A stretch of DNA of 64,000 bases from Sedimentisphaerales bacterium (lineage in GTDB: Bacteria; Planctomycetota; Phycisphaerae; Sedimentisphaerales; SM23-30), in the NCBI GenBank assembly GCA_963667715.1, contig OY763926.1, positions 3,230,177 through 3,294,176 of the forward strand, read 5' to 3'. Below are positions 1 through 64,000 of the stretch, in pieces. The notes under the pieces were generated by a model that worked only from the letters and a program-made list of their open reading frames with translations, was not told the DNA's origin and ran no database searches. Every line of letters starts with the position of its first letter. Position 1 is the first letter of the stretch. The translations under genes were made by a program, and so were the position numbers.

Positions 1-3000
1 TGAAGAGGTCGAGTGCCATTTCGTAAGTACTGCCAAATTTCCAGCTCAACTTGTACTCAGGAGCATCGCTATCATCCATCGGCATAAGATCTGGACTTGC
101 CATATCTATCGCCATAGCACTGCCATCGAGCTTTGTTATCGCAATATCATTATTTGTCAGATCTGAATCGCCAGTTACACTTACCGCCCGTGCAATCAGA
201 TAATAGCTTCCAGAAGCATCCACCGGCATAGATGGTATAGTAAGAGTCTTTACAGCAAAACTAGCATTTGTAACCGCTCCACTAGCCAGGGATGCAACAT
301 TGTCAGAACTACTCAGCTCGATAATATCCGGGTCAGAGGCAATATCTGTTGGCAGTGTTTCTGTGGGTGAGAGATAATAGTGGATATCAAGACCTGCGGT
401 TTCATCGCTAGGGCCAATATTCTCGAAGTTACTATATACATCAAGTGTGTCGCCCCATTCGAGGACAGGCTGAAACATAATGGCAAGTTCCGGACTGAAG
501 AACTGCTGCCCTGCAATATCTATAGCCGTAGGTGTAGCAGAAGCACTATCAGCAATCGCCATATAGTCAGTTGTAATATAATTATTATAATTAAAAGTTT
601 CAGTTATAGCATCGTTCGTATCAAGAGCAAAAATCACCTGATAACCGCTAACATTATTTACGGTATCTTCTCCCCAGGCGGTAATAGCGGCGGCCTCAGC
701 TGGCAATGTGATAGTATACGCTACAACAGTTTCGCTCCCAGCCACAATACCACTAGTTACAGTATAGGCAGAGCCAACAGATATATCGTCTGCATCGAGG
801 GTATTATCAAATGACAAATATGCCTCAACATCAAAGGTATTAACACCAGCAGCAAGATCTGTATCACCTGCATTACCAATGACTAATGCAACATCATAAC
901 TGCCGCTCCATACCGCTTCACTATACTCTGGCAACTCAGCAGAAATCCCAACAATCTCCATACCAGTTACATCTTTTATATCACCGACTGGAATGTTAAA
1001 CGAATCGGTAGTATCCTCATCGTCAGCAAAAGTGATCCCAGATGCTGATGACAGTGTTGCAAATACAGTATAATCGCCATCAATCTGACTAACACCACTA
1101 AAATCAAGTGCAAATTCAGCTGTTAAAGGAGCACTGTTAGCCGCCAAAGTTGAGTCAACATTATTGAAATTGAAAGTGTATGTGCCGACCAAATCGTCAC
1201 TACCTGTTTCCAGTGTTTGGTCTGGTGATAGATAGAATTTAACATCAATACTATTACTACTTTGCTCTAAACCGCGATATGCACCGAGTTCAATACCAAC
1301 TGTTGGAGGTATCAGCCAATCTGCCGCGGGAGCGTTGGTATGCATTCTAATTTCTGGTTTTACATCATAGATCTCATTCTTAAGTTTTACCGCATAGGTG
1401 TTTGGTGCAGCGGCTGCTTCTGTTGCAACAGCGGTACCACCATCAACTTCTGCTACTATATAATATTGGGTTGGAGTTGATGAACTGAGAGAAGCTGGCC
1501 TGACCAAAGTTACTTGATTTAGAGCTGCACCAACAAGCTCACCAGAAAGTATATCTGTTTCGATAGTGGTTGAGCCAAGCTCTACTGGCGTAAAGGAAGT
1601 TGTGACATTGGTATCTTCGTTATCATGCAGATAAAAAGTAACTGTAATCGGCGCGGAATTATTAACACCGTTAGTAGCAACGCCAACATTAGCGATCAAA
1701 CTGTTAATGTCAACAGTATCCCCCCAATAAAGTCCTTCCTCATCATCTATATGCGAAAGGCTTATATCATAAGGAGATAGATCAGGATCAGTTGAGTCAA
1801 AATCACCCATCCATATACGGGTAGGCCCTGAAATATTATTACTAGTATCACCTGTCTCGTTTTGAGAACTTGCATCTATCTTGGCAAAGGCATAGGCCCA
1901 GCCGACCGTAGCCTGGGTATCACCGAAGTAATCAGGCACTGGGCTAGGGGTAAGAGACTCTGTACCAAAAGCAAGGCTGTCAGCTGTAATCGCCGCCCCA
2001 CTACTGGCTACCAGACTAACAGCATTTGTATCAGCAACATCATTCGACGGCGAGATAACAACTTCAACATCAAACCCTGTCGCAGCAGAATCGCCGGCAT
2101 TATAATATTGGATATTAGCTGCTGCCGTACCTGTCTGGCCCCAAATATAGTTCGGAACCTGCTCGCTGCCAATATCGCCAAAATATAGACGACCTGCGGC
2201 AAGGTCAACACCTGTAACACTCGAACTGGCAGCAAGTTCCAGCTCCTTTTCTATTGGCATAAGATTATTGGACTCATATACTTCTGTTACAGTTCCGCCT
2301 GTAGGCACGCCAGAACTAATACCTGTCGCATCTGCAACTGCTACAATATACATTGGCTCACCAACACCAAAAGGATTACTCGCGGGCATTTGTACATCAA
2401 CAGTTACCACTTCGCCCGTTCCGGCATCCATAGTTCCGGAAGTAGCTACAGTTGCAGGATTTGTGCCGTCAGTAGTCAACAGCTGGGCATCAGGAGTGAG
2501 GTACATATTATGGCTGATAAAGAAGGAAACATTAACCGTACTACCAGCATTTGTGTCGCCAACATTATGTACGCTGGCACTGGCTGAGTATATACCACCA
2601 TATGCTAACTCATCCATATAACCAATTGCAGGCACAAAAGCTTTACTAAGATTCAGCTCTATACCGCCAGTTGGGCTTGCCGGACCAATCGGAATGGTAA
2701 ATGAAGATACATTATTGCTAGTATCAGAGTCACTTATCGATGCGTCATCTATACTGACAAAAATCGCATAATCGCCGTCACTATAACCTGATGCTGGGAG
2801 TGTTAAGGTATACTGCCCCCCCAGAGTTTTGCCGGATGGTATTGAATCGTTAGTAAAATCAAGAGGGAGTGATGGTGTCTCCGGCTCCATAATCGTATTA
2901 GCATCCACTGTAGTGATATGATAATCAGAACCAATATCAAGGGTACCACTTTGATCTGCATCAAGATAAAAATCAACATTTGCAGTACCTGTAGACAGAT

Positions 3001-3235
3001 CGGTCCCGTTATTAGTCACTTCCAGGTAGAAATCAGCACTTTCACCCCAGTCTGGTGCCAGAAAATCAGCCGGCATAAGCAAAGCTTCCAGATCAGCTGC
3101 TAACATAACACGCGGCTCGAGAGCGTCCAGAACTATCCGGCTCTGGCGTTTGGCCTTTTGGCTTAATTTGCGTTTACTGTTTTGAGAGCGATTGATGAAA
3201 TGAAAGTTACGTTTGATTTTCCTCAGTAGTGACAT
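1..3235 (-). CDS. Giant secreted repeat (adhesin-like) protein, N-terminal >1070 codons; the C-terminus lies beyond the window start
   Basis: My own minus-strand translation from the ATG at 3235-3233 gives MSLLRKIKRNFHFINRSQNSKRKLSQKAKRQSRIVLDALEPRVMLAADLEALLMPADF... I spot-checked the frame as open near 3100, near 1900 and at 1-60 (..EYKLSWKFGSTYEMALDLF). It is absent from the ORF track because it has no in-window stop. Only short ORFs occur in the other five frames. The translated stretches look T/S/D/G/N-rich. Confidence 0.7.
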   Translation of the reverse strand, partial: MSLLRKIKRNFHFINRSQNSKRKLSQKAKRQSRIVLDALEPRVMLAADLEALLMPADFLAPDWGESADFYLEVTNNGTDLSTGTANVDFYLDADQSGTLDIGSDYHITTVDANTIMEPETPSLPLDFTNDSIPSGKTLGGQYTLTLPASGYSDGDYAIFVSIDDASISDSDTSNNVSSFTIPIGPASPTGGIELNLSKAFVPAIGYMDELAYGGIYSASASVHNVGDTNAGSTVNVSFFISHNMYLTPDAQLLTTDGTNPATVATSGTMDAGTGEVVTVDVQMPASNPFGVGEPMYIVAVADATGISSGVPTGGTVTEVYESNNLMPIEKELELAASSSVTGVDLAAGRLYFGDIGSEQVPNYIWGQTGTAAANIQYYNAGDSAATGFDVEVVISPSNDVADTNAVSLVASSGAAITADSLAFGTESLTPSPVPDYFGDTQATVGWAYAFAKIDASSQNETGDTSNNISGPTRIWMGDFDSTDPDLSPYDISLSHIDDEEGLYWGDTVDINSLIANVGVATNGVNNSAPITVTFYLHDNEDTNVTTSFTPVELGSTTIETDILSGELVGAALNQVTLVRPASLSSSTPTQYYIVAEVDGGTAVATEAAAAPNTYAVKLKNEIYDVKPEIRMHTNAPAADWLIPPTVGIELGAYRGLEQSSNSIDVKFYLSPDQTLETGSDDLVGTYTFNFNNVDSTLAANSAPLTAEFALDFSGVSQIDGDYTVFATLSSASGITFADDEDTTDSFNIPVGDIKDVTGMEIVGISAELPEYSEAVWSGSYDVALVIGNAGDTDLAAGVNTFDVEAYLSFDNTLDADDISVGSAYTVTSGIVAGSETVVAYTITLPAEAAAITAWGEDTVNNVSGYQVIFALDTNDAITETFNYNNYITTDYMAIADSASATPTAIDIAGQQFFSPELAIMFQPVLEWGDTLDVYSNFENIGPSDETAGLDIHYYLSPTETLPTDIASDPDIIELSSSDNVASLASGAVTNASFAVKTLTIPSMPVDASGSYYLIARAVSVTGDSDLTNNDIAITKLDGSAMAIDMASPDLMPMDDSDAPEYKLSWKFGSTYEMALDLF

Positions 3236-3561
3236 AACGAAATCTCCTGATTAGATTTTAATTTAAAACACCATCAGAAAATGTTTCGTCAAAAAAATGC
3301 ACACTGTTGCTATTTTTTATAAGTTAGACTACAAAAGTTTTACAAAAGTAATTATTACTATATATATGAAAGAGGGAGAACAACTGTTATTAGTGCTGAT
3401 AAAGCAGGTGGGGATAACAACATTAATGAAAGTAAACAGCTATGAATATACAATTAGAGTCAATAAAAAACAGATAAAAAATAACCATGTAGTCCGATAT
3501 CAGTATAGCACTACTGGAGGAGAAAACCCAACTCTACAAAGCCAAACCATTAGAACAGTAT

Positions 3562-3906
3562 CTATTGGTTATCACTACCCAAATAATCTTCAAAAGCAGA
3601 GGAACTAATAGCAGAACAAGAATCTGGATTACTAGCAAAGCGTTTCTTAATAACTTTGACAAGAACAGCTGCCACGCCCGCACCAATAATAAGCCCTACA
3701 AGAGAATACAAAATAACCATATTCTCCGTAACTTTCATGGTTTTACCAACAGCTCCGGCCAGGATAGCGACTGCCAGCGGAAAAAGAAAGGCTATTACAC
3801 TAGAGATAGCCAACCCACCAGGTGAGAGCGGCCCCCTATTCTCCTCTGCCCATACTTCACGACATTTATCAGTATTGGGACAATTTGAGCAGGCATGTCC
3901 TTCCAT
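3562..3906 (-). CDS. Small membrane protein with an N-terminal Cys motif, tentatively RseC/MucC-like
   Basis: 114 aa. It has an N-terminal CSNCPNTDKC motif followed by two hydrophobic helices (ISSVIAFLFPLAVAILAGAV, ILYSLVGLIIGAGVAAVLV). The family assignment is from memory of the RseC architecture only. Confidence 0.45.
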   Translation of the reverse strand: MEGHACSNCPNTDKCREVWAEENRGPLSPGGLAISSVIAFLFPLAVAILAGAVGKTMKVTENMVILYSLVGLIIGAGVAAVLVKVIKKRFASNPDSCSAISSSAFEDYLGSDNQ

Positions 3907-4289
3907 TTCTCTATAACCTTTCTACCTTCACCAGTAAATCATCAAAAGATAACTGGTCAAAACGTAATAATAACTTTTAATACAATATATCATTTTATAG
4001 CGTCATAAACACATTGTCAAGATAGAGTAAGTGGATTTGAATTTTACCTGAAACTGATTATAAAGCCATTTTATCACAGGCTTAACACTTCTCCACTCCC
4101 AAAAGGCAGATAACCGCCATAACTGTTACATTTGGTAATAAACCATCAATTATTATGTTTTTTTCCCTCAAGTCTGGTGTTTTTCACTCCGATATTTCAA
4201 AAGCAAAGAGCAAAATAATATATAATCAAAATATAGAAATGCAATAATTTTTATATTTATCGATTCATAAGGCTCCTTTCGTAATGCGG

Positions 4290-4331
4290 CCCTGTACGGG
4301 GAATTTATTTCTCGTGCAGGGACGTTTTTTT
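4290..4331 (+). terminator. Orphan rho-independent terminator-like hairpin upstream of the TPR gene
   Basis: A 9-bp stem pairs ccctgtacg (4290-4298) with cgtgcaggg (4313-4321), including one G-U pair. It is followed by acg plus a T7 run (4325-4331). No coding gene lies upstream on the plus strand. Confidence 0.45.
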
Positions 4332-4412
4332 ACCTGCCCAAACTCATTTCTCTGTATAAGCTAAAGTCCGTTTTTCCAGTAATTTATCATTACACTCGAT
4401 ACAGTCATAATA

Positions 4413-5876
4413 ATGATTATTTTGCACATTTTTATAATGCCATCCGTAATCTTTGACGATAAAAATTATGGTTACACAGTTTATGAGAGGCGTACTATGT
4501 TTTATGATTTTGACGACAATTATTATAATCCCGGCGAATGGTCAGACGCGGAATCCCAGGCAGAACAAGCTAGAGAATTCTACGAGAACGGCGACCTGGA
4601 AACAGCGATGAAAATGCTGAAATCCGCGATTAAGATAAATCCCGCCAATTCAGACTGGCTTTTCAATCTGGGCCTGACACTTGATACTCTCGGGCGTTTC
4701 AAAGAAGCTATCGAAGTATTTGAACAAGCACGAAACAATAGCCCCAATGATCTGGAAATAATGAACTGCCTTGGCGTAGACTATACCAGAGTTGGCCAGT
4801 ATGATTCTGCCCTGAAAACATTTGAAGAAATGGAAAAGGTAGATCCAAACTTTGAACCTTCATACTGCAACCGTATCATCACTTATACCGAAATGGGCCT
4901 ACATGACAAAGCCGAACAGATGTTCTATCTTGCAAGAGATATAAAAGAACACTGTCCGCTTTGCTACTATAACATTGGTAACTCACTTTTTTTCAGACAG
5001 ATGTACGATAAAGCCATCTGGTGCTGGCAGCAGACTCTGAAACTTGACCCTGAACATCCACAAATCGAATTCCGGATCGCACAGGCTTTGCGAGTAAGCG
5101 GTCAGGTAGAAATGGCACAACAGTATTATATTAGTGCCCTGCGTACCGAACCGGGAAATACCAAGGTTCTTATGGACTATGGCTTATTGCTGCTGGAAAA
5201 CAATGAACTTGGTAAAGCCAGAGAAAAATTCTACCGTGTACTTGAGCAAGACCCAAACAACGCCCAGGCCCATCATTATCTGGGTGAAATATTCCTGCAA
5301 AAAGGACGTATTGCCAGAGCTGTTGAATCATTCCTCAACGCATTAAAATATAACCATAATCTCGCCGGCCCGCATTTTAGGCTTGGTCAGTGCTATTTGA
5401 AACTGGGCCAAATCGCAAATGCCCGCGAGCACCTTATGGCAGAATACATGCTGGATGTTAATAACTGTAAAATACTCAACTCACTCGGCTGTATGCTGGA
5501 AGAAGTAGGCGCTACCCGCGAAGCGATAGATTGCCTGGAGCGAGCTGCTGCACGTAACGAAGAAGATTTCCAGACCCTATACAATCTCAGCCTCTGCTAT
5601 TATCGCCACGAAATGTACGATTATGCAATAAGTATTTCACAGCAAATACTAAAGATCAAGCCGCAACACGCTCATACATTGTACAATATCGCATTTTCAT
5701 ACCTGAAAACCGGTGATTTTAGCTCTGCAATGAAATATGCTGAAATGGGTATTAGGTTGTACGAACAGGATGATAAATTCAAACGTCTGTTCTATACGAT
5801 CAAGATCAAAAAAGCCTGTCAGACTATTAAGAACCCATACCATAAAGTATTTAAGATGCTCACTTTGAGCAAATAG
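4413..5876 (+). CDS. Tetratricopeptide (TPR) repeat protein
   Basis: 487-aa ORF with many 34-aa TPR-like units (A..A...Y..AL...P....A...LG). The real start may be the ATG at 4497 (MFYDFDD), which is preceded by gagagg. Confidence 0.85.
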   Translation: MIILHIFIMPSVIFDDKNYGYTVYERRTMFYDFDDNYYNPGEWSDAESQAEQAREFYENGDLETAMKMLKSAIKINPANSDWLFNLGLTLDTLGRFKEAIEVFEQARNNSPNDLEIMNCLGVDYTRVGQYDSALKTFEEMEKVDPNFEPSYCNRIITYTEMGLHDKAEQMFYLARDIKEHCPLCYYNIGNSLFFRQMYDKAIWCWQQTLKLDPEHPQIEFRIAQALRVSGQVEMAQQYYISALRTEPGNTKVLMDYGLLLLENNELGKAREKFYRVLEQDPNNAQAHHYLGEIFLQKGRIARAVESFLNALKYNHNLAGPHFRLGQCYLKLGQIANAREHLMAEYMLDVNNCKILNSLGCMLEEVGATREAIDCLERAAARNEEDFQTLYNLSLCYYRHEMYDYAISISQQILKIKPQHAHTLYNIAFSYLKTGDFSSAMKYAEMGIRLYEQDDKFKRLFYTIKIKKACQTIKNPYHKVFKMLTLSK

Positions 5877-5893
5877 TCGCTGGACAGCTAAGA

Positions 5894-6526
5894 TTACTGC
5901 AAATACTCATTCCACGATGCTTCCTGAGCTATCGTACTTGACATGCCGTGCCCAGGGTGAACACTGGTATCAGGAGGCAATACCATGAGCTTGTCCTTAA
6001 TGGATGAAATGATCTGATTATAATTACCACCTGGAAAATCAGTCCTGCCAATGGACCCGGCAAATAATGTATCACCAGTGATAGCAACATGTTCCTCTCT
6101 ATTAAGGAAACAAATCCCCCCTGCCGTATGACCTGGTGTTTCAACTACTTCCAGCTTGAAATCATAAAAGGAAATAATATCACCTTCTTTAAGCAGTTCA
6201 TCGGCCGCACCGGGCTTAACATTCAGGCCAAGCATAGCTGAAAGATTCTTCATCGGATCGGTGAGCATATCAGCATCTTTTGTACTAATTGCTACTTTTA
6301 CGTCAGGGAAATGTTTTTTCAGGGTAGATATTCCGGCTATATGGTCGCTATGACCATGAGTCAACAATATCCGCACCGGGTTCCAATGCTGCTCGGTCAA
6401 AAAGCTCATAAGCACTTCTACTCCATAGCCAGGGTCAACCAGCATACAATTATCGCTGTTTTCCGGACTGGTCAGAATATAACAATTCGTCTGATAATCA
6501 CCTAATGCCAAGTGCCTTACGTACAA
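5894..6526 (-). CDS. MBL-fold metallo-hydrolase (glyoxalase II-like)
   Basis: 210 aa with an LLTHGHSDHIAG metal-binding motif, a downstream TPGHTAGG, and GDTLF..SIGRTDFPGG. Confidence 0.85.
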   Translation of the reverse strand: MYVRHLALGDYQTNCYILTSPENSDNCMLVDPGYGVEVLMSFLTEQHWNPVRILLTHGHSDHIAGISTLKKHFPDVKVAISTKDADMLTDPMKNLSAMLGLNVKPGAADELLKEGDIISFYDFKLEVVETPGHTAGGICFLNREEHVAITGDTLFAGSIGRTDFPGGNYNQIISSIKDKLMVLPPDTSVHPGHGMSSTIAQEASWNEYLQ

Positions 6527-6731
6527 AACATACCCCTTTCACATATTGCAATTGTCGATAATTACAATAAAAGGAAATCATTCTCTAAATACATATGTTC
6601 ACATAAACCTAAGTAAACACAACAGCCAGATTCTAGCGGAATAATCAGATATTGGCAAGATATTACCTTTTTTTCATATTATCTGGTACTTTTCACTGTG
6701 TATATTACAACCATTCAGATAAAATACAGCC

Positions 6732-7214
6732 ATGATTCGGCGTGCTAAAATAACTGAAGATCAAATCCTCACGCATATATCCTTTGCTGCCAAAAATTAT
6801 TGGAAATACCCAGAACAGTACCTGGAAGTATGGGGAAATGAACTTACTATTACCATGGAATACCTCCGGCAAAATGATGTTTTTATTATTGAGCGAAATA
6901 TGGTTCCAGTAGGCTATTATTCTATAGTCGAGCTAAAAAATGATATAGAAATTCATAATGATATAATTTCCAAAGGTATCTGGCTTGAGCACATGTTCCT
7001 TATTCCAGAGTATATTGGCAAAGGCCTTGGCACTGAAATGTTTGCCCACCTCCGGGATTATTGTCAGCAAATGCAATATAAAGAAGTTGGCATACTTGCC
7101 GACCCCAACGCCAAAGGATTCTATGAGAAAATGGGCTGTAGTTATATCAGAGAAATACCATCGAATATCCAAGGACGAACAACACCATATTTAATATATA
7201 GCCCCACTATATGA
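6732..7214 (+). CDS. GNAT family N-acetyltransferase
   Basis: 160 aa with an acetyl-CoA-binding-like segment IPEYIGKGLGTEMFAHL and a C-terminal FYEKMG motif. Confidence 0.7.
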   Translation: MIRRAKITEDQILTHISFAAKNYWKYPEQYLEVWGNELTITMEYLRQNDVFIIERNMVPVGYYSIVELKNDIEIHNDIISKGIWLEHMFLIPEYIGKGLGTEMFAHLRDYCQQMQYKEVGILADPNAKGFYEKMGCSYIREIPSNIQGRTTPYLIYSPTI

Positions 7215-7216
7215 TA

Positions 7217-7732
7217 TTATTGGCGAAGTTCATGGGCCTGCTCACCGATTTGTCTTACCTGCTCTTTAATATCTGATACCTGATCAGTTATAGTCTGAAA
7301 AACAGTACTGGGCCCGGAAGTATCCCCTGACTTTCCAGATGAAGCTTCAACAGGATGGAGCTTGATACTGTGAGCCACTACTTCATCTGATTTTGTACTC
7401 AGATAACCAATAAACGGATGGTAACCATCTTTTGTGATCCTGACCTTCACATAGTTAATACTTTTAACAACACTTTCAGTAGTACTATATGAATAGTTCT
7501 TTATCTTACTTACCTTAGTAATAACCATCACTGGCTGGTCATCGAAAGGGGTAAGCCCCAGATCAGTGGTCTGAAATGCAGAAGGCATTTGCAATTGATA
7601 CACGCGGGCACCCTCAGGTTCTGTAGTAACAGAAATACTGCGTGTTTCATATTTAACTTTTAATTCTGGTTTATTACTGCAACCGCAAACAAATAGCAAA
7701 CCAACTAATAATACTGATAATATACACTTCAT
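7217..7732 (-). CDS. PEGA-domain lipoprotein
   Basis: 171 aa. It has a signal peptide with a lipobox (LLFVCGCS) and a VTTEPEGARVY PEGA-type motif. Confidence 0.65.
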   Translation of the reverse strand: MKCILSVLLVGLLFVCGCSNKPELKVKYETRSISVTTEPEGARVYQLQMPSAFQTTDLGLTPFDDQPVMVITKVSKIKNYSYSTTESVVKSINYVKVRITKDGYHPFIGYLSTKSDEVVAHSIKLHPVEASSGKSGDTSGPSTVFQTITDQVSDIKEQVRQIGEQAHELRQ

Positions 7733-7994
7733 TCTAATACTCCCTGATCAGTCAAACCATTATATAATCAATCGATAATATATAAGACGTAGTATAATAG
7801 AATTTGTTACTTATAAAATAATATACTACTAGTAATAACGATAAATACCAAGCTGTAAAGCACTTTTTTCATACAATTATTTCACACCAGATTACAATTT
7901 TGTCGCACAAAACCATCTATTTAGCTTAAAAATGGGCTGGCATAGTATTTGCTACCTATATAGTGGCAATAACCATAATACAGGAGAGAATATT

Positions 7995-8258
7995 ATGCCA
8001 CAAGAGAAGCTGGAAATGATAATGAAGTATCTTACGCCCAAAAGGATGGCGTCAATAGGGAATATAGCTAATGCTCTGGAACTGGAACCTGAAGTAATAA
8101 TACCTATGATCCAGCATCTGGAGAACGAGGGCAAAGTACGGCTGGCAACATCTGGTTGCTCCAGCGATTGCAGCTCTTGCAGTTCATGCGGAAGCGAAAC
8201 ATCAACAGCCCCTGCAATTACAGAGCGGACAATCGCGATATCACTGGTTTTAAAATAA
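7995..8258 (+). CDS. FeoC-like winged-helix protein with a Cys-rich tail
   Basis: I trimmed the ORF to the ATG at 7995, which is preceded by aggagag. The product reads MPQEKLEMIMKYL..IANALELEPEVIIPMIQHLENEGKVRL..SGCSSDCSSCSSCG. This architecture resembles FeoC. Confidence 0.55.
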   Translation: MPQEKLEMIMKYLTPKRMASIGNIANALELEPEVIIPMIQHLENEGKVRLATSGCSSDCSSCSSCGSETSTAPAITERTIAISLVLK

Positions 8259-8262
8259 AAAA

Positions 8263-8290
8263 GCCGGGGTGATACAATCTCACTCCCGGC
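8263..8290. terminator. Bidirectional terminator hairpin between convergent genes
   Basis: gccggg (8263-8268) pairs with cccggc (8285-8290). A T-rich tail follows on the plus strand, and a T-run (reverse complement of taaaataaaaaa) follows on the minus strand. Confidence 0.55.
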
Positions 8291-8345
8291 ATTTATATTT
8301 TGTAAAAGTTTGCAGTAGTTTTCTAGCTATATACAAGCACCTGTG

Positions 8346-10376
8346 TTATCTGGCTTTATGGTTATTAATAAGCTTTAAAACCCTGAGCACTTCAGCTACA
8401 CTCCAGGCCTGAGCGATACAGCCCTTTGGCCTGTGTGGAAAATCACCATCAAAGATCTCAGCTATACTGCCGATACATCCACCAGAGCGAGCATGTTCTA
8501 TCATTGGGCTCAAATATTCATAAGCCTGTCTGCGTGAACATTCTGAATAATCATTCACCTTCAGGAATGCTTCAACAAACGGGCCCATAAGCCATCCCCA
8601 AACAGTTCCCTGATGATAACCGCTATCACGACTGAACTGATCACCCCCATACCAACCGCGATATCTGCTATCGAGTGGGCTAAGACTACGTAAGCCAAAT
8701 GGGGTAAGCAGCTGATCTTTAACAACATTTACGACACTGCTGGCAATATCAGCTGGTAAACAGGTAAATGGCAAAGAAACCGCCATTATCTGATTTGGCC
8801 TGATAGCAGCATCCGGCGTGCCGTCTGGATAAATAAAATCATATAAACAGTTAGATTCCGGATTCCAGAAACGGTTAACAAATGAGTCAGCCGCTTTTTC
8901 CGCCCTATCCTGATATATTTTTCGTTCAGCACTACTATTTGCCGTCTCTTCCATAATCCTGAGAGCATTATACCAGAGAGCATTTATTTCCACTGCTTTA
9001 CCATAGCGAGGTGTAAAGGATATTCCATTACACTTGGCATCCATCCAGGTAAGCTGGGTGTCTGGGTCACCGCCAGTAATGAGCCCATCATTATCAGCGT
9101 GGATATTGTCTCTGGTGCCCATATGGTAGAACTCGACAATCTCCTTGAGCATAGGTCTGAACTTTGTCCTGAACAGCTTTAGATCACTGGTAGCCTGTAA
9201 ATACTGCCAAGCGGCATTAACAAACCATAGCGAAGCATCAATACTATTATAATGAGGCGGATTGCCATAGTCATCAAATCGGTTTGGTATCTGGCCACCA
9301 TCTAAAACATTGCCAAAAGTCTCAAGAACCTCCCTGGCCTCGTCAAAACGGCCTGTAGAGAGTAAAGTACCAGGTAGAGCAATGAAAGTATCTCGGCCCC
9401 AATCTGCAAACCAGTGGTAACCGGCAAGAATACTGGCTGAAACCTGAGTATTGCTAACTGCACGCCTGACAACCATTTGGTCAGCCGCCAGAACGAGTAG
9501 TTTTTCCTCTTCATTAGAAGCTTTGGCCTTTTCATAAAGATCGTTACGCCTTTTCTGACGGGCAGTGCGAACTTCATCCAGGCTAAGGCTCATATCTTTA
9601 GCACCACCACTGCCAGCCGATGCTGAGATAACAAGCGAGATAGTATCGTCACCAGTGATAGTCCGATGGAAAGAACCAACAGCACATACATCTTCATGAT
9701 CCTGCTGACCACGAAATGCATCAACCCGGTATTTCATAGAATACCACCAGTTACTATCCTGCTCAAAATAGCCGCCCGGCATAGTCATATGAGCCGCCGG
9801 GCCATTTGGATCAAGATGATGAACCGTGACAATGTCATTGTCATAACGAACATTTAGTGGCACTGAAGCATTCTGCATAGCATGGAAGTCACGTAAAACC
9901 AGCATTGGTGAAATCGTAATACTGGCAGTTTTACTCCCTAAGCCGGAAAAACTATAGGAAACAACCGCCCGGTCAGTTTCATAGCAGAGATAAATACTTT
10001 TTTCGACTTCTACGCCATCAAGGTCATAATAGAAATGCACACCACTATCTGAACGGAATTTTTTAAGATATTGGAATCCCTTAGGATGAATACAATCTGA
10101 AAACTCAAAGCTGGATATATCGTATGACTTATCAGCAATATTTACGGACTCCAATAGATTGCCAACGGTAACTATTCTTTCCACCGGCGGACGCAAAGAT
10201 GCGGTTAAAATACCATGATAGCGACGGGTATTACAGCCGATGATCGTACCTGAAGAATAACTTCCGCGGCTATTGGTTATCAGCCACTCTTTTTCAAGTA
10301 AAACATCCAGATCATCTGGATCAATTATAATTTCTTTATAATCCATTGTCTGCTCACTTAACTGACTCATCAGCAT
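8346..10376 (-). CDS. Glycogen debranching enzyme (bacterial GDE N-terminal domain plus amylo-alpha-1,6-glucosidase domain)
   Basis: 676 aa. It contains RRYHGIL near the N-terminus and GYHWFADWGRDTFIALPG, both typical of the GDE_N / GDE_C families. Confidence 0.8.
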   Translation of the reverse strand: MLMSQLSEQTMDYKEIIIDPDDLDVLLEKEWLITNSRGSYSSGTIIGCNTRRYHGILTASLRPPVERIVTVGNLLESVNIADKSYDISSFEFSDCIHPKGFQYLKKFRSDSGVHFYYDLDGVEVEKSIYLCYETDRAVVSYSFSGLGSKTASITISPMLVLRDFHAMQNASVPLNVRYDNDIVTVHHLDPNGPAAHMTMPGGYFEQDSNWWYSMKYRVDAFRGQQDHEDVCAVGSFHRTITGDDTISLVISASAGSGGAKDMSLSLDEVRTARQKRRNDLYEKAKASNEEEKLLVLAADQMVVRRAVSNTQVSASILAGYHWFADWGRDTFIALPGTLLSTGRFDEAREVLETFGNVLDGGQIPNRFDDYGNPPHYNSIDASLWFVNAAWQYLQATSDLKLFRTKFRPMLKEIVEFYHMGTRDNIHADNDGLITGGDPDTQLTWMDAKCNGISFTPRYGKAVEINALWYNALRIMEETANSSAERKIYQDRAEKAADSFVNRFWNPESNCLYDFIYPDGTPDAAIRPNQIMAVSLPFTCLPADIASSVVNVVKDQLLTPFGLRSLSPLDSRYRGWYGGDQFSRDSGYHQGTVWGWLMGPFVEAFLKVNDYSECSRRQAYEYLSPMIEHARSGGCIGSIAEIFDGDFPHRPKGCIAQAWSVAEVLRVLKLINNHKAR

Positions 10377-10591
10377 TCTCCATCTAACTCTTTATGATCA
10401 AATAATTTAGGCAGGCTGAAACACTAAGTCCCATATTTCAAATACGGTGTCTGCTATTGTTTATTTATATCGGATAAAACAGATGGATAATTAACTTAAT
10501 TACTACGGTTATGTCATAAAACATTCATATTAAAACACTATAATCAGCATAACACTAACTACGCTATAAACACTTACACATTAACAACTTA

Positions 10592-11095
10592 CTACACCTT
10601 ACGCGTATCATACGCCCAGTGCAGCAAGGCCTGTCTCTGGCGTTTTCTGCAATCGAGATCGCCGGGCTTACAATGATGCCGCAACTGTGCCAGGTGTCGC
10701 ACCATAGCCTTCCAGCGTTTAATCTGGCGGGCATCATCTTCACAACGACGGCCCATATAATAGCGACAATACCACTGAAACCAGCCGCGAGGGTCATTAG
10801 CCCAAATCCAACCCTTCTCCTGCCAGTAGCTAAGCGGCTTTGATGCATTAACACCAAAAAAGTTCAATTCCGGCATATGCCGTTGTGAACACAGCTTCGC
10901 CTTGGCAAACCAATTCTTCGGAAACTCATCCTGACAATCGGTCATATACTTACCACCAAAAATACCAAGCTCCAACATCATTCTAGGAGTAAGCTGTGGT
11001 TTGAACTGAATATGAAAATTCCTGCCTTTGGGCTCGGTAAGCTCATACTCATACCCCTGCTGCATTAGGTCATTTACTACTATTTTCTTGTTCAT
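10592..11095 (-). CDS. Hypothetical protein (family not recognised)
   Basis: 167-aa ORF with normal amino-acid composition. Overlapping ORFs in other frames look spurious. Confidence 0.6.
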   Translation of the reverse strand: MNKKIVVNDLMQQGYEYELTEPKGRNFHIQFKPQLTPRMMLELGIFGGKYMTDCQDEFPKNWFAKAKLCSQRHMPELNFFGVNASKPLSYWQEKGWIWANDPRGWFQWYCRYYMGRRCEDDARQIKRWKAMVRHLAQLRHHCKPGDLDCRKRQRQALLHWAYDTRKV

Positions 11096-11165
11096 TATCA
11101 GCCTGTCATATTAAATGTGTAAAGTTTACTTATTATAGCAGTCAGATACATAAACATTCCCGACA

Positions 11166-12230
11166 CTACCACCATTTTTTCATTTTGAAAAGTGCCAGCA
11201 TAATTACAGCGATCATAAACATAGCTGATAATGCTGTAAAATATCCGTACCTGAAACTAAGCTCCGGTATATACTCAAAATTCATACCGTAAATACCGGC
11301 AATAAACGTCATAGGAATAAAGACAGCCGACATAATAGTGAGCACCTTCATTATCTGGTTCATATTATTGCCTATGGTCGAAGCGTACAGATCAAACAAA
11401 CTAGCCACACCTTCGCGGGCATCAGCCACAGCGTCAAGAATTTGTTTAACATGGTCATCAACATCACGCAAATACGGCATAGTTACTGAACTGATAAGTT
11501 CTGAGTCATTCTGAAGCAGACTGAACATCATATCTCTAACTGGCCATGTAACCCTTTTAAGGAAATTAACCTCACTTTTCACTTCATGTATCTGGCGAAG
11601 TGTAGCCTTATCAGGATTTGAGCCAACAACCTCATTCAGGTCATCTATTCTCTCTTCTAGTATCTCTACTACATGAAAATAGTTATCGACAATACAATCC
11701 AGCAGTGCATAGAAAAGATAGCTGGAATCGCCAGCTCTAACTTTGCCGCGAGACTGTCTGATACGACTGCGGATTGGATCAAAAACATCACCAGCTCTTT
11801 CTTGAAATGTAATAACCCAGTTATCGACCAGAAGCATACTAACCTGCTCTTCAGCAATTGACAGCTTCGCTCGATCACAGGATAGCATTTTAACAGTCAG
11901 ATAAAGATAACCGCTGAATTCATCAACTTTGGGACGCTGAGCTGTATTAACAATATCTTCAAGTAGTAAATGGTGAATATCAAACTTTTCACCAATGGCC
12001 GCAATAAGCTCAGTATTAGCTACGCCGTTGACATTTAGCCAATTAACCTTACTGCTATCTTTGGTCTTATTTATAGTCTCCAAACTATTAAGCGACTTTT
12101 CTTCTAAAAAGCTGCCGTCATATTCAAAATGGTAAAGATCAACAACGGACTTGCTCTCGCCGCCGATATGCATAAGGGTACCTGGCGGCAAACCTTGCTT
12201 TTTAGACATTCGTTTCTTAATTCGACTCAT
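11166..12230 (-). CDS. corA: Magnesium/cobalt transporter CorA
   Basis: 354 aa with the YGMNF (GMN) signature between two C-terminal TM helices. Confidence 0.9.
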   Translation of the reverse strand: MSRIKKRMSKKQGLPPGTLMHIGGESKSVVDLYHFEYDGSFLEEKSLNSLETINKTKDSSKVNWLNVNGVANTELIAAIGEKFDIHHLLLEDIVNTAQRPKVDEFSGYLYLTVKMLSCDRAKLSIAEEQVSMLLVDNWVITFQERAGDVFDPIRSRIRQSRGKVRAGDSSYLFYALLDCIVDNYFHVVEILEERIDDLNEVVGSNPDKATLRQIHEVKSEVNFLKRVTWPVRDMMFSLLQNDSELISSVTMPYLRDVDDHVKQILDAVADAREGVASLFDLYASTIGNNMNQIMKVLTIMSAVFIPMTFIAGIYGMNFEYIPELSFRYGYFTALSAMFMIAVIMLALFKMKKWW

Positions 12231-15200
12231 TATTACCGCCCTCTATATTGGTTGATTCACTATCTGTAGGCGTCACTTGTGGAGCTGTTACCAATGGTCG
12301 TTCCATCCTGATTGGGAAAGGTTCACAATTTACACTGCGAATATGCAAATCACGCTGCGGGAAGGCAATCTCGATCTTTTCCTTACGGAATTCAGAATCT
12401 ATCGCACAGTTAACTCCGTGCCAAACTTCGAGATAATCTTCCATATCGTTTATATATACCCTAAGCTCAAAATCAAGACAGCTATCACCAAAACCACGGA
12501 AAATGATAGTTGGCTTAGGCTTCCATACAACCCCCTTACGGAACCGGGCAATACGCATAAGCGTCTTTTCCACCTTTTCAATATCAGAACCATAAGCAAC
12601 GCCAACCTTGAAAACAATACGATTAAGGTTATCTGACAAAGTCCAGTTGATTAACTTGCCAGTGATAAATTCCTTATTCGGAATAATAAGTTCTCGTCTA
12701 TCCCAACAGTTAATAGTTGTTGAACGAGTGTTTATATGTGTAACCTTTCCGCTTACCTCACCAACTGTAACAATATCCCCCACACGCATTGGCTGTTCAA
12801 AGAGTAGGATGAGACCAGACATGAAATTAGCAAATATCTCCTGCAGGCCAAAACCTAAACCTACAGTAAAAGCAGCAGCAAGCCATTGTACTTCACCCCA
12901 GCCTATTCCTATTTCAGCAAACGACCAGAATACACCAACAATAACAATTACATATCTGGTTAATGCCAGAATAGCAAAACGAGTTCCTTCCTTATTAGAT
13001 ATTGACTTTAACAGGGTAATATTGATCAGACCTGAAATATTCCTGGCCATAAGTATTGTAATAATAAAAATAGAAAGTGAGCTTAGTACTGACGCCAATG
13101 TTACCCACTCTCCAACTCCATCATCACCAGTAACCTGCCAGAGCTGTTTCTTATCGAGCACTGCCAAGGCAGGGAATACATCTCTAAAGATCACCAGCAA
13201 AGAAATGAGATAACCGAAAGACAATACAAATCGCATAAACCGACATATCTGATCACAATAATCACCCACCTCCTCTTCTGAAAATTCCTCTTCATCAGAA
13301 ATATCATGAGTGCCTTTTTTCTTTTCCATATGCCTGGTAATGATTTTCTTACGTGAGATCTGTATTCTGCGATTAGCCAATGAGTATATAAGCACAAAGA
13401 CCAAACCAGAACCAAAAGCAGCGAACATTCTGGCTTCCAACTTCCAGGCAGCATAAAAATATCCCTGCCAGGCTATTACTGCAAGCGATAAGGGTGTAAT
13501 AATAGATATAAAGCAAATAATGTTCTGGAAAGTAAGAAAACGACGCTCAACACTTACCAGATATCTACCCATAACACCTTTATTAGGATAAAGCAAAATC
13601 GTCAAATATAGAGAGAATAAGACCATTATCACTAAAAACACTAGACGACTGAACTGGTATTTCAAATCGGCATCTTCTAAATTATGCTGGAGATAGAGAA
13701 TCAATAGCAAGGGCTGTAATATAAAAATAAACCAACTGCTTAGTGTAAATACTGCCTTGGCAATATTCTGACTATAACCGAAATGTGACATAGCAAGGCC
13801 ATTGTTAACAAAAATATTACGCAGAGGCAACAAGACAATATCGTACAGTGCAAGACTAAGGCAGGCAGATGCCAGATGAAGAACAAATTCATTACCGCCT
13901 GCGCCGTTTTGGAGTGTCCAGCCCATAATATAGATCATAAGTGGTATAGGCACACTATAGAAAATGGTTAAAAGAAGTACTTCAAAGGTCAAGGTAAGGC
14001 TGTCAGTCTCTGGAATCAGCACTTTAGCAGCAATCTCATGCATCTTCCGCCGGTTGAGATACCTGATCATAAATGACAGAATTAGCAAAAGCCATAGACA
14101 TACACTATGAATAATACTATTTTTAATTCCAGCTGCCAAAGCCTGTAACGCTTGCCATAAATTAGTGACTGAAAATATATGCTTTATCTCCGGACCTACC
14201 TGACGGAAAGAATCCAGCGAAATAGGCTGGGCATTTTTTACCCATAAGATATGTTCATTAATGAAATTCTCGTATTTCCTGAACTGAGTAATAAACTCGC
14301 GTTCCTTATCATCTATTGCGGTAAGAATACTACTATAACTATTGAAATTGGAAACCAGAGTTTCCAGATTACTGCGGCGAGTTGTTAACAGCTCTTCGAC
14401 TTTGACAGCTAGATCCTGACGCTCCCGGCCTTCTGGTAGATCGACTTCAAACATTACCAAGGCTACAGCATCGGAAATAATATCAAGCTTCGACTTCTGT
14501 TCATCATAATCCAACAGCTCAAACATCGTCTGCGACATTTCCTCCAGACGAGCTTTAATATTACGCTTATTAGCATTGATATCCGGTAAATTTAATCTTT
14601 TATTATTCAGTAGATAACCAATTGCAGTTGTTTGGCCGGAAACGCTAACCCTTTTACTAAGCTGGTCATAATCAGCTGTCAGCCCCTGAAGCTTTTCGTC
14701 GATCTCCTTTTGCAGAACACCGGCTTTCTCGATCTTCACTGCTATTTCGACCTGTTTTTTTGCAATTTCTAGGTTTTCCTGCGAAAGATTAGTAAGAATC
14801 GGATAATTTGAGGCTACTTCAGTAGCAACCTCTTGGGCCTGCCTACTGGCCGTCTGAGCTTCCTTCTTACGTCTTTCATTTACCAGCTCTTCCCACTTCT
14901 TCACCTGTTCTGTAAGTACCTGCTGTTTCTTTGCATAATAATCTCGTTTTATAGTTAGTAAATCACCACGAGCATTATACATAGCCAGCTCAGATTCCAA
15001 CGATGAAGCCTTTGCCTTTAAGGAATCTTCTGTCAAAGTCTTCAGAACATTACTTGCCTGCTTTATTTCATCAAGGCTTAAGTCAGTACTTACATCAACA
15101 CTTTTATCAGAAGACTTTAGTAACTGGTCATTTATGGCAATTATCTCTTTAGGGATCTCAGTTCTTCTGGTAGCGCGCCTCTGTGGCTCATTTGCCAAAG

Positions 15201-15636
15201 CTGACGATTCTTTCTGTATCTGACTAAACTCTATCTGAAATGCGGCAAGCTTCTGCTCCATCTGCTCCAGAGACATTGAAGACTCATAGCCGTTATCTTC
15301 AGCCTGAATATTGCTTAGTAACCCCTTAAACTTTACCAATTCGTCCGGAGTACCATGTGTTTTATTATCATAATCTTCTTTAATAACCTTTAACGACTCG
15401 ATTTCACGTAAACGATCTAAACTGTCAGTATAAAGTTTTGACAGCTTATCTTTATCTGCCTGATTTAGGTCTGTCCGCAGCTCAAGTGCCTTAACCTTAC
15501 TATTGATATCCTCAGCTTTATAACCATGCGCAGCAAAGGTCTCACCCCCTGCAACCCGATCTGGAGGTACCGTTTGCCCCATTAAAACACACGGGAAAAA
15601 GGACAAAAGAAACAAAATTAATAGATTTTTACGCAT
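12217..15636 (-). CDS. Large MscS-family mechanosensitive channel (MscK/KefA-like)
   Basis: 1139 aa. The layout is signal peptide, long coiled-coil region, multiple TM helices, then an MscS beta-domain motif (MRVGDIVTVGEVSGKVTHINTRSTTI). Its 3' end overlaps the corA start by 14 bp. Confidence 0.85.
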   Translation of the reverse strand: MRKNLLILFLLSFFPCVLMGQTVPPDRVAGGETFAAHGYKAEDINSKVKALELRTDLNQADKDKLSKLYTDSLDRLREIESLKVIKEDYDNKTHGTPDELVKFKGLLSNIQAEDNGYESSMSLEQMEQKLAAFQIEFSQIQKESSALANEPQRRATRRTEIPKEIIAINDQLLKSSDKSVDVSTDLSLDEIKQASNVLKTLTEDSLKAKASSLESELAMYNARGDLLTIKRDYYAKKQQVLTEQVKKWEELVNERRKKEAQTASRQAQEVATEVASNYPILTNLSQENLEIAKKQVEIAVKIEKAGVLQKEIDEKLQGLTADYDQLSKRVSVSGQTTAIGYLLNNKRLNLPDINANKRNIKARLEEMSQTMFELLDYDEQKSKLDIISDAVALVMFEVDLPEGRERQDLAVKVEELLTTRRSNLETLVSNFNSYSSILTAIDDKEREFITQFRKYENFINEHILWVKNAQPISLDSFRQVGPEIKHIFSVTNLWQALQALAAGIKNSIIHSVCLWLLLILSFMIRYLNRRKMHEIAAKVLIPETDSLTLTFEVLLLTIFYSVPIPLMIYIMGWTLQNGAGGNEFVLHLASACLSLALYDIVLLPLRNIFVNNGLAMSHFGYSQNIAKAVFTLSSWFIFILQPLLLILYLQHNLEDADLKYQFSRLVFLVIMVLFSLYLTILLYPNKGVMGRYLVSVERRFLTFQNIICFISIITPLSLAVIAWQGYFYAAWKLEARMFAAFGSGLVFVLIYSLANRRIQISRKKIITRHMEKKKGTHDISDEEEFSEEEVGDYCDQICRFMRFVLSFGYLISLLVIFRDVFPALAVLDKKQLWQVTGDDGVGEWVTLASVLSSLSIFIITILMARNISGLINITLLKSISNKEGTRFAILALTRYVIVIVGVFWSFAEIGIGWGEVQWLAAAFTVGLGFGLQEIFANFMSGLILLFEQPMRVGDIVTVGEVSGKVTHINTRSTTINCWDRRELIIPNKEFITGKLINWTLSDNLNRIVFKVGVAYGSDIEKVEKTLMRIARFRKGVVWKPKPTIIFRGFGDSCLDFELRVYINDMEDYLEVWHGVNCAIDSEFRKEKIEIAFPQRDLHIRSVNCEPFPIRMERPLVTAPQVTPTDSESTNIEGGNNESN

Positions 15637-15969
15637 TTTCCACCTGAAAATAACAAAATACCATACCGTCTACTAAGTGCAAAATCATAATTTTCATATA
15701 CAAAATGGTCAAAAAATAATCATATATGGCTATAATTTGATTATATACAAAGAAAAATGCTCTGCAATTTTTTTCTAAACATAAATAATATATCGGCTTA
15801 TAGCTTTACTTTTTAACAATAATAATTCCTGCCTTTATTAATATAAAAACTTTTAGACCAGGTTGACTTTTAAGGCCAAACAGCCATAAAGTATTGTAAC
15901 TAAGATTAGTCAAATAAAATTGAGAAACTCTTTTGAGACTAATATCAATAGCTAAGAAAGGAGATCATA

Positions 15970-16641
15970 ATGTACTCTGGAATAAAAGTTTTATTAGCAA
16001 CGCTAACTCTTTCTGCTGCTTCCTGGGCTATGCCAGTCGATATTACTTATAATGATACTGACAGTCAAGACGTATTGGTAATACCAGAAGTTCAAATACA
16101 TGAGTTGGGAACTACCACAACATCGCCAACAGGTGAAATCATTGAAAACTTTCCAATGGATGAAAGGATTGATGCTACATATTCACCAACTAATATAAGG
16201 CCGTGCAGGGCTGACTTTGATCTCAGCGGCGGGCCAAACTACTTGGTTTCAATATCTAATGCCAGTAGAATAAGCTGGACCGACCTTTGGTACGTAGCTG
16301 ACCCTGAAACAACAATAACTAATGATGACGGCATAGTAAATGGTCAGCTGGCATTTAGAATCGATAGTATTGGCCTTAACACTCCCCTTCAGTCTGGTGA
16401 CACCAATAGTAATGGATGTTTTGACCCTGGTGAGACTTGGAGCTTTGTTGTTCAGAACTATGTAAACAGCTTAGGGCTATTGGTAACAGATTTTTCCAGC
16501 GTTGGCGTTGGCGACCAAAGCGCAGCTGGGCCAGTGAGTCCATACTACTCATCTGGCAGTATAATAGCAGTTCCAGAACCTGTTTCATTAACGTTACTTA
16601 CAGCTGGAATACTACTTATATCCAAACGTAAAAAAAGCTGA
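15970..16641 (+). CDS. PEP-CTERM sorting-domain secreted protein
   Basis: 223 aa with a signal peptide and a C-terminal VPEPVSLTLLTAGILLISKRKKS (PEP motif, TM helix, basic tail). Confidence 0.8.
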   Translation: MYSGIKVLLATLTLSAASWAMPVDITYNDTDSQDVLVIPEVQIHELGTTTTSPTGEIIENFPMDERIDATYSPTNIRPCRADFDLSGGPNYLVSISNASRISWTDLWYVADPETTITNDDGIVNGQLAFRIDSIGLNTPLQSGDTNSNGCFDPGETWSFVVQNYVNSLGLLVTDFSSVGVGDQSAAGPVSPYYSSGSIIAVPEPVSLTLLTAGILLISKRKKS

Positions 16642-16776
16642 TAACTTTCAGCAATAACGATAATAATCAACACCTTGCCTGCCGAAGAATAATGCCATTA
16701 CGAATTATTCTTTGACAGGCTTATTTTATCAATAGAGTGTTTAGGACAAAAACTTTCTTTCCTTTTGTCCATTAAA

Positions 16777-16809
16777 AAAGCCGGCTAGGGTATATTCCTA
16801 TCCGGCTTT
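16777..16809. terminator. Terminator hairpin downstream of the GH115 gene (possibly bidirectional)
   Basis: aaagccgg (16777-16784) pairs with ccggcttt (16802-16809). On the minus strand the hairpin is followed by ttttttaat. Confidence 0.5.
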
Positions 16810-16839
16810 AAATAACAAAAATTCTACTTAGCTATCTGG

Positions 16840-19800
16840 TTATTTAACAACAGTTTCTGCTGGCCCACAATGAGTTTCCGGCAGTTTACCAATTACCAGC
16901 TTATCAAGGATCAGACCTGGGTCTGTTGCCCATACCTTCACCTTATGGCGACCAGCACCAGAAAGCTTGTGTTTGCTGGTGGTTAATGCAGCACCATTTA
17001 TAACATTTACACTCCACTGATGTGAATATTCTTCAGTGTCAAACTCTACCATACTGGCAGGCCCACCATCCACCGCAACAGCATAACACAGCTTACGCTC
17101 AGCATTTGCTGCATGAGTAGGCAGACAATAAATGTTTACATCTATATCACTGCTATTTTCCCAAGTGTAAAAATCATATTCAAGGCAAGCGGTATCTGAA
17201 AGTTTTGCCACATCTGTAATACTATCAAAGGTAAATGGATATGGAATAACTGCATTACCAGTACGGCCAAGAGTTGGTATTACCTTCCAGAAGTTCTGCG
17301 CTCCCGGTGTCTCGCCAGAATAATTTTCTGCTTCAACACAAGCATAGCCATTGATCATAACAGCAGTATTCTCCATTTCAGCTACTGAAGGAGAAGCTGG
17401 TTTGAAAGCTTTAACATTAAAGGTTACATCTTTACCAGCACCTGAAACAGTAACCAAGCCACTCGCCGTGCCAGAAGGAGCTTTGGCCCAGTTTATAGAT
17501 AGTTCCACACGCCGCTGGCCTTCAATATTGCCAGAAGCAGGAGTAAATGATATCCACTTATTCGGGCTAGATATAGAATAGTCAAAGCTCTTATCACCTT
17601 TATTGAATATATCCACAAAGTAAGAATTGTCAGTATATACATCAAATATTGGTAGTGAATTATCAGGTAATACGGCCTTATTTAATGGTTTAACTGAGAA
17701 TTTGGCAAATGAAGCCATATCGTTATACGAACCAATACCAACAGCACCGTCAGCAAAATTGCGTTTGATATCCAATATCTGGCGTCCACGATAGCTGACG
17801 GTAAACTTACCATCTTTCTTTACAACCTTAACCGGATACATTCCGCCACGAGTTAAAGCATGTTGACAATTAGTGATGAGCTTGCGGTTACCATTAACAA
17901 CACTAAAAAGTGCAGTGTTAACAGTTGAACCTGTAAGAATCATGTAATTGTAATTTCTCTCATCGACATAACCAAAAACAATAGCCAAGTCAGCAGCACT
18001 ATTAACATTAAAGTTTTCAACACTGCCAACCAGACAATCAAGCTCAAAATCGCCATACCAGCGATCTTTTAATAAAGCTATCTCGCCAAGTCTATCACCA
18101 GAAAGAGGTTCAAAATCAGTGGTATTTATTGCTAGCTGAACACTATCACCCTGCTTGCGAACTTCCCAGCGAGAAGGAGTAGTCATCGACCAGTCGCTAA
18201 GCTCTGCCATAGTAAAATCATCGGAAAAAGCTTCACCAGCCACAATATCGGCCGCAGCCAAGTCACGACTCTGACCTTCAAGAACAACACCCATAGAAGC
18301 ACCGTTAACAGGCTTAACACTGCCAACATCCGGCATTCTAAAGGCCTGGCGATCGCGAGGATGACTGGAAATCATGCCGTCCCACTTGCCATCGGCCAGT
18401 CTCTTATTATAATATTCAGTCTCAGCTTCAACCTGATCGTAAGCATATTTAGCTTCTTTGGCAAGGTCATTTGCTATAACTCTTCCCTGCTGAGCATAAA
18501 ATCTGCTTCGTCCAGCCTGAAGGATCTTTTCATTAACCAGACCTGCACAACGAACTGGATACAGTACCAACTGATAAAATGCATCTCTATACATTTCCGG
18601 CAAACTGTGATATACCGCAAGTGCCCTGTCGTCGAGCTCTTTATAGCTATCAACACGTCGTTGGGCTTCATCACCATCATTTATATAGCTAAAACCAATA
18701 CCCATACGAACTGTATGCTCTGGTTTACGCTGCTGTCCAAGCTGATAGTATTTATAGAGTATATCAGCGATCTCATCCTTGCAAAATGCAGGGAACTTCT
18801 CACCGGCCCAATTGCCAAGATATTGGTCAATATTGTCAAAATTAACAGAATCGATATCCCAGCCAAGTTCCAGGAAAAACTCAGTAGCAATTTCAGCTGG
18901 TTTTATATCGCCAACGTTAAGCACCCATACTCTGTCAGCGCCATAAGCATAGGCTTTCTTCATTTCTTCAAGAATAAGTGCAGGCGGAGTTGAACACAGC
19001 CAGAGATAATCCTCAGGTTCACCCCAATATGAAACATGGTAATAAACACCAGCCCGGCCACCACGTTTCTGCTCTTCTGGTGTACTCAGGTATCTGATAT
19101 AGCCGTGATTATCATCTGGCCAAACCAGAGTTACATCATCAGGTACGTCCATACCAAGGCGATATAGACCCAGCACCTCTTTATATGGACAGAATATCTG
19201 TGCAACCTTAGTTACATCATCATTAACAAATTCTTTAAGCATCTGACGCTGAGCAGGGAAAATCTCATTCTGCATAGCGAGCATTTTCTGGTGGTTATCT
19301 TTGCCGCTGCAAGGCATGCCACTATCATGAATACCACGCATACCAAGTGTATACACACTTTCGTATGGGCCGTTAACTTTAACACGGTCACGCCAGTACT
19401 CAATAAGATGTTCACTATTTTGACACCAATCCCAATGGCCACGTTCAGTTCCATCAGCGGGCTCCCATAGATACCATTCTCTGGTATTATTTCTAAGCAT
19501 CTGTTCACAATGCGAAGAGCCGGCAACAATAGCATAATCATCAGCAACATGCTTGTTTGCTTCAAATATGTTAAATGACTTGGTACATTCATGCATAGCC
19601 GGCCAAATATAATTCGCTTTCAAACGAAGTAGCAGTTCATAAACCTTGGTATAGGTTTTAGGTCCTACAAACTCATCTTCTGGCGAAAAATTATCACGCG
19701 ACCAAGGGTGAAGCCCCCAATCCTCATCGTTTATGAAGAAACCACGATACTTTACAGATGGTGGCCCCATATAACAAGCGTCAGCTTTAACTGCTATGTA

Positions 19801-20355
19801 ATCCATTGGCAATGCCGGAACATCAGCCCACCAATTAAAAGGTGAAACGCCGATCTGTTCGGAAAGGTCAAACACACCAAATGCTGTACCACGACGATCG
19901 CTACCGGCAATGACCAATGCTTTAGATATACCCTTGAAAGGTTTATCTACAACCTGACTTTGAAATGTTTCCCACTGGCCGTCGATAAAGGATACATCAA
20001 TTTTCTTCTGAGCAACCAGCTTATCAACCAGTCCGCCAGAACCAATAGTTCCCAGTATAATCACATTTCCTTTAACACCCTTGAGTTTATTACTAACAAC
20101 AGGACGTTTGCCAGTTACCTGCTCAAAGTCATTAGCCAGGCAATCAGCAACAATACGACATACAGTTGCTTCGTTAGAATCATAACATATACCGGCAACC
20201 TTTTTGCCGTCAAACAATACCATAGCACCAGCAGATGGCTGATCTGCGATAATAACAGAGCCCTTTTGCGGCGACGTTTGTCCATAAGATGCTGTTGAAA
20301 TGACAATAGTCAACAACACTGAAAGAATACACACATAGTACTTAAATAATTTCAT
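16840..20355 (-). CDS. Glycoside hydrolase family 115-like protein with C-terminal beta-sandwich domains
   Basis: 1171 aa with a signal peptide. The motifs FFINDEDWGLHPW and TLGMRGIHDSGM match my memory of GH115 catalytic modules. Confidence 0.75.
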   Translation of the reverse strand: MKLFKYYVCILSVLLTIVISTASYGQTSPQKGSVIIADQPSAGAMVLFDGKKVAGICYDSNEATVCRIVADCLANDFEQVTGKRPVVSNKLKGVKGNVIILGTIGSGGLVDKLVAQKKIDVSFIDGQWETFQSQVVDKPFKGISKALVIAGSDRRGTAFGVFDLSEQIGVSPFNWWADVPALPMDYIAVKADACYMGPPSVKYRGFFINDEDWGLHPWSRDNFSPEDEFVGPKTYTKVYELLLRLKANYIWPAMHECTKSFNIFEANKHVADDYAIVAGSSHCEQMLRNNTREWYLWEPADGTERGHWDWCQNSEHLIEYWRDRVKVNGPYESVYTLGMRGIHDSGMPCSGKDNHQKMLAMQNEIFPAQRQMLKEFVNDDVTKVAQIFCPYKEVLGLYRLGMDVPDDVTLVWPDDNHGYIRYLSTPEEQKRGGRAGVYYHVSYWGEPEDYLWLCSTPPALILEEMKKAYAYGADRVWVLNVGDIKPAEIATEFFLELGWDIDSVNFDNIDQYLGNWAGEKFPAFCKDEIADILYKYYQLGQQRKPEHTVRMGIGFSYINDGDEAQRRVDSYKELDDRALAVYHSLPEMYRDAFYQLVLYPVRCAGLVNEKILQAGRSRFYAQQGRVIANDLAKEAKYAYDQVEAETEYYNKRLADGKWDGMISSHPRDRQAFRMPDVGSVKPVNGASMGVVLEGQSRDLAAADIVAGEAFSDDFTMAELSDWSMTTPSRWEVRKQGDSVQLAINTTDFEPLSGDRLGEIALLKDRWYGDFELDCLVGSVENFNVNSAADLAIVFGYVDERNYNYMILTGSTVNTALFSVVNGNRKLITNCQHALTRGGMYPVKVVKKDGKFTVSYRGRQILDIKRNFADGAVGIGSYNDMASFAKFSVKPLNKAVLPDNSLPIFDVYTDNSYFVDIFNKGDKSFDYSISSPNKWISFTPASGNIEGQRRVELSINWAKAPSGTASGLVTVSGAGKDVTFNVKAFKPASPSVAEMENTAVMINGYACVEAENYSGETPGAQNFWKVIPTLGRTGNAVIPYPFTFDSITDVAKLSDTACLEYDFYTWENSSDIDVNIYCLPTHAANAERKLCYAVAVDGGPASMVEFDTEEYSHQWSVNVINGAALTTSKHKLSGAGRHKVKVWATDPGLILDKLVIGKLPETHCGPAETVVK

Positions 20356-20629
20356 AAGCTGTCCTCTCTAAAGTAAATGAGTACACATAAGTCTCCTTAC
20401 ACAATTAACTTGCATTATATTATCCTCATATAATTAGAAAACACAATCAGCGTATTAGTGCTTTTTATTGCAGGATAATAACCTGCCCCCCCAGAAAATA
20501 ATCTTAATTACACATTTGAAGTTAAGGCTGTTTTTAACATAAACACTTTAATTATTGAAATATAAGAGATTTAATTACCATTATACACCTAAAGACTATA
20601 GTGCAAAACGATTATTATCAGAACAGAGC

Positions 20630-22384
20630 TCAATTAGACTTTTCGAGCCATTTTTTAAGTTTTTTCCAAGGCATAGTATTAATAACATCAGCTTTTGATG
20701 CATACCCTTTTTGGGCAACAGCTACGCCAAGAGCCATAAGATTAAAACTGGCGGCATCATGAGAATCTGTATTGATGATAAGCTTAACACCAATATCAAC
20801 AGCTTGCCTAACATGTTCTGCTGAAAGATCGAGTCTGAACGGCTGACTGCTTACTTCCAATGCAGTATCAGTTTCAACGGCATGCTTAAAAATCATAGGC
20901 ATATCAAGGTCCATCGGCCTGCGATAGCGGATATATCGACCTGTCGGATGGCAAATACACTTAATATATGGATTATCCATCGCTTTCATGATCCGGGTTG
21001 TATTTTTCTCTCTACTACCTTCCATGCCATTATGAATACTGGCTGCTGCATAATCGAGCTGGGCCAAAACTTCATCTTCATAGTCAAGTGTGCCGTCAGA
21101 TAAAATGTCAACCTCGGAACCAGCTAGAATCTCAATATTCTTATAATTTGCATTTAGTACTTTTATTTTCTCAATCGCCTTGAGCAGGCGGTCAACAGAA
21201 AGACCATTTGCAATGATAGAACTGCGAGAGTGATCAGTGATGCAAATATACTCATATCCCATGCTTATTCCAGCCTCAACAAGTTCTTCAATGGAACTTC
21301 GCCCATCTGAAAATGGGGTATGCATATGGAGATCCCCACGAATATCCGAGAGTTGGACAACAACAGGGAGTTTTTTGGCCTGTGCCAGCTTCTGGGCGGC
21401 AGTATCATCTTGCAGAGTAGGAAGAATATACTGCAAGCCAAGCTTTTTATAGACAGCGGCTTCGCTAGAGCACTTTATCTGCTTTTCATTCTTAAATAGT
21501 CCACTTTCGTTAAAAATGAGCTTTTTCTTTTCAGCAGATTCACACAATAACTGCCTTTGAGAGCTACCAGGGGTAAGAAAGGCTAATACTCCGAATTCAT
21601 TATCAGGTGTACAGGTAAAAATTTCTACTTCACATGGTTTACGCCGTATATTATCTGATTTCCAGTTAAATTTAACCCTGTTTGGCCCTACTATAATAAA
21701 TTCAGTTACTCCCGGCATACCTGAAATAAACTCAAACATAACAGAGCTATCGGCAGTAACAGCAAGCAGGTCAATATCACCAACCGTTTCACAGCAGCGA
21801 CGAAGTGAACCAACAGCATATATGCGATCTATCAGCCCTGAGCTCCAAATTTGAGCCTTAAGGGCTTCCAGCATAACAATAGCACGGCCAAGCGGTATAC
21901 GGTCTTCAGTTTCAAGACGAAATTCAATATTAGCAGCAATATTAGCAGCTTTATTACGACCAAATCCAGATACCTTTTCTAACCTGCCGTCGCGAGCTGC
22001 AGCAAGCAAATCGTTAAGATTTTCAACTTTAATCTCTCGCCATAGCTTGCTAACAGTCTTGGTTCCCAAGCCATTGATCTTAAGCATCGGCAGTAACCCT
22101 TCAGGAATCTGCCCTAGTAATTGCTGATATTCACTAATTGTTCCAGTTTGAAAATACTCTCTGATACGCATTGCAGTAGCAGGTCCAATACCAGCGATAT
22201 CTTCTAACTGCCCATACTCATGAAGAATAGCAAAGTCCTCAACGCTATCAGCAATGATCCGTGCCACTTTGCGATTAGCCTTAATTCGAAAAGTATCTTC
22301 CTGAAGAATCTCCTGGATATCGGCTATCGATTCAAATAATTGTGCTAGAACAGTATTTGACACAGTACGCTCCTGACAGTTCAA
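20630..22384 (-). CDS. polX: Family X DNA polymerase with a PHP domain (PolX)
   Basis: 584 aa with HhH motifs (GIGPATAMRI), a nucleotidyltransferase motif (GSLRRCCETVGDIDLL) and a PHP motif (GDLHMHTPFSDG). Confidence 0.85.
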   Translation of the reverse strand: MNCQERTVSNTVLAQLFESIADIQEILQEDTFRIKANRKVARIIADSVEDFAILHEYGQLEDIAGIGPATAMRIREYFQTGTISEYQQLLGQIPEGLLPMLKINGLGTKTVSKLWREIKVENLNDLLAAARDGRLEKVSGFGRNKAANIAANIEFRLETEDRIPLGRAIVMLEALKAQIWSSGLIDRIYAVGSLRRCCETVGDIDLLAVTADSSVMFEFISGMPGVTEFIIVGPNRVKFNWKSDNIRRKPCEVEIFTCTPDNEFGVLAFLTPGSSQRQLLCESAEKKKLIFNESGLFKNEKQIKCSSEAAVYKKLGLQYILPTLQDDTAAQKLAQAKKLPVVVQLSDIRGDLHMHTPFSDGRSSIEELVEAGISMGYEYICITDHSRSSIIANGLSVDRLLKAIEKIKVLNANYKNIEILAGSEVDILSDGTLDYEDEVLAQLDYAAASIHNGMEGSREKNTTRIMKAMDNPYIKCICHPTGRYIRYRRPMDLDMPMIFKHAVETDTALEVSSQPFRLDLSAEHVRQAVDIGVKLIINTDSHDAASFNLMALGVAVAQKGYASKADVINTMPWKKLKKWLEKSN

Positions 22385-22407
22385 GAAAAAAACAACCAGC
22401 AGGCAGC

Positions 22408-24207
22408 CTAGCCTTCCAGCAGCAAGACCAGCATCTGCATAGGCGGAACCGGGAAATCACTTGTAAGGTGAAGATAGCTGTAACTATCATCATTAGTAAC
22501 CTTGAGAGAATCATCTTTAACTATCTTGCCCTGCTCGTTTAACTCTTTGACCTTCTTAACCTTGAACGGTAACTTGCCCAGGCGTATACGAGCATCAATA
22601 GCCCAGTCGAAACCAATATTCATCAGAGTGAGGACAATACGCTTTTTATCGGGTACAAACCCCATAAAAGGTACAAGATCCGGAGTATTCTCAACTTGAC
22701 ATAATAAACGATGCCTTTGCACCCAGTTTATAATATCGACCATATGTACCTGTCTCGCTGGCGAAAGGAGCAGCTTACAAGTATCAGCATTAAGTTCAAA
22801 TGGCAATATTGCACAACGATGATGGTGTTCGATATTATCAAAAGTTACCATACCATCGACATTTGGCAAGCTGCCATGACGAGTAATTTCAGTTATAACC
22901 CTTGTATTTGCATGGAATGGCTCGATCTGTCTGAACTTATCAGCTGACACCCTGTTACGGTAAATAGTCTGATGACCATAAAATCTATTGGCATAAGCCT
23001 GGAAACTTAGTATCTCTGTACAAGCACCCTCTATGGTATCGCCGATATGACAACCAATCAGACCAGGCAAACCCATCTTATAAATAGTCTCGGCTGCAAT
23101 AGCATCCAGGATAACACCGCCAGTAAATACGGCATTGAGCTGTTCTCTGGTCATTTCCTCAGGCACAGTGCCGCAAAGTATTGATACCATACCAGAGTCA
23201 TAATCCTGATCGATATCACTGGCTTGGATAAAAGTAACAGGAAGCCCCATACGCCAGAACATAGTAGCGGTAGATAAATCGTATCCAGTTTCCGGTTGAT
23301 CTGGAAGGACTATTCTTATACCATCGTAACAAATATCAGCTGGTACATAACTAGCCAGCTTATCAATAAACTTACGATTCGCCTTGATCATTTGCAGGTA
23401 CAAATTATCAATACGAGGAGCAGTACCCATTTCATCGAAGCAGTTAAGAACTATCTGACGATGCCCGAACAGGACATTCAAGTTAATTTGCATCTGTGTA
23501 CTTTCCGCTGCTTTATGGAAAGGTGATGCATATAATTGATTTATATTTCCAAGCAAAGCGATCTGATCAATAGCATGACTGCATTGTTGCTGACTAATTG
23601 CAACCGTAGCGGCAGCCTCCAGAATCTCTGTCCTGTCATAATCCTGACGGAACGGCTGAGTTTGAGCCAAAAGGGGCTCTCCACCATCAGCGAGCAAAGC
23701 AGCAAGCTGTAAAGCATTGAGTCCATAAGCAGCATATGTATCGATTGGAGCTGCGAGAAGTCCTATTGAGACTTTTTTATTGATCTTCTTCACTTCTTTG
23801 CCAAGCTGTTTATAGAACAATTTTCGGTCAATAGCAGAATTATCTGTTAGCTTATCTAAAGAAGCATCATCCAGCCATAAAGTCTGGCACCCTACTTCAG
23901 CCGCAGCTTTAAAGAGATTTACCAAATAAGACTTATAATCTTTATTACTACAGTCAGGTATTGACGGCAGAACAAGCTCAGCAAAGAACTTACGCTTTTT
24001 AAGGCGACGAGTAGAGACTTTAATTACCTCCAAACGCTCAGTAACTTTATCCCACGGTAAGATTTCGTCATCAAAACCAGCATCAGCAAAACTAAGCAGC
24101 ACCATACCAGCCTTGATCTCGTTCAGGGTTTCATAAAGATTCTGTAATCTGCCGTCAGTTTGAAATTGTCTGTAAGCAAAACGTAAAATAATTCCGGGTT
24201 CGATCAT
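22408..24207 (-). CDS. Hypothetical 599-aa protein (no recognised motif)
   Basis: Long ORF in the same orientation as the PP2C and PolX genes, tightly spaced between them. Confidence 0.6.
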   Translation of the reverse strand: MIEPGIILRFAYRQFQTDGRLQNLYETLNEIKAGMVLLSFADAGFDDEILPWDKVTERLEVIKVSTRRLKKRKFFAELVLPSIPDCSNKDYKSYLVNLFKAAAEVGCQTLWLDDASLDKLTDNSAIDRKLFYKQLGKEVKKINKKVSIGLLAAPIDTYAAYGLNALQLAALLADGGEPLLAQTQPFRQDYDRTEILEAAATVAISQQQCSHAIDQIALLGNINQLYASPFHKAAESTQMQINLNVLFGHRQIVLNCFDEMGTAPRIDNLYLQMIKANRKFIDKLASYVPADICYDGIRIVLPDQPETGYDLSTATMFWRMGLPVTFIQASDIDQDYDSGMVSILCGTVPEEMTREQLNAVFTGGVILDAIAAETIYKMGLPGLIGCHIGDTIEGACTEILSFQAYANRFYGHQTIYRNRVSADKFRQIEPFHANTRVITEITRHGSLPNVDGMVTFDNIEHHHRCAILPFELNADTCKLLLSPARQVHMVDIINWVQRHRLLCQVENTPDLVPFMGFVPDKKRIVLTLMNIGFDWAIDARIRLGKLPFKVKKVKELNEQGKIVKDDSLKVTNDDSYSYLHLTSDFPVPPMQMLVLLLEG

Positions 24208-24259
24208 AAATATTCCTGAATGCTACAACTAGCAAAATACTAGTTGTCTATAATTTATT

Positions 24260-25009
24260 TCAGCCTTTCGTATCAATATCAAAATCAATGATAATAAGAG
24301 TCATATCATCATCAATAGACCTGCCCGCTGAAAAACGGTCAAGATCATCAAAGATAATATCTGCTACCTTATCAACTTCAAGATCAGATGTTTGCTGAAT
24401 AATATCAGCAAGCCTTTTGCTCCCATACTGTTCAAGCTCCAGGTTCATTGCCTCAGTAATACCGTCAGTATACAATACGAGACGGTCGCCTCGACCAAAT
24501 TGCTCGCAAGCTTCCTCTTTAATGCCGCCCTGAACGCCTAGAAGCATATTGCTAACAGTGAGATAATTTACTTTATTAGAAGCACGATCAAAATGAACCG
24601 GTTTAACATGGCCAGCGTTAACAAACATTACAATACCACTGGGAAGATCAACAACACCCATAAACATTGAACTGGTAACAGGATAGTCCATATGTTCACC
24701 AAGCTCAACGAGCATATTATTTAATCCAGACAGTACAGTCTGTGGGCGAGTTGGAGAATGTTCAGTACTCCATAGCTTCCCCATAAGCAAAGACAATATT
24801 AGTGCTGCTGACATACCATGTCCCATTACATCACCAATAGCAATAGCAACCTGATCAGAATTTATCTGTTTGAAATAGTAAAAATCGCCACCAATGTCAC
24901 TACACATCTTATTGCGGACAACGATCTTGCCACAACTACAATCGGGGACATGTCGATCCAGCAAAGCACGCTGAACCTCAACAGCAAGTTTTAAGTCATT
25001 ATCTTTCAA
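24260..25009 (-). CDS. PP2C/SpoIIE-family serine phosphatase
   Basis: 249 aa with GGDFYYF, AIGDVMGHGMSAAL, LYTDGITEA and DDMTLIIIDF motifs. Confidence 0.8.
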   Translation of the reverse strand: MKDNDLKLAVEVQRALLDRHVPDCSCGKIVVRNKMCSDIGGDFYYFKQINSDQVAIAIGDVMGHGMSAALILSLLMGKLWSTEHSPTRPQTVLSGLNNMLVELGEHMDYPVTSSMFMGVVDLPSGIVMFVNAGHVKPVHFDRASNKVNYLTVSNMLLGVQGGIKEEACEQFGRGDRLVLYTDGITEAMNLELEQYGSKRLADIIQQTSDLEVDKVADIIFDDLDRFSAGRSIDDDMTLIIIDFDIDTKG

Positions 25010-25123
25010 TTACAGCTCTCTCTTCTATATTATTAATATAATGGCAGATTTTATATGATAATGGATGATTTGACCAGTAATAACTGCCTGAAAGTTTAGA
25101 AGATATAAAGAAGCATTTAAAAT

Positions 25124-25148
25124 AAAGAAAACATCGGGAACACTTGGC
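25124..25148 (+). repeat. attL core direct repeat
   Basis: aaagaaaacatcgggaacacttggc is identical to 42891-42915. Extending 5 bp to the left gives 30 bp with one mismatch. Confidence 0.8.
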
Positions 25149-25250
25149 TTTACTCTTTACTTCATTACTTACTTTAGATTTAAGTGGTGAATTCTTGATT
25201 TTGGAAGAAATACACTACTTAACTGCTAGTTTGTGCTTGTAGTAGGCTAA

Positions 25251-25269
25251 GTACAGATTTAGGTACAGA
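25251..25269 (+). promoter_or_regulatory. Tandem GTACAGA arm-type site candidates (left arm)
   Basis: GTACAGA occurs at 25251 and 25263, 12 bp apart. The same pair with the same spacing occurs at 42827 and 42839. Confidence 0.5.
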
Positions 25270-25363
25270 CACTAAAATATTATACTTCCTATCCAAGTAA
25301 AGGCAAGTATAATAATCGTAGAAATATTATTTTACGAGATCATTAGGTCTCAAAGGAGTGAAA

Positions 25364-27034
25364 ATGCCAAGGAAAAAAGGCACGAGTGTTAAAGATTTAT
25401 GGGTACCAGCACGTAAGGAAGTTAAAGGTACAAGGGTAAAATTTGTAGTAGATTTCAGGGATAAAGATAAGCCCAAAAAACAACAGCGATATCATGCAAA
25501 TATGTCATATGATGCCCATAATAAGCTATTCTATCTTTCGGATTGGGAGCAGCGTAAAGTAGCAGATGGTAAAAATAATGCAACAAAATTTAATTATGAG
25601 GTCTATCGAGGTGATGGAGACATGGCATGGGCGGAAGCAAGTTTTACTTACAGACTCAAATATGACAATGAAGAACGTATATTTATTGAGAAATTTGGGG
25701 CAGAAGTCTTACGAACAGATTATATACCAACGAAAATTGAGCCTACTACCGGTGAACCTGTAGGCTGGGACGAAATAACTATAGCGGAACCAACTGCAAC
25801 AGACATTATTTCGCTAAATTACGAACTCGAGGAATTCTGCCAAGAATGGTACAGACGTTATCTGCAAGACCCCAAAAAAATTGCTTTTAAAACTGGTATT
25901 CCCTTATTTGGACAGGATTCTATTATAAGACAAGTCCTTGATTATAGTCCAAATCAGAAAGTACTGATTGAAGATATTATTCAATTATATGTCGATTTTA
26001 AGAAGTTAAAGGATAGAAGTAAGCAACGAAGGAATAACAGGAAATACATGGAACATTTCTCAGCTTTTTGTAAAGCAAAATATATCCATCAAGTAGACGA
26101 TACAAAAGTTATAAAGTATAAAGCAAAATTAAAAACAGAAATTGAAGAAAACGATACTGTTAATCAACTGAATGCTACAATAAATAAATATACAATTGGG
26201 ATAAACGCCATTTTGAGCTTTTATGTTAATAATTATTTAGAACTTGCTCAAATTCATGATCTTGACAACAAAGAAATTGCTCGTAAAAAAGTCGAAGAAG
26301 TAAAAAAAATACATAACTTAACTCGTACTATCTTAAAAAAACAAAAAAGAGAAAAAGTAAAAGATAAACCACAGCCAATCTCCCCTAATGCCTTTAAAAG
26401 GCTTATTAATAAAGGTATAGATAATGGAGATCAGCAGGGATTACTAATGGCTTTATTATTATCGAATGGCGGTCTTTATAACATGGATTTGTCAGACATA
26501 AGAGTTAGCCACCTTAACACTTCATTTGACTCAAATGGAAAACAATTTTACTATCTTGATTTTCCACGCAGTAAAAATGATGTTGATAGAATTACCGTAC
26601 TATGGGACATTACACATAGATTATTAGTTGAACAAATCAGATATAATGAAGAAAAAGGTTTATATGATGGTATTAAAAATGACGAAGAAAAAGCCATATT
26701 TTACACATTAAATAAAAATAACCCCAAACCTGCCAATGATAATAATACACGATATATTTATAATCATTGTTTTGGTACCGACAATCTTCATGACAATGGC
26801 AAAAAACTTGGAATAAGACATTTTCGGGACACGCTCAAAAGAGCGTCTAAAGAGGCTAAAATAGATAGAACATATATTAGAACTGCTATTGGTCATACAC
26901 AAGGCGACTCTATGATGGATGAGTGTTACGATCATGTAACTCCCGTTGATATGATACAGGTAAGGGATTGCATGGCTGAATATTATAAGGATGGGCTAGA
27001 CCTAGTCAGAAATTCCTTGGCAAAAAGCAAATAA
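25364..27034 (+). CDS. Tyrosine recombinase / integrase (divergent, with a long N-terminal region)
   Basis: The C-terminus has box II-like IRHFRDT and AIGHTQGDSMMDECYDHV (H...Y). The ATG at 25364 is preceded by aaaggag; the track start at 25358 is a GTG. I could not place the first catalytic Arg with confidence. Confidence 0.7.
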   Translation: MPRKKGTSVKDLWVPARKEVKGTRVKFVVDFRDKDKPKKQQRYHANMSYDAHNKLFYLSDWEQRKVADGKNNATKFNYEVYRGDGDMAWAEASFTYRLKYDNEERIFIEKFGAEVLRTDYIPTKIEPTTGEPVGWDEITIAEPTATDIISLNYELEEFCQEWYRRYLQDPKKIAFKTGIPLFGQDSIIRQVLDYSPNQKVLIEDIIQLYVDFKKLKDRSKQRRNNRKYMEHFSAFCKAKYIHQVDDTKVIKYKAKLKTEIEENDTVNQLNATINKYTIGINAILSFYVNNYLELAQIHDLDNKEIARKKVEEVKKIHNLTRTILKKQKREKVKDKPQPISPNAFKRLINKGIDNGDQQGLLMALLLSNGGLYNMDLSDIRVSHLNTSFDSNGKQFYYLDFPRSKNDVDRITVLWDITHRLLVEQIRYNEEKGLYDGIKNDEEKAIFYTLNKNNPKPANDNNTRYIYNHCFGTDNLHDNGKKLGIRHFRDTLKRASKEAKIDRTYIRTAIGHTQGDSMMDECYDHVTPVDMIQVRDCMAEYYKDGLDLVRNSLAKSK

Positions 27035-27157
27035 TTCATGTTTACAATTTGAGTATATACCGAGGTTATTGAGATGGTGCTATAACCTGTGACTGCTTGG
27101 ACAAAGAAATAAAGGAAAGATTACAATTGAGTGTAAGATATAAGGTTGGTGGACTAA

Positions 27158-27590
27158 CTTTTTCTTTCTTTTTGCGGAATCTTTCTTTTTCTTTTTTAAC
27201 AGGCAAAAGAATGTAAGAATATTTTTATGCAAAGAAATTGTAGAAATGTATGCAGATAAATATGTAGGATGTAGATTATTTCTCTATATATTTTTCATTT
27301 TTGCAAAAAATGTAGAAATGTAGAGAGTAGTTACTAGTTTTTATTTTTTTTGATACTATAGTGTTAAAAAATACTACATAAACTTATACAAACTCATAAA
27401 TATAGAGTTGTATTTATAATAATTATCTACAATCTACAAATAATTCTACAAAAAACCTACAATTAATAATTGTTTTTTTTTGCAGATTTGCAATTTCTTT
27501 CTACAATTCTACATTTTTTATAAACAGAATAAATAACAAACTAAAGGGGCTTTTCAAAAAGAAAAGTTCCGCCAAAAGAAAAAAAGGGAT
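27158..27590. repeat. Dyad-symmetric iteron region (candidate origin or regulatory region)
   Basis: Five forward TGTAGA/TGTAGG copies lie at 27239-27324 and six reverse TCTACA/CCTACA copies at 27426-27513. An outer polypyrimidine arm with GCGGAA (27174-27179) is mirrored by TTCCGC (27567-27572) in a polypurine arm. The shared symmetry centre is near 27374, inside an AT-rich core. Confidence 0.6.
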
Positions 27591-27659
27591 TATTTCGAAG
27601 TTTTAATTGTAATAATCTTAGTTACTCCCGAAGGGAGATAGTATAAAGGAGAGAAATAA

Positions 27660-29354
27660 ATGAGTACAACAGAGATTGCAAATATACCCTACAATGGTGA
27701 TAGTCTAATAGACAAGGATTTTATTGTTATTGTCCCTAATATTGACAATGCTGCGACATTATATGAGTTAGGAATTACTAATGTTACGGCTATGTCACAT
27801 ATTGAAGAAGCAAATTATGAATATTATGAGGATAAGAAGGTGCTACTTATTCCAGAATGTACAGGTCTTGATTTGTTGCTAGATTACGCGCAAAAGCTAT
27901 ATGATATGGAGTGGAATTGTGAAATTTACATTCTTGAGGATTTTAAAAGATTTTATGCTAGGCATTTAATTGAAGTTATTAGTAATGAGAAATATATAAG
28001 ATCAGATCACTTCGAAAAATTATATATGTGCTATGCTAGTAGATTTCCCACTTCCCCACAAAAACAAGTGATTAAACAAACATTCCAAGAATTTATTTTG
28101 GATTATCAAAAATACCCAGAGCATATATGGCAAAAAGAACAACGTAACTATATCAGGATAATAGCTCATACAATGTCTGTCCCATTCGATTGGGTTGCTG
28201 GTGCTGTTATGGCTGTTAGCAGCTCTCTTATGGGGAGTAAAGTTAAATTAGATATGGGCGGTGGTGCATGGAAGGCTCGCGCCCTTTATAATTACTGTGT
28301 TGCAGCCTTAAGCGGAACAAATAAATCAAATCCGATTAAACTAGTTGTTGATTATATATATAGAAAAGATTCCGAATGCAATAATGATTATATGAAAAAA
28401 ACAAAAGAATATAACAAAAAAATGTTAGCCTTTAAAAGAGACAAGCTAGAGGAAACTCCAGAAGCTCCCACAAGGCGAAGATATTTCGTTGACGACATAA
28501 CGATCGAGCAGATAGGGTATGTACTTCAGGATAACCCACAAGGGCTTCTTTGGTATACTGATGAAATGTCACAATTATTGGATAGCCTTAATCAATATAA
28601 GGGAGGTAAGGGCAATGATGGTCCAAAGTTAATTGGTATAAATGATGGCAAGACAATGTGTGTTATAAGAGGCGGAAAAGAATATTATATTGAATCTCCC
28701 TTTGCTAATTTTTTGGGAACGGCGCAAATTGATGTTATCAGAAAAGCCCTAATGATTCATAAATCAAATGGGCTTGCAGATAGGTTTAACTTTACCTATA
28801 GCCCAAACGTCGAATATAAATTTATTAAGAATCCTGAGAGCATCCCAAATTTAGATAACTTTTTTGATAAGTTAAATAATCTAACCCAAACAGATAAATT
28901 ATTTACCTTATCTGATGAGGCATTTGATGTTTTAGAACGTAATATGAATGATGTGAGCATATGGCAAAATACAAAAGATAATTATATAAGAGGGATCATA
29001 AGTAAAGTTAGGACAGTATATGCTAACTTATGCTTAATTATCCACATTATTAATAACATTGATAATCTGAATTTTGTAATTCAAAAAGAAACAGTTGAGC
29101 AGGCTTACGAATTAGCCTTATATCATCTATGTCATAATTATTTAGCCCTTAATCATTCGGCAGACGATGATATTATTCTCTCAAAAATAAAAAAATGGAC
29201 AATTAAGAAAGAGTTGGATTCAATGCCAATTAGGCAGATGGTAGTTAATAAATACTTCAAAAATAAAACAGATGCTTTGGAATATTTGAAAGAGTTGGAA
29301 AAAAAAGATAAAGGTTATTTAATAAATGATAAGAATTTTAAACCAGCAGCGTAA
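27660..29354 (+). CDS. DUF3987-like protein (putative island replication/primase-associated protein)
   Basis: 564 aa. The segment YFVDDITIEQIGYVLQDNPQGLLWYTDEMSQLLDSL resembles the DUF3987 core common in integrative elements and satellites. The RBS is aaggagag. Assignment is from memory only. Confidence 0.55.
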   Translation: MSTTEIANIPYNGDSLIDKDFIVIVPNIDNAATLYELGITNVTAMSHIEEANYEYYEDKKVLLIPECTGLDLLLDYAQKLYDMEWNCEIYILEDFKRFYARHLIEVISNEKYIRSDHFEKLYMCYASRFPTSPQKQVIKQTFQEFILDYQKYPEHIWQKEQRNYIRIIAHTMSVPFDWVAGAVMAVSSSLMGSKVKLDMGGGAWKARALYNYCVAALSGTNKSNPIKLVVDYIYRKDSECNNDYMKKTKEYNKKMLAFKRDKLEETPEAPTRRRYFVDDITIEQIGYVLQDNPQGLLWYTDEMSQLLDSLNQYKGGKGNDGPKLIGINDGKTMCVIRGGKEYYIESPFANFLGTAQIDVIRKALMIHKSNGLADRFNFTYSPNVEYKFIKNPESIPNLDNFFDKLNNLTQTDKLFTLSDEAFDVLERNMNDVSIWQNTKDNYIRGIISKVRTVYANLCLIIHIINNIDNLNFVIQKETVEQAYELALYHLCHNYLALNHSADDDIILSKIKKWTIKKELDSMPIRQMVVNKYFKNKTDALEYLKELEKKDKGYLINDKNFKPAA

Positions 29355-29451
29355 TATGTCGAGTATCTATTGTACTCATTTAATATTGGGGAGCGGGCTT
29401 GTGGCTTGCTCCTCATTTTATTTTAGATTGATTAAAATAAGCTGTACAAAA

Positions 29452-30066
29452 CTAAAGAGTGTGATCGCGGACAATAGAATTGATTGTTGGAATGGAAATG
29501 CCGACAGTACGGCTAATTTCTGCCTTAGAAAGCCCCTGACGCAGGAGAGCAAGTACAGGCTTAACTTTAGTGGCGGTTTTTGCTTTACGCCCTTTTTTGC
29601 TCCCGCCCCAAACCTTACCACGGGATTTTGCGCTGGCTTGACCAGATTTAACCCGCTCAGCACGTATTTCAGTCTCATAGGCTGCAACGCTGGCAATAAT
29701 ATGAGCATTTAGGCGACCGGAAGGAGAGCTTAAATCTAAATGATCCTTCAGACTGATTAGGTTGCATTGGCACTTCTGTAACTCTTCGAATAGTTTGGTA
29801 AGCCCAGCAGCGGTGCGACCTAGGCGGTCAAGCCTATATATTACAATCTGACTAATTTTAGAATTGTGCAGATCACAAATAAGTTTTGACATAGCCGGGC
29901 GATCCATACTTTTTCCAGTATATTTATCACGATACCATTTAACTTTTGCTGGTTGATTGAGTTCAATCCATCTGGATAATTCATCTTCCTGACTATCCAG
30001 CTTTTGTTGAACAGATGATATTCTACAGTATATTGCAGTTATTTTTTTGCTCATTTTAGTCTCCAA
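29452..30066 (-). CDS. Serine recombinase (resolvase/invertase family)
   Basis: 204 aa with AIYCRISSVQQKLDSQ (catalytic Ser region), VIYRLDRLGRT, and a C-terminal HTH (LSKAEISRTVGISIPTI). Confidence 0.85.
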   Translation of the reverse strand: METKMSKKITAIYCRISSVQQKLDSQEDELSRWIELNQPAKVKWYRDKYTGKSMDRPAMSKLICDLHNSKISQIVIYRLDRLGRTAAGLTKLFEELQKCQCNLISLKDHLDLSSPSGRLNAHIIASVAAYETEIRAERVKSGQASAKSRGKVWGGSKKGRKAKTATKVKPVLALLRQGLSKAEISRTVGISIPTINSIVRDHTL

Positions 30067-30277
30067 TAATAAAAAATGATCTATACTTCATTTTTTAATA
30101 TAATTAAGTAGGATTTATGGTGATTTAGCTTCAAAAAAGCAGATTTCAAAACCAATATTCATTTTTTATGGTTTTCATGTATTTATCTGCTAACAAATAC
30201 AATTACTCATTTATTATGTTTGTTGTCAAATATTAAGATGAATATGAAAAGTTAAAGTATTACAGATAATATGCAAT

Positions 30278-30299
30278 ATAGTGACAAATTTGTCACTAT
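30278..30299. promoter_or_regulatory. 22-bp perfect palindrome (operator or recombinase-site candidate)
   Basis: atagtgacaaatttgtcactat is its own reverse complement. It lies between the divergent resolvase and methyltransferase genes. Confidence 0.5.
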
Positions 30300-30477
30300 T
30301 GTTGTTTGTTTTAATTATTTGGTTCTACCTTGAGTATCGTGGAATGTGATTAAAATGGTTAAAAATATATCAAAACTATTTTACCAAAAAATCTTATTCT
30401 AACATTGTTAATAAATGCCAATATTTTATAATACACAAAATTATATTAAATAATGAGATATAGGATATCTAACTTTA

Positions 30478-32031
30478 ATGGTAAAAGATAATACAATAAA
30501 AGTAATCGATTTATTTGCTGGTCCAGGAGGGCTTGGTGAAGGTTTCTCATCCTACAATTCAGCAAACAAATGTTTCAAAATTGGAATATCCATTGAAAAA
30601 GACGAACATGCCCATATGACATTACTGTTACGGGCATTCTTTCGTCAATTTGACATCGGTAAAGAACCTCAAGAATATTTTGAATTTATTACTAAAAAGA
30701 GTTTTTCTAAAAAAGAATTAAACATACTCTTTGAAAAATTTCCTGAACAGAGTGAAGCTGCTATAAATGAAGCATTATGTTTAGAGTTAGGAAAAGACAA
30801 TAAGCAGATATTTAAAAAGATTCAAAAAGCTCTTAGTGATAACATTAAAAATAAAAAACCTTGGGTACTCATTGGTGGTCCTCCTTGTCAGGCATATTCA
30901 TTAGCAGGAAGAGTGAAGAATAACAGCAACTCAACTTATAACATTGATACTGATCATAGAAGCAAATTATATGAAGAATACCTCAGAATAATTGCCAGAT
31001 ACCAACCTAACGTATTTGTTATGGAAAATGTCAAAGGCATGCTTTCTACAAAAGTAGAAGGGCAAGCTATTGCTAATAAAATAATATCTGAACTTCAAGA
31101 TCCTTCAAATTCAAATATTAATGAAAAACCTGTATTTGGAAAAAGTTATACCTATAAACTATATTCGCTGGTACAAAAGTGCGATCCCAATAAAACCTTT
31201 TCTCCCAAAGACTTTCTAATTAGAAGTGAATTATATGGAATTCCTCAAAAAAGACATAGGGTTATCATTCTTGGAGTGAGGGAAGATTATGATTTGGGAA
31301 GCATCCCAACATTGAAACAAGGTAAGCTTGTTACTGTTCAAGATGCAATATATGATCTACCTCCAGTATATAGCAGATTTTCAAACAGACGGTCAAAGTT
31401 GAGTAACTTTGACAAGAAGTTACTTAAATATGATAATATTAAAATATTATTGAATGAGTTTTATAGCAACTTTTGCACTAAAGAGAAATTGACTGATAAG
31501 ACTATTGCTGAATATTTATCCAAATACGGTAACAGTGAAGGTAGCTCACAGCAGGTATTTAATAAAAAATGGTATTATAATCCAAGGTTAGATTCACATA
31601 CATGTAACCATGAAGCTAGAACACACATGCGTTCTGATATTTTAAGATATTTCTTTGTTTCCTGCTTTGGAAAAGCAAATTCTATTTCACCCAAAATAGA
31701 TAATTTTCCTAAAAGGCTATTGCCCGCACATAACAATATTAAAACAAAAACAGATTTTGTTGATAGATTCAAAGTTCAACTTGCAGACAAACCATCATCT
31801 ACAATAACATGTCATATTTCAAAAGATGGACATTATTACATCCATCCTGATCCTAAACAATGTAGAAGCTTAACAGTCAGAGAGGCTGCCAGACTTCAGA
31901 CATTCCCAGATGATTACTTTTTTTGCAGTAATAAGACAGAACAATACAAACAAGTTGGAAACGCAGTACCTCCGCTACTGGCAAGACAAATTGCAAAAAT
32001 TGTGTGGAACATACTCGCTAAACATACTTAA
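30478..32031 (+). CDS. dcm: DNA (cytosine-5)-methyltransferase
   Basis: 517 aa with motif I DLFAGPGGLGEGF, IV GGPPCQAYS, VI ENVKGM, VIII QKRHRVIILG, IX LTVREAARLQTFPDDY and X GNAVPPLLA. A long variable region lies between motifs VIII and IX. Confidence 0.92.
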   Translation: MVKDNTIKVIDLFAGPGGLGEGFSSYNSANKCFKIGISIEKDEHAHMTLLLRAFFRQFDIGKEPQEYFEFITKKSFSKKELNILFEKFPEQSEAAINEALCLELGKDNKQIFKKIQKALSDNIKNKKPWVLIGGPPCQAYSLAGRVKNNSNSTYNIDTDHRSKLYEEYLRIIARYQPNVFVMENVKGMLSTKVEGQAIANKIISELQDPSNSNINEKPVFGKSYTYKLYSLVQKCDPNKTFSPKDFLIRSELYGIPQKRHRVIILGVREDYDLGSIPTLKQGKLVTVQDAIYDLPPVYSRFSNRRSKLSNFDKKLLKYDNIKILLNEFYSNFCTKEKLTDKTIAEYLSKYGNSEGSSQQVFNKKWYYNPRLDSHTCNHEARTHMRSDILRYFFVSCFGKANSISPKIDNFPKRLLPAHNNIKTKTDFVDRFKVQLADKPSSTITCHISKDGHYYIHPDPKQCRSLTVREAARLQTFPDDYFFCSNKTEQYKQVGNAVPPLLARQIAKIVWNILAKHT

Positions 32032-32062
32032 TATTCAATAGTAATTGGAAGGATTATTATTT

Positions 32063-32323
32063 ATGTACGCCAAAGACATAAGATCCATTGCGAACGTTAA
32101 GGATTTTTTCAACTATCTTATATATATTGAAGATCTAAACTTTCATCCAGACACAGTATTTAATGACTATATATGCATACTCTCAAACAAAAGATCATTT
32201 AATGTCCAGCAAGCATCCCATTATCAAAAGTTACTTCAAAAAGCTTTTGATATATGCAAAAAAGATGAGGTATGTATTTATGATATTTGCCATGAGATTT
32301 TCTTAAACAGATTGGCTATATAA
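32063..32323 (+). CDS. Small hypothetical protein lying between dcm and vsr
   Basis: 86 aa counted from the ATG at 32063, which is preceded by ggaagga. Its stop codon abuts the vsr start (taaatg). No motif recognised. Confidence 0.5.
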   Translation: MYAKDIRSIANVKDFFNYLIYIEDLNFHPDTVFNDYICILSNKRSFNVQQASHYQKLLQKAFDICKKDEVCIYDICHEIFLNRLAI

Positions 32324-32743
32324 ATGGCAGACATTATCAGTAAAGAAAAACGTAGCTGGAATATGTCCAGGATTAAGGGAAAGGATACAAAGCCCGAACT
32401 AATTGTTCGCTCTCTCTTGCATAAAATGGGGTATAGATTCAGACTTCACAAAAAAGATCTACCAGGAAAACCTGATATTGTTCTACCAAAATACCAAACT
32501 GTTATTTTCGTGAATGGTTGCTTCTGGCACAGACATAAAAATTGCAAATATGCCTATCAACCAAAGAGTAGAATTGATTTCTGGGAAAAGAAGTTTTCAG
32601 ATACAGTTGAAAGAGATACAATTAAAAAAGCCGAACTGGAAAAGCTCGGCTGGAAGGTCATTATTGTCTGGGAATGTGAAGTAAAGCTACCATCTATAGC
32701 AGATACTATAAAAGAACAACTTGAACAGTCTAATTCACAATAG
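32324..32743 (+). CDS. vsr: Very short patch repair endonuclease
   Basis: 139 aa. The sequence SWNMSRIKGKDTKPELIVRSLLHKMGYRFRLHKKDLPGKPDIVLPKYQTVIFVNGCFWHRH is typical of Vsr. Confidence 0.9.
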   Translation: MADIISKEKRSWNMSRIKGKDTKPELIVRSLLHKMGYRFRLHKKDLPGKPDIVLPKYQTVIFVNGCFWHRHKNCKYAYQPKSRIDFWEKKFSDTVERDTIKKAELEKLGWKVIIVWECEVKLPSIADTIKEQLEQSNSQ

Positions 32744-35700
32744 CTGTTTGGATTCTAGTAGTTTTTCCATTTGCTCTGAATATTGCATCACCTTTTCCAT
32801 TTAATGATTCAGCTCCAGCTTCATCCATAATTACTTTACTTTCAATTGCACTTCTCACCCTTAATGCCATTTGTGCTGGAAGATTTGACCTTAATGTTGT
32901 ACTAATAACATCAGCACTAGGCTTTTGTGTAGCTATTATAACATGAATACCACAGGCTCTCCCTTTTTGTGCAATTCTTTTAAGAAGTCTTTCAACTTCC
33001 CTTTTTTCGTCCGGGTCAGAAGTTAGATCGGCATATTCATCCAGAACTAATACCCACCAAGGAACTTTACTTGATTCTTCGACACATGAGTTATACTCTG
33101 GAAGAGATCGTTTTTTGGCAGCTTTAAACATTTGATATCTATTCTGCATTTCATTTACTGCTTCTTCAAGAACAGCAATAGCATCTTCAGCATCCCATCC
33201 TATTGAGCCCTTTAAGAATGGTGAACTTTCGAAATCAACGAGTTCCGTACCTTTTGGATCTATCAGTAGCAGTTTAAGATCATTGGAATTGTAATAATAC
33301 TCCATCCCTTTTAGTATAGTATTCAACGCCTCTGATTTTCCTGAACCAGTGGTCCCACCTATAAGTAAATGAGGAGAATTGGAAGAGGAAAAGTCTATAT
33401 CAATAATATTACCAAACCTGTCTTCACCAAGTGGAACACTTAAGTGAGTCTCGTCAGGCACAGCCCATATACTCCACATTTTGTTTGCAAATACAAAATA
33501 TCTTTCTTCCGCATCCTTTGGAACATCAATATTAACATGTCCTTTATCAATAGAAAAACTAATAGAAGCATCTTCTGGAAGATTTAATTTCAACTTTAAA
33601 GCATCTCGTTGTTCTGTAATCTTATTCGGCTTAACTCCCTCACCAGGCTTTACTCTAAATAGAATTGAAGCTGGACCTTCAATATATCTTTCAAGATTCC
33701 CAGAAGGCAAATGTGCCTTTACTTTGAATTCACTTAAAGTGTCTATTATTATCTGATATTTCTCGTCAAGCTTTTCAACAGAAAGCGTTTTTGAAATCTC
33801 AGTATTAATGTCTTTTTCATCAGATGGTGGTTGAGGAGAAATTACTTCTACCCCATCGTCTTCGACTATTTCTGTATTATCATCATTTACACTTATTTCA
33901 TTCTGGTGATCTCCTGTAATATTATTTCCTAATAGCTTTAAGACTTCATCAGAATACGATTTGACAATAAGCACACCATCTTCTTCTAAAAGGATTTGCT
34001 CTTCATCAATACAATAATTGTACATCGAGAACAAACCATTGATTCTTTCAACTTCAAAGCTTCCTTCTTTAAAGTCACTTCTAATATCATCAGGAATTGA
34101 AGATATTGAATTAGTACTCCCATTTAGACGTTCCTGTTTTGCATACTCGCTTGTATTTTCTAGTGCTGACAGTATTTCTTTTCTCCATACTTTTGCATCT
34201 TTAGAAGGTATATTATTATTGTCAGTATTTAAAATTGACTCAAAAAGTTCCATGGTTTTTAAGACCTGGGTAACGCCATGGGAATCATATTGTTTACGCA
34301 TTTTCCCTTCAACAATCAATGCTTCTAATTTTAGAATATTACTCTGGTCATAGTAAAATGTAAAACGGCACAAATCTGCTCTTGTATTTGCAAACCAATC
34401 AGAATAATCATCCAAAGAAAACCAAATTGTAATATTATTTCTATTACGGGATGTATAATGTTTTTCTGCTATTCTCTTTGCAACAATCAGTCCAAGTATC
34501 TCTTCGGTAATCCTAGACAACCCCATAGCTCTTAAAACAAGACTTGGAGCCACTTCTCTAATCTCGTCATAAATTCTATCCGCTAAGACTGCCACGTTAT
34601 TATCAACTAAGTCCTTAAACCTCCCTCCAATAGCTTGAAGCTTTCTGGATAACCTGGATACAATAAACTTTTTACCGAAATTTGAAGAAACGACTAGGGT
34701 GTATAACCCATTCCTACCAACTCTTTCTTTTACTGTTAGTACATCTGGTTTATGTTCAAGGTTTTCAATCTGACTTCTACCTATATACTGATCGTATGTT
34801 ATTACCCAGTGCGAATACTCATGTAATTGTTCAAATAATTTTGCTGCATCACTAAACATTACTGCCATTTCAAAATAGTCAATATTTTGAGGTTGATTGG
34901 CTGCAATAAGATGACATCTCCTTAATCTTACATTCAATGTTGACCAGTCATTTAATGTATTATCTGGGTCATATGGTAAGAGGACAATTGACACTGTTCC
35001 ACTTGAATTACCCTTGTCAACGTAACTTGTCTCAACAAAAGGAACTTCATGTTTTCCGGGTCTTGAATAATCTTCTATTGTTCTTTCGTAAATCTCAACC
35101 TTGTTGCCAAAGAAATTTGGAATAATAGATAAATCACAAATAATATTATATGTGTCGATCTCTCCCCATTCATAAAACTTAAGCTGGAGCGGAGGAAATA
35201 ATTTCCCTCCTAACGCCATTCTGTTTTCTGATTCAATTCTTTCAAATTTTGAAGAAATATTATGCCAGTTATTTTTAGGCGTTACGACATGAAATGTAAC
35301 ATTTAGATTTTTCTTTGCTGACTTTCTAAGGCAACTCAAAAGCTGAACAGGGAATACGCCTCCACTAGGTAAAAGAGTTAAGATTGATATTCCATCTTTT
35401 TTATAAGGATGACTCTCAATATAAGATTCAACTTGCTTAGCAATTTCTTTTACAGATGCGTCATCTATAGTTTCAGTCAAAATACTACTTGATTTTTCTT
35501 CATCCTTAACAGGAGAGAAGTGTTCATTCCATCCCAACTCCGAGGTTGGAATCATAATATCTTTACTTTTTGTAACCAATACAGGAGGATATTTGTGTGG
35601 TGACAGGTTAGAAAGTTTTGAAAGGTATAATGTATCATTTTCCGTGTTCAAAACTAATTCCTGACTTAAGGCATCTATACAAAGTATTCTTAGATATTCA

Positions 35701-37706
35701 AAATACTTAGCAATCCAGTTAAGCCGAAATGGGTGAGTTGCCAACATCATTGCTTTATTATCGTTATCATAAGGTATGACATCCATCGAAAGAAATGAGG
35801 CAAGATTACTGTCAAATGAACCATTAGGAATAAGTTCATCTTTTGCACGCCTCTGTAATTCAGACCAATTTGTAACATATTCATTAATAAGATCAACACA
35901 AATACCTGCTTGAGACAAATCGTGAAAACATTCATTACGTAATTCCAACAAACTTTTTACTATAGTACAATTATTGGATGATTCAACAATTGCCATATCT
36001 GGAGAATCAGGTATAGGTATTAGCCTTGATGACGTAGATTTAACCCATTCATCAATTTCCATTCCATCTGGTAAAGAGTGAAAATTTGTTGCCTTTTCTG
36101 CTATAATAATCCATAATAGCGAAAGCCAGTCTATGTCTTCTGGTCTCCATACATAGTTTACCAGGCTGTCACATATCTCATCTGTTTTCTTATTTATCAG
36201 ACGAAATTCAATTGGTAAGTCTTCCCACTCAACAGGAGTAACCTCATCTTCACTCTCTTCATCATCTAAATCTCTTAGTTCAGGCAATGGATAGAAAGCA
36301 ATTAAATCCGCATCAATATTTATTTGCAATCCAGACACATCATCTTTAGATACATCCAGGATGGACTTTAATGTATTACCATATAGAAATGAAAATAACC
36401 CAAGTGAAGCATCTTTTGAGTCCACTCGCTTCCCTAACAATAGTTCTATAACATAGTCTGAACGATCATCATTCTGAATAGTAGAATCAAACTCTCTTAC
36501 AATTTCTACTAGCTGAATAAAAGGGTTTGAAAAAGGAATATTACGTGGGTACGCAACACGTTTGACCATTTTCAATGTTGTTTTTGAAATTATATCACAT
36601 AAAGCATCGCTATCTTCTTCAGAATCTGGTTCCTTATCTAGAAACTTTTGAGCATCGTCTGAAATTTTTCTAGATATACCATCCTTGACATCTAAAGACA
36701 AATACTCTTGCAATCTTTCTGGATTATTTTCGCCAATTTCCCGTTCAATTCTTTCTCCAAGTGGCACACCTACAACGTCTTTTGTAAAAAGTTGTTCAAA
36801 TATATAAAAAGGAATTTTTTCTCTTTGATCTCTTAATCGATGCAAGCAATAGGCACGACATAGTGTTTGCCATTTATTTTGCTCTTCTTCTACAAAAACA
36901 TTATTTGACAAGTCCTTAAAAGTCTTATTTAAAGCCTCATCTGCCAGCTCTTCAGGATCAAATTCTATGCCTTTTGAATTTGTTAATTCAGAGTAATAAT
37001 GATTATTTGCCAACCTCCTCTGACACATTGCATTGGAATTGTTTCCTTGCCATAGTTCATCTGGCATTAATCCCAACTCAACCAGCGATTTACCAATTAT
37101 TTTCTCCATATGATTCTTTTCGACGGGACCATCAATTTGAGACAAAACTTTACATGCATGATATGCAAAACGGCAAAAACTTCTTATCGAAACTGAAAAT
37201 ATTGACGGATGAAGCATTTCGATAACTTGACAAACCATCTCGACAAATTGGTTTGGGATTTTTTTATTGATTTCAAAACAATCCCAAGCAGCTAAAATCA
37301 CTTCTCTTTTAACATTAAAACGTTCATCATCCAAGCTACCATCCAGATAATTTCTATCTCGAATAGTAAACATTGACTCCAAACCTTGTTCATCACTTTC
37401 AATTTTGGTTTGGATATAAATTAGACCGTTCTGATTATTATTTCTGTAGTAAGTTATTGACTTATCCGGTTCGGCAACAAATTGTGCTGGAAATGCCTCA
37501 TGATTTCCTCTCGCAATAATTGTCTGCAATGTATTTAATGAAGAAAAACATGAATCCTCATTAAGATATCCCAAGAACGCTACTATTTCTTCAGGCTGTA
37601 AGTCTTTGACTCTAATACACGGTCTTGAACTATCTACAGATTCTCTTTCTAACTCATGTTTTATTATTATCAAAGAAATTTTTGCTATAATCTTATCTAT
37701 CATCAT
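32730..37706 (-). CDS. 1658-aa protein with a C-terminal FtsK/SpoIIIE-type motor; DptH/SspH-like by architecture (tentative)
   Basis: The last ~349 aa (32730-33779) align by eye to the FtsK alpha/beta domains: EGPASILFRVKPGEGVKPNKI, Walker A GGTTGSGKSE (about 33327-33360), Walker B VLVLDEYADL, IIATQKPS and LNGKGDAIF. The N-terminal ~1300 aa have no motif I recognise. Its start overlaps the stop of the upstream gene by 4 bp. Confidence 0.8.
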   Translation of the reverse strand: MMIDKIIAKISLIIIKHELERESVDSSRPCIRVKDLQPEEIVAFLGYLNEDSCFSSLNTLQTIIARGNHEAFPAQFVAEPDKSITYYRNNNQNGLIYIQTKIESDEQGLESMFTIRDRNYLDGSLDDERFNVKREVILAAWDCFEINKKIPNQFVEMVCQVIEMLHPSIFSVSIRSFCRFAYHACKVLSQIDGPVEKNHMEKIIGKSLVELGLMPDELWQGNNSNAMCQRRLANNHYYSELTNSKGIEFDPEELADEALNKTFKDLSNNVFVEEEQNKWQTLCRAYCLHRLRDQREKIPFYIFEQLFTKDVVGVPLGERIEREIGENNPERLQEYLSLDVKDGISRKISDDAQKFLDKEPDSEEDSDALCDIISKTTLKMVKRVAYPRNIPFSNPFIQLVEIVREFDSTIQNDDRSDYVIELLLGKRVDSKDASLGLFSFLYGNTLKSILDVSKDDVSGLQINIDADLIAFYPLPELRDLDDEESEDEVTPVEWEDLPIEFRLINKKTDEICDSLVNYVWRPEDIDWLSLLWIIIAEKATNFHSLPDGMEIDEWVKSTSSRLIPIPDSPDMAIVESSNNCTIVKSLLELRNECFHDLSQAGICVDLINEYVTNWSELQRRAKDELIPNGSFDSNLASFLSMDVIPYDNDNKAMMLATHPFRLNWIAKYFEYLRILCIDALSQELVLNTENDTLYLSKLSNLSPHKYPPVLVTKSKDIMIPTSELGWNEHFSPVKDEEKSSSILTETIDDASVKEIAKQVESYIESHPYKKDGISILTLLPSGGVFPVQLLSCLRKSAKKNLNVTFHVVTPKNNWHNISSKFERIESENRMALGGKLFPPLQLKFYEWGEIDTYNIICDLSIIPNFFGNKVEIYERTIEDYSRPGKHEVPFVETSYVDKGNSSGTVSIVLLPYDPDNTLNDWSTLNVRLRRCHLIAANQPQNIDYFEMAVMFSDAAKLFEQLHEYSHWVITYDQYIGRSQIENLEHKPDVLTVKERVGRNGLYTLVVSSNFGKKFIVSRLSRKLQAIGGRFKDLVDNNVAVLADRIYDEIREVAPSLVLRAMGLSRITEEILGLIVAKRIAEKHYTSRNRNNITIWFSLDDYSDWFANTRADLCRFTFYYDQSNILKLEALIVEGKMRKQYDSHGVTQVLKTMELFESILNTDNNNIPSKDAKVWRKEILSALENTSEYAKQERLNGSTNSISSIPDDIRSDFKEGSFEVERINGLFSMYNYCIDEEQILLEEDGVLIVKSYSDEVLKLLGNNITGDHQNEISVNDDNTEIVEDDGVEVISPQPPSDEKDINTEISKTLSVEKLDEKYQIIIDTLSEFKVKAHLPSGNLERYIEGPASILFRVKPGEGVKPNKITEQRDALKLKLNLPEDASISFSIDKGHVNIDVPKDAEERYFVFANKMWSIWAVPDETHLSVPLGEDRFGNIIDIDFSSSNSPHLLIGGTTGSGKSEALNTILKGMEYYYNSNDLKLLLIDPKGTELVDFESSPFLKGSIGWDAEDAIAVLEEAVNEMQNRYQMFKAAKKRSLPEYNSCVEESSKVPWWVLVLDEYADLTSDPDEKREVERLLKRIAQKGRACGIHVIIATQKPSADVISTTLRSNLPAQMALRVRSAIESKVIMDEAGAESLNGKGDAIFRANGKTTRIQTAIVN

Positions 37707-38989
37707 ATTAACCCTCTTGTACTTACCATCCTAGTAGCATCTGAATAATCTGTAATCAAACCGGCTGCTTTCATCTGGCAAGCAAGATACTCCTCGTTAT
37801 CCTCAAAAATACTAGCATCAAATACACTAAGCAAATTAGCTTTCTCTGCGGATTGACGCCCAACAATTAAGCCCCACTTACTATAAAATATTTCAGTAAC
37901 AAACCGCTCAAATGGTATTTCTGTTTCAGCATATGTGCCAGCAAGAACGAGTGTTTCCAGTAATTCAACACTAAAAGTAAAATGCCTTTTCCCCTTAAAT
38001 GAGTTTAACAACCCAATTGTTGCGCACGTAGAAGAGAAGAAACTGATGATCTTTCTTCTTTGAGCTTTTGCAAGAACGTCATCATCGTCTGCAAGCAAAA
38101 CGCACTTATCGATTGCATCTCCTATCATTGAAGAAATATCTTTCAGGCATCGTGCCGAAGCTCTTCTTATCTGACCTGGCGAAGAACCACAGTCAACTAT
38201 TATATTGACTATCTCACTATCAACATATTCAGATGCCCTTTTTGCCTGCATAATTGCCAGCCAAAAACCTGTCCAGGATATTACTGCCTTTATCCTGGAA
38301 GTACATGATAATTCACAATGAGATAAAATATTGCATAAACCATCCCTAAATACATCTTCAATTGAATCATTATTAACTTTACAAGCACTTTCTTTAGGAT
38401 CAGAAGATTCAGTGTCTTTTACTGAATGCTTTGACAACACGTCAGACAGCTGTTGCAATGGGGTTATTTGTTCTTCTGGATATAAACTTTTTAGTCCTTC
38501 TCTTATTACATCAACCCTTTGCTCATTAGGATCATCTCTCAAAACTCTGTGAGCTAAAGCTCCACCACCTCTTAAATATCTTCTTTCAATCTTTATTTTG
38601 CGACTTCTAAGCCTGGCATCCCAATGAATTAAAGAGCGGCAATAGGGAAAAAAATGAGCTCTTTCCCATGATGGTGTTTTATTTATATTAGGAATTGGCA
38701 TTTGCAAACACTCAAGCAGTTCTTTTACAACATTTTTAGCATTATCATTAACAAATGCCTCTTTACATTTATCTGTTGAAGCATAAGTATCAAAATCCCA
38801 TACTAATCTCCTTGCAAAATCATGAGATTCTTTGATAAATTTTATGTTTGACTCATTCGATAAAATATTATTTGAAGTAGCAGAGAATGTGAGATTCAGC
38901 AACTCCAGACCAGGATAATAACCTGCTGCATCAAAATCCAGTATGCCACCAAATATTTTAGTTGAAATTTCAGGACCTTTCATAATCAA
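37703..38989 (-). CDS. 428-aa protein of unknown function; DptG/SspG-like by position and size only
   Basis: Middle gene of the operon, with 4-bp overlaps at both ends (37703-37706 and 38986-38989). No motif recognised. Confidence 0.7.
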   Translation of the reverse strand: MIMKGPEISTKIFGGILDFDAAGYYPGLELLNLTFSATSNNILSNESNIKFIKESHDFARRLVWDFDTYASTDKCKEAFVNDNAKNVVKELLECLQMPIPNINKTPSWERAHFFPYCRSLIHWDARLRSRKIKIERRYLRGGGALAHRVLRDDPNEQRVDVIREGLKSLYPEEQITPLQQLSDVLSKHSVKDTESSDPKESACKVNNDSIEDVFRDGLCNILSHCELSCTSRIKAVISWTGFWLAIMQAKRASEYVDSEIVNIIVDCGSSPGQIRRASARCLKDISSMIGDAIDKCVLLADDDDVLAKAQRRKIISFFSSTCATIGLLNSFKGKRHFTFSVELLETLVLAGTYAETEIPFERFVTEIFYSKWGLIVGRQSAEKANLLSVFDASIFEDNEEYLACQMKAAGLITDYSDATRMVSTRGLI

Positions 38990-40827
38990 TTACCACCACT
39001 TGCTTGAATAACATTTCCTTCTTCTACAGACACTGTGAACACTTTACCATCAATAATGGCTTCAATACCATCGTTCGAAGTGTTTCCGTTCTCCGCAAGC
39101 CTGCCAAGAAAGTTAAGAACTCTTCTAATATCATGTGCATAAAAAGCTTGAGAAATATACCCCATGCCCGCTCTCATAAGATAATCAAATCCCATCAAAT
39201 CCAGACTATAACTAATCTTATCATTTCCCGGCATACTAATTTGGATAATAATTTCTCTTTCAAGCCAATTAACTGTTTTGCTAATACTATTGGGTTCATT
39301 GACACTATTCCAGTTTTGGGATTGACTGACAAGATTAATACTTTTGCTTGGGATCTTACAAGCAACTATTGCAGCTTTGTTAGTCGCATTTCCAAAAGCA
39401 GGGTCAACAAGATACAAAGAAGTCTCTTTTAGCCCAAGATTTAACCCCTGTATTGTATGGAGCCCGGCAATTAGATTTTGTTTAATTTTTGCTTTTCTCG
39501 TAGGTTGATCATCCTGACCTTCAAGTATCCAATAAAAATCATCAGCATATTCAAAACCAAGCCTTTTCGTCATATCTACTTGTCCTACATTGTCAAAGAA
39601 ACTTCTTCTACGTAGTGTTTGAACAATTGTCTGAACCAATTCAGCTTCTCTATTCCTTTCCTGCCTACTTCTTGCATTGCCAATTACTTCATCTATACCA
39701 TTTGAAGCGTCAATTATATCATTGCTTATACCATCTTTGAAACATAGATCAATCTCATTTCCATTGAATATTCCACCTTCATTAATAATATGATCATCTA
39801 TCTCTCTAATTGATATCGCTCCAGGATCAAGAGGGAAAATAGCTGACAACACTGGTATTCTTGAGATTTTATCTTTCGAAATACTTGCAGGTGTTTTGAA
39901 AAGTAGAGAGTGGTACGCATACTCATGTTGCCACCCCTCTTTATTTCTTCTTTTATGCACATCTTTACAAGTAAGCCCTCCGGTAAGTAGATAGGCTACG
40001 ACCATAAGCATCTCACGCAAAGTTATTACTGTGCCCAAACGTTCCGAAATAGAAAAAACTTTTTGCAGGTTATCTATTCTGGAAGGATGTTTTTCATCAA
40101 ATAAAGCATCACGGTTATTTTTTATTGGGCAGCAGTGACTACAGCTGCATTCACTACAAACTTTCCATCTAGTTCCACTTATCCATTTTTGTAAAGTTTC
40201 TCTTATTAAATTATCTTGAATTAAATCAGATGAAATAGATTGATAATTTAAATTAATTATAAACCATTTTCCATTAGAAGTAGCTAAACCGTTAGAAAAT
40301 GAATCATGAAAATCGCTATAAAAACTTGAAACACTTTCATTTTCTTTTATACCAGACTCTAAAATAGCTCTTAATCTTCCTTCATTTACACATATTAAAG
40401 TTATAGCTTCTTCACCAGTAATTGCCTGCTCAAACCTATTCCCCGCAATATCAATAGAAAACTCTGAAAAATCCTTGAAGATCCGTAGAGGCTTAACATC
40501 CAAGCCACTATCAACATGTGAAATAATATCATCACCATTACATTTATCCAATAAAAGCATCCTGGCTGTTTCATCATCATACCCCAAATAACTTTGGAGG
40601 AGCCTTCTGCAAAGATGGGTCTTTCCATGTCCCGCATCACCCGTCAACACTATGGCAACTGGATCTTTTGCTGCCAATACACTCTCTAAATACTCAAGCG
40701 ATTTCGTTTCTAGTTCTAATGAATCTTTTCTTTCTGCATATTCCTCATAAATCTGGTCATGAGAAGGGTCAAAAGGAAGATATTGATGCAACCGTGTAAC
40801 GTGACTATTTGTTTTATTTTCTGCCAT
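38986..40827 (-). CDS. 613-aa P-loop NTPase with a Cys cluster; DptF/SspF-like by position and size (tentative)
   Basis: Walker A is VLTGDAGHGKTHL (about 40618-40650). The Cys cluster is WKVCSECSCSHCCP (40124-40167). It is the first gene of the operon. Confidence 0.75.
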   Translation of the reverse strand: MAENKTNSHVTRLHQYLPFDPSHDQIYEEYAERKDSLELETKSLEYLESVLAAKDPVAIVLTGDAGHGKTHLCRRLLQSYLGYDDETARMLLLDKCNGDDIISHVDSGLDVKPLRIFKDFSEFSIDIAGNRFEQAITGEEAITLICVNEGRLRAILESGIKENESVSSFYSDFHDSFSNGLATSNGKWFIINLNYQSISSDLIQDNLIRETLQKWISGTRWKVCSECSCSHCCPIKNNRDALFDEKHPSRIDNLQKVFSISERLGTVITLREMLMVVAYLLTGGLTCKDVHKRRNKEGWQHEYAYHSLLFKTPASISKDKISRIPVLSAIFPLDPGAISIREIDDHIINEGGIFNGNEIDLCFKDGISNDIIDASNGIDEVIGNARSRQERNREAELVQTIVQTLRRRSFFDNVGQVDMTKRLGFEYADDFYWILEGQDDQPTRKAKIKQNLIAGLHTIQGLNLGLKETSLYLVDPAFGNATNKAAIVACKIPSKSINLVSQSQNWNSVNEPNSISKTVNWLEREIIIQISMPGNDKISYSLDLMGFDYLMRAGMGYISQAFYAHDIRRVLNFLGRLAENGNTSNDGIEAIIDGKVFTVSVEEGNVIQASGGN

Positions 40828-41047
40828 TATATTATCCCATCAAATAGCTGGTAACTTGCTATTTCCAACTCAAATCATATTGCCTCAATAAACAAATACC
40901 CTAGAGTTAGCTAAGTTTATCGCATATTTTTAACATGAAAGTTCAATGGTAACAATATGCTATATTTGTATCAATAAAAAAGCACACAAATTAATAGAAA
41001 ACAAGGGTTTACATCAATCCACACGAACTTCTAATTACTATTCTGTC

Positions 41048-41120
41048 AGTAATATATCCTAATATGGTCTTTTTTGGACTAATATATAATAATAAATACT
41101 ATTTAATACTAATATATCAT
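41048..41120 (+). repeat. Three phased direct repeats in the divergent promoter region
   Basis: agtaatatatc at 41048, actaatatata at 41078 and actaatatatc at 41108, exactly 30 bp apart. Confidence 0.55.
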
Positions 41121-41192
41121 AATTGATTTATTAGTACTAAACGTGTAAAATACTTATATATTAACTTTTAGCAGATAGGATATTATAGCTTT

Positions 41193-41393
41193 ATGCCGGA
41201 AAAATGGGTTACAGTTCAAGACATTGCCGATCACCTCGGAATCAAAAAGGATACAGTTTACAAGTGGATCAAAACCAAAAACATGCCTCACCACAAAATA
41301 GGAAGGTTAGTTAAATTTCAGATATCTGAAATAGATCAATGGGTAAAGGAAGGCAAAGCTGCTTCAAATTTCGAAAATGGAAAGGATAATTAA
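41193..41393 (+). CDS. Excisionase/AlpA-type helix-turn-helix DNA-binding protein
   Basis: 66 aa. The sequence WVTVQDIADHLGIKKDTVYKWIKTKNMPHHKIGRLVKFQISEIDQWV is typical of excisionase-family HTH proteins. Confidence 0.75.
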   Translation: MPEKWVTVQDIADHLGIKKDTVYKWIKTKNMPHHKIGRLVKFQISEIDQWVKEGKAASNFENGKDN

Positions 41394-41395
41394 AC

Positions 41396-41791
41396 ATGGG
41401 TTATACTCTACACTGGGAAAGAAAACCTGAGTTATCAGCAGAAAAATTTGCTGAAGCAGTGGAAAAATGCCGTACTGTCACAAATTCCCTTGGTATTAAT
41501 ATAGCTGGAATCGAATGTCAAGGCGAACCTGTATTCGCTAAAGACCAGATTGCATTTAATGGAGCAGTGGGAGAAGGGTGTGAACCATTTATTTTTGACA
41601 GAATTAAAACTCCAAGACCGGGCAGAGAAGTGTCTTATGGATTTTGTAAAACACAATTTCTGCCATATAGAATAGCGGTACAATGCTGCCTGATTATACT
41701 ACAGAGATATTTTGCCGACGAAATGATAATTATTTCCGACGAAGCAGATCCAAACGATTGGGACGAAGCCTATGATTTGTGTAATAAGTAA
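41396..41791 (+). CDS. Hypothetical protein
   Basis: 131-aa ORF starting 2 nt after the Xis-like gene stop, in the same orientation. Confidence 0.55.
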   Translation: MGYTLHWERKPELSAEKFAEAVEKCRTVTNSLGINIAGIECQGEPVFAKDQIAFNGAVGEGCEPFIFDRIKTPRPGREVSYGFCKTQFLPYRIAVQCCLIILQRYFADEMIIISDEADPNDWDEAYDLCNK

Positions 41792-42150
41792 GGAAAATAA
41801 CCCAATTACCATAGATGCCACCCCTGCCTTTTTTGATATCACCATAACACATAACCCTGGGACTCCTAGAAATTGACTTTTCAAATCAGAAAAAAAAGAA
41901 TTTTTTAAGAATAAAAATAATACTTATTCTAGCAGATCCTGCTCACTATATTACAATGCTGCTAAAACGCTTCAATCTCACCCCTGTTGAACGATGTTAA
42001 CAATAAAGGTAAAAGTATATCGGCAACAATCTACGCCAAGGAAGCCGCCTTGGGGTGTTTTTAGCAAGTAGAAACCCTACTAGATTAGATTTCTTCAACA
42101 AGTATAGTAGTAGGCATTATACATAACCCCAAGTTGAAGGATTTTATAGT

Positions 42151-42291
42151 ATGAACCAGTATGAAATACATTTTATAATTAATGGAAAGAGCTTTTCTGA
42201 AATCATTACTAGCCGTGATTTAGGTGATGCAAAAAGGTTGTTACTTATGCGATATGCAGGAGCTAAAATCACCTCAATAACCAAGGTGTAA
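42151..42291 (+). CDS. Small hypothetical protein (46 aa), below the ORF-track cutoff
   Basis: My own translation is MNQYEIHFIINGKSFSEIITSRDLGDAKRLLLMRYAGAKITSITKV. The RBS-like gaagga lies at 42136-42141. A hairpin (tagggcg/cgcccta) plus T-run follows. Confidence 0.35.
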   Translation: MNQYEIHFIINGKSFSEIITSRDLGDAKRLLLMRYAGAKITSITKV

Positions 42292-42361
42292 AAACAACAA
42301 CCTCTAGGGCGTATAAATATCGCCCTAAAGGTCTATTTTTTTACGAATATTTGTCTAAATA

Positions 42362-42535
42362 TTAATAATTTTCGATATCAGCCCACAATTCTTTCTCAAA
42401 TTTCCCAGTTATGAATAATAAATATTCTAACTTAGTAAAAGCCTCATTGTCGTCTCCTATTCGATCCAGATTCTTAAATTCATCAATAAGTATCTCCATT
42501 TTACTTAAATATTCGTAAGCTTTACATCTTGTCAT
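42362..42535 (-). CDS. Small hypothetical protein (57 aa from an internal ATG; the track ORF extends to 42619)
   Basis: The ATG at 42535 is preceded by acaggagaaaagaat on the coding strand. No motif recognised. Confidence 0.4.
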   Translation of the reverse strand: MTRCKAYEYLSKMEILIDEFKNLDRIGDDNEAFTKLEYLLFITGKFEKELWADIENY

Positions 42536-42826
42536 ATTCTTTTCTCCTGTGTTATAATTGACAATTTTTCTTATAATTGAAATTCGGAATAACCATATTT
42601 TTCCCTTAATTTTGTGCATCCACCTTGCCCAATATAAAATTAAATTCTAATTAAATAGAATCCTCACACTTCCTATTTTAGCCAATTTTAACAAAAATCA
42701 AAAAATGCCATATTTACCCAAATTTGCCTTAAATTTTCACACATTAAATTTAGCTATAAACCACACAAAAACCTTTATTATATACAAGAAAAGGGCTATA
42801 ACTTTACTGGCTTAGCTCTTTGATAG

Positions 42827-42845
42827 GTACAGATGAAGGTACAGA
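42827..42845 (+). promoter_or_regulatory. Tandem GTACAGA arm-type site candidates (right arm)
   Basis: GTACAGA occurs at 42827 and 42839, 12 bp apart, 46-64 bp inside attR. It mirrors the pair at 25251/25263. Confidence 0.5.
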
Positions 42846-42890
42846 TTTTGGAAAAAGTGACCCTTGTTTTTGGGCGTATAAAGCGGAAAA

Positions 42891-42915
42891 AAAGAAAACA
42901 TCGGGAACACTTGGC
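42891..42915 (+). repeat. attR core direct repeat
   Basis: Identical to 25124-25148. Confidence 0.8.
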
Positions 42916-42929
42916 ACCCCGATGTTTTC
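42894..42929. other. 12-bp-stem hairpin that contains the attachment core (presumed attB structure)
   Basis: gaaaacatcggg (42894-42905) pairs perfectly with cccgatgttttc (42918-42929) around a 12-nt loop. The direct repeat covers the left arm and most of the loop. Confidence 0.6.
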
Positions 42930-43007
42930 CGGAGGGGAGAAAACTTTACTTAATCTATCGACAGTGGTTCTAAAATCACTTTAATGTTTATACTTTTTTT
43001 GTAAAAT

Positions 43008-43757
43008 ATGAGAATGAACAGAGAAATAATACTAAATATGAAGGGAATTTCCTTCAATCGCAGCAAAAAAGCAATTCTAACAGATCTAAATTTCCAAATA
43101 GAAACAAGAAATCACTTAGCGATAATAGGCCCCAATGGAGCCGGAAAGACAACATTAATTAAGATAATAGCCGGAATTGAATATCCATCCTCTGGCACGA
43201 TCGAATATTATGGACAAAGTCGAGGCCACTTCGATTTCAGAAAATTTAGGCAAAAAATATCAACAATAAGCCAAGCCGGAAAAAAACTTGTAAATGGCTG
43301 GCAAAAAGGTATTGATATTGTAACAACTGGACTAGACAATAGTTACAGCCAATATAGAGAATATACAAAAGAAGAATATGAACATTCCATAGTGCAGATG
43401 AGACAAGTAAACTGTATAGAATGTGCGGATAAGCCATTTGATATACTATCAGAAGGCCAACAACAAAGAGTGATGATCGCTCGTGCCCTGGTAAATAAAC
43501 CAGAAATATTGATTCTAGACGAACCGTGTAATGGACTTGACCCTGCTGGTAGACGAAAGCTGGCAAATGATATACAAACACTCGCAGAAAAACCTGAAGG
43601 ACCTACCATTATATACATTACTCACTATATGGAAGAAATATACCCATATATTTATAAAGTACTTGCAATAAAAGCAGGAAAGCAATTTTCATATACCAGC
43701 CCTGAAGAGACACTCACTCAAAAAAATCTAAGCAGACTTTTTGATTATGAATTATAA
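43008..43757 (+). CDS. ABC transporter ATP-binding protein
   Basis: 249 aa with Walker A GPNGAGKTT, signature LSEGQQQRV and Walker B ILILDEP. No permease gene is adjacent. Confidence 0.85.
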   Translation: MRMNREIILNMKGISFNRSKKAILTDLNFQIETRNHLAIIGPNGAGKTTLIKIIAGIEYPSSGTIEYYGQSRGHFDFRKFRQKISTISQAGKKLVNGWQKGIDIVTTGLDNSYSQYREYTKEEYEHSIVQMRQVNCIECADKPFDILSEGQQQRVMIARALVNKPEILILDEPCNGLDPAGRRKLANDIQTLAEKPEGPTIIYITHYMEEIYPYIYKVLAIKAGKQFSYTSPEETLTQKNLSRLFDYEL

Positions 43758-43788
43758 ATCGAAATTGGCTGCGTATTTCTAACTTTGA

Positions 43789-43806
43789 GACAAGGCATGC
43801 CTTGTC
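43789..43806. terminator. 18-nt perfect palindrome downstream of the ABC ATPase gene
   Basis: gacaaggcatgccttgtc is self-complementary. It lacks a clear T-run, so terminator function is uncertain. Confidence 0.3.
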
Positions 43807-43842
43807 GCTATATGGCGATTGATATTAAATGAGAAAGGTAGT

Positions 43843-43886
43843 TTAAAAAGATCAAGGCCCTCAAGCAATTAAGCTCAAGGGCCTTG
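43843..43886 (-). terminator. Rho-independent terminator of the 23S-5S unit
   Basis: caaggccc (43853-43860) pairs with gggccttg (43879-43886). On the minus strand the hairpin is followed by atcttttt. Confidence 0.6.
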
Positions 43887-43890
43887 TTAA

Positions 43891-44002
43891 AAGTTGGCGG
43901 CAACTTACTTTCACGCTCACGCACTATCATCAGCGTAAGTGCCTTAGCTTCTGAGTTCGGAAAGGGATCAGGCGTTTCACACTTACTATGACCACCAACA
44001 GT
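43891..44002 (-). rRNA. rrf: 5S ribosomal RNA
   Basis: The reverse complement reads tgttggtggtcatagtaagtgtgaaacgcctgatccctttccgaactcagaagctaaggc...gttgccgccaac. It contains the conserved CCGAACUCAGAAG box and a helix I closing pairing. Ends are approximate. Confidence 0.85.
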
Positions 44003-44117
44003 TCGATAGAACAGTCACCAAGGACTGATTCATTACTGTATTGTATCAAAAAATATGAGGTAAAGTTATCTAAATTATAAGGTTATATATATTCTGCGTT
44101 CTACACAACCATTCATT

Positions 44118-44147
44118 CTTAACCGTATGGTACAGTTCAAAAATAAT

Positions 44148-44150
<3 letters not shown>
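44118..44150 (-). other. 23S trailer half of the processing stem
   Basis: cttaaccgtatggtacagttcaaaaataatgtg is near-reverse-complementary to 47005-47041. This includes a 19-bp run (two G-U pairs) adjacent to the mature ends. Confidence 0.6.
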
Positions 44151-47004
<2,854 letters not shown>

Positions 47005-47005
<1 letters not shown>

Positions 47006-47041
47006 ACATTATTTCTAAACTGTGGCCCATACGCTCTTAAG
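47005..47041 (-). other. 23S leader half of the processing stem
   Basis: See 44118-44150; the two segments pair to enclose the mature 23S. Confidence 0.6.
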
Positions 47042-47283
47042 AACTAAATCGGTTGTATTTGTTTTACAAATTACAATGCTTGTTTTTGGATTCAAATGAA
47101 ATCTTATTTTAGTAATTCTTCGCAAGACAGTTAATCATTACCACCAACATAAGCCAGTGACAACAACTAACAACTTTTCGTATAAATCTTACAATTTATT
47201 ACCTCTACCTCATATTCAGTTTTCAAAGAACTTTTTTCTCTTGACTAGGTCACTTATTGTCGTGTCCTTGTCTTGAGTCACAA

Positions 47284-47312
47284 ATATTAACCGCAATATG
47301 ATTTACAGTCAA
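47284..47312 (-). promoter_or_regulatory. Candidate sigma70-type promoter of the 23S-5S unit
   Basis: On the minus strand: TTGACT (47312-47307), a 17-nt spacer, TAATAT (47289-47284), with an A/T-rich UP-like tract upstream. It sits about 270 nt upstream of the 23S 5' end. Confidence 0.45.
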
Positions 47313-49087
47313 CAAGGTTTTTCAGGTTTTTTTAATATTTTCTTAATATCGCTATTTTCAACACAGAAACGCAGTTTTATTGTGAATATATATATCAAAA
47401 ACTTTCAAATAACCTTTATCTTCACTATTAAAAACTTAATAATTGCCGAATATACTTCAAAAATCATGCAATACTTTTTTGGAATACTGCTTTTAAGCTT
47501 ATGATTGTTAGTGTTTTATAGCATGGCTACAATGAATACTACTCTGTTCTACCCATTATTTAGCTATTGTAGTATCCAAAAGCTATCACTTTAATAGCTA
47601 GACCATTCTATTTAGCTTTATCGGCCTTTTACCTAATACAGTGCCCAAAACTCAATACTAATTCTGCATTACAATACGCAGTAAGGCAATATACTTAATC
47701 AAACACCTTTAACCGCCCTGCCTATTGCATGTATGTATTCATATAATACTTTATTGTTCGTTAACTGTACTACAATATCTGCTAGCTAATTCATTATCGT
47801 AATCTACAGTTCGAGTGCTTTATTTATACATTTTGATTTAAGTATACAATTATTAGTGCTCGTAATATCAACCCTAAATGTGTGTCCCTAATATATTTCT
47901 TCTGTAAAAATGGTCATATGAGTACGTAGCGATAATACTAATTCAAATTTAATGCAGCATGCTGGCATTCAGCGGATGCTGATTTTATGAAGTGTGGTAC
48001 GTCATTTTGAAATGTCAATTGCTCATTATATACCTAAGTAACTAAAGGCATTTTACTATTTTTGTTATTGTATAATGACTATAATCTAACTGTATAGCTT
48101 TTTCATTTTATTCACACAGGTGCTTTTAATAGTTTGTTATTAATACGAAACATTTTGTCAAGCAAAACAGCCAAGAAATGCCACTGCGTGTATTAGGTAT
48201 CCAGTTTGGAGATTGTTGCATTACATTTATTTGTTCTAATATCTAATGTAAAATTCAGGTAAATAATTGAATTTCTAATGAATATACATAGACCTATAAT
48301 TGATTTATTATAACATTTAAAACCCATTTATCATTTTCGCAATTGAGTTCCTAAAACTATTAACACTTAGTAACAAACTTGTAATATCATGCTAAATTCT
48401 GCAATCCTAAGCCTCAAGTGAAGCTATTTATAAAGAATAAGTCCAAAACTAAACATAAGAACCTTATTAACTGACACTTAAACAAATATAGCGTATAAGA
48501 AACTAAGACATACACATACACATATGGGCACACCAGAATAGCTATTTTTCACACTTAAAACCCATTTGCATTGTCTATTTTGGTTTTTTTGCCACCAAAT
48601 TAAGAATGAATATTTTAAAATCGTTATAGATAATTAACGTTTTTTTAACAAATAACTCTATAAAAACTTTTATTAGCTATAGGAAAATATTATAATTAGG
48701 ATATATACTTAATGAGAATTTATCTTTTTAATAGGCCGTCCATGATAAAACGGCAAAATGATATCAAATACAAATATCAAATATAAATGTATTCGATACT
48801 TTTAAAAGTGCAAAACGCAAACGTAGTATGAATTTAGGTATACTACTAAGTCCCTGGCAATCACACCACCAAGAACCTCTTGGTCATTAAAGAATACTAA
48901 TTACCAGAGTGCAGCCTGCCGGCAACTAGCCGACCCACGACAATCAAACCTGTAATAAATAGTTATAGCAAACAATTTAAGTAAGAGTCAAAACGCAATA
49001 AGCAGCAATGTTTTTATATATTGTTGTAATATCGTGCGTGTAAATACCACCTTAAATTTGGATTGTAATAAAAGGAAAGCAGAAAGT

Positions 49088-49972
49088 ATGTCATTAAAAG
49101 GAACAAACAGCCAAACAAACATAAACAATGAGAAAGTTGTTGTTTATGCTCAGCCCAAGCTGGAGGTTCCTGTCTCATCCCCTGCTACGGCAAAAGAATC
49201 GGCACCAAAGGATAATACCCTATGTTCACGTTTTGAGCTTAAGTATCGAATTCGTGAAGCAAAGGCCAGAGCAATAGCTCAGTATGTTCAGGCATATATG
49301 GAACCTGATAAATATTCACTTAAATGTCCGGACATGCAGTATTATATATCTAGTCTATATCTTGATTCCGACAGACTTGACCTATGCCGAGAAACAATAG
49401 AGAAAAAGACTAACCGATTTAAACTGCGTATACGTTGTTATGACGACAACCCAAATTCTCCATGTTTTGTAGAGATTAAACGTAGACTAAACAGCGTAAT
49501 CCATAAAGGCCGTGCTAGAGCAGATAAGTCTGAAATAGCAAACATACTCCGTGGTCATAGCATGGCGATGGATACTGGCAAAGATAAAGTGGTAATGGAT
49601 CAATTCCAGTACTATGTAAGATCTTTACATGCTCGTCCGGTAGTATTAGTTCGCTATATGCGTCAGGCTTTTGAAGACACTTCCCAGAACAGGGTCCGTA
49701 TAACCTTTGACCGGAAGTTAGCATATAGAGCATCAAGAAGGCCAGAGCTCAGCGTACATGGTAATGGCTGGCGAGAGGTACCAATGGATTTTGTCGTCCT
49801 AGAAATAAAGTTCACAGACAAATATCCTGCATGGCTAAATGACATGACTAAAATGTTTGATCTGAAACAGACTTCAATGTCTAAGTATGTTTCTACGGTA
49901 AGACAGTCATGTTCATTAGGTTTTTGTGCCCCGATGAGCAGTAGAGATATGTATCGTAATCCAAATAGCTAA
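49088..49972 (+). CDS. VTC-domain (polyphosphate polymerase-like, CYTH/TTM fold) protein
   Basis: It shows the alternating charged beta-strand pattern FELKYRI, RFKLRIRCY, FVEIKRR, RITFDRKLAY, VLEIKF. I trimmed the ORF to the ATG at 49088; the track start at 49034 is a GTG. Confidence 0.75.
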   Translation: MSLKGTNSQTNINNEKVVVYAQPKLEVPVSSPATAKESAPKDNTLCSRFELKYRIREAKARAIAQYVQAYMEPDKYSLKCPDMQYYISSLYLDSDRLDLCRETIEKKTNRFKLRIRCYDDNPNSPCFVEIKRRLNSVIHKGRARADKSEIANILRGHSMAMDTGKDKVVMDQFQYYVRSLHARPVVLVRYMRQAFEDTSQNRVRITFDRKLAYRASRRPELSVHGNGWREVPMDFVVLEIKFTDKYPAWLNDMTKMFDLKQTSMSKYVSTVRQSCSLGFCAPMSSRDMYRNPNS

Positions 49973-50147
49973 TAACCTGCTACAACGATTAACAAATGAA
50001 TTGTGTTTAAGAATTAGGACAAAGAACAAACAATATTTAACCAAGAGTAATATCTGTTTTTTGGTTAAACAGGTCCTTAATTCAATATAAAAAAAACCGC
50101 CACAAAAATGGCTAACAAATACTGAAGTCAACTTGGAGACAAGCCGC

Positions 50148-50846
50148 ATGGATATAGTATGGCAGATAATAGAGAATGCATCTATAACTAGCCCGGAATC
50201 ATCTATTCAGGGTGTATTATTATCAATTTTACTGGCATTTGTCCTTGGCCAGCTACTGGCCTGGGTTTACTATCTTACCCATAGCGGTCTGTCATATTCC
50301 AGATCATTTGTTCAATCACTGATCCTTATAACAGTGATCATTTCAATAGTTATGTCCACTATAGCCGGCAGCTTTGTAGTAGCGGTTGGTCTTATGGGTG
50401 CGTTGTCCATGATCCGTTTCAGAAACATTATCAAGGACACACGCGATATATCTTTCCTGTTCTGTTCGCTAGTAATAGGAATGGCGACAGGCTCCCAGCG
50501 ATATTCAATCGCAATATTAGGCACACTCGGTCTCAGCGCAATTATCATCTACTTACATCTTACCGAGTTTGGCTCACATCAGCCGCATAACGCCTTTCTG
50601 CGATTCTGCATGGAAGACCATGTCACAACCAATCATCCTGTAGTAGCGGTGCTAAAGAAGTTCTGCGGCAACTACACAATGATCTCATCGCAGGATAATG
50701 CTTACGGTGAATCTGATGTGGAGTATGCATACCAGATCCTAATTAAGAACTCTGCCAAGAATGAGCAGATGCTGACAGAACTACAGCAAATACAGGGCAT
50801 TCGTAATATTAGTCTCACAGTGCAGGAACAACTGCTGCAAATATGA
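50148..50846 (+). CDS. DUF4956-like integral membrane protein
   Basis: Multiple TM helices plus a soluble C-terminal tail. The family call rests on the typical pairing with VTC-domain genes (from memory). The ATG at 50148 follows ggagac. Confidence 0.55.
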   Translation: MDIVWQIIENASITSPESSIQGVLLSILLAFVLGQLLAWVYYLTHSGLSYSRSFVQSLILITVIISIVMSTIAGSFVVAVGLMGALSMIRFRNIIKDTRDISFLFCSLVIGMATGSQRYSIAILGTLGLSAIIIYLHLTEFGSHQPHNAFLRFCMEDHVTTNHPVVAVLKKFCGNYTMISSQDNAYGESDVEYAYQILIKNSAKNEQMLTELQQIQGIRNISLTVQEQLLQI

Positions 50847-50870
50847 TCATTTTTTATAGAGAGTAAGTAA

Positions 50871-52022
50871 ATGGCATTACAAATAAGACAAGGGAAAATA
50901 GCCAGAACACTGCCAGTGGCAGTCTGGGTTATAGCAGCCACCGCTGTTGGTTACCTATTTGTTAATCAGGCTCAAAGAACAGACTTGGCCGGGATAGCAT
51001 ACAGTTACGAACAGACCATTAACAGCCAGGAACCGGGCTATATCAGGTACCTGCCGGTCTCTTTATACCAAGCAGTAAAAAAAGGCGATACGCTGGCAAT
51101 TATAAAAGAAAACTCTATTGCCCGTGAACAGTATAATTCAGATCTGCTAAAGGCCCAACAAGCAACAGCAGAAGCAGAACTGATGCACCTGAAGGCAGAG
51201 CTAAAAGCAGCGGAAGAAGATTTCAGAGAACAGAAATTTACTCAGGTCAATACCATGGCAGCCACAGCCAGACAGCTGGCTATAGATGTTGAAAAGGCGC
51301 GTCTGGAAGTTTTGGAAATTCGTTCTACCCTGGAACCAGAAAAGCTTGAGCTCAAAGATCTTGAAGTAGAAATAGAGATCGTATCATACCTGCTTAATCA
51401 GGGTGCGGCAGAAGAGTATGAACTTAAAAAGTGTCAGTCTGAACTTGATGTACTTAAAGAAAAGATCGTACATGACGAAGAACTATTAGCCGCAGCAGAA
51501 CAATCGGTTGACAACGCTCTACAGCGTAAAGATGAGTTCAATCAGCAGAAACGCTTTAGTAACTCTCTGACAGATAAGCAGCTCGAACCTATCAGGCTGG
51601 CTATTGTTGTACAGGAAAAACACATTGAAGAGCTTATGGAACAATTTGATACAGTCGTACTCACTGCTCCATTTGACGGCATAGTCAATAGCCTGAACTT
51701 CAAACCTGGTCAGGCAGTAATGGGTGGTGAAGCTATTATGACTATCATTAAACCTACATCTGATTATATAACAGCCTGGATACCCCAACACGACATAGAC
51801 GGTTTTGAGCTCAACACTAAAGTGCAGGTAGTTTCATGCAGAATGCCTCGCACAACCTTTGATTCTCAAATCTCACATATTGGCGCTTCTATCGAGCAAA
51901 TGCCTGAAGTGCTCTGGCCAAGTCCATCTACCCCAAGTTGGGGCAGGCCTGTTCAGATACCAGTACTACCTAAGTTTGCCTGTATTCACAACGAAATAGT
52001 TGGAATTAAGAAGAAACAGTGA
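50871..52022 (+). CDS. HlyD-family membrane fusion (periplasmic adaptor) protein
   Basis: 383 aa with an N-terminal TM helix, a lipoyl-like GDTLAII, a long coiled coil, then LTAPFDGIV..PGQAV. Confidence 0.75.
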   Translation: MALQIRQGKIARTLPVAVWVIAATAVGYLFVNQAQRTDLAGIAYSYEQTINSQEPGYIRYLPVSLYQAVKKGDTLAIIKENSIAREQYNSDLLKAQQATAEAELMHLKAELKAAEEDFREQKFTQVNTMAATARQLAIDVEKARLEVLEIRSTLEPEKLELKDLEVEIEIVSYLLNQGAAEEYELKKCQSELDVLKEKIVHDEELLAAAEQSVDNALQRKDEFNQQKRFSNSLTDKQLEPIRLAIVVQEKHIEELMEQFDTVVLTAPFDGIVNSLNFKPGQAVMGGEAIMTIIKPTSDYITAWIPQHDIDGFELNTKVQVVSCRMPRTTFDSQISHIGASIEQMPEVLWPSPSTPSWGRPVQIPVLPKFACIHNEIVGIKKKQ

Positions 52023-52059
52023 CCCGTCAGACAACTGCGATCAAAGAGACCACAAACAG

Positions 52060-53700
52060 ATGAAAAAACTGAACTCTCTAAAAATCCTGGCCTTATCAGG
52101 TACCTGTTTATTTCTTTCCAGCTGTAATCCAGATCTGGAAAAGAGTAAAAGCGACACTGATAAAAAAGTATACAAGATTATTGACAATACATGGCAAAAA
52201 AATGAATTATCGGATCAGGATACCTACAGGATAGATGTTAACACCCCTTCAAAGAGTGTTAACATTTACGATTATCTTGACGACGACGGCAGTACACTGA
52301 CATTGAATTCTGCCTTGTCACTTGCTATTGTCAATAGCAGAGAATACCAAACTCAAAAAGAAGAGCTATACCTCAAAGCACTTGATCAAGTTCAGGTTGA
52401 ACACATCTATGAAGGCTCATGGCTGGTAAACACTAAAAGCAATGTAGCTAAATCTGGAGATGAGAAGTCTACTGGCAACAGTGGCTCTGTAGTATTAAAT
52501 AAGTTACTGGCTACCGGTGCCAAGATGACCAGTGGAATAAGCATTGGATTTATAGATATTATATCGGGCGATCTGCGTAGCGGCTTATCTGTTGTAGCAT
52601 CAACAGCAATCACCCAACCACTGCTTAGAGGAGCCGGAAGAAAAATAGCCCTTGAAAATCTGACCCAGTCGCAAAGAAACACACTTTATGGTATAAGAGC
52701 TTTTAACCGTTTCAGACAAGCTTATGTAACAGATATCATTTCAGCCTATTATGATATACTACTGAAATATGAGCTTCAGCGTAACGCCCAAGAACATTAT
52801 GCCGTTCTGAATGACCTGGTGGAAAAGCTAAAAGTTAGAGCCAAGGCTGGACGAATAGCGTCTCATGAACTGGAACAAGCCAATCAGGATGCTGGTCAGG
52901 CTATGACAGACTATATAACTGCCAAAAGAGAATACGAAGATGCATTAGATGCATTTAGATATAATCTGGTAATCCCGGCAGATATAGATCTTAAGCTAGA
53001 CACATCTGAGTTAGCCCTACTCCAAGAATACATACAATCCCCCCTGCTGTTATCAGAAGAACAGGCAATAGAACTAGCTCTTACTCAAAGGCTTGACTTA
53101 CTAAATGCCGCAGATGTTTCAGATGACGCAGAACGCAAAGTCGAAGTGGCGGCAGATTCGATAAGAGCAGAACTGAACCTTGTAGGCTATGCACAGGCAG
53201 AAACCAGTAATCGCAGTACATATGGAGCAAGTGCAACCGAATTGCGCAGCACTCGCCAGCAGTACTCACTTGCTCTTGAACTAGACCTTCCTTTTGACCG
53301 GGTAGCAGAGATCAGTGCATATCGCCAGTCGGTGATAGAAGTTGCAAGGGCCCAGAGAGAGCAACAGCAATTGACCGAAAAAATCGCATTAGATATTCGT
53401 GAAAATTTCCGTAAATTACAAGAGAATAAAGAGATATACAAAAACGAAACAAAGGGCCTAGTGCTTGCCAGCGAACGTTCTGCTAACACTGAAGCCCTGC
53501 TGAAGTATGGTCGTGCCTCGACGAGGGATTTATTAGACGCACGTAAAGACCTGCTGCAAGCACAAGATCAGGCTGCAACAGCTATGGTCAACTATGCATT
53601 ATCAAATCTCAAACTTCTTAATGACGCTGGTATTATCAAGATCAAAAACGATAGGAACTGGCAAAATAACTATGAAAACAGTATGACATTGGCAAAATAG
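52060..53700 (+). CDS. TolC-family outer membrane efflux lipoprotein
   Basis: I trimmed the ORF to the ATG at 52060. The product starts MKKLNSLKILALSGTCLFLSSC (lipobox). It has two repeated helical halves with LL.GAGR-type and LL.A...L..A motifs. Confidence 0.75.
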   Translation: MKKLNSLKILALSGTCLFLSSCNPDLEKSKSDTDKKVYKIIDNTWQKNELSDQDTYRIDVNTPSKSVNIYDYLDDDGSTLTLNSALSLAIVNSREYQTQKEELYLKALDQVQVEHIYEGSWLVNTKSNVAKSGDEKSTGNSGSVVLNKLLATGAKMTSGISIGFIDIISGDLRSGLSVVASTAITQPLLRGAGRKIALENLTQSQRNTLYGIRAFNRFRQAYVTDIISAYYDILLKYELQRNAQEHYAVLNDLVEKLKVRAKAGRIASHELEQANQDAGQAMTDYITAKREYEDALDAFRYNLVIPADIDLKLDTSELALLQEYIQSPLLLSEEQAIELALTQRLDLLNAADVSDDAERKVEVAADSIRAELNLVGYAQAETSNRSTYGASATELRSTRQQYSLALELDLPFDRVAEISAYRQSVIEVARAQREQQQLTEKIALDIRENFRKLQENKEIYKNETKGLVLASERSANTEALLKYGRASTRDLLDARKDLLQAQDQAATAMVNYALSNLKLLNDAGIIKIKNDRNWQNNYENSMTLAK

Positions 53701-54037
53701 GTAAAAAGCCTTATATAGTACATAAGTCTCAATAACAATATGTCGATAACTGAATTGGTATATAGGAAAATATTGAAAAAATATTAAAAATAATACTTGA
53801 GAAACTATATTTTTTGTTACAATAGTACTGTTTAGTAGGTTCACTACCATTATCACTGGTAATAATATTGTTATTATAGGACCTCTCCTGCACGGTTTAT
53901 ATTTCCACATAAAATGGATTTACCTGCAAATAACTCACCAGCAAATAATATTGTATCTCGTGCAATTAAATATGTATTTGCTAATGCATCGTGCAATAAT
54001 TGAATTAGTCAGAAACGTTTAAGCAAAGGTGGTAAGA

Positions 54038-57000
54038 ATGAGACTGTTGCGTTTTTTCTCATTAATAATTGGTCTATTAGCATTTAACGTTAATGCCGAA
54101 TTGATACACAGATATGAATTCGACGGAGATTGCTTAGACAGTATAGGCGATGCAGATGCTAAACTAACTCTAAGGCAATCTGGGGCATATTACAGCTCAG
54201 GTGCTCTGGTATTAGGTAATTCTTCAACACCAGCATCTAATGCTAATGTTAATTATATAGACCTTCCAGACGGAATAATATCGTCCGCAGGAAATGCTAT
54301 TACAATAGAAGCCTGGGTATACTGGAGTGGCCCATCAGATCAGACTGACCAAAACTTTTTCACATTTGGAACAAGTGATGTTGGCGAAGATATCTCCTCT
54401 ACTGCCCTATATAGTGATTTTATGTTTTTATCACCTGCTAGATTTACAAATAGAAGCAATATAAGCTCAGGTGAATCAATACCTAAGCTTATCATTATTG
54501 ACTCATTCCCTTTAAATCAATATGTTCACGTAGCTGTCGTATTTGATGACACAGCGGGTTTGGTTAAATTGTATAAGAATGCAGAATTGGTAGGCAGTTG
54601 TGAGGCTAAATTTACATTACCTGAGCTCAACGACATTAACAACTGGATCGGAAGAAGCCAGTGGGATAATATGCAGGGTTTCTACGGCAGAATCGCAGAA
54701 TTCAGAATATATAACAATGCTCTTACTGATGAAATGATACTGGCAGAAAAAAATGCCGGTCCAAATAGTATTGGTGCTGAACAGTACCTAGTACCAGCCA
54801 CCCCTTACCCAGCTCACAACCAGGCATCCTGGCAACCACCAATATCATTACTCTGGCAACCAGGAAGCGGCGAAAATATTGCAGAGCAAAACCTTTACTT
54901 TGGCACCGATTACCTTGGCGTACTTCAGGCAGATAAAGCAAGTACAGAATTCTTTAAGGGGACACTGTCAACTAGTGCAGACGAATATACACTGGCAGAA
55001 AATGAGCTAACCCCTGGGACGAAATATTTCTGGCGTATTGAATGTGTCACATCAGATGGTTACAAATTCAGCAGTCCGGCATGGTCATTCAACTACATGA
55101 AAAAGCCAATATCATGTATGCCAGGTGATATATCTGGTGACTGTATGGTTGATCTTTCAGATCTGGTAGAGCTAAGCGAACAGTGGCTTGCAACTGTTGA
55201 TTGTGATGCGTATGACTGTGCTGATTTTGACAATAGTCACATGGTTGACCTTGTCGATTTTATTGCGATGTCAGAAAACTGGCAGGAATACTCTGATCCA
55301 CTGGTTGTTATTAACGAAATAAACTATCATCCAGATGAAAATACTGAACCTGTTGAATTTATCGAACTATACCATGCCGGAGCTCAAGCTCTTGACCTGA
55401 ATGGCTGGACAATTTCAGGCGGCATATCCTACACATTTGACAATACTGCTATCCTTAATCCAGGTGGCTACATTGTTGTTAGCCAGAATCCTGATGCGGT
55501 AATGGCAAAGTACGGCATTATATCTTATGGCCCATTTGAAGGTAAACTCAGTAATGATGGTGAAGGCATTATTCTACGTGACAACACTGGCAATAAGATA
55601 GATGAAGTAAACTACGCTAGTGAATTTCCATGGCCAATAGCGGCAAATGGTGAAGGCGCCTCTATGGAGCTTATTAATCCATATCTGGACAATGATCTAT
55701 CGGGAAGCTGGAGAAGTTCAGGGTTTGGCTATAATCTTCCTGAATTCGCTCATGGTGAAGCTACTCCAGGTATGATCAATAGCGTTTTCAGTATCAACAT
55801 ACCTCCGCAAGTTCGACAGGTAAATAACTACCCGAATCAGCCACTGGAAACTGAAGCAACAACTATTACAGCCAAGATAACAGACATTGACGGAGTTGAT
55901 TCTGTTACATTGAAATATCAGATAGTACTACCAGGTGCTTATCTACCAGCTTACCTACCGATAGAAATAAACACTCTTTATGATGACCCGGTCGAAAGAC
56001 ACCCTGTAAATCCAGATTTTGAAGATCCAGCAAACTGGATTACTGTTGCTATGGCTGACGATGGTACTGGTATGGACGAAGTTGCTGGCGATAATATTTA
56101 CACGGCACAAATACCAGCTCAGATCAATAGAACTGTTGTACGTTATCGCATAGAAACCAGCGATACACTAGGTAATGAAGTGAGAGTGCCATATTACGAT
56201 GATGAATCACTCAATTTTGCCTATTACGTATACAATGGCGTTCCTGACTACGTAACCACAAATAGATCTGTAAGCGGCTCAGCAGGATACACCTATCCAG
56301 CTGATAAGCTAACCACACTGCCAGTATATTCACTTATCACCCGCGCAGACGACTATCAAATGGCTTACGGCTATTATAGTTCAGACAGGATAAATCAGAA
56401 CACCACATCAGTTGAAAATCAGGAAACTGGCCGTAGATATAACTGGACAGGTACTTTTGTATATGAAGGTAAGGTATATGACCACATCGGCTATCGTATG
56501 AGAGGCGGTAACGGCCGCTATAACAATGGTGCTGGCGGCAAGCGTTCAATGAAACTAAGATTCAACCGCGGAAATTACTTACAGGCACGTGATATTTATG
56601 GCAAAAAGTTCCCATCAAAATGGAAGAATCTGAACTTTGGTAAGATGTTCGGTAATCATATTCCGGGCAATACGAATTACCCATACGGTCTGAATGAAAT
56701 TCTTAATATGAGACTATTTTCACAGGTTGGCGTGCCGTCGCCATCGACCTGGTGGTTCCACTTCCGTGTTGTAGACGGTGAAGTAGAAACTCCAACAGAT
56801 AATAATGGTCAGTACCTTGGCGACTTCAATGGTCTATACGTAGCATTTGAAAACTATGACAGTGCGTTCCTTGCCAGGTATAACCTGCCTAAAGGTAACC
56901 TGTATAAGCTATCAGACAAAGTATTTGACGGCTTGGAACAACTAAGATATCAGGGACCGGATTCAGTTACAAATGCAGAAGACTATACAAATATGAGATT

Positions 57001-60000
57001 CAATCTAAGCCATGAAGCTTCGGCTGATTTCATTGAAGAATATCTGGATTATGATGAATGGTTCAGATATCACACTATAAGCGAAGCGATTCGCCATTAT
57101 GATGTATTCTCAGGCTCGGATTGCTGGCATTGTATGAAGAATATGGCATGGTACTTCCTGCCAGTATTTACTGACACTAATCCATATGGCAAACTATGGT
57201 TCCTGCCATTTGATGTTGATGATACCTGGGGGCCATACTGGAACTCTGGCGTCGACCATGCCAGAGCGGCTATCTATGACCAAAGATATACTGATTATGG
57301 TTTAGAGCAATTTACAGTACAACCAGAGAAATCACGATTCAGACAGGAATATCGTAACTATATAAGAGAGTTCAGAGACCTACACTGGCAGGAAGATGTA
57401 ATCAATGGCCAAATCGATGAACTTGCATCTTATATCAGAGATTTCATCCCTGCTGACCGTGACAGATGGAGCTATGATTATACTACAGGTAGTCCGATCA
57501 ATTGTGGTGATTTCGATACTGCAATTGCACGCATGAAACAGTTTGCCTGGGAAAGCGGAGTTGAAGGCTGGCCTGGTACTGATTATAATCTGGACTCTCT
57601 GGCAAATTCAGATGGCGATTCAGGTACAATTCCTAATACACCTGTAATCTCTTATGCTGGCGTTGATGGTTATCCGGAAAACAATCTGCAGTTTAGTGTA
57701 AGCAATTTCAGTGACCCGCAGGGAAATGATACCTTTGCTGCCATGAAATGGCGAATTGCAGAATATGATCTGGATTTCAATATTGTCGCCAATAGAGAAC
57801 CTACCACAGACAGTATTGTACTTGTAAACAGTGAAGAAACCTGGAAGTACTTCAAAGGTACACAAGAAGCCTCAGACCCGATCGATGCATGGAGATATCT
57901 GGGCTATAGTGACGATGAATGGCTGACTGGCCAAACATCAATTGGATACTCTGACGGCGATGATAATACAGTTCTCGCTGATATGAGATATAATTATTCT
58001 ACAATATATCTAAGAAAGACATTTGAAGTTGATAATCTGGCTAATATTGAGAGTCTATTACTTTGGATATGGAATGATGACGGCTGTATCATCTGGATAA
58101 ATGGAGTTGAAGTTGCAAGGCCTCGCTGTAGTACGGCCAGGTACGACGATGGAATTTACCGTTACAACGCTGTATGCTATAACCATGAAGCGGCAAATGA
58201 ATATGTAACGATAACTGATCCAGCAAGCGTACTGGTTGAAGGAGATAATATAATTGCAATCCATGCCGTTCAGCAGGCTGCAGATAGCAGCGACTGTTCA
58301 ATTGACGTTGCTTTAGTTGCTACTACCGTAACACCGGTCGAAACAGATATTGCCCTCTCTAAGACCGTTAAATACGAACTTGATCCGATATGGGAGAGTG
58401 CCGATATCTCGACCTTCTCCAGCACATACAGATTCCCAGCTGAAGATATTAAGCCGGGTCGTAATTACAGAGTACGCTGTAAGATGATGGATACTACAGG
58501 CAAATGGAGTCACTGGTCAGAGCCAGTAGAGTTTGTTGCCGGCGAAGCAGTTGGTTCTGATATCAGGGATAACTTCAGAATGACTGAGCTGATGTATAAT
58601 CTTGGTGATGCTGAATTTATGGAATTCAAAAACACAAGTCCAAATACTACTATTGACATTTCAAATGTATCTATTTCTGGCGGTGTTGACTTTGATTTTG
58701 CAGGAAGCAGTATCACCTCACTCGCTCCGGGCGAGTTTGTACTAGTTGTTAAAGATCAGGGTGATTTTGAAGATTACTATGGTACCGGCTTTAGCAGTAG
58801 AATCGCCGGAGAATATGACGGCAAGCTGTCAAATGGCGGTGAAGATCTTAAAATAGAAGACTTCTGGAACGGTACTCTATTCGAGTTTGAATATAATGAC
58901 GGTCGCGGATGGCCTATTGCCGCTGATGGCAGCGGGCATTCTCTGGTACCTGTTGATGGTGCTATAGAAGATCAACCGAACGGTACTCTGGATTATGGTG
59001 ATAACTGGCGGGCCAGCAGTTATATCGGCGGCTCTCCAGCTGCGGATGACCCTGCTTTGCCAGCTACCTCACTGGTTATCAATGAGTTTATGGCTCACAC
59101 AGACTATGTCAACCCGGCCTACCCGGAATACGACAGTAATGACTGGATCGAGCTTTATAATGCCGGTAGTACCGCCCTGTCACTTAACAGCAACTGGTAT
59201 TTAAGTGATGATATTGACGAACTGGATAAATGGCAGCTGCCATCGGCTTCTATAGCTTCTGATAACACCATAAGCTATGATGAGCTAACTGGCTTCCATA
59301 GCCCCATTACCAGCGGATTTGGCCTTGATAAGGCAGGTGAAAAGATATACCTGTCTTATTTGCCTGGCACTGCTGGTCAGGACAGAATAGTAGATGCGAT
59401 TACTTTTGCCGGTCAGGCAAATAGTGTTTCCAGTGGCCGTTACCCTGATGGTGGTAAATACTGGTTTAGCTTTGTAGGAGGTACACGTAACAGTAGTAAT
59501 GTCTCCCCCGCAGAGCACGTTATCATCTCTGAGATAATGTATCACCATGAAACAGGAAATGATAATCTAGAGTACATTGAGGTCTATAACCCAACTGGTA
59601 TAGCTGTCGATCTATGGACCGAAGCTGGCCCATGGGCTCTGGAAGGTGGCGTTGATTACCAGCTGCCAGCAAATATATCACTTTCAGCTGGCCATAGAAT
59701 TCTGTTTGTTGGTTTTGACCCAGAAGTCGGAACTGACCTGGACGCATTCATGAACGCATATGGAATAACAGGTCTCAAGGCAGGTACGAATGTATTTGGA
59801 CCATGGTCTGGCAACTTGTCAAATAATAGTGATCGAATTACCCTATGCGGACCACAAGACTCTGACGACCTTATGGCACCAGATGAGCTATCGTGGATTA
59901 CTGTTGACCAATGCATTTACAATGATTTCTGGCCTTGGGACTCACTACCAGATGGGCTTGGCTACTCACTAAGCAGAAGAAACAATAGCACTGATGTCAG

Positions 60001-60052
60001 CAGTGACAACCCTGCTAACTGGACAAGTTCAAATGCAACACCAGGTTACTAA
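54038..60052 (+). CDS. Giant secreted CotH-kinase-family protein with LamG-like, dockerin-like and four lamin-tail (LTD) domains
   Basis: Signal peptide, then a LamG-like N-terminus (LIHRYEFDGD..). Dockerin-like repeats GDISGDCMVDLSDL and DFDNSHMVDLVDF follow. The LTD signatures are VINEINYH..EFIELYH, MTELMYN..EFMEFKN, VINEFMAH..DWIELYN and IISEIMYH..EYIEVYN. The central CotH-like region reads GGKRSMKLRFNRG..LNEILNMRLF. The ATG at 54038 follows aaaggtgg. Confidence 0.8.
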   Translation: MRLLRFFSLIIGLLAFNVNAELIHRYEFDGDCLDSIGDADAKLTLRQSGAYYSSGALVLGNSSTPASNANVNYIDLPDGIISSAGNAITIEAWVYWSGPSDQTDQNFFTFGTSDVGEDISSTALYSDFMFLSPARFTNRSNISSGESIPKLIIIDSFPLNQYVHVAVVFDDTAGLVKLYKNAELVGSCEAKFTLPELNDINNWIGRSQWDNMQGFYGRIAEFRIYNNALTDEMILAEKNAGPNSIGAEQYLVPATPYPAHNQASWQPPISLLWQPGSGENIAEQNLYFGTDYLGVLQADKASTEFFKGTLSTSADEYTLAENELTPGTKYFWRIECVTSDGYKFSSPAWSFNYMKKPISCMPGDISGDCMVDLSDLVELSEQWLATVDCDAYDCADFDNSHMVDLVDFIAMSENWQEYSDPLVVINEINYHPDENTEPVEFIELYHAGAQALDLNGWTISGGISYTFDNTAILNPGGYIVVSQNPDAVMAKYGIISYGPFEGKLSNDGEGIILRDNTGNKIDEVNYASEFPWPIAANGEGASMELINPYLDNDLSGSWRSSGFGYNLPEFAHGEATPGMINSVFSINIPPQVRQVNNYPNQPLETEATTITAKITDIDGVDSVTLKYQIVLPGAYLPAYLPIEINTLYDDPVERHPVNPDFEDPANWITVAMADDGTGMDEVAGDNIYTAQIPAQINRTVVRYRIETSDTLGNEVRVPYYDDESLNFAYYVYNGVPDYVTTNRSVSGSAGYTYPADKLTTLPVYSLITRADDYQMAYGYYSSDRINQNTTSVENQETGRRYNWTGTFVYEGKVYDHIGYRMRGGNGRYNNGAGGKRSMKLRFNRGNYLQARDIYGKKFPSKWKNLNFGKMFGNHIPGNTNYPYGLNEILNMRLFSQVGVPSPSTWWFHFRVVDGEVETPTDNNGQYLGDFNGLYVAFENYDSAFLARYNLPKGNLYKLSDKVFDGLEQLRYQGPDSVTNAEDYTNMRFNLSHEASADFIEEYLDYDEWFRYHTISEAIRHYDVFSGSDCWHCMKNMAWYFLPVFTDTNPYGKLWFLPFDVDDTWGPYWNSGVDHARAAIYDQRYTDYGLEQFTVQPEKSRFRQEYRNYIREFRDLHWQEDVINGQIDELASYIRDFIPADRDRWSYDYTTGSPINCGDFDTAIARMKQFAWESGVEGWPGTDYNLDSLANSDGDSGTIPNTPVISYAGVDGYPENNLQFSVSNFSDPQGNDTFAAMKWRIAEYDLDFNIVANREPTTDSIVLVNSEETWKYFKGTQEASDPIDAWRYLGYSDDEWLTGQTSIGYSDGDDNTVLADMRYNYSTIYLRKTFEVDNLANIESLLLWIWNDDGCIIWINGVEVARPRCSTARYDDGIYRYNAVCYNHEAANEYVTITDPASVLVEGDNIIAIHAVQQAADSSDCSIDVALVATTVTPVETDIALSKTVKYELDPIWESADISTFSSTYRFPAEDIKPGRNYRVRCKMMDTTGKWSHWSEPVEFVAGEAVGSDIRDNFRMTELMYNLGDAEFMEFKNTSPNTTIDISNVSISGGVDFDFAGSSITSLAPGEFVLVVKDQGDFEDYYGTGFSSRIAGEYDGKLSNGGEDLKIEDFWNGTLFEFEYNDGRGWPIAADGSGHSLVPVDGAIEDQPNGTLDYGDNWRASSYIGGSPAADDPALPATSLVINEFMAHTDYVNPAYPEYDSNDWIELYNAGSTALSLNSNWYLSDDIDELDKWQLPSASIASDNTISYDELTGFHSPITSGFGLDKAGEKIYLSYLPGTAGQDRIVDAITFAGQANSVSSGRYPDGGKYWFSFVGGTRNSSNVSPAEHVIISEIMYHHETGNDNLEYIEVYNPTGIAVDLWTEAGPWALEGGVDYQLPANISLSAGHRILFVGFDPEVGTDLDAFMNAYGITGLKAGTNVFGPWSGNLSNNSDRITLCGPQDSDDLMAPDELSWITVDQCIYNDFWPWDSLPDGLGYSLSRRNNSTDVSSDNPANWTSSNATPGY

Positions 60053-60080
60053 AGCAAGATAATACCTAAAACTTTACTAA

Positions 60081-60112
60081 GGCCGTGAACTAATGTTTAC
60101 GGCCTTTTTTTT
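60081..60112 (+). terminator. Rho-independent terminator of the CotH gene
   Basis: A 10-bp stem pairs ggccgtgaac with gtttacggcc (one G-U pair) around a 4-nt loop, followed by a T8 run. Confidence 0.8.
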
Positions 60113-60219
60113 ATCTCAATTTCTCTTAACAATATATTTCACAGCAACTTAACATCTATACACAAAGCAGTAAAAAACACAAACAAATATTGTATTTGAA
60201 AAAAATTTGACTAAACAGC

Positions 60220-60248
60220 TTGACAACTCTACAAATGTAGAGTAAATT
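60220..60248 (+). promoter_or_regulatory. Promoter with an embedded BlaI-type operator
   Basis: TTGACA (60220-60225), a 17-nt spacer, TAAATT (60243-60248). The spacer is the inverted repeat ctctacaAAtgtagag (60227-60242), which contains the TACA/TGTA dyad known for BlaI/MecI operators. Confidence 0.65.
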
Positions 60249-60307
60249 CTAAATAAGTAGACTTTAGTTTACATCAATAGAATAACTTAATAATACAGGT
60301 ATATATT

Positions 60308-60703
60308 ATGTCACAAGAAATAGGTAAAGATCTTAAAACAGAGATGACAGAGGCTGAATGGGCTATTATGAAGATAGTCTGGGAAAATGAGCCTTGTGCC
60401 GCCGGGACAGTACAGGAGGCACTGGAAACAAGTAAAGGGTGGGCCTATAGTACAGTTAAGACTACTATGGACCGTATGGTTAAAAAAGGGCTGTTAAAGA
60501 TCAAAAAGATAAGGAATCTTCAACTCTTTAGTGCACAGGTAAGCCAGGCACAGGCACAAACCGGCGAGTTTCGTAAAATGCTATCGCGTGCTTTTAATGG
60601 AGCTCTCACCCCTATGATGCAGTTTCTGGTTGAAAATGAAAGTTTCAGCAAAAATGATCTGGAAGCATTGCGTAAACTTGTTGAAGATAAGTCTGGCAAA
60701 TAA
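60308..60703 (+). CDS. BlaI/MecI/CopY-family transcriptional repressor
   Basis: 131 aa. It has a winged-helix N-terminus (EAEWAIMKIVWENEP..TVQEALE...WAYSTVKTTMDRMVKKGLL) and a C-terminal dimerisation helix. Confidence 0.85.
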   Translation: MSQEIGKDLKTEMTEAEWAIMKIVWENEPCAAGTVQEALETSKGWAYSTVKTTMDRMVKKGLLKIKKIRNLQLFSAQVSQAQAQTGEFRKMLSRAFNGALTPMMQFLVENESFSKNDLEALRKLVEDKSGK

Positions 60704-60777
60704 GACTTGCCAATTGTGTGTATAAAATCAAATGGGATAGCAACCCGCTATCAGCGGTATAAAAAAGGGAGTCAAAA

Positions 60778-63700
60778 ATGGAAATCATTATAAACAATGC
60801 AGGCAACTGGTTTTGTGACTATGCGTTACAAATGCTTATTCAATCCAGTATCCTTATCACAATATTATATATAATTGACCTATTGATTCGTAAACGCATT
60901 CGAGCAGTAGTTCGCTACTCGATGTGGTTATTGGTGCTAGTAAAACTGGTTTTGCCAACATCCCTGAGTGTTCCAACAGGAATAGGATACTGGTTTGGGC
61001 CGGAAAAGTCAGGAAAACCTGTCCATAATGTTATTGAAGAAAAAGAGACTGATACAACAACCGAAACTGCAATTACCTTTGAAAATCAACCTCAAGCGGT
61101 TATCCCTACAGGTAAAGCACAAGATATATCTACACCAGAACCAGAACAATACTTAGCTGCAAATACCAAGCCAGCCACACAAATAGCAGCTAAACCAGCT
61201 TTTACTGCAAAAGAAGATACCGTAAAAAACGCAATAACAATGGAAGGCTGGTTATTTTTAGGCTGGGTCATTGGCACTATTATATTAGCTATAACACTAT
61301 TACAGCGATATAGCTTTGTCAAAAGCCTTATAGCACAATCTAAGCCAGCATCCGATGATCGTATTTTATCATTACTGGAAGAATGCAAAAAAACAGTAGG
61401 CCTAAGCAGCCCTGTTGAATTGAGATTTACCAGCAATATGCTAAGTCCAGCGGCCTGTGGTTTAAGGAATTATGTGGTACTTATGCCGGAAGAACTAATA
61501 GCAGATCTTTCGTCAGACAAGCTCAGAGCGGTACTACTGCATGAGCTATGCCATATCAAACGCGGCGATCTATGGCTTAATATGACTCAGACGCTACTCC
61601 AGATAATAAACTTCTATAACCCCCTGCTCTGGCTGGCCAATGCTATTATTCGCGGGCTGCGTGAAAAGGCGGTTGACGAATCCGTTTTGAGTAAAATGCA
61701 AAATGAATCCCAGAGCTATTGCAATACCCTTATAGATATTGCCGAGATCGCATTCTCACGCCCTACACTGGCCTTACGGCTAATCGGAGTAGTTGAGTCC
61801 AAATCCGCTCTGCAGGATCGGATAAAGCACATGGTTACCCGCCCTATACCACACTCAGCTCGCCTTGGCTGGATAAGTATAACCGCGGTATTTATCCTGG
61901 CGGCTGTTCTACTGCCAATGGCAAAAGGCTACTTTATGCCGCAGCTGAATATTGGAGTGAATCAGGTAGAAGAAGATCAGGAAAAAGAATATGCCCCCGG
62001 GCTTGCTGTTATGGAAAAATACTATGAAGCTCTAATGGCAGAAGATGAGGAAGCTCTGGAAAAACTAACAGCAAATGCAGATGCCGCAAGCAAGGCCTTG
62101 CGACTGACGTTCAATGATAAAGAGTACTTCAAACGAAATATTAAATATGAAACGGAATTTCGCGAGAATGATTCAAGAGTCGGCTATATACCTAATACAA
62201 TTTCAGATAAGGATGCTGGAATAATATCAAGATACGGCATATTTACTATAGGCCCGGGTAGAAAAGGTCCCATGAGATTTGACAGCTGCCGCTACGACAT
62301 AAAAACCAGTATAATCCCCAATGAAGCCGGTCAATGGCAGATCATAGACTCACAATGGATCCGCAGAGACCTGCAATGGGATTCGGTAAACAGTCTAAGG
62401 AACAGCCATACAACCAATATTGTATACAACTATATGAAACGGTTATATCCAGATAAAAATATACCAAGATCTGAGATAACAAAACTATTCAACAATCTTG
62501 ATAGTGCCCTTGAAGATAAATTAGGTTATAAAAAGTCAATAAACCAATACCCTGGTACATTCGGTTGGAGAAATCCTGAAAACGCTGGAAATATTGAATC
62601 TCTAATTAAATACACAGATATCCTGAATAAAGGTTTTAAGAAAGGTGAACACTATGATTATTACGACTACCTCTTTGAAACTCTCGAAAGTAAATGTAAC
62701 TTAACAGATGTTGTTCCAAACAAAATATTTACAAATAACTATTTTGCAACAATTATCCTGGAGAATGTCACACGCAAAGACGGTCAGCCTTACATTCCAG
62801 CCTTGTTTTTAATCGCCTGGGACAATAAAAATCAATGGCTCATGGCAGATTATTGCTGGCTTGGGGAAAATGACATACAAGTGTACATAGATGGATTCTG
62901 CAGGAGTTTCCCGGATGTAAAAGAAATCGATCCTCAACAACAAGTGACAAATAAATATATTGCAAATCTTGACAATGATATATCAATAGAACTTGTTGGG
63001 ATAAGTAAATATCCAGACATTGACAATATATGGTGGTCGGCAAACGGTCAAAAGATAAGCAAACCAGATGGGAAGTATTACACAAGTGAAGTGTCAGATA
63101 AATACGGCATACCATATCAGTTCAAATTCCACATCACAAATTTCTCTGACGACATAAATCTAAGCGTAGATGTTAATCCTGCTCAATACGGCAGCACCGA
63201 CTGGGAGAATACCGGAACATACCTTGATGCCATAAAACTGGCCTGTATCGCCCCGGAAGTAGAAACAGTATCCATGACAATTGGCCTTGCATCAGAACCA
63301 TGGACCACAATAGCTACTCTCGCCGGCGATAATGCCGGAGTTGTACAGAAAAATGAATATATATTCAACTTTTCAGATGCTATGGATATAAATGGCGATG
63401 TGGTTATTATAGTATCAAACAATATGGATATACACCCATTCCAACTGCTTGCCATAGATAAAAATAACAATGAATACCTCCCATACTCCAATGGTTCAAG
63501 GTCATCCAATGAAGTAAGGCAGTCAACATTCAAATATCGTAATATTGCCGTTGCAGATATCAAAGAATTTCAGGTACAGGTCAGACCTTCTAGCTATGTA
63601 AAATTCAATAATATATCACTCAGACCGGATAAAAAAACCAAACCGGAGATCAGATGTTGGAAGCAGAAATTACTAGAAAAAACGACAGATTCAATAAAAA

Positions 63701-64000
63701 GTACAGAAGATACAAAAGAATCAAAAAACCTCACCTCCATCAGCAAAAAGGTAAATTCACCATCAGAACTTATAGGCAAATGGACAATGACTGATATCAA
63801 AGGTGATGACAGACAAAGCTATAGCTCTGGATCATTAGACATAAAGCCTGATAACCACGTCATTCTCGAAGGTGTACAAGATGGAGAATACTTTGCAATT
63901 GAAGCAACTTATCAGTTTGACAGCAGCACCGGAAGGCTGGAGATCAGTAACAGTACCGGAAAGACAAATGGCTACCTTCAAGGTGATACTATAACACTAA
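60778..64000 (+). CDS. BlaR1/M56-peptidase-family sensor with a very long C-terminal extension (partial; continues past the window end)
   Basis: My own translation from the ATG at 60778 (RBS aaggga) gives MEIIINNAGNWFCDYALQMLIQSSILITILY... The HELCH zinc motif lies at 61540-61554 (LLHELCHIKRGD). I spot-checked the frame as open at 62401, 62821, 63181, 63601 and 63961. It is absent from the ORF track because it has no in-window stop. Confidence 0.8.
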   Translation, partial: MEIIINNAGNWFCDYALQMLIQSSILITILYIIDLLIRKRIRAVVRYSMWLLVLVKLVLPTSLSVPTGIGYWFGPEKSGKPVHNVIEEKETDTTTETAITFENQPQAVIPTGKAQDISTPEPEQYLAANTKPATQIAAKPAFTAKEDTVKNAITMEGWLFLGWVIGTIILAITLLQRYSFVKSLIAQSKPASDDRILSLLEECKKTVGLSSPVELRFTSNMLSPAACGLRNYVVLMPEELIADLSSDKLRAVLLHELCHIKRGDLWLNMTQTLLQIINFYNPLLWLANAIIRGLREKAVDESVLSKMQNESQSYCNTLIDIAEIAFSRPTLALRLIGVVESKSALQDRIKHMVTRPIPHSARLGWISITAVFILAAVLLPMAKGYFMPQLNIGVNQVEEDQEKEYAPGLAVMEKYYEALMAEDEEALEKLTANADAASKALRLTFNDKEYFKRNIKYETEFRENDSRVGYIPNTISDKDAGIISRYGIFTIGPGRKGPMRFDSCRYDIKTSIIPNEAGQWQIIDSQWIRRDLQWDSVNSLRNSHTTNIVYNYMKRLYPDKNIPRSEITKLFNNLDSALEDKLGYKKSINQYPGTFGWRNPENAGNIESLIKYTDILNKGFKKGEHYDYYDYLFETLESKCNLTDVVPNKIFTNNYFATIILENVTRKDGQPYIPALFLIAWDNKNQWLMADYCWLGENDIQVYIDGFCRSFPDVKEIDPQQQVTNKYIANLDNDISIELVGISKYPDIDNIWWSANGQKISKPDGKYYTSEVSDKYGIPYQFKFHITNFSDDINLSVDVNPAQYGSTDWENTGTYLDAIKLACIAPEVETVSMTIGLASEPWTTIATLAGDNAGVVQKNEYIFNFSDAMDINGDVVIIVSNNMDIHPFQLLAIDKNNNEYLPYSNGSRSSNEVRQSTFKYRNIAVADIKEFQVQVRPSSYVKFNNISLRPDKKTKPEIRCWKQKLLEKTTDSIKSTEDTKESKNLTSISKKVNSPSELIGKWTMTDIKGDDRQSYSSGSLDIKPDNHVILEGVQDGEYFAIEATYQFDSSTGRLEISNSTGKTNGYLQGDTITL

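Follow-up and report, generated by a model that had tools for sequence, protein, structure and literature searches.

A methyltransferase-linked SspFGH-like gene module as a candidate methylation-based defence system

A minus-strand operon of three genes, designated F, G and H, lies convergent to a dcm-vsr unit in the window (the whole 64-kb stretch of DNA analysed) and belongs to a clade in which F-G-H is coupled to genes for a C5-cytosine methyltransferase (C5-MTase) and Vsr. The existence of this clade suggests a methylation-based variant of the FGH phage-defence system that has yet to be described. We put the probability at roughly two in three that the genes form a restriction-modification (R-M)-like system, in which Dcm would mark self DNA, F-G-H would attack unmarked DNA, and Vsr would limit the mutagenesis that accompanies 5-methylcytosine (5mC).

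Organization of the gene block and its carrier element

The dcm-vsr-H-G-F block spans 10.35 kb. On the minus strand, F (38986..40827) codes for a 613-aa SspF/DndF-like P-loop (kinase-type) NTPase, G (37703..38989) for a predicted SspG/DndG-like DNA-binding subunit, and H (32730..37706) for a predicted SspH/DndH-like multidomain nuclease-translocase of 1658 aa. On the plus strand, dcm (30478..32031; 517 aa) codes for a Dcm-type C5-cytosine DNA methyltransferase and vsr (32324..32743; 139 aa) for a Vsr very-short-patch repair endonuclease. ORF lengths of 613–1658 aa at 34% GC are far above chance expectation, and the ORF calls exactly reproduced the positions and sizes given for the three minus-strand genes in the initial annotation. 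Its proposal of 4-bp ATGA overlaps at both junctions proved correct for G/H (37706–37703), but the F/G junction (38989–38986, minus strand) reads TTGA. G may start at this TTG (428 aa) or at an in-frame ATG (38983–38981) located 2 nt past the F stop, which is the start chosen in the public gene call (426 aa, P0148); a 4-bp overlap thus exists at both junctions, provided that G begins at TTG. At their 3′ ends, the convergent vsr and H genes share 14 bp (32730–32743), in line with the convergent, overlapping arrangement described before.

The dcm product scored 150 bits against TIGR00675 and Vsr 148.1 bits against TIGR00632, both above the curated NCBIfam cut-offs (100.65 and 97.85, respectively), and the two genes are adjacent on the same strand. 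Judged from its sequence, Dcm has all catalytic motifs intact (FAGPGG, GPPCQ, ENV, QKRHR and GNAVPP, representing motifs I, IV, VI, VIII and X). Its best PADLOC match is DrmMII (1.8e-92), and it falls into one cluster with the MTases adjoining F-G-H in 68 related loci. Compared with E. coli Dcm and Vsr, both proteins are ordinary members of their families. The small ORF between the two genes (32045..32323, plus strand; 92 aa) has no match in Pfam, NCBIfam or PADLOC, and tblastn across 87 loci retrieved zero homologues; it does not belong to the conserved components and might not be a gene at all.

The GC content is 0.30–0.36 over about 25–43 kb of the window, as compared to 0.40–0.44 in the flanks. 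Two att-like 29-nt direct repeats, identical at 28 of 29 positions, lie 17,767 bp apart at 25120–25148, where the left copy coincides with the GC drop, and at 42887–42915. Between them are a serine recombinase, a DUF3987 protein, a weak integrase-like ORF and an AlpA/Xis-like HTH ORF. These sequence features agree with the mobile island proposed earlier and support the assignment of dcm-vsr-H-G-F to a 17.8-kb integrative element bounded by the repeats. Related loci are not consistently found on mobile elements; one (L038) is located beside recBCD, and the Streptomyces loci are beside gltX.

Relationship of F, G and H to phosphorothioate-linked systems

F matches the PADLOC SspF model over its full length (E = 7.3e-55, 185 bits) as well as Pfam AAA_22, while the PADLOC DndF model gave only 1e-7. 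More than 560 homologues were retrieved, the best 120 of which share 43–54% identity. The P-loop and the Cys knuckle that had been noted in the 613-aa protein were both recovered. The Walker A motif GDAGHGKT (residues 63–70; 40618..40641, minus strand) is invariant in 23 homologues. In the Walker-B-like strand LICVNEGR (residues 144–151; 40375..40398, minus strand) Asn replaces Asp, and C146, N148, E149, G150 and R151 are invariant in the same alignment; DndF has been described with Asn in Walker B (PMC10853773). The cluster CSECSCSHCC (residues 224–233, in a segment of residues 224–234 at 40126..40158, minus strand), with C224, C227 and C233 invariant in the 23 homologues, is a probable Zn-binding insert of the kinase lid. 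A Zn-chelating lid insert is present in some DndF proteins (PMC10853773).

The SspG model matches G with E = 3.1e-18 (64 bits), the alignment being limited to C-terminal residues 308–422. There is no Pfam match, consistent with the original description of a 428-aa protein devoid of motifs, a length that applies to the TTG start. For the AlphaFold model of G (pLDDT 92.9), the top PDB fold match is DndG (7EXX), albeit a weak one (probability 0.66, TM 0.38). The family comprises 155 representative clusters among 1.84 billion proteins. By these alignments, G has diverged from the phosphorothioate (PT)-linked systems more than F and H have, and because its similarity to SspG is limited to the C-terminal ~110 residues, the N-terminal two-thirds would be the best candidate for the modification-discriminating part.

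H matches SspH of PADLOC with E = 2.3e-89. Its N-terminal 1300 residues retrieved 27 homologues, every one of 1635–1730 aa, and a structure model of residues 1–1200 reached a pLDDT of 81.5. A fold search with the model returned Rossmann SAM-methyltransferases (probability up to 0.99), as expected since DndH has a dead methylase domain. The motif-IV-like segment (residues 853–866; 35109..35150, minus strand) reads DLSIIPNFFGN, with a family consensus of FDIAVVPNFFGD, and D858 is invariant in the homologue alignment; as PNFF stands where NPPY/F is expected, the methylase-like domain is probably inactive. The PD-(D/E)xK nuclease core (34296..34412, minus strand; SLDD...RADLCRF...LIVEGKMR) contains D1099, D1111 and E1133-G-K1135, and the residues D1099, D1111, E1133 and K1135 are all invariant in 22 homologues. 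An FtsK alpha domain and FtsK/SpoIIIE motor (residues 1304–1658; 32733..33797, minus strand) form the C-terminus, supported by Pfam matches to FtsK_alpha (8.8e-8) and FtsK_SpoIIIE (6.5e-34) and by a match to the solved FtsK structure 2ius (4.2e-46), which bears out the complete alpha/beta motor assigned earlier. Walker A (GGTTGSGKS) and Walker B (VLVLDEYAD) of the motor are invariant. Assignment of H as a cellular full-length FtsK with membrane anchor, linker and alpha/beta/gamma domains was rejected (NF007615, 158 bits versus a cut-off of 1566), the aligned residues being only ~1304–1656. The conjugative translocase TraB was likewise rejected as an identity for H (NF041214, alignment of the motor domain only).

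The likeness to DptFGH/SspFGH asserted in the initial annotation thus holds for its Ssp part, with all three proteins matching PADLOC models, but not for its Dpt part, as the DptF, DptG and DptH NCBIfam profiles (TIGR dnd_assoc) produced zero matches to F, G and H at E ≤ 0.01. On profile evidence, F, G and H are true homologues of SspF, SspG and SspH. They form a sister clade, separate from PT-linked SspFGH, because their PADLOC scores are far below those of genuine PT-linked members: SspF and SspG of the latter reach 773 and 621 bits, as compared to 185 and 64 bits for F and G. The F proteins of two MTase-linked tiers score ~270 bits to each other, but only 50–83 bits to PT-linked SspF.

SspABCD-SspFGH of Vibrio anguillarum FF-93 (Wang et al. 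2021, PMC8092258) shares with the present locus the F-G-H order with overlapping genes, the Walker A motif of F, the FtsK-like C-terminus of H and, presumably, the logic of a DNA mark labelling self. It differs in its linkage to sspA-D, in place of which the window and 68 of the 80 related loci surveyed have a C5-MTase with or without Vsr. PT-linked SspF is 21–27% identical to F, and PT-linked SspG has 510–561 aa, as compared to ~430 aa for G, with the C-terminal ~110 residues in common. With DndABCDE-DndFGH/DptFGH of Salmonella and E. coli B7A, F shares the canonical Walker A, the Asn in Walker B and the Zn-type insert, and G has DndG as its best fold match, whereas the linkage to dndA-E is absent here. 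The “clade 2” DndH proteins (Rakesh, Aravind and Krishnan 2024, PMC10853773) resemble H in combining a Rossmann methylase-like domain with eroded motif IV, PD-(D/E)xK, and FtsK-alpha plus FtsK. The layout of DndH further comprises N-terminal DNA-binding parts of SF2-like, HTH and beta-sandwich type as well as TRDs, whereas the parts recognised in H were the methylase-like fold, the nuclease motif and the motor.

Linkage of F-G-H to C5-methyltransferases

The neighbourhood was surveyed in 80 non-redundant related F-G-H loci from other species. The gene order was kept in 77–79 of 82 loci. A C5-MTase was present at 68 of the 80 related loci (85%), its distance from F-G-H never exceeding 5 kb; it was found within 1 kb in 55 loci and within 3 kb in 66, with a median gap of 380 bp, even though sequence within 3 kb makes up only 46.5% of the flank searched, and no MTase was located at 5–10 kb. 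The MTase gene occurs upstream or downstream of F-G-H on either strand (27/20/17/4). Vsr was present in 52 of the 80, and besides these two no neighbour family recurred in more than 8 loci. Of 66 linked MTases, 63 retained motifs I, IV and VI, and the survey did not find a conserved cognate type II nuclease beside the linked MTases. Separate look-ups revealed the same pairing in a JGI metagenome and another JGI contig, in Mycobacterium, Alteromonas and Phenylobacterium. The coupled clade covers about 70 species of Pseudomonadota, Actinomycetota, Verrucomicrobiota and others, and the linkage persists where the gene order is shuffled and extends over two tiers that are only 30% identical and come from different phyla.

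The twelve loci devoid of an MTase include five on contigs that break off, two in which Vsr adjoins H where the retrieved DNA ends, and one with a ParB-N6/N4 methylase instead. Four or five loci (L038, L061, L065, L073 and perhaps L088) lack a nearby methylase despite complete flanks, so that F-G-H might also occur on its own or have its partner farther away.

Tblastn searches of 1.8 Mb of loci and of the 64-kb window with genuine SspD, SspA and SspC gave matches confined to two PT-linked comparators; the window itself was negative, in keeping with the reported lack of dndA-E and sspA-D genes in the island. Neither a DndC/SspD-type PAPS reductase nor a cysteine desulfurase was found in any locus, and dnd/ssp modification genes were present at 0 of the 80 related loci. 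Conversely, PT-linked relatives have no C5-MTase of the linked type.

Mantel correlations of 0.99 (F-H) and 0.985 (F-G) identify F-G-H as a tightly co-evolving unit. The correlation between F and the MTase is 0.70 overall, but 0.23 in tier A (p = 0.005) and 0.47 in tier B (p = 0.002); within-tier co-evolution is therefore weak, and shared host phylogeny could account for part of it. F-G-H modules that are ~80% identical occur with MTases sharing only ~24% identity, and none of the G or H segments shows a corresponding change. Strict sequence-specific recognition of a cognate site would hardly accommodate such non-orthologous swaps. Where the MTase has been replaced, the new enzyme is again a C5-MTase at every locus but one.

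Proposed function, alternatives and implications

In the system proposed, the C5-MTase would methylate host DNA at its own recognition motif, and the F-G-H complex would be the restriction arm, composed of the kinase-type P-loop NTPase F, the DndG-like multi-wHTH DNA binder G, and H with its putative DNA-recognition domains, dead methylase-like domain, PD-(D/E)xK nuclease and FtsK motor. By analogy to DndFGH/SspFGH, the complex would load on dsDNA, translocate at the expense of ATP and nick or cleave DNA that lacks the mark. 5mC would take the protective role that phosphorothioate has in Dnd and Ssp, and Vsr would repair the T:G mismatches arising from 5mC deamination, lowering the mutational cost of the mark. 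From the gene linkage to C5-MTases we infer that 5mC is the signal read by F-G-H; the analogy further suggests that it inhibits rather than activates the complex, and that invader DNA ends up nicked or cleaved. For SspFGH, DNA with PT modification counts as self (PMC8092258), loss of dptBCDE in the presence of dptFGH leads to SOS induction (PMC12707154), and the DndFGH complex has DNA nickase and translocase activities (PMC11662687). DISARM (DrmMII) and Druantia (DruM) likewise use a C5-MTase to mark self on behalf of a large ATP-dependent effector. Unlike in these systems and in Dcm-Vsr pairs, the effector here would be an SspFGH-type complex rather than DrmABC, DruE or a type II nuclease, genes for which were not found among the island proteins scanned. 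MADS of Pseudomonas aeruginosa SMC4386 (bioRxiv 10.1101/2023.03.30.534895) also combines the use of methylation to tell self from non-self with an FtsK/HerA-type ATPase, but consists of eight genes including a kinase and an N6-adenine methylase with specificity subunit (motif TCAGNNNNTCC), as opposed to the C5 enzyme here. The H motor matches PADLOC mad8 (3e-26) and G weakly matches MAD7 (3.7e-4); membership in MADS was rejected, as these matches are domain-level only (MAD7, 19.7 bits versus a cut-off of 410; MAD8, 15.8 bits versus 175).

The linkage data are compatible with every model that makes F-G-H dependent on 5mC. The mark could act as an activating or licensing signal, host 5mC recruiting or stimulating F-G-H against invaders, or F-G-H could guard the methylase and fire when an invader blocks methylation. 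MTase swaps without change in F-G-H fit such a generic requirement for 5mC, and PT stimulates the NTPase and nicking activities of SspE (PMC8092258). However, SspE shows no relationship to any of F, G and H, and in the homologous DndFGH and SspFGH the mark labels self DNA and so averts attack, which makes this explanation improbable. Those swaps also bear on a form of the self-marking reading that we regard as tentative and rather doubtful: as C5 methylases that are not orthologous serve F-G-H modules that are nearly identical, F-G-H complexes might be modification-agnostic restriction engines whose self-mark is exchangeable in evolution, the present clade reading 5mC itself, largely independent of the motif.

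Rakesh et al. (PMC10853773) regarded DndFGH as having no inbuilt modification module and linked cytosine methylases only to CxC-ATPase/DndE systems, with Vsr nowhere mentioned; they argued that DndFGH-type modules are standalone and triggered by other cues. Applied to this locus, F-G-H would be self-sufficient and Dcm-Vsr a functionally separate neighbour, such as a solitary methylase acting against other restriction systems or a type II R-M remnant in a defence island, much as the initial annotation had considered under independent cargo. Some loci indeed lack a nearby MTase, within-tier co-evolution of F and the MTase is weak, and defence genes are known to cluster, one locus (L090) having an additional BglII-type R-M system next door. 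We nevertheless consider such independence of the two modules unlikely, given 85% linkage across phyla at a median of 380 bp with none at 5–10 kb, its persistence through gene-order shuffling and across the two divergent tiers, replacement of the MTase by another C5-MTase with a single exception, the lack of a conserved cognate type II nuclease, and the PT-linked relatives, which do without such an MTase. A role of the FtsK-type protein and its partners outside immunity, in moving or segregating the DNA of the mobile element by TraB-like conjugative dsDNA transfer, was the other option raised originally. It accords with the genuine FtsK alpha/beta motor and the location on an integrative element, but is very improbable in view of the TraB score (53.5 bits versus a cut-off of 800), the invariant PD-(D/E)xK motif and ~1300 residues of SspH-like domains in H, the inconsistent association of related loci with mobile elements, and conserved neighbours that comprise only the methylase and Vsr.

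In the searchable literature, no description of F-G-H paired with a C5-MTase was found; FGH modules are presented there as partners of PT modification or, in the latest comparative analysis, as standalone modules without a modification module of their own, and current defence finders would assign such loci at best to a catch-all category such as “DMS_other” of PADLOC. Stable, clade-wide coupling to C5-MTase and Vsr implies that one and the same nuclease-translocase engine is able to change targets, from a mark on the backbone to a mark on a base, and offers a testable explanation for many “orphan” FGH loci. If 5mC were read as a chemical class, rather than as methylation of a cognate site, this would be the first restriction system blocked in such a way, and much of the “orphan DndFGH” paradox, namely the occurrence of FGH in many more taxa than complete Dnd, would be explained. 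PT-reading and 5mC-reading related machines would form a natural pair for studying how modifications are sensed, with the divergent N-terminal region of G as the first place to look.

Gene layout and identity of F, G and H

The block comprises three minus-strand genes resembling sspF, sspG and sspH, referred to as F (38986–40827, 613 aa), G (37703–38989, 428 aa) and H (32730–37706, 1658 aa), and a plus-strand unit of a C5-cytosine methyltransferase gene (dcm, 30478–32031, 517 aa), a small ORF (32045–32323, 92 aa) whose stop codon abuts the ATG of vsr, and vsr itself (32324–32743), coding for a very-short-patch repair endonuclease. The ORF layout described in the initial annotation was reproduced, as was the convergent overlap, in which vsr and H share 14 bp at their 3' ends. 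The ATGA overlap reported for both internal junctions is present between G and H, whereas the F/G junction actually reads TTGA; an in-frame ATG two codons past this TTG is the start of G in the public gene call (426 aa). The 92-aa ORF showed no family match and was rejected as a conserved fifth component, since a homologue is absent from every related locus; the ORF may be confined to this strain or may not be a real gene.

The PADLOC models of SspF (7.3e-55, full length), SspG (3.1e-18, C-terminal residues 308–422) and SspH (2.3e-89) matched F, G and H, respectively, in agreement with the postulated SspFGH homology. The DptF, DptG and DptH profiles in NCBIfam, suggested as a check in the initial annotation, recognized none of the three proteins. 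F, G and H thus fall outside the curated Dpt profiles, and membership in the Dnd/Dpt families is therefore not claimed. NCBIfam contained no family for F or G and returned FtsK-type matches confined to the last ~350 residues of H; likewise, a sequence search of the PDB left F and G unmatched and matched H at the FtsK motor only.

In Pfam, F was assigned to AAA_22. The GDAGHGKT motif and the Cys knuckle noted previously are both present and both conserved; F combines a canonical Walker A motif with a Walker-B-like segment (LICVNEGR) containing an invariant Asn, and with an invariant Cys cluster. These traits match the published description of DndF (PMC10853773), in which a P-loop kinase carries Asn in its Walker B motif and may have a Zn insert in its lid. 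For G, described as devoid of motifs, the Pfam search was indeed empty. The predicted structure of G (pLDDT 92.9) had a single above-background fold match in the PDB, DndG (7EXX), which was weak (probability 0.66, TM-score 0.38), while the model of H residues 1–1200 (pLDDT 81.5) retrieved Rossmann-type SAM-methyltransferases and nothing beyond these, with TM-scores that are low because the model is multidomain.

H ends in an FtsK motor, as proposed (Pfam FtsK_alpha and FtsK_SpoIIIE). Its 27 homologues, all of 1635–1730 aa, share the FtsK Walker A and B motifs, an invariant nuclease signature (D1099...D1111...E1133-x-K1135) and a segment resembling methylase motif IV in which NPPY/F is degraded to PNFF. 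These features would fit the plan of DndH, namely inactive methylase, REase and HerA/FtsK domains in this order, and in particular that of "clade 2" DndH proteins, which possess FtsK-alpha (PMC10853773). Judged by their sequences, the methylase and Vsr of the window are typical of their families and apparently active.

Linkage to C5-cytosine methylases and Vsr

More than 560 homologues of F were found, the best 120 of which share 43–54% identity and occur in many phyla. Selection of one genome per species resulted in 80 loci in two tiers: tier A (40–54% identical) is made up mostly of Pseudomonadota and Verrucomicrobiota and includes one Mycobacterium, and tier B (27–33% identical) consists mostly of Actinomycetota. 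An exhaustive census of G yielded 155 representative clusters with 68 strong matches, which points to a family of broad but infrequent occurrence.

When every neighbouring ORF at 82 loci was clustered without bias, H (79/82), G (77/82), a C5-methylase (68/82, in a cluster that includes the dcm product of the window) and Vsr (36/82) emerged as the only four recurrent partners of F; the next most frequent family occurred at 8 loci only. A search at the DNA level of the 80 non-redundant loci detected a C5-methylase at 68 and Vsr at 52, and the association was seen again when identical proteins were looked up in further collections. At two loci, L034 and L041, both genes were recovered by tblastn, spurious antisense ORFs having masked them. 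All methylase genes lie within 5 kb of F-G-H (median gap 380 bp), 55 of the 68 within 1 kb and 66 within 3 kb, although the 3-kb zone represents only 46.5% of the flanking DNA searched. Their position is variable: they may precede or follow F-G-H, in either orientation. Such close linkage combined with shuffled position and orientation is the pattern expected of functional coupling rather than of inherited synteny.

The 12 loci without a C5-methylase comprise five truncated contigs, two in which Vsr adjoins H at the border of the retrieved sequence, four with full flanks, and L030 of Sulfitobacter sediminis, where a ParB_N-N6_N4 DNA methylase is encoded 1.3 kb downstream of H (19585–20889), so that the partner has possibly been swapped for another methylase class. 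L041, from an Acidimicrobiales MAG, has G, H and the methylase broken into several short ORFs (12000–19600) and looks like a decaying copy. In Phenylobacterium sp. LH3H17 (locus L090), a second C5-methylase, Vsr and fragments of a BglII-like endonuclease (15688–19278) directly follow the methylase-Vsr and F-G-H genes, a case of defence-island stacking of two 5-methylcytosine (5mC)-based systems. Other neighbours were an HATPase_c_3 protein of ~424–490 aa between or beside Vsr and the methylase in three loci (L003/L007 of Mycobacterium sp. M23085, L014 and L072), an HNH-motif protein in four (L015, L018, L020, L025) and an Mrr-like nuclease in two (L009, L024), which may be accessory or back-up effectors.

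Distant relatives of F on plasmids of Crocosphaera and Candidatus Tenderia served as controls. These are genuine SspFGH loci linked to phosphorothioate (PT) modification, with SspD matches of 1e-115 and 1e-137, respectively, and additionally SspA in Crocosphaera; C5-methylases are absent from both. The PADLOC bit scores of control F and G were 773 and 621, as compared to 185 and 64 for the window proteins. Since control F shares only 21–27% identity (50–83 bits) with both tiers, whereas tiers A and B match each other at ~270 bits, the methylase-linked loci form one clade by sequence similarity, separate from the PT-linked systems. The initial annotation had seen no PT-modification genes in the island; across 1.8 Mb of sequence, tblastn with the control SspD, SspA and SspC detected none in the whole window, nor at any of the 80 loci.

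F, G and H have evolved in concert (Mantel r 0.94–0.99). Between tiers, the divergence of the methylase matches that of F (r = 0.70), but inside each tier the correlation is loose (r 0.23 and 0.47, p ≤ 0.005); in Nocardia versus Streptomyces, F-G-H are ~80% identical while the C5-methylases share ~24% identity. Where F-G-H were otherwise conserved, no segment of G or H stood out as co-varying with the methylase (partial r −0.28 to 0.39). At least six methylase lineages are involved, with motifs I, IV and VI kept in 63 of 66 enzymes. The partner is thus replaceable, nearly always by another C5-cytosine methylase, and such non-orthologous exchange suggests that the kind of mark counts more than the particular enzyme.

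The mobile element and its surroundings

The assignment of the block to a mobile island was upheld by low GC content (0.30–0.36 versus 0.40–0.44 in the flanks), recombination-type genes inside and a bracketing 29-nt direct repeat (25120–25148 and 42887–42915, 28/29 identical), probably attL/attR. The block occupies 10.35 kb of the 17.8-kb element, which also encodes a serine recombinase, a DUF3987 protein, an AlpA/Xis-like HTH protein and a putative integrase of 558 aa (25358–27034) that a model for site-specific integrases recognized only faintly (E = 3e-4). The GH115, BACON and DUF3987 genes of the window are suggestive of Bacteroidota.

A 5S-23S rRNA unit directly adjoins the element, with 5S rRNA at 43892–43999 and a complete 23S rRNA at 44148–47005, both on the minus strand. 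No 16S rRNA or tRNA gene was found in the whole window, including the 17 kb upstream of the 23S rRNA gene (47–64 kb), and the pair looks like an unlinked rRNA unit. Just beyond the left end of the island, a PolX-type protein with HHH, pol-beta thumb and PHP domains is encoded on the minus strand (20630–22384), next to genes for a 599-aa protein without family match and a SpoIIE-type phosphatase. A 2007-aa ORF (54029–60052, plus strand) is located downstream of an HlyD/OEP efflux-type cluster.

Proposed mechanism and relation to known systems

The observations are best explained by a restriction-modification-like system, in which Dcm would label self DNA, F-G-H would form an ATP-driven restriction arm blocked by 5mC in the way PT blocks DndFGH and SspFGH, and Vsr would offset deamination of 5mC. 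As precedents, SspFGH treats PT as self (PMC8092258), dptFGH is toxic without dptBCDE (PMC12707154), and nickase and translocase activities are described for DndFGH (PMC11662687). G is the subunit most remodelled with respect to PT-linked systems (~430 aa versus 510–561 aa, with only the C-terminal ~110 residues aligning), which would make it the leading candidate for the subunit that senses the modification.

Three alternatives were considered. 5mC might act as an activating signal rather than as a block, a reading that would likewise tie F-G-H to the kind of mark. F-G-H might instead be a standalone system with an unrelated Dcm-Vsr pair as neighbour: Rakesh et al. (2024) treated DndFGH as lacking a modification module (PMC10853773), and four loci with full flanks have no C5-methylase; the linkage at most other loci speaks for coupling. 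A role in DNA transfer would accord with the FtsK motor and the location on a mobile element; the nuclease signature of H and its recurrent methylase partner fit the restriction-modification-like reading.

Such a system would work like SspABCD-SspFGH and DndABCDE-DndFGH, but the PT-gene linkage defining these is missing. MADS follows an analogous logic, but with eight genes and an N6 methylase, and was rejected as the identity of the system on composition. Rakesh et al. (2024) described cytosine methylases solely alongside CxC-ATPase/DndE systems and made no mention of Vsr (PMC10853773), a 2025 review listed FGH only as PT-linked, and targeted searches of the open-access literature retrieved no named C5-methylase-linked FGH system; the label that automated annotation would likely assign is the PADLOC catch-all "DMS_other". 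The system is a sister clade of the PT-linked ones with a different modification arm.
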